Positions 1-25,572 of a DNA stretch of 25,572 nucleotides are shown here, one piece after another (the stretch's first letter is position 1; each line of letters starts with the position of its first letter). The stretch is from an uncultured Zetaproteobacteria bacterium (GTDB lineage: Bacteria > Pseudomonadota > Zetaproteobacteria > Mariprofundales > S012-25). The DNA lies in assembly GCA_964614395.1 (NCBI GenBank), contig CAZTLD010000001.1:1-25572 (forward strand), in the 5' to 3' direction. The position numbers and the translations under genes were made by a program. The notes below the pieces were generated by a model. It was given only the letters and a program-made list of their open reading frames with translations. It was not told the origin of the DNA and ran no database searches.

Positions 1-1
1 G

Positions 2-583
2 CTCGGCGAGTTCGCCTATGTGCGGCAACGCAAACCCCTGGGGCTGGGGCATGCGGTGCTTGCGGCGCGCGCATGGATCGGGAACGAGCCGTTTGCGGTG
101 TTGCTCGCCGACGATTTGATCCTCGGCGCATCCGTATCCGCCACGGCGCAGCTTCTCGAAGTCTACCGGCAGACCGGCTGCAGCGTGGTGGGGCTGATGG
201 AGGTGCCGGAAAGCGAAGTCGTGCACTACGGCATCGCCGAGGTGAGGCAAGACGACGGGCGGCTTCGCATCATCAACCTCGTGGAAAAGCCCGCGCCCGA
301 TGAGGCGCCGTCGCGCTATGCGGTGATCGGCCGCTATGTGCTGACGCCAGACGTGCTGGCGTTGCTTGCGGACACGCCACCCGGGCGCGGCGGCGAGATC
401 CAGCTTACGGACGCGCTGGCGATGCTTGCGCGCACGCAACCCGTCTACGGCGTGCTCATCGAAGGGGAACGGTTCGATGTGGGCACGCCCGCAGGTTTCT
501 TGCTCGCCAACGCGGTGCTCGCGCTGCGCGATCCGCGCTACCGACCGCTGCTGGAACCCCGGCTGCGCAGGGAACTGGAATGA
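2..583 (+). CDS. galU: UTP--glucose-1-phosphate uridylyltransferase, 5'-truncated by the window edge
   Basis: Frame is open from position 2 (LGEFAYVRQRKPLGLGHAVL). Motifs QxxPLGLGHAV, FAVLLxDD, VEKP, GRYVL, GEIQLTDAL and RFDVG are present. Stop TGA 581-583. Confidence 0.92.
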   Translation, partial: LGEFAYVRQRKPLGLGHAVLAARAWIGNEPFAVLLADDLILGASVSATAQLLEVYRQTGCSVVGLMEVPESEVVHYGIAEVRQDDGRLRIINLVEKPAPDEAPSRYAVIGRYVLTPDVLALLADTPPGRGGEIQLTDALAMLARTQPVYGVLIEGERFDVGTPAGFLLANAVLALRDPRYRPLLEPRLRRELE

Positions 584-1194
584 ACGTGCTCGCATGGGAC
601 ATGGCCGAGCGCAGCGCGCCGGCCTTGGTGCTCTACGCCCAAGGGCGGATCTGGAGCCGCAGCTGGCCGGCCACGCGCCCACCGTCGGAGGAACTGGAAG
701 CGATGGTGCGCGCGCTCACCCAGGCCGCGGGCGTGCGTTTGTCTGAGATCAGCGCGCTCGTCGTCGGGGTAGGCCCGGGGTCATTCACCGGCATTCGCAT
801 CGCCTGCGCCTTCGCGTCAGGGCTTGCGCTCGCGCTTGATGTGCCGGTGCATCCGATCTCGTCGCTCGCGATCACCGCTGCGCAAGCGGGCACAAACGGC
901 CCGGTGCTGGCCGTGGCCGATGCGCGGGCAGGGCTTGCCTACCGCGGCGTCTGGCAAGGCTTGCGCTGCGTGGAGGAAGACCGCTGCGTCCCGATCGAGG
1001 AAACGCCCGATCGTCCGTTTGCCGCGCTTTCGGCGCCGGCGGCATGGGCGCATCTTCCGCGCCTGGCCATCGCGCGCCCGCGAACGGAAGCGCTGGCGTC
1101 GCTGATCCCCCAGGCGCTGGCCGAGGTGCCGCCGGTGCGCTTTCCCAGGCCGCGGTACCTGCAGCCCTCGCAGGCGGAGCGCGATGCCGCCTAA
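580..1194 (+). CDS. tsaB: tRNA t6A biosynthesis protein TsaB (YeaZ)
   Basis: VGVGPGSFTGIRIA signature, DARxG motif and C-terminal PxYL. ATGA overlap with the galU stop. Confidence 0.9.
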   Translation: MNVLAWDMAERSAPALVLYAQGRIWSRSWPATRPPSEELEAMVRALTQAAGVRLSEISALVVGVGPGSFTGIRIACAFASGLALALDVPVHPISSLAITAAQAGTNGPVLAVADARAGLAYRGVWQGLRCVEEDRCVPIEETPDRPFAALSAPAAWAHLPRLAIARPRTEALASLIPQALAEVPPVRFPRPRYLQPSQAERDAA

Positions 1195-1660
1195 GCGCGT
1201 GCTGTTCGTGTGCCTCGGCAACATCTGCCGCTCGCCGCTTGCGTGGGCGCTGGCGCAGCAAGAAGCCGCACGTTTGGGATTGGATAATCGCCTCACGTTC
1301 GGCTCCGCCGGCCTCGGCGATTGGCACATCGGCAAGCCCGCCGATCCGCGCGCCCGTGCGGCGGCGCGCCGCCACGGGCTGGATCTGCGCGCCCACCGCG
1401 CACGCCAGCTTCGCTCGGAAGACCGCGCCCGCTGGGATGTCTTCGTGCCGATGGACGCCGACAACAAAGCCGGGCTCCTAGCCATGGGCATTCCGGCGAG
1501 CAAGATCGTCATGATGCGCGCCCCGGAAAGCGGCGATCCCCATCAGGCACCGGATGTTCCCGACCCCTATTGGGGCGATGAGGCCGCCTTCGAGGCGGTG
1601 CTTATGATCCTGCGCGCGGATATGGAGCCGCTTTTGCGCGATTGGCTAGCCGCCGAATAG
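1184..1660 (+). CDS. Low-molecular-weight protein-tyrosine phosphatase
   Basis: P-loop VCLGNICRSP, SAG..WHIG..AD.R segment and general-acid loop DVPDPYWG. Confidence 0.92.
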   Translation: MPPKRVLFVCLGNICRSPLAWALAQQEAARLGLDNRLTFGSAGLGDWHIGKPADPRARAAARRHGLDLRAHRARQLRSEDRARWDVFVPMDADNKAGLLAMGIPASKIVMMRAPESGDPHQAPDVPDPYWGDEAAFEAVLMILRADMEPLLRDWLAAE

Positions 1661-2008
1661 CGCGGCGAGCTTCTCGGCAGGCCTTGCCAGCACCGCGCGC
1701 CTGCCATCCACGATCACGATCGGGCGTTCGATGAGCTTCGGATGCGCGCTCATCAACGCGATCTTTTCCTCCTCGCTCAACGCCCGGCCGCGCACGAGCT
1801 CCTTGTACTCCTTTTCCTGCTTGCGCATCAGCGCTTCCGCCGTCATCCCCAGCAGCGCAAGCACGCGCGCAAGCTCCTCCGGCGTGGGCGGATCCTTGAG
1901 ATAAAGCCGAATGCTCGGCTCGATCCCGTGCGCTTTAAGCCATTGCAGCGCCTCGCGCGACTTGCGGCAGCGCGGGTTATGCCAGATCTCCACCTGCGGT
2001 TTCGTCAT
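1646..2008 (-). CDS. arsC: Arsenate reductase, glutaredoxin-dependent ArsC family
   Basis: N-terminal HNPRCRKSR, LMRK, LIERPIV and LARP motifs. GGAGG Shine-Dalgarno upstream of ATG 2008. Confidence 0.85.
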   Translation of the reverse strand: MTKPQVEIWHNPRCRKSREALQWLKAHGIEPSIRLYLKDPPTPEELARVLALLGMTAEALMRKQEKEYKELVRGRALSEEEKIALMSAHPKLIERPIVIVDGRRAVLARPAEKLAALFGG

Positions 2009-4082
2009 CGAGCACCTCCAGTTGCGCGTATTTCCACATCAGCCGCTTGATCCCGTGCCGATCGAAGCTCACCGTGACGCGAAGCCCGTCGCCCACGCCT
2101 TCGGTGCCCAGCAGCACGCCCAGCCCGAAGCTCGGATGCCGAACGCGCGCGCCTGCGGGCACCGATGCGGGTTGGATGGCCTTGGGACGCTCGATGCGCC
2201 GTTCCAGCAACCCTTCCGGCAGCCCCTGCAGAAACCGCGACGGGCGGCTGAGAAAAAACCCGTCGAAGCCGCGGCGCATGCGCGCGCTGGTGATCAAAAG
2301 CCGCTCCTTGGCCCGCGTAATCCCCACATAGAACAACCGCCGCTCCTCGGCGATGCTCTCCGGGCCTTCCTCGATCGCGCGCTGATGCGGCAAAAGCCCC
2401 TCCTCGACGCCTGCGATCGCCACCGCGGTAAACTCCAAGCCCTTTGCTCGGTGAAGCGTCGTCACCGTGACTTGTGCGCCCTCCGGCGTCTCTTCGCGGG
2501 AGAGAAGGCTTGCGCGGTCGAGAACCTCCTGCGGGCGCGCGCCCGCCGCGATGTGCTCCTCGATGAACGCGCGCAACGTGCGCAGGTTCTCGATGCGCGT
2601 TTCCGCCTCCGCCTCGCCTTCCGCGGCGAGCATCGCAAAGTAGCCCACCTCCTCCAAGATCGGCCAAAGCCCCCGATCCGCCCGGGCGGAGGCCTGTTCG
2701 CGCACCTTCGCCACCGCCTCAGCCAGCGGAACCAGCTTTTTCAGCGCGCCGGCCGGAGGGCTTGCGCGCAGCGCATCCAGCCATGCCGCGGGCGTGCCGG
2801 AAAACGCCGCCAGCGCCTCCTCCAGCGCCGCCAGGGTCTTCGGCCCCACGCCGCGGCGCGGCTTATTGGCCACGCGCAGCAATTGCCACGCATCGGCGCA
2901 ACCGTTCACCAGCGCCCAGTAAGCCAGCGCGTCCTTGACCTCCATGCGCTCGAAAAAGCCCAAGCCCCCGAGGATGCGATACGGAATCCCCTGCCTGCGC
3001 AGCGCCTCTTCGATCGGCAGCGACTGCCGGTGGGAGCGGTAGAGCACCGCCACCTCTTCCGCCGGAATGCCGTCCGCCAAAGCCTTGGCGACGAACGCCG
3101 CAATCGCCTCGGCCTCGGCATGATCGTCGCGGCACTCGCGCCAGACGGGCCGCGTCCCTTCGCCTTTGACCGCGACGAGCTCCTTCGGATGGCGCGCTTC
3201 GTTGGCGGCGATCACGGCGTTGGCCAACGAAAGGATCGCCTGCGTGGAGCGGTAGTTCGTTTGCAGCCGATAGACGCGCGCGCCCGGAAACAGCCGCTCG
3301 AACTCCAGGATGTGATGCAGCTTCGCGCCGCGCCAGCCGTAGATGCTCTGATCGTCGTCGCCGACGACGGTGAGATTGCCGTGCTCGCGGCACAGCTCCA
3401 CGAGCCACAGGTGCTGCGCGGGGTTCGTATCCTGATATTCGTCCACGAGCACATGATCGAACATCGCGCGGATCGCCGCCGCAGGGCCCGGCTGTTCGCG
3501 AAGGAGCCTGATGACATTCAAAATGAGATCGGAAAAGTCCATGCGCTTGAGTGCGAAAAGCTCGGCCTGATACGCGGCATAAAGCTCATTCAACGCCACG
3601 CCGTTGAGCGCATCCTGCGGAGCGTCTTCGGGGAAAAGCGCGGCGTTCTTGCAGCGCTCGATCCATGCGCGCAGATACTGGGGCGAGACGCGCTCGGCCG
3701 GGATGTTCTTCGCCCGCAGCACGCGACGGCAGACGGTGAGCTGATCATCCGCATCCAAGACCTGAAAGTCGCGGGGATACCCGAGCGCATCGGCGAAGCG
3801 GCGCAAGATCCGCAGCGACACGGCGTGAAAGGTGCCCGAGACCACCCCGCCTGCATCGTCGCCGATCATCTGCGTAAGCCGCGTTTTCAGCTCCTCGGCG
3901 GCCTTGTTCGTGAAGGTCACGGCGAGAATCCGATGCGGCGCGATCCCGCGCTCGGCGATCAGAAAAGCTACGCGATGCACGATCGTGCGCGTCTTGCCCG
4001 TGCCGGCGCCCGCAAGGATCAACACCGGCCCGTCCGGCGCCCGCACCGCGGCCCGCTGCTCGGGATTCAGCGCTTCGCTCAC
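1977..4082 (-). CDS. uvrD: UvrD/PcrA superfamily 1 DNA helicase
   Basis: LNPEQ, AGAGTGKT (Walker A), TFTNKAA, VDEYQDTN, VGDDDQSIYGWRGA, NYRS, TLHRAKGLEF and EERRLFYVGITRA. C-terminal Tudor-like domain (RVRHPSFGLG). GTG start overlaps the clc stop (GTGA). Confidence 0.95.
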   Translation of the reverse strand: MSEALNPEQRAAVRAPDGPVLILAGAGTGKTRTIVHRVAFLIAERGIAPHRILAVTFTNKAAEELKTRLTQMIGDDAGGVVSGTFHAVSLRILRRFADALGYPRDFQVLDADDQLTVCRRVLRAKNIPAERVSPQYLRAWIERCKNAALFPEDAPQDALNGVALNELYAAYQAELFALKRMDFSDLILNVIRLLREQPGPAAAIRAMFDHVLVDEYQDTNPAQHLWLVELCREHGNLTVVGDDDQSIYGWRGAKLHHILEFERLFPGARVYRLQTNYRSTQAILSLANAVIAANEARHPKELVAVKGEGTRPVWRECRDDHAEAEAIAAFVAKALADGIPAEEVAVLYRSHRQSLPIEEALRRQGIPYRILGGLGFFERMEVKDALAYWALVNGCADAWQLLRVANKPRRGVGPKTLAALEEALAAFSGTPAAWLDALRASPPAGALKKLVPLAEAVAKVREQASARADRGLWPILEEVGYFAMLAAEGEAEAETRIENLRTLRAFIEEHIAAGARPQEVLDRASLLSREETPEGAQVTVTTLHRAKGLEFTAVAIAGVEEGLLPHQRAIEEGPESIAEERRLFYVGITRAKERLLITSARMRRGFDGFFLSRPSRFLQGLPEGLLERRIERPKAIQPASVPAGARVRHPSFGLGVLLGTEGVGDGLRVTVSFDRHGIKRLMWKYAQLEVLDDETAGGDLA

Positions 4083-5875
4083 TGCGCCTCCCCGTGCTGC
4101 ACGATGAGCCGGTGATAGGTGGAGAACACCGCATTGCGCGAGAGGATCCCCAAAGGCTTTCTCGGATCCTTGTCCGAGACGACGATCAGTTGCTCGAACA
4201 CCTCCTGATCAAAGACGCGGATCGCGTCCAGAAGGGAATCGCTTTCGCGGATCGTGCGCACATGCCGGTTGCAGATATCGGCGGCGGAAAGCCCTTGGTT
4301 CTCGCCTTTGTCCAAAAGATGCGGCTGCAGATCGGAAAAGGTGACGATCCCGACAAGCTTTCCTTCCCCGTCCAATACGCCCACCACGCCCTTGCCGGAA
4401 CGCACATACACTTCTTTGACCTCTTCAAGCGGCGCGTCTTCCGCCACCGTGGGAAGCGAGCGCCACGGAATCCGCCGCACCGAAACGGCGCGCAGCCACG
4501 CGCGCTCCACGCCGCCCTCCGTTTCGATCCCGCGCGCGATCAATGCCTCGGTGAACACCGACGCGCGGGAAAGCCTTCTGGCCACGAGTGTCGCGACGAC
4601 CGTGGCCAGCATCAGCGGCAGCATGATGTGGTAATCCGCAGTCATCTCGAACACCATCAGCATCGTCGTCAGCGGCGCGTGCATCGCAGCCCCCGTGAGC
4701 GCGGCGCACCCCACGAGCGCATAGGCGCCATAGGACTCCGTCCACAACGGCGCCGCCGCATGCGCCGCCGCGCCGATCGCGGCACCGATCGTCGCGCCCA
4801 GAAACAACGACGGCCCCAAGAGCCCGCCGGGCAACCCGCCCGCAACCGAGATCACCGTCGCCGCGAACTTCATCGCCAAAAGCAACCCAAGAAACGCCAC
4901 AAGCGGCACCTGCCAGCCGAAAATCTGGGGGTCGAGCTCTTCCAGCATCATTTGCTCCACGACCCCGTAGCCGATGGAGACGGCCTGCGGAAGCACGATC
5001 CCAATGATCCCCACGCACAGCCCCGCAAGCGGCGCGCGCACGCGCACGTCCGGCGCAAGCTTCGCCGCCTTCGCGCGCAGATCGCCCAACATCCGAATCC
5101 ATGCCGCGGCCACAAGCCCGCTTGCAAGCCCAATCGCCAAGTACACGAGCATTTCGCCCGCGCTGATCAAGTGATATTCCGGCACCATGAACGCGGGAAA
5201 GTCCCCGATCACGGCGCGCGAGATGATCGTCGCGATCACCGCTGAGATCACGATCGGCGTGAATGTCGCGATGGCAAAGTCGTGCAGAATGACCTCCACC
5301 GCAAACAGCACGCCAGCAATCGGCGTGTTGAACGACGCCGCAATTCCCGCCGCCACGCCACAGCCCACGAGGATTCTCGCCTCGGCCTCGGCAAACCTAA
5401 ACCAACGCGCAAGCTCCGAGGCGAGCGCCGCCCCGATCGCCACGGTCGGCCCTTCGCGCCCAAGGCTTACGCCGCTGCCGATCGCCAAAGGAGCCGCCAC
5501 GCCGTCCGTGATCCACTGGCGGCGGTCGATGCGCGCAGCGCGCTCCAATACATCCGCGATCACGCCGGGCACGCCGCGCAGACCGCCGGCCGGCATCACG
5601 CGGTGCATGATCCAGCCGATGATGACCCCAGCCAGCGTCGGCGCAGCCAGATACACCCACCACGGCGTGGCGCCGATCGCCTGATCCCACTCTGGCGCCT
5701 GCACCCAGAAATCCGTCACCAACTCGATCATCTTGCGGATCGCGATCGCCGCATACGCGCCAGCGAATCCAAGCGGGACGGCAAGCACAGCAAGCTTGAG
5801 CGCCTCATCCCGCCCCCAAACCCGCGCCCGTCGCCGCCACAGCCGCCAGAACTTGACAACCCCTTTCGCGCCCAT
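4079..5875 (-). CDS. ClC-family chloride channel/transporter with C-terminal CBS domains
   Basis: GREGP, CGVAAGIAASFNTPIAGVLFAVE, GGLLGPSLFLGA and MVFEMTADY motifs, many TM helices, and a CBS pair (GKLVGIVT, PLGILSR). Confidence 0.92.
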   Translation of the reverse strand: MGAKGVVKFWRLWRRRARVWGRDEALKLAVLAVPLGFAGAYAAIAIRKMIELVTDFWVQAPEWDQAIGATPWWVYLAAPTLAGVIIGWIMHRVMPAGGLRGVPGVIADVLERAARIDRRQWITDGVAAPLAIGSGVSLGREGPTVAIGAALASELARWFRFAEAEARILVGCGVAAGIAASFNTPIAGVLFAVEVILHDFAIATFTPIVISAVIATIISRAVIGDFPAFMVPEYHLISAGEMLVYLAIGLASGLVAAAWIRMLGDLRAKAAKLAPDVRVRAPLAGLCVGIIGIVLPQAVSIGYGVVEQMMLEELDPQIFGWQVPLVAFLGLLLAMKFAATVISVAGGLPGGLLGPSLFLGATIGAAIGAAAHAAAPLWTESYGAYALVGCAALTGAAMHAPLTTMLMVFEMTADYHIMLPLMLATVVATLVARRLSRASVFTEALIARGIETEGGVERAWLRAVSVRRIPWRSLPTVAEDAPLEEVKEVYVRSGKGVVGVLDGEGKLVGIVTFSDLQPHLLDKGENQGLSAADICNRHVRTIRESDSLLDAIRVFDQEVFEQLIVVSDKDPRKPLGILSRNAVFSTYHRLIVQHGEAQ

Positions 5876-5923
5876 CGCAAAGATCCTATCGCCCCGCTGA
5901 AAACCCGCCTAGCGTTCCCGCCG

Positions 5924-6862
5924 ATGATCTCAACCCTTACCGCGATGTTCATCCCGATGCTGATCGGGATCGGGCTGCGCTGGGCGCTGGGACGCGCGCA
6001 GGCTGAGCTGGAGCGCGGAGCGCTCGCCCGCATGGTCTACCGCGTGTTCCTGCCCGCGCTGGTGCTCGACCGATTATGGACAGGCGAGCTTTCCTCGGCC
6101 CATGCGTACCTTCCGCTGATTTCGGCGTTGTGCGTACTGACAAGCCTCGTGCTTGCGGCGTGGATTTTTGCCTCGCGCTTCTGGCCGCGCGTCCGCATTC
6201 GGCTTTCCCGCCCCACGCAAGGGGCGCTGATCCTCGCCGCCAGCTTCGGCAACTTCACCTATCTGGGGCTTCCGGTGCTCGTGCACAGCTTCGGCGATCC
6301 CGCCGCAACGATCGCCATCGCCTTCGATCTCATGGCTTCCACGCCGCTGCTGCTCACCCTGGGGCTTTGGATCGCCGCTGCTCATGGACGCGCGCCGGCT
6401 CGCGAAAGGCAAGGGCTTCGCGAGCTTGTGCGCTCCCCGCCTCTCTGGGCGCTCTTTGCGGGTCTTGCGCTGCACTTCGGCGAGGTGCCGCACCCGAAAG
6501 CGGTGGGGCTTGCGCTTTCCGTGCTGGCTGGCGCGGTATCCCCGCTGATGCTCGTGGCCGTCGGCATGGCGCTTTCGTGGCGGGGGCTTACGCGCGCCGA
6601 CTGGCTGCCGCTTGCCGTCGTCGTTTGCATCCAGCTTGTCTGGATGCCAGCCGTGGCATGGCTGGCGAGCCTCTGGCTTCCGATCCCGGAAACGTGGCGC
6701 GGGCCGATCGTCGTGGAGGCTGCGATGCCCACGATGATCCTGGGACTCGCCATCTGCGACCGCTTCAAGCTCAACAGCGCGATCTACGCCGAGGCCGTGA
6801 CGCTCACCACGATCATCGCGCTTGCCGCGATCCCCGCCTGGGTTGCATTCGCGCAAGGCTAG
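5924..6862 (+). CDS. AEC (auxin efflux carrier-like) family membrane transporter
   Basis: About 10 hydrophobic helices with FLPAL, SFGNFTYLGLPV, P..WAL..G and EAAMPT motifs. Start taken at ATG 5924 because the upstream part of the ORF is antisense to clc. Confidence 0.82.
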   Translation: MISTLTAMFIPMLIGIGLRWALGRAQAELERGALARMVYRVFLPALVLDRLWTGELSSAHAYLPLISALCVLTSLVLAAWIFASRFWPRVRIRLSRPTQGALILAASFGNFTYLGLPVLVHSFGDPAATIAIAFDLMASTPLLLTLGLWIAAAHGRAPARERQGLRELVRSPPLWALFAGLALHFGEVPHPKAVGLALSVLAGAVSPLMLVAVGMALSWRGLTRADWLPLAVVVCIQLVWMPAVAWLASLWLPIPETWRGPIVVEAAMPTMILGLAICDRFKLNSAIYAEAVTLTTIIALAAIPAWVAFAQG

Positions 6863-6900
6863 GCGCATCTTCGCGCACACATCGCTCAAGGAGGCGGAGC

Positions 6901-7458
6901 ATGTTTTCGGCCGATCGCATGATGCAGACATTTTTTCCGACCTTGGCGGAAGTGATCGCGAAACCCGTGGATTTCTTCAAGAAAATGCCGCGGACAGCTT
7001 ATTACAAGGACTGCTTGCTTTATATTCTGATCATTTTTGTGCTTGAAAGCGTCGTCGCGATTCCGTATTCAAAGTTTTCGCTGATGTTCCTGCTGCCCGC
7101 GTATGCGATCGCGATGCTCGTCTGGCTATGGGTTTGGGCGAGCCTCATGGGTGCGTTCGCGCGCAGCCTCGGCTCGTGGCTGACGACCGTGAATGCGTTC
7201 CAGATCGCGGCCTACGCCGCAACCCCGTGGATCCTTGCGCCCTGGCCGTGGCTGACGATCCCGACGATGCTGTGGTTCGTGGCGCTGAACTGGCTTGGGC
7301 TCGTGCATCTTGGGAAGCTTTCCGCGTCGAAGGCTGCGATCGTGGCAGGCATCTTGGGCATTGTGCTTGCGCTTCCCACCGGTTGGGCGGAAATGCAGAT
7401 CTTTCATCTCATGCCGAAGCTGCCGGCGCTGCTCGGCGGGCAGCCGCATGGCGCATAG
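6901..7458 (+). CDS. Yip1-domain-like multi-pass membrane protein (function unknown)
   Basis: AAGGAGG Shine-Dalgarno 6 nt before ATG 6901. N-terminal KPxDFFxxM, about 5 TM segments and an AYAATP motif typical of bacterial Yip1-like proteins. Confidence 0.62.
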
Positions 7459-7891
7459 GCTTCCGCGCGTGGAGATCTATGTGGACGGCGCCTGCAGCGG
7501 CAACCCCGGGCCTGGCGGCTGGGCGGCGATCCTGCGCTGGCAGGGCAAGGAAAAGGTCCTCACCGGCGGCGAGGCGCGCACCACGAACCAACGCATGGAG
7601 CTGACCGCGGCCGTGGCGGCGCTATCCGCGCTCAAACGCCCGGCCGAAGTGCACATCTATTCCGATTCTCAATACCTCGTGCGCGGCATGACCGAATGGC
7701 TGCCTAACTGGAAAAAAAGGGGTTGGAAGAACGCGGCGGGCGAGCCGGTCGCGAACCGCGATCTGTGGGAGAAGCTGGATGAGCTTGCCCACCTCCATCG
7801 CGTGCGCTGGGTTTGGATCCGCGGCCATGCTGGCCATCCGGACAACGAGCGTGCCGATGCGTTGGCCCGCCAGTCCATCCCCAAGCGCTAA
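7448..7891 (+). CDS. rnhA: Ribonuclease HI
   Basis: [34 protein letters not shown] and [15 protein letters not shown]. Confidence 0.96.
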
Positions 7892-9057
7892 AACGCCTGC
7901 ATCGTGCCGAGATACGCGCGCCACTTGCGGATGCTCACGCCATAAGCAATATCGAAGCGAATCGTGCCGCGCACAAGCCAGCGCAGCGTCCAGCGCACGC
8001 CTGCGCCCACCCCCCAGTGCACGCGCATCTTCCCCTGCCAGCCCACAAGCGCCGCATCCACAAAGGGCACGCCCTGCACATTTTCGTGCCCTCGCCACAA
8101 AAAGCGTCCTTCGAGGCTGGCCAGCGCATAGCTCGTAGCCGGCATCTCGCCAGGAAAGTAACCCCGCAGCCCGTTGCGGTGGCCGATATCCCAGCTTCCC
8201 AACGCCGCCCGATCGCCTTGGATCGCGCCTCCCTCAAGCCGCCAGGCCACCGTATCCCCCACCGCATTCAGCAACTGATAGCGCGCATAGCCGCCGGAAA
8301 GGTAGAGCCCGTAGTTCGTCCACCAAGTGGACGCCCACGCCCGCCAACCTCGATGCCAGTCCAAGTGCTCGTCGATCACCTCATCGCGCCATTCAAGCTG
8401 CGGGCCGAGCAGCCGGAATCCGTTGGCGTTCCACTGCGTGCGCCATCCGAGCGCGAAGCGGGCGCCCAGCTCCGGCGTGGGGCCAAGCGTCCGCTCGGCG
8501 GTGAGCGACCATCCTCGGCCTGCGGGATCTTTCCAGCCCTGAAGCTTCGCCGACCAATCCCCGCCCCCAATCCGGCGCATCCGATAGCTGGCGGACAACG
8601 ACTGCTCGCGCGTAAGCCGCGAGAAATTGCGCCCCGCATAGCGGCGCAGCTCCAAGCGCAGCGCATCGCCGCGCCCCCAGGCATTGTAGTCCTCAAGCAC
8701 CAACCCTAGATAGCTTTCGCCGTTGTCTTTGCGCGTGGCCGTGGGCACAAGCCACAGCGGCCAGCGATCCCGCGCGTACACGCGCACGACACCTGCCGCA
8801 TCCGGCGGCTCCACCCGCACCTCGCTGAACAAACCCGTGGCCATCAGCCGCCGGCGCGTCTCTTCCTGCCATTCCGGTTGCCAGGCATCGCCCGGCGCGA
8901 ACGGAAGCTCCCGCTTCACCATGGCGGCCTGCGTGTAGCGCAGGCCGAGCACTTCCACCTGCGCGATCCGCCCTTCGGCAGCCGCCGCCAGACAGGCTGC
9001 GCCTACGAGCAGCGCGGCCGCCAGGGGCCATCTTCGGTGATGATCTCGGTGATCCAT
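7888..9057 (-). CDS. Omp85-superfamily (BamA/TamA-like) outer-membrane protein with a single POTRA domain
   Basis: Signal peptide ([20 protein letters not shown]), POTRA ([18 protein letters not shown]....[12 protein letters not shown]), amphipathic beta-strands, loop-6 LRGY motif and C-terminal Phe. Confidence 0.78.
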
Positions 9058-10022
9058 GCGTAGGGCGTCACATCAAACGCAGGATTGCTTGCCGGCGCAT
9101 CGCAAAGCACGCGCACCCGCGCGGGCGCGCCGGATGCGTCCACGCCGTCGGCGCAGATGATCTCTTCGGGCGCGCGCTCCTCGATCGGAATGGCCTCGCC
9201 CGTGGGCGTCTTCGCATCCAGCGTCGTCGTCGGCGCAGCGACGAAAAACGGCACCCCGTAGGCGCGAGCAAGCGCTGCAAGCATCAGTGTGCCGATTTTG
9301 TTGGCCACATCACCGTTGGCCGCGATGCGATCAGCGCCGACCACGACCGCATCCACCTCACCTCGCTGCATCCGAAAAGCGCTTGCGCTGTCCACCTGAA
9401 TGCAGTGGCGGACGCCCTCCTCGGCAAGTTCCCATGCGGTGAGCCGCCCGCCCTGCCACCGTGGCCGCGTTTCGTTCACCCACACGAACGGCTGTTCGCC
9501 TGCCCGATGCAGCGCATAGACGCCAGCCAGCGCCGTGCCCCAATCCACCGCGGCGAGCCATCCCGTGTTGCAATGGGTGAGAATCCTCCGCCTGCCGCGC
9601 GCAAGCCGCGCCGCCAACTGCTCCCCCAAGCGGCGGTGGCGCGCCACCTCAGCCCTTGCCCACGCCACCGCGGCCTCCACCGCATCCTCCGCCCGCGCAA
9701 AGTGGGGGCTTTGCGCCTGCATGAACGCCACCGCATGCATCAGATTCACCGCGGTGGGCCTGGCTGCGGCAAAGCGCCGGCACCAGCCCTCCCAATCGTC
9801 GCGCGCATGCATCCACGCAAGCGCCAGGCCCAGCGCCGCGGCTGCGCCGATCGTCGGCGCTCCGCGCACCTCCATCCGTTGAATCGCGCGCACGACCCTT
9901 TCTGGATCGCGCGTGCGCCGCACCGCCCAACGAAACGGGAGCTCGGTTTGATCAATCCACGCCGCGCACTGGGCTTCCGCATCCCAATAGACGGCCCAGT
10001 AATCGCGCCCGCGGACTCGCAT
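9003..10022 (-). CDS. mtnA: S-methyl-5-thioribose-1-phosphate isomerase
   Basis: DQTELP, MEVRGAPTIG, RPTAVNL, THCNTG, ETRPRWQGGRLT, GADRIAANGDVANKIGT and NPAFDVTP. Confidence 0.93.
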   Translation of the reverse strand: MRVRGRDYWAVYWDAEAQCAAWIDQTELPFRWAVRRTRDPERVVRAIQRMEVRGAPTIGAAAALGLALAWMHARDDWEGWCRRFAAARPTAVNLMHAVAFMQAQSPHFARAEDAVEAAVAWARAEVARHRRLGEQLAARLARGRRRILTHCNTGWLAAVDWGTALAGVYALHRAGEQPFVWVNETRPRWQGGRLTAWELAEEGVRHCIQVDSASAFRMQRGEVDAVVVGADRIAANGDVANKIGTLMLAALARAYGVPFFVAAPTTTLDAKTPTGEAIPIEERAPEEIICADGVDASGAPARVRVLCDAPASNPAFDVTPYAWITEIITEDGPWRPRCS

Positions 10023-10847
10023 CTAGACGAGCTTTTCCAACAGCGGATCGAGCTCTTCCGGACGCCGGTAGCGGATCACGAGCTCCCCTTCGCCGGATTG
10101 GCGCTGGCGGATGCGCACCGGAAGGCCGAGCGCATAGCTGAGCCGCTCCTCAAGCGCGACGATGTCCGGATCACGAAGGGAAGCGCGCGTTTTTTTCTTC
10201 TGCCGGCGGGCGAAGGCCTCGATCTTGCGCGCGCTCCATTGCTCGCGCGCAGCGCGCGTGGCGGCTTCCACCGCCACCTCTTCGTCCAGCCCCACGAGCG
10301 CCCGCGCTTGCCCTGCGGAAAGTTCTCCTCGCTCCACCATCGCCTGCACGGGCGCGGGGAGCTGCAACAGACGCAAGGTGTTCGTGATCTGCGCCCGCGA
10401 CACGCCCACGCGCCTCGCGATCTCCTCATGCGTCAGGCCGAACTCGTCGGCCAGGCGCTGGTAGGCCTTCGCGGCCTCGATCGGCGAAAGGTCGCGCCGC
10501 TGGAGGTTTTCCACGATCGCAAGCTGCAGCGCCTGCGCATCGGAAACCTCGCGCACCACGGCCGGGATCTCGGCAAGCCCCGCGCGCTGGGCCGCGCGCC
10601 AGCGCCGCTCGCCGGCGACGAGCTGATAGCGCCCCCCGTGCGGCCGCACGAGCACCGGCGAAAGCACCCCATCCTGCCGAATCGACGCCGCCAGCTTCTC
10701 GATCTCCGCTTCGTCGAATATCTCACGCGGCTGATAGGGGTTGGGGTCAATCAGGCCGATCGGGATCATGCGCATCCCTTCCCGCGCGCCTGCCGCCTCC
10801 CCGAGCAACGCATCCAGGCCTCGCCCTAGCCGTCGCTTTTGCTTCAT
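10023..10847 (-). CDS. parB: Chromosome partitioning CTPase ParB (Spo0J)
   Basis: LGRGLDALL ParA-interaction motif, NPYQPR, GERRWRAA, ENLQRRDL and HTH (HEEIARRVGVSRAQITNTLRLL). GGAGG SD. ATGA overlap with the parA stop. Confidence 0.95.
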   Translation of the reverse strand: MKQKRRLGRGLDALLGEAAGAREGMRMIPIGLIDPNPYQPREIFDEAEIEKLAASIRQDGVLSPVLVRPHGGRYQLVAGERRWRAAQRAGLAEIPAVVREVSDAQALQLAIVENLQRRDLSPIEAAKAYQRLADEFGLTHEEIARRVGVSRAQITNTLRLLQLPAPVQAMVERGELSAGQARALVGLDEEVAVEAATRAAREQWSARKIEAFARRQKKKTRASLRDPDIVALEERLSYALGLPVRIRQRQSGEGELVIRYRRPEELDPLLEKLV

Positions 10848-11626
10848 CTCCGCCTCCCTTCGCAGCGCACCAGCACTTCGTGCGCGGCTTGCAGATAGGC
10901 CTGCGTGCCCTGCGCGCGCAGGTCGTAGTCCAGCGCAGGCTTGCCAAAGCTGGGCGCCTCGGAAAGCCGCACGTTGCGCGGAATGATCGTGGAAAACACC
11001 TGCGCGCCGAAATACCCGCGCACCTCCTCCTCCACCTGCCGGCTCAGATTGCTGCGCCGGTCCACCATCGTCAGCAAAATCCCCAGCATCCTCAGCGCCG
11101 GATTGAACTGCGCCCGCACCCGCCGAATCGTGTCCATCAACTGCGCCAGCCCCTCCATCGCGAAAAACTCGCACTGCAGCGGCACCAATACCTGATCGGC
11201 GGCCGCCAGCGCATTGATCGTGAGCAGATTCAGCGAGGGCGGGCAGTCGATCCAGACATAGTCAAAGCGCCGCTTCTCAACCAGTGGCGCAAGCGCTCGC
11301 CTAAGCCTTTGCTCCCGCCCCGCCTCGCTTACGAGCTCCACCGCTGCACCGGCCAGATCCATCGTCGCCGGCACGACGAAAAGCCCCTCGAACGCCGTGG
11401 GCACACAGACTTCATCAAGAGAAACCTCGCCCAGCAAAAGCTCGTAGCTCCCCGCCTGGACCTCGTGCTTGTCGATTCCCAGCCCCGTCGTCGCATTGCC
11501 TTGCGGATCCAGATCCACGACCAACACCTCGCGGTCGAGCGCCGCAAGGCTTGCCGCGAGGTTGATGCAGCTTGTCGTTTTGCCCACCCCGCCCTTCTGA
11601 TTGGCCACGGCGATGCAATGTTTCAC
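10844..11626 (-). CDS. parA: Chromosome partitioning ATPase ParA (Soj); start most likely GTG 11626 (alternative GTG 11635)
   Basis: ANQKGGVGKTT deviant Walker A, DLDPQGNAT, IDCPPSL, PLQCEFFAMEG and IPRNVRLSEAPSFG. The GAGGGG SD is correctly spaced only for 11626. Confidence 0.95.
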   Translation of the reverse strand: MKHCIAVANQKGGVGKTTSCINLAASLAALDREVLVVDLDPQGNATTGLGIDKHEVQAGSYELLLGEVSLDEVCVPTAFEGLFVVPATMDLAGAAVELVSEAGREQRLRRALAPLVEKRRFDYVWIDCPPSLNLLTINALAAADQVLVPLQCEFFAMEGLAQLMDTIRRVRAQFNPALRMLGILLTMVDRRSNLSRQVEEEVRGYFGAQVFSTIIPRNVRLSEAPSFGKPALDYDLRAQGTQAYLQAAHEVLVRCEGRRR

Positions 11627-11634
11627 GTGAAACA
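11619..11634. promoter_or_regulatory. parS centromere site (ParB-binding palindrome)
   Basis: Perfect TGTTTCACGTGAAACA, matching the canonical 16-bp parS, at the 5' end of parA. Confidence 0.93.
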
Positions 11635-12189
11635 CCCCTCTTTACGCCACGCGCGCATGCGCAAGCCCGCTTCGCAGCAATCCGCCACCAACGTCCAGCC
11701 AGGCTGAGGCTGCGGATCCGCGTTGCGCGGCACGATCCATGCCGCCACCCCGCCTGCCCGCAGATGCTTGGCCGCCCATGCCAGCATCTTCGCCTCCGGG
11801 GCGACCGCGCGCGCAACGAACGCATCCGCGCCCAGCGGGTCCAGCGCCTCAATGTCTGCGGCGCGCACTTCGGCGGGCAAATCCAATACCCGGACTAGGC
11901 GCTTCAAAAACGCCGCCCGCTTTTGGCGACGCTCGACGAACACGCCGCGCAACCCCGGAAAGCGAAGCAGCAGCGGCACGCCGGGCACGCCGTTGCCTGA
12001 GCCGACATCGACGAGCAGGCCCTCTTCCGGCAACCACACCCCAAGCCGCAACGACGGATACACCAGCGCTTCCAGAAACGCCTCCGCGTTGCGCGCGCCG
12101 GTGAGATTCAGCACGCGATTGCCGCGCATCACCTCCTCGGCGTAGCGCATCAGCCGCGCCTCAAGCCCCTCATCCGCGCGGCTGCTCAT
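11623..12189 (-). CDS. rsmG: 16S rRNA m7G527 methyltransferase RsmG (GidB), short and divergent
   Basis: LNLTG, LVDVGSGNGVPG SAM-binding motif, ERRQKRAAFL and xRA motif. Canonical position between mnmG and parA. Confidence 0.85.
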   Translation of the reverse strand: MSSRADEGLEARLMRYAEEVMRGNRVLNLTGARNAEAFLEALVYPSLRLGVWLPEEGLLVDVGSGNGVPGVPLLLRFPGLRGVFVERRQKRAAFLKRLVRVLDLPAEVRAADIEALDPLGADAFVARAVAPEAKMLAWAAKHLRAGGVAAWIVPRNADPQPQPGWTLVADCCEAGLRMRAWRKEGCFT

Positions 12190-14056
12190 AGGCCCGCAAA
12201 TGCAACATCAGCGCGGCGATCGCGGCCGGCGTGACGCCGGGGATGCGCGAGGCCTGCCCGATCGTGCGCGGCCGGTACTGGATGAGACGCTCGCGACACT
12301 CGTGGCTGAGGCCCGGCACGCGCGCAAAGTCAAAGCCCTCGGGGATGCGCATCGCCTCAAGCTTCCTCAGCCGCGCCACCTCTTCCTCTTCCTTCTCGAG
12401 ATACCCACTGTAGCGCAGCTCGGCCAAAAGCGTGTGCAACGCGCGCGGCGAGCTCGGAGCAAGCTCCCCGAGCAAGGCCTTGGCCGCCTCCACCCCCACC
12501 TCCGGGCGGTGCAGATAGGACACAAGCTTTTGCGCCGTCTCCGGCACCGGCAATCCCAGTTCCTCGAGCTTGGCCCGCCAATGCGCATTGGGGGCCACCG
12601 TGGTCTGGCGCGCGGCGGCAAGCGCAGCTTCCAGCGCCTTTTGATCGGCGCGCCGAGCGGCCAGGCGATCCTCGTCGACGAGCTTCAGCCGCTCGGCCAC
12701 CTCGAGAAAGCGCAGCCATGCGTTGTCTTCCCGCAGCCGCAAGCGGAACTCGGCGCGCGCCGTCAGCATCCGATACGGCTCCAAAACGCCCTTCGTGGTG
12801 AGGTCGTCAATCAACACTCCGATGTAGCCCTCGTCCCGCCGCGGCGTCCACATCTCACCATCCAGCGCCCGGGCTGCGGCGTTGATGCCGGCGATCAGCC
12901 CTTGGGCCGCCGCCTCTTCGTAGCCGGTCGTGCCGTTGATCTGGCCTGCGTGGAACAAACCCCGCACTTTTTTCGTCTCCAGCGTGGGAAAAAGCTCCGT
13001 GGGATCGACGAAGGCGTATTCAATCGCATAGCCCGGCCGGATCAGCCGAACCTCCTCCAACCCCTCGATCGAGCGCAGAAACGCCCACTGCACATCCAAC
13101 GGCAACGAAGTGGAAAGCCCATTGGGATAGACCTCGGCGTGATCGCGCCCCTCCGGCTCGAGAAAGATTTGATGCGAAGGCTTGTCGGCAAAGCGCACCA
13201 CCTTGTCCTCGATGCTCGGGCAATAGCGAGGACCGCGCGCTTGAATGCGCCCGCCATACATCGCCGAGCGGTGCAGGTTTTCGCGGATGATGCGGTGGGT
13301 CTCCGGATTCGTGCGCGCGATGAAACAATCGATCTGATCCGCGACGACCTTGGTATGCAGCTCGGAAAACGGGCGCGCGCCACGATCGCCGGGGTGGCGC
13401 TCGAGCTTTTCCCAGCGAATCGTGCGCCCGTCGAGCCTCGGCGGGGTGCCGGTCTTCAATCGCCCGAGGCGAAAGTGCGCGCGGTAAAAGCGCGCCACCA
13501 AGGCCGTGCTCGCCGGCTCTCCCGCGCGCCCCGCGGAAACCTGCTGCTCGCCGAGGTGGATCACGCCATCAAGGAAGGTGCCGGTGGTCACGACCACCGC
13601 CCGGCAGCGGTGCTCAACGCCGAGCGTGTCCACCACCCCCCGCACACATCCGTCCTCGACGAGAATCTCGGCTGCCTCTCCCTGATACAGCGAAAGGTTC
13701 GGGATGGCATCGAGCAACGCGCGCACCGCGATTTGATAGTGCCGGCGATCGCATTGCGCCCGCGTGGCGCGCACGGCGGGCCCCTTGCGCTCGTTGAGCA
13801 CCCGGTAGTGCAGCGCAGCCCGATCGGCCGCGATCGGCATCAGTCCGCCCAGCGCGTCGATCTCGCGCACCAAGTGGCCCTTGCCGACCCCGCCGATCGC
13901 CGGGTTGCAGGACATCTTCGCGATCGTATCGAGATTTTGCGTGATCAGGCGCACGCGCGCGCCGCGGCGCGCGGCGGCTGCCGCCGCCTCCACGCCCGCA
14001 TGCCCGCCGCCAATCACGACGACATCGACATCTTCCGGATGTTTCACGTGAAACAT
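12170..14056 (-). CDS. mnmG: tRNA uridine-5-carboxymethylaminomethyl(34) synthesis enzyme MnmG (GidA); alternative start GTG 14047
   Basis: VIGGGHAGVEAA, MSCNPAIGG, RLKTGTPPRL, GPRYCPSIEDK, AGQINGTTGYEEAAAQG and YRMLTARAE. Confidence 0.96.
   Translation of the reverse strand: MFHVKHPEDVDVVVIGGGHAGVEAAAAAARRGARVRLITQNLDTIAKMSCNPAIGGVGKGHLVREIDALGGLMPIAADRAALHYRVLNERKGPAVRATRAQCDRRHYQIAVRALLDAIPNLSLYQGEAAEILVEDGCVRGVVDTLGVEHRCRAVVVTTGTFLDGVIHLGEQQVSAGRAGEPASTALVARFYRAHFRLGRLKTGTPPRLDGRTIRWEKLERHPGDRGARPFSELHTKVVADQIDCFIARTNPETHRIIRENLHRSAMYGGRIQARGPRYCPSIEDKVVRFADKPSHQIFLEPEGRDHAEVYPNGLSTSLPLDVQWAFLRSIEGLEEVRLIRPGYAIEYAFVDPTELFPTLETKKVRGLFHAGQINGTTGYEEAAAQGLIAGINAAARALDGEMWTPRRDEGYIGVLIDDLTTKGVLEPYRMLTARAEFRLRLREDNAWLRFLEVAERLKLVDEDRLAARRADQKALEAALAAARQTTVAPNAHWRAKLEELGLPVPETAQKLVSYLHRPEVGVEAAKALLGELAPSSPRALHTLLAELRYSGYLEKEEEEVARLRKLEAMRIPEGFDFARVPGLSHECRERLIQYRPRTIGQASRIPGVTPAAIAALMLHLRAYEQPRG
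14040..14055. promoter_or_regulatory. parS centromere site (ParB-binding palindrome)
   Basis: Perfect TGTTTCACGTGAAACA, extending to an 18-bp palindrome ATGTTTCACGTGAAACAT (14039-14056) over the mnmG start. Confidence 0.93.
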
Positions 14057-14062
14057 ACACTC

Positions 14063-14068
14063 ATTCTA
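14063..14068 (-). promoter_or_regulatory. Putative sigma70 -10 element for the mnmG-rsmG-parA-parB operon
   Basis: TAGAAT on the minus strand, 6 nt upstream of ATG 14056 and downstream of the prk terminator. No convincing -35 element. Confidence 0.5.
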
Positions 14069-14117
14069 ACGAGCGCCGGATAAGGATAAAGGCGATGGGC
14101 GCTTGAGAGATCTCTGG

Positions 14118-14145
14118 AAAAATCAGGCCGGGCATTTGCCCGGCC
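14118..14145 (-). terminator. Intrinsic terminator downstream of prk
   Basis: Minus strand reads GGCCGGGC-AAAT-GCCCGGCC followed by TGATTTTT, 13 nt after the prk stop. Confidence 0.72.
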
Positions 14146-14158
14146 CAATGTGCAACGC

Positions 14159-15034
14159 CTACGCCTCGCCGCGCAGACGCTTGGCTTCGTCCACGAGCCT
14201 GCGGATGATCGGGGTGAGGATCAGCTCCATCGCCAGCACCATCTTGCCCGCCGGCACGACGATCGTGTTGCGGCGAGACATGAACGACTGGTGCAGCATC
14301 GCGAGCAGATACGGAAAGTCCACATCCCACTTTTTCGGATCCCGGAAGCGGATCACGAGCAGCGACTCGTCCGGCGTGGGCACGTCGCGGGCGATGAACG
14401 GGTTGGACGTGTCCACGAGCGGCACGCGCTGGAAGTTGATATCGGTGATCGAAAACTGCGGCGTGATGTAGTGCACATAGTCGTGCATGCGCAGCAGGAT
14501 GTTTTCCACCACCGCTTCGGTGGAATAGCCGCGCAGGCTCGTGTCGCGGTGGATCTTCTGGATCCACTCCAGATTCACCACCGGCGTGATGCCGATCGCC
14601 AAATCCACGTAGGGCCGCGCCTCCTCGATGCATCCGTGCAGGCCCTCATAAACGAGCAAATCCGTGCCCTCGCCGATCTCCTCCCACTCGGTGAAGCGCC
14701 CCGGCTCCACGCCGTAGCGCTTGGCCTCCTCTTCGTCGTGCACATAGTGCCGCGCCATGCCGCGGCCGGTTTCGCCATAGGACTTGAACAACTCCACGAT
14801 CTTGTCGAAAAGGTTCGCTTCCGGCGAAAAGTGCGAAAGGCGCTTGCCCTGGGCTGCGTATTCCTTGGCCTTCTCGCGGAACTCGTAGCGATCGTACTTG
14901 TGGAAGCAATCGCCCTCGACAAACGCCGCGCGCAGCTTCTCGCGGCGGAAGATGTGCTCCAGCGCCACCTTCGCGGTGCTCGTGCCCGCGCCGGAAGAGC
15001 CCGTGATCGCCACGACAGGATACTTGGCCGACAT
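14159..15034 (-). CDS. prk: Phosphoribulokinase, proteobacterial (CbbP/PrkB) type
   Basis: VAITGSSGAGTST, EGDCFHKYDR, SHFSPEANLF, YEGLHG, NLEWIQKIHRD, RGYSTEAV, INFQRVPLVDTSNPFIAR and SFMSRRNTIVVPAGKM. GAGGGAGG SD 6 nt before ATG 15034. Confidence 0.95.
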   Translation of the reverse strand: MSAKYPVVAITGSSGAGTSTAKVALEHIFRREKLRAAFVEGDCFHKYDRYEFREKAKEYAAQGKRLSHFSPEANLFDKIVELFKSYGETGRGMARHYVHDEEEAKRYGVEPGRFTEWEEIGEGTDLLVYEGLHGCIEEARPYVDLAIGITPVVNLEWIQKIHRDTSLRGYSTEAVVENILLRMHDYVHYITPQFSITDINFQRVPLVDTSNPFIARDVPTPDESLLVIRFRDPKKWDVDFPYLLAMLHQSFMSRRNTIVVPAGKMVLAMELILTPIIRRLVDEAKRLRGEA

Positions 15035-15097
15035 CCACCACCTCCCTCTTTCGTTGTGCCTCGCCACGCTAGCAAGCAGCGCTTGCCCGTGCCAGTT

Positions 15098-16435
15098 TCA
15101 CTTTCCGATGCAAAACGACGAAAACACCCGATCCAGAATCGCTTCCACATCCCCCACGCCGAGGATTTCGGCCAATGCCGCGTAGGCGCGGCGAAAGTGC
15201 GCGGCGGCAAGATCCATCGTCTCGGGCCGATCGGCCAAGGTCTTGCCTTCCGCGAGTGCTGCACGCGCCCGCAGCAAAAGCTCGCGGTGGCGCGCGCGCG
15301 TGATCCACACATCCTCGCCCTCGGCCTGCGCTTCGCCGCACGCCTCGGCCAAGCGCGCCAAAAGCGCATCCAGCCCGAAGCCCGTTTTTGCGCTTACAAG
15401 CAGCCAGCGCCGATCGAAGGCGGCTTGCGCCTGCGGCGTAAGCAGATCCGCTTTGTTCGCCACCCAAAGCGTGGCCTCCACGCCTTGCGGCGGGACGGGA
15501 TCGGTGGCCTCGGCGACCCAAAGCACGACATCCGCGCGCTGGGCCGCCTTCAGCGCTCGCCGAATGCCTTCTTGCTCAATCGGATCGGAGGGGGTTTCGC
15601 GGATCCCTGCCGTGTCCAGCACCCGCACCGGCACGCCGCGCACGGCAAACTGCGCCTCCACCGCATCGCGCGTCGTGCCCGGGATGCTGCTGACGATCGC
15701 GCGCTCTTCGCCGGCCAGACGGTTGAGAAGGCTGGATTTGCCGACATTCGGCGGGCCCAAGATCACCAATGTAAGCCCCCGGAAGAGGCGCTCGCCGAAA
15801 TCGGCCGTGCGAAGCGCCCGGTCGATGTCCTGGATGATCGCCTCTGCGCGCGCGGCGAAATCCAGCCCTTCGGGGATGTCTTCTTCGGGGAAATCGAGCA
15901 GCGCTTCCAGATGGGCGACGAGATCGGTGATCGCATCCATCAGCGCCTGAATGCGCTCGCCGAGCTTCCCCGCCAGCTGCTTCTGCGCCTGCTTGGCTGC
16001 GCGCAGCGTGGCCGCCTCAATCGCGGCCGCCACCGCCTCGGCCTGCGTCAGATCGAGCTTGCCGTGCTCGACGGCGCGGCGCGTGAACTCGCCAGGGCCT
16101 GCGGGCCGCGCGCCCAGCGCGTAGATGCGCTCCAGCACCCGCTCGATGATCACGGGGCTGCCGTGCAAATGGAGCTCTACGACATCCTCACCGGTGAAGC
16201 TGTGCGGTGCGGGAAACCAGAGCACAAGCGCTTGATCGAGCACCTCGCCGTCATCGTCCAGGATCTTGCGAAGCGAGGCCACGCGCGGCTGGGGAAGCGG
16301 ACGCTGGGTGAGCCCCTGCAAGATCGCCGCCGCGTCCTTTCCTGAGATGCGCACCACGGCCACCCCCGAACGCCCCCAGGGGGTGGCCAATGCCGCAATG
16401 GTCAGGCCACGTGCATCCGCTTGTAGACGAGCCAC
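15098..16435 (-). CDS. mnmE: tRNA modification GTPase MnmE (TrmE); start uncertain (GTG 16435 or CTG 16405)
   Basis: TIAALATPWGRSGVAVVRISG, FTGEDVVELHLHG, GEFTRRA, GPPNVGKSSLLN, GTTRD, DTAGIR and C-terminal FCIGK. Confidence 0.94.
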   Translation of the reverse strand: MARLQADARGLTIAALATPWGRSGVAVVRISGKDAAAILQGLTQRPLPQPRVASLRKILDDDGEVLDQALVLWFPAPHSFTGEDVVELHLHGSPVIIERVLERIYALGARPAGPGEFTRRAVEHGKLDLTQAEAVAAAIEAATLRAAKQAQKQLAGKLGERIQALMDAITDLVAHLEALLDFPEEDIPEGLDFAARAEAIIQDIDRALRTADFGERLFRGLTLVILGPPNVGKSSLLNRLAGEERAIVSSIPGTTRDAVEAQFAVRGVPVRVLDTAGIRETPSDPIEQEGIRRALKAAQRADVVLWVAEATDPVPPQGVEATLWVANKADLLTPQAQAAFDRRWLLVSAKTGFGLDALLARLAEACGEAQAEGEDVWITRARHRELLLRARAALAEGKTLADRPETMDLAAAHFRRAYAALAEILGVGDVEAILDRVFSSFCIGK

Positions 16436-17976
16436 TGTTGCAAAATGGAAAGCAGATTGTTCGTGAACCAATACAACACGAGACCCGAGGGGAAGAACAG
16501 GAACATCAGCGTGAATGCGACCGGCATGAACTGCATCAGCCTTGCCTGCATCGGATCCGAAGGCTGCGGGTTGAGCCGCTGCTGGATGTACATGCTCAGC
16601 CCCATCAACACCGGCAGCACGAAATACGGATCCGGCGCGGAAAGATCCTTGATCCAGCCGACGAACGGCGCATGGCGCATCTCGATCGAAACGAGCAGCA
16701 CCTTATACAGCGCGAAGAACACTGGAATCTGAATGAAGATCGGCAGGCAGCCCGAAACCGGGTTCACCTTGTGCTTCCGATACAGCTTCATCAATTCCTC
16801 GGCCATGCGCTGGCGGTCGTCGCCGTAAAGCTCGCGCAGCCGCTCGATCTCGGGCTGGATCTTGCGCATCGCCGCCATCGACAGATACGAGCGGTGCGTG
16901 GGATAGAAAAAGAGAATCTTGATCAACACGACGAGGATGATGATGTCCAGCCCGTAGTTCGGGACAAACCGGTGCACCCAGAGCAAAAACTTGTGCAACG
17001 GGATCGCGATGAACGCAAACCAGCCGAAGTCCACGCTGCGCTCAAGCTCTACCCCTAAAGACTCCAGAATCGGCGTGGACTTCGGGCCCAGATAGACCGC
17101 CGTTTGGTAGATGCGCGCCCCGTCGGCCGAGGCCTTCGGCTGCGCGAAGAAGCCCGCCTGATAGCTTGCGCCGTCGGTCTTGAAGAAGACCTCCACCTGC
17201 TTGCTCGGATCGAGAATGAACGAGGCAAGGAAATACCGGTTCATGACCCCGATCCAGCCGCCCTTCGTGGTCTCGGTGATTGCCCGGCGCTCGTCGAGCT
17301 CCTCGTAGTCCACCTGCCGCAGCTTCCCGTTCAAAAACGCCACCGGCCCCACATGTTCATAGAAGGTATCTTTCTTCTTGTCCGGATTGCGCTCGACGAT
17401 CTGGTAGTAAACGCTGGGCGAGGCGATGCCCCGCACCCGATCCGTCATCTGCAACAGATAGCCCGAAGCCTTCTTCGTCAGGCGCAGCTCCCGCGTCCAC
17501 GCCCCACCACCCTCAAGCGGCGCTTGCAACACGATCCGATCAGGGCTTTGCTCCACCGGCGCAAACGCTCCCGCGCGCCGATGCCTCAAAATGCCAGCGT
17601 TGAGGTAAAGCCCGTGGCCGGTCGGGGTCAGATCCAGATAGGCGACGCCCGGAGAGTTTGGATCCAGCGTCTGATGGTACTGCTTCATCACCGCCTTCAC
17701 GATCCAGCCGCGCTCGTCCACAAGGATTCGCACGCGCGCATTTTCCAATGCGAAGACCCGCTTCGGCATCCGCCAACTGGGCGCACGCAGCTGCTGATCC
17801 TCGGGTCTTGGCGTCGGCTTTTCGGTGGGCTGGGCATGAGAAGCCTCCCCCGATGGTTCGACCTCCTCGGAAGAAGAGGGCGGCGTGGGCTTGGGCGGGG
17901 GGAAAATCGCCTGCCAGATGAAGATGATCGCAATCGAAATCGCAACGGCGAGCAAAAGGTTGCGCGTCTGTTCCAT
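16402..17976 (-). CDS. yidC: Membrane protein insertase YidC (with periplasmic domain)
   Basis: N-terminal TM, DFGWFAFIA, NYGLDIIILVVLIK, SMAAMRKIQP, NPVSGCLP, FIQIPVFFALY, DLSAPDPYFVLP and PSGLVLYW. Confidence 0.96.
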   Translation of the reverse strand: MEQTRNLLLAVAISIAIIFIWQAIFPPPKPTPPSSSEEVEPSGEASHAQPTEKPTPRPEDQQLRAPSWRMPKRVFALENARVRILVDERGWIVKAVMKQYHQTLDPNSPGVAYLDLTPTGHGLYLNAGILRHRRAGAFAPVEQSPDRIVLQAPLEGGGAWTRELRLTKKASGYLLQMTDRVRGIASPSVYYQIVERNPDKKKDTFYEHVGPVAFLNGKLRQVDYEELDERRAITETTKGGWIGVMNRYFLASFILDPSKQVEVFFKTDGASYQAGFFAQPKASADGARIYQTAVYLGPKSTPILESLGVELERSVDFGWFAFIAIPLHKFLLWVHRFVPNYGLDIIILVVLIKILFFYPTHRSYLSMAAMRKIQPEIERLRELYGDDRQRMAEELMKLYRKHKVNPVSGCLPIFIQIPVFFALYKVLLVSIEMRHAPFVGWIKDLSAPDPYFVLPVLMGLSMYIQQRLNPQPSDPMQARLMQFMPVAFTLMFLFFPSGLVLYWFTNNLLSILQQWLVYKRMHVA

Positions 17977-17978
17977 CT

Positions 17979-18200
17979 CTACTTCTCCCTTTCCGGCACC
18001 GGATCGTAGCCCCAGCCGCCTCCCGGCCGGCAGCGGGCAAGCCTTCGCAACGCAAGCGCGCCGCCCTTGAGCACTCCAAAGCGCGCAATCGCTTCATAAG
18101 CGTACTGCGAACAGCTGGGCACAAAACGGCAGCGCGCCGGCAGCCACGGCGAAATCCCCCACTGATAGCCGCGCACGAGCTTCAACACCAGCCGCTTCAT
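17979..18200 (-). CDS. yidD: Membrane protein insertion efficiency factor YidD
   Basis: [40 protein letters not shown] 18200 overlaps the rnpA stop (ATGA). Confidence 0.93.
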
Positions 18201-18547
18201 GAGCCCATCGCGCACCGTCTTCTTACCTCATCCAGCATCGCACCCAGCTCTTCGGCCAGCCCCTTGAGCCGCTTGTCCGGAAGCTTTTTCGCTATCACCA
18301 GCACATCCACCGGCACGTCCCGGATCGGATGCCTGCGGAACACCTCGCGCGCGATGCGCCGGAAGCGGTTGCGACGCGTCGCCTTGCCCAGCCTTTTGGA
18401 CACCGAAAGCCCCAGCCTTGCCCAGCCAAGCGCGTTGCGCTTCCAGACCACGGCGGCGAGCTTCCCCTCGATGCGCTGGCCACCCCGCAGCCGCCGGAAC
18501 TCCGCCGGCCGGCGAAGGCGCGCCTCTTTCGGAAAACGCTCGTTCAG
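18197..18547 (-). CDS. rnpA: Ribonuclease P protein component; probable non-canonical CTG start
   Basis: [15 protein letters not shown]-terminus, [21 protein letters not shown] (RNR motif) and DVLVIAK. Canonical position between rpmH and yidD. Confidence 0.88.
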
Positions 18548-18687
18548 ACGGTAAGACGCTTGCGCCCTTTCGCGCGCCGACGCTTGAGCACCTTGCGCCC
18601 GCCTTTCGTCTTCATCCGCGCCCGAAACCCGTGCTTGCGCGCGCGCTTGATCCGGCTCGGGCGGTAGGTCAAATGCTCGATCGCCAT
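18544..18687 (-). CDS. rpmH: 50S ribosomal protein L34
   Basis: [48 protein letters not shown] upstream of ATG 18687. Confidence 0.95.
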
Positions 18688-18719
18688 CGCCAAAACCCCT
18701 TTGCGGAAAATGGGCGGCA

Positions 18720-18747
18720 AGCATAGCCCGTTTGCGCTTGCATTCAA
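18720..18747 (-). promoter_or_regulatory. Putative sigma70 promoter for the rpmH operon
   Basis: Minus strand TTGAAT-N16-TATGCT upstream of rpmH. Confidence 0.55.
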
Positions 18748-18765
18748 GAAGCTTGCAGCTATCTT
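18738..18765 (+). promoter_or_regulatory. Putative sigma70 promoter for the rpsF operon
   Basis: Plus strand TTGCAT-N16-TATCTT. The predicted start (~18772) coincides with the 5' end of the structured leader. Confidence 0.55.
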
Positions 18766-18770
18766 TCGCC

Positions 18771-18844
18771 GCCATCCTTGCTCCGCGCCAAGAGCGCGGG
18801 GCGCTGCGCATCGCACGCGGATGCGCGCACCGAAAGGAGGTCGG
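18771..18844 (+). ncRNA. rpsF leader (S6:S18-binding autoregulatory RNA) candidate
   Basis: TCCTT (18775-79) can pair with the SD AAGGA (18834-38). It encloses hairpin GCTCCGCGC-CAAGA-GCGCGGGGC and a second hairpin GCGCATC/GATGCGC, with an unpaired CCG before the SD. Confidence 0.6.
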
Positions 18845-19204
18845 ATGTATTACGAAAATGTGTTTATCGTGCACCCAGACCTTTCCACGGCCAATGCCGA
18901 AAAGGTCGTCGATGAGCTGGTCGCGCTGGTGGAAAAGCACGGCGGGCGCGTGGTCAAGCGCGAGTCGTGGGGCGTGCGCCCGCTGGCCTATCGCATCGCC
19001 CACCGCAAGCGCGGGCACTATTTCCTGATCGTGGTGGACGGCGAGCCGGATGTGCAACGGGAGCTGGAGCGCGCGTTCCGGCTTTCCGATCATGTGATCC
19101 GGTGGCTGTGCGTGCGCGTGGACGAGGTGTCCGACAAGCCCTCGCCGCTCGCCAAGCGCACAGCCGCCGAACCCGAGGGCGGCGCTGACGCGGAAGCGGC
19201 CTGA
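18845..19204 (+). CDS. rpsF: 30S ribosomal protein S6
   Basis: [53 protein letters not shown]. Confidence 0.96.
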
Positions 19205-19232
19205 GGCCTTCGCCGAAGTTCGCGCCCGAGGG

Positions 19233-19535
19233 GTGTTGCAGCATCTGCGCACGCGCTGGTTGCCGGATGGAAGCTTTGCCGTGATCGGCGAGCTATGGGT
19301 GCCGCGGCCGGCGCTCGGGGCGCCGCGCGTGGAAGCGCCCGATGAGCAGCCACTGCCAATCCGCGCATGGAAAGAGATCGCCGAGAAGCTTGCCAAGCTG
19401 GAAGGGTCATGGGTCGAGATCCAGGGCGTGTTGCGACGGCGTTTTTTCCGGCGGGACGGCATGCCGTTTTGGGGGCAGCTTGAAGTGTGGATCACGGATG
19501 TCAAAACCAACGACGAGGGGTATGGCGATGACTGA
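19233..19535 (+). CDS. Short OB-fold ssDNA-binding protein (PriB/SSB-like); true start may lie upstream
   Basis: Occupies the priB/ssb slot between rpsF and rps[22 protein letters not shown] resembles the OB-fold core of SSB/PriB. No DDIPF tail. Confidence 0.6.
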
Positions 19536-19845
19536 GCAGGAAAAGACCACCGAAGCCACGGAAGCGCAGCCGGAGAAGGCCGCGGAGGCTTCCGAGGCGA
19601 AAAAAGAGGAAAAGAAGCAGCGGCGTTATCCGCGCCGGCGCAAGTTCTGCCGCTTTTGCGCGGAGAAGTTCGAGCCGGACTACAAAGATCCGGAATCGCT
19701 CAAGCCGTTCATCAACGCGCGCTACAAGATCATCTCCCGCCGCATCACCGGGACTTGCGCCAAGCATCAACGCAGGCTGACGAAGGCGGTCAAGCGGGCG
19801 CGGATCCTCGCCCTTTTGCCGTTCACGACGATGCACAAGGGCTGA
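19528..19845 (+). CDS. rpsR: 30S ribosomal protein S18 (zinc-binding C+ form) with acidic N-terminal extension
   Basis: [53 protein letters not shown] 7 nt before ATG 19528. Confidence 0.96.
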
Positions 19846-19857
19846 TCGGAGTCGCGC

Positions 19858-20832
19858 GTGGGCGGCGATGCAACCGGCATGCCTCCGGCGGCGCAGGCGC
19901 TGCTCACGCGCAAGCTCCCCTGCGCAGCGCTGATGCTGGTGATGTTCACCGCGCCTGCGTGGGCAAGCCTGCTTGCACCGATTCCAGTTTTGGGATTGCT
20001 GGCCGTTTCGGCGGCGTTGGCTGCGCATCTTCTGGTGCCGATGGTGGCGGCGATCGTCGCGATGGGGGGAGGGCTTGGTTTTGCCTTGCCTGCCGTGGGG
20101 CTGATGGGCGCAGGTGTGTGGGCGGCCAGCGGTTTTGCCTGGCCGGTGGGGATCAGCGCCTTTCTGCTTTATGGGGTGGCGCCGGCCATCGCCGGCTGGC
20201 TGCTGCTCAGCCGCGTGCGCGGGCTTGAGCGCGCAGCGGCTGCCTTGCTTGCGTTCACGGCCGGCGTGGTGTTCGTCGGCTGGGCGTGGTACGCAGATGC
20301 GCAAGGGATCGCTCCCGCAGAGCTCGGCGAGAAGCTGCTGCGCGAGATCGTGCAGGGTCGTGAAGCCTCGGAGATCCAGAAGCTTGTGCACGCGTTGGCT
20401 CAGGGGATGCCCGGTTGGATCACCGCGGGGATTTGGGTGGCTTGGTTGGGCAATCTGGTGCTTGCCCGCAGCGTGATGCAGCGCTGGGGATTGTTTGCGG
20501 GCGACACCCGCCCCATTTACATGCTTTCCTTCCGGCCGCGGCTGGGACTTGGTTTTCTTGGCTTGGCGACAGCCGCGCTGCTCGGGGAAGGCTCCGTGCG
20601 CTTTTGGGCGGAAAGCGGGGCCATCGCCTTGGCCGCGCCCATCGCCGCGCAAGGCACCTTTGCCGTGCACGCCTGGCTTGCCGCGCGCGAAATGACGCTT
20701 GCGATCGCCACCCTTTATTTGATGCTTGCGCTGTGGTCTGCGATGATTCTGCCGCTGTTGATCGTGGGGCTTGCCGATTTGTGGCTGGATTTCAGGAAGC
20801 AAGGAGGACGCAATGCAGGTGATTCTGCTTGA
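19858..20832 (+). CDS. DUF2232/YybS-like integral membrane protein
   Basis: About 9-10 TM segments, with PIAAQG and GLADLWLDFRK matching the family C-terminus. Position between rpsR and rplI. GGAG SD before GTG 19858. Confidence 0.72.
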   Translation: MGGDATGMPPAAQALLTRKLPCAALMLVMFTAPAWASLLAPIPVLGLLAVSAALAAHLLVPMVAAIVAMGGGLGFALPAVGLMGAGVWAASGFAWPVGISAFLLYGVAPAIAGWLLLSRVRGLERAAAALLAFTAGVVFVGWAWYADAQGIAPAELGEKLLREIVQGREASEIQKLVHALAQGMPGWITAGIWVAWLGNLVLARSVMQRWGLFAGDTRPIYMLSFRPRLGLGFLGLATAALLGEGSVRFWAESGAIALAAPIAAQGTFAVHAWLAAREMTLAIATLYLMLALWSAMILPLLIVGLADLWLDFRKQGGRNAGDSA

Positions 20833-21262
20833 ACGGATCGAGGGGCTGGGCAACGTCGGCGATGTCGTCGATGTGCGCCCGGGGTATGCGCGCAACTACC
20901 TGATCCCGCAGAAGAAGGCGCTGCTTGCCACCAGCGCGAACCGCAAGCTGTTCGAGCGGCGGCGCGCGATGCTGGAAAAGGCGCAGGCCGAACGGCTCGA
21001 ACAGGCCAAGGCGCAGGCGGAAAAGATGCAGGCGCTGGAGCTCGTCGTGCACCGCCCCACAAGCGACGGCGAGCACCTTTACGGCTCGGTGGGTGTGGCA
21101 GACCTCGCCGCGTTGCTTGCCGAGCACGGCTTTGAGGTGCGTCGGGCGGACATCATCTTGGATGCGCCGATCAAGACGGTCGGCACGCACGCGTTCCGCG
21201 TGCGCCTGCATCCGGACGTGGTCGCTGAGCTTTCCGTGCGCGTGGAAACGGAGGGGCATTGA
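20813..21262 (+). CDS. rplI: 50S ribosomal protein L9
   Basis: MQVILLERIEGLGNVGDVVDVRPGYARNYLIP, LYGSV, IKTVG and LHPDV. AAGGAGG SD. Confidence 0.96.
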   Translation: MQVILLERIEGLGNVGDVVDVRPGYARNYLIPQKKALLATSANRKLFERRRAMLEKAQAERLEQAKAQAEKMQALELVVHRPTSDGEHLYGSVGVADLAALLAEHGFEVRRADIILDAPIKTVGTHAFRVRLHPDVVAELSVRVETEGH

Positions 21263-22641
21263 GCGCCAAGCCCTTGCCGGGGGGATTGCGCGAGCGCGTC
21301 CCCCCGCAGGCGCTGGATGCCGAGCGGGCGGTGCTTGGCGCGATCTTTCTCGATGCCCAGCAGGCGCTGGAGCGCATTGAGGGCTTTTTGCATCCGGAAG
21401 ATTTTTACGCCGAGGCGCACCAGCGGATCTACCGTGCGGCGCTAACGTTGCACGAAAAAGGGCGCGCCGTGGATGCGCTTACGGTCAAGGAGTTCCTCGC
21501 ACAAAACGGTGAGCTTGAGCGGGTGGGGGGCGAGGCGTATCTCGCTTCGCTGCTAGCCGTCGTGCCCACGGCGGCCAATGTCGAACACTACGCGCGCATC
21601 GTGCGCGACCGCGCGGTGTTGCGCGAGCTTCTGCGCACCTGCCACAAGATCACGGAAGGCGTTTACGAAGAGCCCGAGCTGGATGTGCACGAGCACCTTG
21701 ACCGCGCTGAGCAAAAGATCCTGCGCATCGCCGAGCGCTACGGGCAAGGCTTGGAACGGTTCAGCTCGATGCAAGGGCTGATGCGCCAGGTTTACGAGCA
21801 GTTGGCCGAGCGCTATGAGAAAAAGTCGCTCATCACCGGCGTCCCCACTGGGTTCACCGATCTCGATACGATGACGAGCGGCTTGCAGCGCGGCGATCTC
21901 ATCATCATCGCCGGGCGCCCCAGCATGGGCAAAACCGCTTTTGCGATGAACATCGCCACCAATGTGGCGCTGCGGGGGGATTCGGAGGCGGTCGTCGCGG
22001 TGTTTTCGCTGGAAATGGCGGACAGTCAACTGGCGCTTCGGATGCTGGCGAGCGAAGCGCGCGTGGATCTGAAAAAGCTTCGCACCGGCCACTTCTCTTC
22101 CGACGACTGGATGAAGCTCGCCAACACCACCGGGAAGCTTGCGGAGGCCAAGATCTTCATCGACGACACGCCCAACCTGGGTGTCCTCGATGTGCGCGCG
22201 AAGTGCCGCCGACTCAAGCGCGAGCACGGGCGGCTGGATCTGATCGTAATTGACTACCTCCAGCTGATGACGGGAAGGGCGGACGCCGAGCGGCGGGAGC
22301 AGGAGATTTCGGAGATCACGCGCGGGCTCAAAGGGCTGGCGAAAGAGCTGCATGTGCCGGTGGTGGCGCTTTCGCAGCTCAACCGCTCGGTGGAGCAGCG
22401 CGCGGACAAGCGTCCGATCATGGCGGACTTGCGCGAGTCCGGCGCGATCGAACAGGACGCGGACCTGATCTTGGCCGTGTTCCGCGAAGAGGTCTATCAC
22501 CCGAAGCCGGAAAACGAGGGCTTGGCCGAGATCATCGTTCTCAAGCAACGCAATGGGCCGACCGGCACCGTGAAGCTCACCTTCATCAAGCCGTACACGC
22601 GCTTTGAAAACCACGCGCCCTCGGCGGCGTTCGACGCTTAG
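21259..22641 (+). CDS. dnaB: Replicative DNA helicase DnaB (no intein)
   Basis: PPQALDAERAVLG, TGVPTGFTDLD, AGRPSMGKT, FSLEM, IDYLQLM, LSQLNRSVEQR, DLRESGAIEQDAD and KQRNGPTG. TTG start overlaps the rplI stop (TTGA). Confidence 0.96.
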   Translation: MSAKPLPGGLRERVPPQALDAERAVLGAIFLDAQQALERIEGFLHPEDFYAEAHQRIYRAALTLHEKGRAVDALTVKEFLAQNGELERVGGEAYLASLLAVVPTAANVEHYARIVRDRAVLRELLRTCHKITEGVYEEPELDVHEHLDRAEQKILRIAERYGQGLERFSSMQGLMRQVYEQLAERYEKKSLITGVPTGFTDLDTMTSGLQRGDLIIIAGRPSMGKTAFAMNIATNVALRGDSEAVVAVFSLEMADSQLALRMLASEARVDLKKLRTGHFSSDDWMKLANTTGKLAEAKIFIDDTPNLGVLDVRAKCRRLKREHGRLDLIVIDYLQLMTGRADAERREQEISEITRGLKGLAKELHVPVVALSQLNRSVEQRADKRPIMADLRESGAIEQDADLILAVFREEVYHPKPENEGLAEIIVLKQRNGPTGTVKLTFIKPYTRFENHAPSAAFDA

Positions 22642-23723
22642 TGCGGGCGCGCGCACTTATCTCCGTCTCCGCACTGGCGCACAACTGGAAAACGATCACC
22701 GCGCATGCACGCGGATCGCAGGTGTGCGCGGTGGTCAAGGCCAACGCTTACGGACACGGCATGGAGATCGTCGCACCCGCGCTGTGGGAGGCCGGCTGCC
22801 GCTGGTTTGCCACGACCGACGCCGAGGAAGGCCGAAGGCTTCTGGATATTCTTTCCGGACGGCATCCGAAGGTGTTGGTGCTTTCCCCGCCGGAGGACGA
22901 CGAAGCGCTGGCGCTCTTTCGCGCGCATTCCGCGCTTCGCCCCGTGATCGCAGATCTTGCGCACCTCCGCGCGTGGATCGCGCGCGGCGGAAAGCAGGCT
23001 GTGTGGATCAAGCTGGAGACGGGGATGCATCGGCTGGGCGAGGCGCATCCCGAACGCCTCACCGAAGCCGCCGAAAAACACGGGATCCCCATTGAGGGGG
23101 CGCTCAGCCACTTGGCTTTGGCCGATCGGCCGCAGCATCCGCTCACGCAAGCGCAAGTCCGTCGCTTTCAGGCGCTGTGCGCCGGACGCCGCTGGATGCG
23201 TTCGCTCGCGAACAGTGCGGGGCTGGCTTCCCTTCCGCCGGAGGCGTGGGGGGATCTCGTGCGCGTGGGGATTGCGCTGTATGGGGTTGAGCCTGCGGCG
23301 AGGATCCGCCGCTTGGGGCTTAGGCCCGTGATGGAGCTGCAGGCGCGCGTGTTGCAGATCAAATCGCTTGAGGCGGGGGATGCGGTGTCCTACGACGCCA
23401 GCTTCGTGGCCCCCAAGCCGATGCGGGTGGCGGTTTTGGCTGCGGGCTATGCGGACGGCGTGCCAAGGGGGCTTTCCAACCGGGGAATGGTGGAGCTCGG
23501 AGGCGCGCTTTGCCCGATCGTCGGGCGCGTGTGCATGGACTACACGATCGTGGATGTGACGCACGCCTGCGCGCGCGAAGGCGACTGGGCAAGCTTCTGG
23601 GGCACGCCCGGGCTTCCGGTGGAGGATGCATGCGCGCGCATGGTTGGAGAGCCGCCTGAAATCCCCTACACATTGCTGAGCAATGTCGGGGCAAGGGTGG
23701 TGCGCATGGTGCGCAAGGAGTAG
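22641..23723 (+). CDS. alr: Alanine racemase
   Basis: AVVKANAYGHG (PLP lysine), KLETGMHRLG, SLANSAG, VRVGIALYG, VSYD, GYADG and GRVCMD. Confidence 0.94.
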   Translation: MRARALISVSALAHNWKTITAHARGSQVCAVVKANAYGHGMEIVAPALWEAGCRWFATTDAEEGRRLLDILSGRHPKVLVLSPPEDDEALALFRAHSALRPVIADLAHLRAWIARGGKQAVWIKLETGMHRLGEAHPERLTEAAEKHGIPIEGALSHLALADRPQHPLTQAQVRRFQALCAGRRWMRSLANSAGLASLPPEAWGDLVRVGIALYGVEPAARIRRLGLRPVMELQARVLQIKSLEAGDAVSYDASFVAPKPMRVAVLAAGYADGVPRGLSNRGMVELGGALCPIVGRVCMDYTIVDVTHACAREGDWASFWGTPGLPVEDACARMVGEPPEIPYTLLSNVGARVVRMVRKE

Positions 23724-23726
23724 GTC

Positions 23727-24143
23727 ATGTGGCTTTTTCTGATTCTGTTTTTCGGACCGTTGATCGAGCTGTATGTGCTCATCCGCGTGGGCGCAAGGAT
23801 CGGCGCGTTCTCCACGATTGCGCTGTGCGTGCTCACCGCCGTGGTAGGAGGATTCTTGATCCGCTGGCAAGGGTGGCAGACGCTGATGGAAGCGCAGCGC
23901 AGAATCGCGATGGGCTATCCGCCTGCTGCGGAGATGCTCCACGGGGCGATGCTCGTGCTTGCAGGCGTCATGTTGTTCACCCCCGGCTTCATTTCGGACA
24001 CGCTGGGGTTTTTGCTGCTCGTGCCGGCCGTGCGGCGCGCGATCATCCGCCGCTGGTGGCCGGAGGCGGAAAGGCTTTCCGAGGGGCCGGCGGATGTGAT
24101 CACGGTGCTCCCTGACGACGACGACTGGCCGCATCTGCGATGA
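23727..24143 (+). CDS. fxsA: FxsA family membrane protein
   Basis: PLIELYVLIRVG..IG, TAVVG..L.R.QG and L..PGFISDTLGFLLL.P..R. Confidence 0.9.
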   Translation: MWLFLILFFGPLIELYVLIRVGARIGAFSTIALCVLTAVVGGFLIRWQGWQTLMEAQRRIAMGYPPAAEMLHGAMLVLAGVMLFTPGFISDTLGFLLLVPAVRRAIIRRWWPEAERLSEGPADVITVLPDDDDWPHLR

Positions 24144-24844
24144 TCCCGCTTTACGACGAAAACCCGACTGAGCGCCCGCCGATCGTCACGGTGGCGCTGA
24201 TCGCGGCGTGCGTGCTGGTGTTCTTCTGGGAGATCGCCGGGCCCGTGCAGTGGATGGAGGCCAAGATTTATGCACTCGGGATGATCCCAGCCGTGTTGTT
24301 CGGGCATGCCCAGCTTGATCCCGCCTTGCAGTGGGTGCCTGCGCCGCTGACCGTGTTCACCTCGATGTTCCTGCACGGCGGTTGGGCGCACTTGATCGGG
24401 AACATGCTCTACCTCTGGATCTTCGGCAACAATGTCGAAGACGCGATGGGGCATCTTCGTTTTCTCGTTTTCTACCTGCTGTGCGGCGTGGCGGCAGCGT
24501 TCACACAGGCGCTTTCCGCGCCGAGCTCGGAGATCCCGATGGTCGGCGCCTCCGGCGCGATTTCCGGGGTGCTGGGCGCATACTTGCTGCTGTTTCCGCA
24601 TGCCCGCGTGGTGGTGCTGATTCCGATGGGTTTCTTCACGCAGCTTCAGGCTTGGCCGGCCAAGATCGTATTAGGCTTCTGGTTCGCGCTGCAGGCGCTC
24701 TACGGCCTTTTTTCCGATCCCGCGAAGGGCGGTGTGGCGTTTCTCGCGCATGTGGGCGGGTTCATCGCCGGCATGCTGCTGGTAGGGATCTTCAAGCGCC
24801 GCGACGTTCCGCTCGGAGGCCGCCCCCACCTCCCGTTCGAGTAG
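24140..24844 (+). CDS. Rhomboid family intramembrane serine protease
   Basis: FTSMFLHGGWAHLIGNMLYLWIFG, catalytic GASGAISG and AHVGGF. ATGA overlap with fxsA. Confidence 0.93.
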   Translation: MIPLYDENPTERPPIVTVALIAACVLVFFWEIAGPVQWMEAKIYALGMIPAVLFGHAQLDPALQWVPAPLTVFTSMFLHGGWAHLIGNMLYLWIFGNNVEDAMGHLRFLVFYLLCGVAAAFTQALSAPSSEIPMVGASGAISGVLGAYLLLFPHARVVVLIPMGFFTQLQAWPAKIVLGFWFALQALYGLFSDPAKGGVAFLAHVGGFIAGMLLVGIFKRRDVPLGGRPHLPFE

Positions 24845-25555
24845 GCGCGTTTCCGCTTCGATCCGATCGCGGATGCGCGCAAGCAGCGCCTCTCGGGGGG
24901 TGGCCTCGACCTCTTCCGGCGTCAAAGGATCGAGGATGCGGATCTTCGCGACACCTGCGCGCTTGATCCATGATCTCGGCGGCCACACATGGCCGGTCGC
25001 GACCGCGACCGGCACGATCGCAGCCTTCGCGCGCTTCGCGATCCACACGCCACTGGCTTGGTAGGTGCCGGTCTTCCCCACCGGCACGCGCGTCCCTTCG
25101 GGAAAGATCGCCACCCACTTGCCTTGGGCAAGCGCCTTCACCCCGCGCGTGATCACATCTTTCACCGCCTGCCGTGGATTCTCCCGCTTGATCGCGATCG
25201 ATCCGATCGCAGCCAACGCCCAGCCGAAGATCGGAATAAAAATCAACTCCCGCTTCAACACCCACACGAAGCGCGGGACCACGAGCGGCATCGCGATCGT
25301 CTCCAGCGCCGACTGATGTTTGCTCATCACCACCGCCGGCGCCCGAACTTCGGAAAGCTTGCCCGTTCCCTCGATCTCTACGCGGACGCCGCAGCTGAGC
25401 CTCAGCCATGCGAGCGTGGCTCGGCTCCACGGGCGGGCGATGATCCAGCACACCCGCTCGCCGAACGGGCGAAGCAGCAGGATCAACGATGAACATAGCG
25501 CCGTCCAGGGCGCGAAAAACGCATAGAACACGAGCGAGCGAAGCGCTGCGATCAC
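24671..25555 (-). CDS. plsC: 1-acyl-sn-glycerol-3-phosphate acyltransferase, with a C-terminal extension overlapping the rhomboid gene
   Basis: SKHQSALE (HX4D-like), VLKREL..P.FGW and IFPEGTR motifs. GGGAG SD upstream of GTG 25555. Confidence 0.9.
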   Translation of the reverse strand: MIAALRSLVFYAFFAPWTALCSSLILLLRPFGERVCWIIARPWSRATLAWLRLSCGVRVEIEGTGKLSEVRAPAVVMSKHQSALETIAMPLVVPRFVWVLKRELIFIPIFGWALAAIGSIAIKRENPRQAVKDVITRGVKALAQGKWVAIFPEGTRVPVGKTGTYQASGVWIAKRAKAAIVPVAVATGHVWPPRSWIKRAGVAKIRILDPLTPEEVEATPREALLARIRDRIEAETRLLEREVGAASERNVAALEDPYQQHAGDEPAHMREKRHTALRGIGKKAVERLQREPEA

Positions 25556-25572
25556 GCAAGAAGCTCCCTGAT

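What the first reader, a model, noticed from the sequence alone, without database searches (positions are those of the whole stretch)
14118..15097. Calvin-cycle phosphoribulokinase inserted inside the conserved mnmE-mnmG origin cluster
Seen: an intact proteobacterial-type prk lies between mnmE and mnmG on the same strand. It has its own strong SD, lies 63 nt after the mnmE stop with no evident terminator in between, and is followed by an intrinsic terminator. No cbbL/cbbM, cbbR, fbp or tkt is present in the window. Known: mnmE and mnmG are directly adjacent in many bacteria, and cbbP usually sits in CbbR-controlled cbb operons. Inference: prk may be the last gene of an rpmH-rnpA-yidD-yidC-mnmE-prk transcript. 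That would tie RuBP regeneration to growth-rate-controlled translation genes and to origin-proximal gene dosage, as might suit an obligate autotroph.
Basis: partly seen in the sequence, partly recalled or inferred. Interest (0 to 1): 0.75.

Follow-up and report, generated by a model that had tools for sequence, protein, structure and literature searches.

The report
Stand-alone Calvin-cycle kinase gene beside mnmG
An intact phosphoribulokinase gene does sit between the tRNA-modification genes mnmE and mnmG, but this placement is an old trait shared by almost all iron-oxidising Zetaproteobacteria, and the gene looks like a self-contained unit rather than a special coupling of carbon fixation to translation genes.

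Summary
It has a GAGGGAGG ribosome-binding site and is followed by a strong hairpin plus U-tract terminator (14146-14118). The chain rpmH-rnpA-yidD-yidC-mnmE lies upstream and mnmG-rsmG-parA-parB downstream.

The window comes from a 1.38-Mb hot-spring Zetaproteobacteria MAG. The insertion is not special to this genome. In 50 distinct Zetaproteobacteria prk loci, mnmG lies directly downstream in 44 of 47 assessable and mnmE directly upstream in 39 of 49. None of 56 non-Zeta prk loci has either neighbour. Zeta PRKs form one clade (100/99).

Relatives carry a conserved TTGAAW-N16-18-CATAAT promoter before prk and a terminator after it. The cassette also occurs behind other genes (acyltransferase, cbbR, dnaN, atpC). 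Here only a weak promoter candidate (CTGGCA-N18-TAGCGT) is seen and no terminator follows mnmE, so read-through is possible but untested; no RNA run was listed.

Form II RuBisCO, a cbbR ortholog, rpe and tkt lie on other contigs. Unlinked cbbP in obligate autotrophs is already published. An unchecked note of this scan (e1-4256139) reports a similar cassette in another genome.

Verdict: a real, ordinary, clade-wide arrangement of modest interest.

The parts
18544..18687 (-). rpmH (ribosomal protein L34), first gene of the co-directional chain
   Evidence: PF00468 at 75.6 bits. The start is placed at the Met 47 codons before the stop, read from the ORF printed.
18197..18547 (-). rnpA (RNase P protein); start codon uncertain
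   Evidence: PF00825 at 67.3 bits on the C-terminal part of ORF 18197-19510.
17979..18215 (-). yidD
   Evidence: TIGR00278 at 79.7 bits, cut-off 40.
16402..17976 (-). yidC membrane insertase
   Evidence: PF02096 at 210 bits and PF14849 at 111 bits.
15098..16471 (-). mnmE (tRNA U34 modification GTPase); the true start is probably nearer 16405
   Evidence: NF003661 at 462 bits, cut-off 380, with the match starting at residue 24.
15066..15095 (-). Candidate weak prk promoter: -35 CTGGCA (15095-15090), 18-nt spacer, -10 TAGCGT (15071-15066)
   Evidence: This is the best sigma-70-like pair in the 200 nt upstream (score 6.5 of 12). Its -10 ends 31 nt before the ATG. That register matches G001 (32), L007 CATAAT (33), L011 TACCAT (32) and L017 TATCAT (30). 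It is inferred only and falls below the threshold of the consensus scanner.
15041..15048 (-). Shine-Dalgarno sequence GAGGGAGG, 6 nt before the prk ATG
   Evidence: Read directly from the sequence.
14159..15034 (-). prk / cbbP, proteobacterial-type phosphoribulokinase
   Evidence: NF011997 at 449.7 bits, cut-off 362. PF00485 at 205 bits. 1A7J at E 1.9e-105 with P-loop and catalytic residues kept. It is the only PF00485 match in the genome.
14118..14146 (-). Intrinsic terminator of prk: GGGCCGGGC-AAAU-GCCCGGCCU followed by GAUUUUU
   Evidence: The 61-nt test stretch folds at -25 kcal/mol, z -2.49. An equivalent hairpin plus T-run lies 15-35 nt after the prk stop in nearly all Zetaproteobacteria loci.
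12170..14056 (-). mnmG, whose start codon is overlapped by a perfect parS (TGTTTCACGTGAAACA, 14055-14040)
   Evidence: TIGR00136 at 792 bits. The parS sits at +1 of the mnmG ATG in 44 of the 45 printed Zetaproteobacteria loci that hold mnmG (one, L004, duplicates L033); the printed offset is +1 in 40 and -2 in 4, and L129 was not scanned.
11623..12189 (-). rsmG
   Evidence: PF02527 at 89.7 bits.
10844..11635 (-). parA
   Evidence: PF13614 at 204.8 bits.

Best explanation
The gene is the organism's single Calvin-cycle phosphoribulokinase. It was inherited vertically from the common ancestor of the Zetaproteobacteria. In that ancestor a self-contained prk cassette (promoter, prk, intrinsic terminator) became lodged at the junction between the rpmH-rnpA-yidD-yidC-mnmE unit and the parS-mnmG-rsmG-parA-parB unit near the origin. 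It makes ribulose 1,5-bisphosphate for a form II RuBisCO encoded elsewhere next to cbbR. Transcription ends at the hairpin at 14146-14118, and mnmG starts a new unit. In this high-G+C lineage the upstream spacer has shrunk to 63 nt. prk is probably fed by a weak promoter of its own (CTGGCA-N18-TAGCGT) and also by unterminated read-through from mnmE. Shown: gene identity, clade-wide synteny, monophyly, the terminator, and the promoter motif in relatives. Inferred: the promoter in this genome, read-through, and the absence of CbbR control.
For: - Identity: NF011997 at 449.7 bits against a cut-off of 362. 1A7J at E 1.9e-105 with GSSGAGTS and the D42/H45/R49/E131/K165/R168/D169/R173 equivalents kept. 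It is the only PRK-family gene in the genome.
- Pathway partners: a form II RuBisCO fragment on C102, matching NF010002 positions 314-456. The cbbR ortholog sits at the end of C11, and its orthologs are divergent from cbbM in four relatives. rpe and tkt lie on other contigs.
- Synteny: mnmG is directly downstream in 44 of 47 loci and mnmE directly upstream in 39 of 49 of the 50 distinct Zeta loci. None of 56 non-Zeta prk loci shows either neighbour. PRK is present in 127 of 133 Zeta genomes and in 64 of 64 high-quality ones.
- Single origin: Zeta PRKs form one clade at 100/99, and the own genome pairs with its family mate.
- Autonomy: CATAAT or CAGAAT lies within 200 nt upstream in 42 of 50 regions, against a shuffled mean of 4.7 and maximum of 11. 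It is usually preceded by TTGAAW at 16-18 nt. The motif is kept behind dnaN, a divergent guaB and atpC.
- Terminators follow prk in nearly all loci, and strong ones are rarely found after mnmE.
- Own terminator: -25 kcal/mol, z -2.49.
- mnmE and mnmG are contiguous in 7 of 15 sampled non-Zeta Pseudomonadota, so 'insertion' is a fair description.
Against: No transcript data exist for this organism; none was listed. The promoter candidate here matches only 7 of 12 consensus positions, and the consensus scanner found no promoter at all in 11500-21500. The upstream spacers of this genome and of its nearest relative share no alignable sequence beyond the ribosome-binding site. A promoter at about -60 to -30 cannot therefore be homologous in both unless it was rebuilt. 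That leaves room for pure read-through expression in this family. Ancestral-state inference rests on a PRK gene tree with a midpoint root, not on a species tree.
Confidence: 0.75

Rival explanations
1. In this genome prk has no promoter of its own and is simply the last cistron of an rpmH-rnpA-yidD-yidC-mnmE-prk transcript. RuBP regeneration would then be tied to growth-rate-controlled translation genes and to origin-proximal dosage, as an adaptation of an obligate autotroph.
For: The spacer is only 63 nt with no terminator-like structure. No consensus promoter was detected. The upstream genes overlap or abut one another, and a strong terminator follows prk. In the nearest relative prk also sits 65-72 nt behind a co-directional gene, with unrelated spacer sequence. 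That pattern fits expression by read-through in this family.
Against: Most relatives have a conserved promoter before prk, 73-245 nt after mnmE. The cassette works behind at least five other kinds of neighbour, so linkage to mnmE is not what is conserved. A position-conserved weak -35/-10 pair exists here. For the dosage argument, I know from memory that cultured Zetaproteobacteria grow slowly, so multifork replication, and hence origin dosage, should matter little.
Confidence: 0.25
2. prk is transcribed from a CbbR-dependent promoter in the 63-nt spacer and belongs to the cbb regulon despite its location.
For: The genome encodes a CbbR ortholog whose best family match is NF045990. In the third Zeta family (f3: G003, G007) the only cbbR ortholog lies directly upstream of prk. 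In the nearest non-Zeta PRK homologs (Arenicellales, Acidiferrobacteraceae, Thioglobus) cbbR is divergent from prk. An A+T-rich word (TTGATTTTA..ACATTAT) occurs both in the cbbR-cbbM spacer and in prk leaders of some Mariprofundaceae.
Against: By eye I saw no A+T-rich dyad of the LysR T-N11-A type in 15035-15097. The shared word is short and A+T-rich, and it is absent from this genome. In Acidithiobacillus ferrooxidans CbbR did not bind the cbbP operon promoter (PMC2942843).
Confidence: 0.12
3. The PRK has a non-Calvin role, like the PrkB homologs of Escherichia and Vibrionaceae, which lack RuBisCO.
For: The same NCBIfam family and close homologs (64-65% identity) occur in Enterovibrio, Grimontia and Vibrio.
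Against: A form II RuBisCO, cbbR, rpe and tkt are present. All 64 high-quality Zetaproteobacteria genomes keep the gene, and published Zetaproteobacteria genome analyses report CBB-pathway genes (PMC5649172); that the class is autotrophic is from memory.
Confidence: 0.03

Closest known systems
Rhodobacter sphaeroides phosphoribulokinase (PDB 1A7J), the octameric proteobacterial PRK
   Same: It aligns over residues 1-285 of 291 at E 1.9e-105. The P-loop and the equivalents of D42, H45, R49, E131, K165, R168, D169, R173 and R187 are kept, as are R221, R234 and R257. The roles of these residues are from my memory of published mutagenesis.
   Different: The R186 equivalent is Leu, and there are short length differences after residues 53 and 140. 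The gene context is unrelated: as I recall, the R. sphaeroides gene lies in a CbbR-controlled cbb operon.
Stand-alone cbbP of obligate chemolithoautotrophs (cbb4 operon of Acidithiobacillus ferrooxidans, Thiomicrospira crunogena, Nitrosomonas; Esparza et al. 2010, PMC2942843)
   Same: prk is unlinked from RuBisCO and from the other cbb genes in an obligate autotroph. RuBisCO and cbbR lie elsewhere.
   Different: In A. ferrooxidans cbbP is co-transcribed with metK-sahA-metF. Here it is a single gene wedged between mnmE and mnmG. That position is fixed across a whole class.
Mariprofundus ferrooxydans PV-1 locus (NZ_DS022294.1, 958278-971132; locus L046)
   Same: The order is the same: rnpA-yidC-mnmE-prk-mnmG-rsmG-parA...mtnA. 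PRK is 77% identical, a terminator follows prk, and parS lies on the mnmG start.
   Different: PV-1 has a 160-nt spacer with a near-consensus TTGAAT-N18-CATAAT promoter and a leader of about 90 nt. It also has a 625-nt prk-mnmG gap. The window has 63 nt and 102 nt.
The rpmH-rnpA-yidC-mnmE | mnmG-rsmG-parA-parB cluster common in Pseudomonadota
   Same: Gene order and strand are the same. mnmE lies directly upstream of mnmG in 7 of 15 sampled non-Zeta genomes.
   Different: None of those genomes has prk in the junction.

Membership tests
Phosphoribulokinase, proteobacterial type (NCBIfam NF011997; Pfam PF00485) | Whole-protein score above the curated equivalog cut-off | tested here: met
   449.7 bits against a cut-off of 362, covering profile positions 1-288 of 290. 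PF00485 scores 205 bits.
Phosphoribulokinase, proteobacterial type (NCBIfam NF011997; Pfam PF00485) | Walker A P-loop and the catalytic and Ru5P-binding residues of R. sphaeroides PRK (D42, H45, R49, E131, K165, R168, D169, R173) | tested here: met
   All are identical in the alignment to 1A7J. Their roles are recalled from published mutagenesis and were not tested here.
Phosphoribulokinase, proteobacterial type (NCBIfam NF011997; Pfam PF00485) | Ru5P kinase activity and NADH/AMP allostery | not testable with these tools
   An enzyme assay is needed. The equivalents of R221, R234 and R257 are kept.
Calvin-Benson-Bassham cycle gene set | RuBisCO present in the same genome | tested here: met
   A form II RuBisCO C-terminal fragment at C102:3-446 matches NF010002 positions 314-456 at 259 bits. 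It is cut by the contig end. rpe and tkt are present.
Stand-alone cbbP of obligate autotrophs (PMC2942843) | No other cbb gene linked to cbbP | tested here: met
   No cbb gene is in the 25.6-kb window. RuBisCO, cbbR, rpe and tkt lie on four other contigs.
rpmH-rnpA-yidD-yidC-mnmE operon (prk as its last cistron) | No terminator between mnmE and prk | tested here: met
   No hairpin plus T-run is found, and the spacer fold has z -0.13.
rpmH-rnpA-yidD-yidC-mnmE operon (prk as its last cistron) | No promoter between mnmE and prk | tested here: inconclusive
   The scanner finds none. However, a weak CTGGCA-N18-TAGCGT pair lies in the register of relatives' promoters.
rpmH-rnpA-yidD-yidC-mnmE operon (prk as its last cistron) | A transcript spanning mnmE and prk | not testable with these tools
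   No RNA run was listed for this sequence.
CbbR regulon | A LysR-type dyad (T-N11-A) upstream of the promoter | tested here: inconclusive
   I saw none by eye in 15035-15097. The own cbbR-cbbM spacer is cut by a contig end, so the site of this genome's CbbR is unknown.

The most novel reading that the evidence does not exclude
The near-invariant junction prk - terminator - parS/mnmG start across the whole class may be held by selection rather than inertia. Under this reading the committed kinase of CO2 fixation sits inside the ParB loading zone next to the origin. Its expression would then be coupled to replication or segregation state, through ParB spreading or transient dosage, and the terminator would shield parS from transcription.
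Probability: 0.06. Interest if true: 0.6.

Novelty: new member of a known kind. Interest (0 to 1): 0.28.

Why it matters
The finding gives a clean synteny marker for Zetaproteobacteria: prk directly upstream of a parS-bearing mnmG start. It adds one more class to the published rule that obligate autotrophs keep cbbP apart from RuBisCO operons. It also corrects the impression that carbon fixation is wired to translation genes in this organism. What is conserved is the prk-mnmG junction and an autonomous promoter-gene-terminator cassette, not co-transcription with mnmE. The practical value is for annotation and for choosing where to map transcription starts in cultured relatives. It opens no long-standing question.

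Tried and rejected
- RNA evidence: two run searches listed only DNA runs from one hot-spring study and no RNA.
- Rfam: no family reaches its gathering score anywhere in the window.
- Consensus promoter scan: 0 sites in 11500-21500 against 1.2 expected, so it is uninformative in this 65% G+C genome. The same scan missed the prk terminator, which folding and my own scan recover.
- Sigma-54 reading of TGGCAC in the spacer: rejected by eye, because the GC of the -12 element is not at the required distance.
- oriC between prk and mnmG: rejected. There is no DnaA-box cluster there in any locus. In PV-1 and G001 the boxes cluster 3.5-4.5 kb upstream of prk, and only three one-mismatch boxes occur in the whole window.
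- Structured RNA leader in the roughly 95-nt prk leaders of Mariprofundaceae: RNAalifold gave no consensus structure on 28 leaders.
- MAFFT alignment of the five short-leader spacers gave only 57% column identity and no anchored blocks. The argument from promoter register therefore rests on ungapped distances.
- Shared 7- and 8-mers between the own cbbR upstream stub and the prk spacer (GCAAGCGC, CAACGAA) were judged compatible with chance, by my rough estimate.
- Recent lateral insertion: rejected by the tree.
- MtnA as a ribose-1,5-bisphosphate isomerase feeding RuBisCO: rejected. TIGR00512 scores 334 bits, over its cut-off, while TIGR00511 scores 174.6 against a cut-off of 314.
- The 625-nt prk-mnmG gap of PV-1 holds no ORF with an obvious identity.

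Full report
**What is in the window**

- On the minus strand the genes run rpmH (18544-18687), rnpA (about 18197-18547), yidD (17979-18215), yidC (16402-17976), mnmE (15098-16471), prk (14159-15034), mnmG (12170-14056), rsmG, parA, parB, mtnA and an Omp85-like gene.
- On the plus strand, diverging from rpmH, lie rpsF-priB (both per scan notes, not scanned here), then rpsR, rplI, dnaB, alr, fxsA and a rhomboid gene.
- The prk product scores 449.7 bits against the phosphoribulokinase equivalog NF011997, cut-off 362.
- It aligns end to end with Rhodobacter sphaeroides PRK (1A7J, E 1.9e-105). The P-loop GSSGAGTS and the equivalents of D42, H45, R49, E131, K165, R168, D169 and R173 are kept.
- The ATG at 15034 is the right start because the alignment begins at residue 1. 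GAGGGAGG lies 6 nt upstream.
- After the prk stop, a 9-bp G+C stem with loop AAAU and a GAUUUUU tail occupies 14146-14118. The 61-nt test stretch folds at -25 kcal/mol, z -2.49.
- The spacer before prk folds no better than shuffles, z -0.13.

**Whose genome it is**

- The window is contig 1 of a 1.38-Mb, 278-contig, 87%-complete MAG. The only run holding it is a hot-spring metagenome.
- The best PRK matches are all Zetaproteobacteria/Mariprofundales. The closest is 'Mariprofundales bacterium S012_25' at 91% identity.
- The genome has about 65% G+C.

**The rest of the pathway**

- A form II RuBisCO C-terminal fragment sits at the start of contig C102, matching NF010002 positions 314-456. Its N-terminal part is not assembled.
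- One of only two LysR genes in the genome lies at the very end of contig C11. Its best family match is CbbR, NF045990.
- Its orthologs are divergent from cbbM in four relatives. The three Mariprofundaceae genomes are shown by coordinates and the nearest relative G001 by reading the spacer. The same layout here is probably broken by the assembly.
- rpe and tkt are on two further contigs.
- prk is the only PRK/uridine-kinase family gene in the genome. A Calvin-cycle role is therefore the straightforward reading.

**How common the arrangement is**

- All 41 closest genomes have one prk.
- Across the class, 127 of 133 genomes have it, including 64 of 64 high-quality ones.
- I scored neighbours on 50 distinct prk loci from two collections. 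mnmG lies directly downstream in 44 of 47 assessable loci and mnmE directly upstream in 39 of 49.
- None of 56 prk loci from other Pseudomonadota has either neighbour.
- In 7 of 15 sampled non-Zeta Pseudomonadota, mnmE abuts mnmG with nothing between. 'Insertion into a conserved junction' is thus a fair description.
- A maximum-likelihood tree of 106 PRKs puts all 50 Zeta sequences on one side of a 100/99 branch. The own sequence pairs with its family mate.
- The lineages that branch first under the midpoint root (L054, then the own family) show mnmE-prk-mnmG, as does most of Mariprofundaceae. The simplest history is one insertion in the ancestor of the class. This is an inference from a gene tree.

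**What is actually conserved**

- The upstream neighbour varies:
  - an acyltransferase gene in the nearest relative G001;
  - the cbbR ortholog in two genera of a third family;
  - dnaA-dnaN in Ghiorsea;
  - a divergent guaB in another MAG;
  - atpD-atpC in one genus, where prk has left mnmG altogether.
- Through all these contexts prk keeps two signals.
- The first signal is upstream. CATAAT or CAGAAT lies within 200 nt upstream in 42 of 50 regions, against a shuffled mean of 4.7 and maximum of 11. It is usually about 95-105 nt before the ATG and preceded by TTGAAW at 16-18 nt. That is a near-consensus sigma-70 promoter.
- The second signal is downstream. A perfect 8-12-bp G+C hairpin with a T-run lies 15-35 nt after the stop in nearly all loci, whereas strong terminators are rarely found after mnmE.
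- prk is therefore best seen as an autonomous cassette that can also receive read-through from whatever lies upstream.
- The mnmG start is itself overlapped by a parS site in 44 of the 45 printed Zeta loci that hold mnmG (one is a duplicate record; one locus, L129, was not scanned). A second parS lies about 2.42-2.46 kb (2.59 kb in one locus) further on in the 20 loci long enough to show it.

**This genome in particular**

- The 63-nt spacer has no CATAAT.
- The best sigma-70-like pair in the 200 nt upstream is CTGGCA (15095-15090), 18 nt, TAGCGT (15071-15066). Only 7 of 12 positions match.
- Its -10 ends 31 nt before the ATG. That is the same register as the best pairs of G001 (32), L007 with a true CATAAT (33), and the two high-G+C genomes L011 (TACCAT, 32) and L017 (TATCAT, 30).
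- I read this as a decayed 'short-leader' version of the family promoter, with moderate confidence.
- Against it, the spacers of this genome and of G001 do not align beyond the ribosome-binding site. Pure read-through expression therefore remains possible in this family.
- I put roughly 55-60% on an own promoter plus read-through and about 25% on read-through alone.
- Nothing here speaks for the adaptive story of growth-rate or dosage coupling.

**Origin proximity**

- No dnaA was found in the MAG and the window has no DnaA-box cluster.
- In two complete relatives prk lies 4-5 kb from the end of the record. In PV-1 and G001, DnaA boxes cluster 3.5-4.5 kb upstream of prk.
- An origin-proximal position is therefore likely and conserved, but it is not shown for this genome.

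**What is known**

- Esparza et al. 2010 (PMC2942843) state that a separate cbbP, unlinked from RuBisCO genes, distinguishes obligate from facultative autotrophs. They also found that CbbR did not bind the cbbP operon promoter in A. ferrooxidans.
- The Ghiorsea paper only notes that cbbM and prk are present (PMC5649172).
- No paper in the library holds both 'phosphoribulokinase' and 'mnmG', and none of the top-ranked hits of the broader term search links prk with gidA or mnmE in Zetaproteobacteria.
- The specific junction therefore seems undescribed, although it is plainly visible in public genomes since PV-1.
- Another first-stage note of this scan (e1-4256139) reports a similar cassette on another genome. 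I did not identify or check that genome.

**Verdict**

This is a real feature, correctly observed. It is ordinary in mechanism and a clade-wide synteny trait rather than a novelty of this organism.

Noticed in passing
window 14040-14055; loci L003-L056: A parS (TGTTTCACGTGAAACA, at most 2 mismatches) starts one base after the A of the mnmG ATG in 44 of the 45 printed Zetaproteobacteria loci that hold mnmG (one is a duplicate record; L129 was not scanned); the printed offset is +1 in 40 and -2 in 4. The MnmG N-terminus MFHVK is therefore encoded by parS. A second parS lies 2419-2457 nt (2586 in one locus) further on, near the rsmG/parA boundary, in the 20 loci long enough to show it.
   Followed up: partly
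L008 2530-3429 and L011 514-1419 (G003, G007): In a third Zetaproteobacteria family the only cbbR ortholog lies directly upstream of prk on the same strand (cbbR-prk-mnmG), not beside cbbM.
   Followed up: partly
L057-L064, L068, L074, L075, L082, L085, L099, L100: In 15 non-Zeta loci among the closest PRK homologs (Arenicellales, Acidiferrobacteraceae, Thioglobus), a cbbR-like gene is divergent from prk and ends about 125-210 nt before it. A second LysR gene often lies behind it.
   Followed up: no
L025 (G022) and L027 (G036): In one genus prk has left the mnmG junction. In L025 it follows atpD-atpC and still carries a TTGTTT-N17-CATAAT promoter; in L027 the upstream gene is unidentified and no CATAAT was found. 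In both, a large membrane-protein gene lies downstream.
   Followed up: partly
L044 (Ghiorsea) 338-6126: The order is dnaA-dnaN-prk-mnmG on one strand, so prk directly follows the replication genes.
   Followed up: no
L115-L117 (cbbR-cbbM spacers) and prk leaders of L009, L042, L043, L047: An A+T-rich word (TTGATTTTA..ACATTAT) occurs both in the cbbR-cbbM intergenic region and just before the prk ribosome-binding site in several Mariprofundaceae. It could be a shared regulator site or chance in A+T-rich DNA.
   Followed up: partly
G000 C102:3-446 and C11:14935-15882: The RuBisCO gene is cut by a contig start, and the cbbR ortholog sits 86 nt from a contig end. The two contigs probably join across the missing 5' part of cbbM.
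   Followed up: partly
window 9003-10022: An mtnA gene (methylthioribose-1-phosphate isomerase, TIGR00512 at 334 bits) lies after parB here. An mtnA homolog lies 870-1090 nt beyond parA, room for one parB-sized gene, in five relatives, including PV-1. It is not a ribose-1,5-bisphosphate isomerase.
   Followed up: yes
L046 6868-7492; L038; G011 C20:335856-338154: The prk-mnmG gap is 625 nt in PV-1, 556 nt in L038 and about 2.3 kb in G011, against 70-200 nt elsewhere. In PV-1 it holds no recognisable ORF or DnaA-box cluster.
   Followed up: partly
window 14159-15034: prk has the highest third-position G+C of the listed window genes (0.87 against 0.79-0.82), although the 14-15 kb bin has the lowest overall G+C (0.613).
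   Followed up: no
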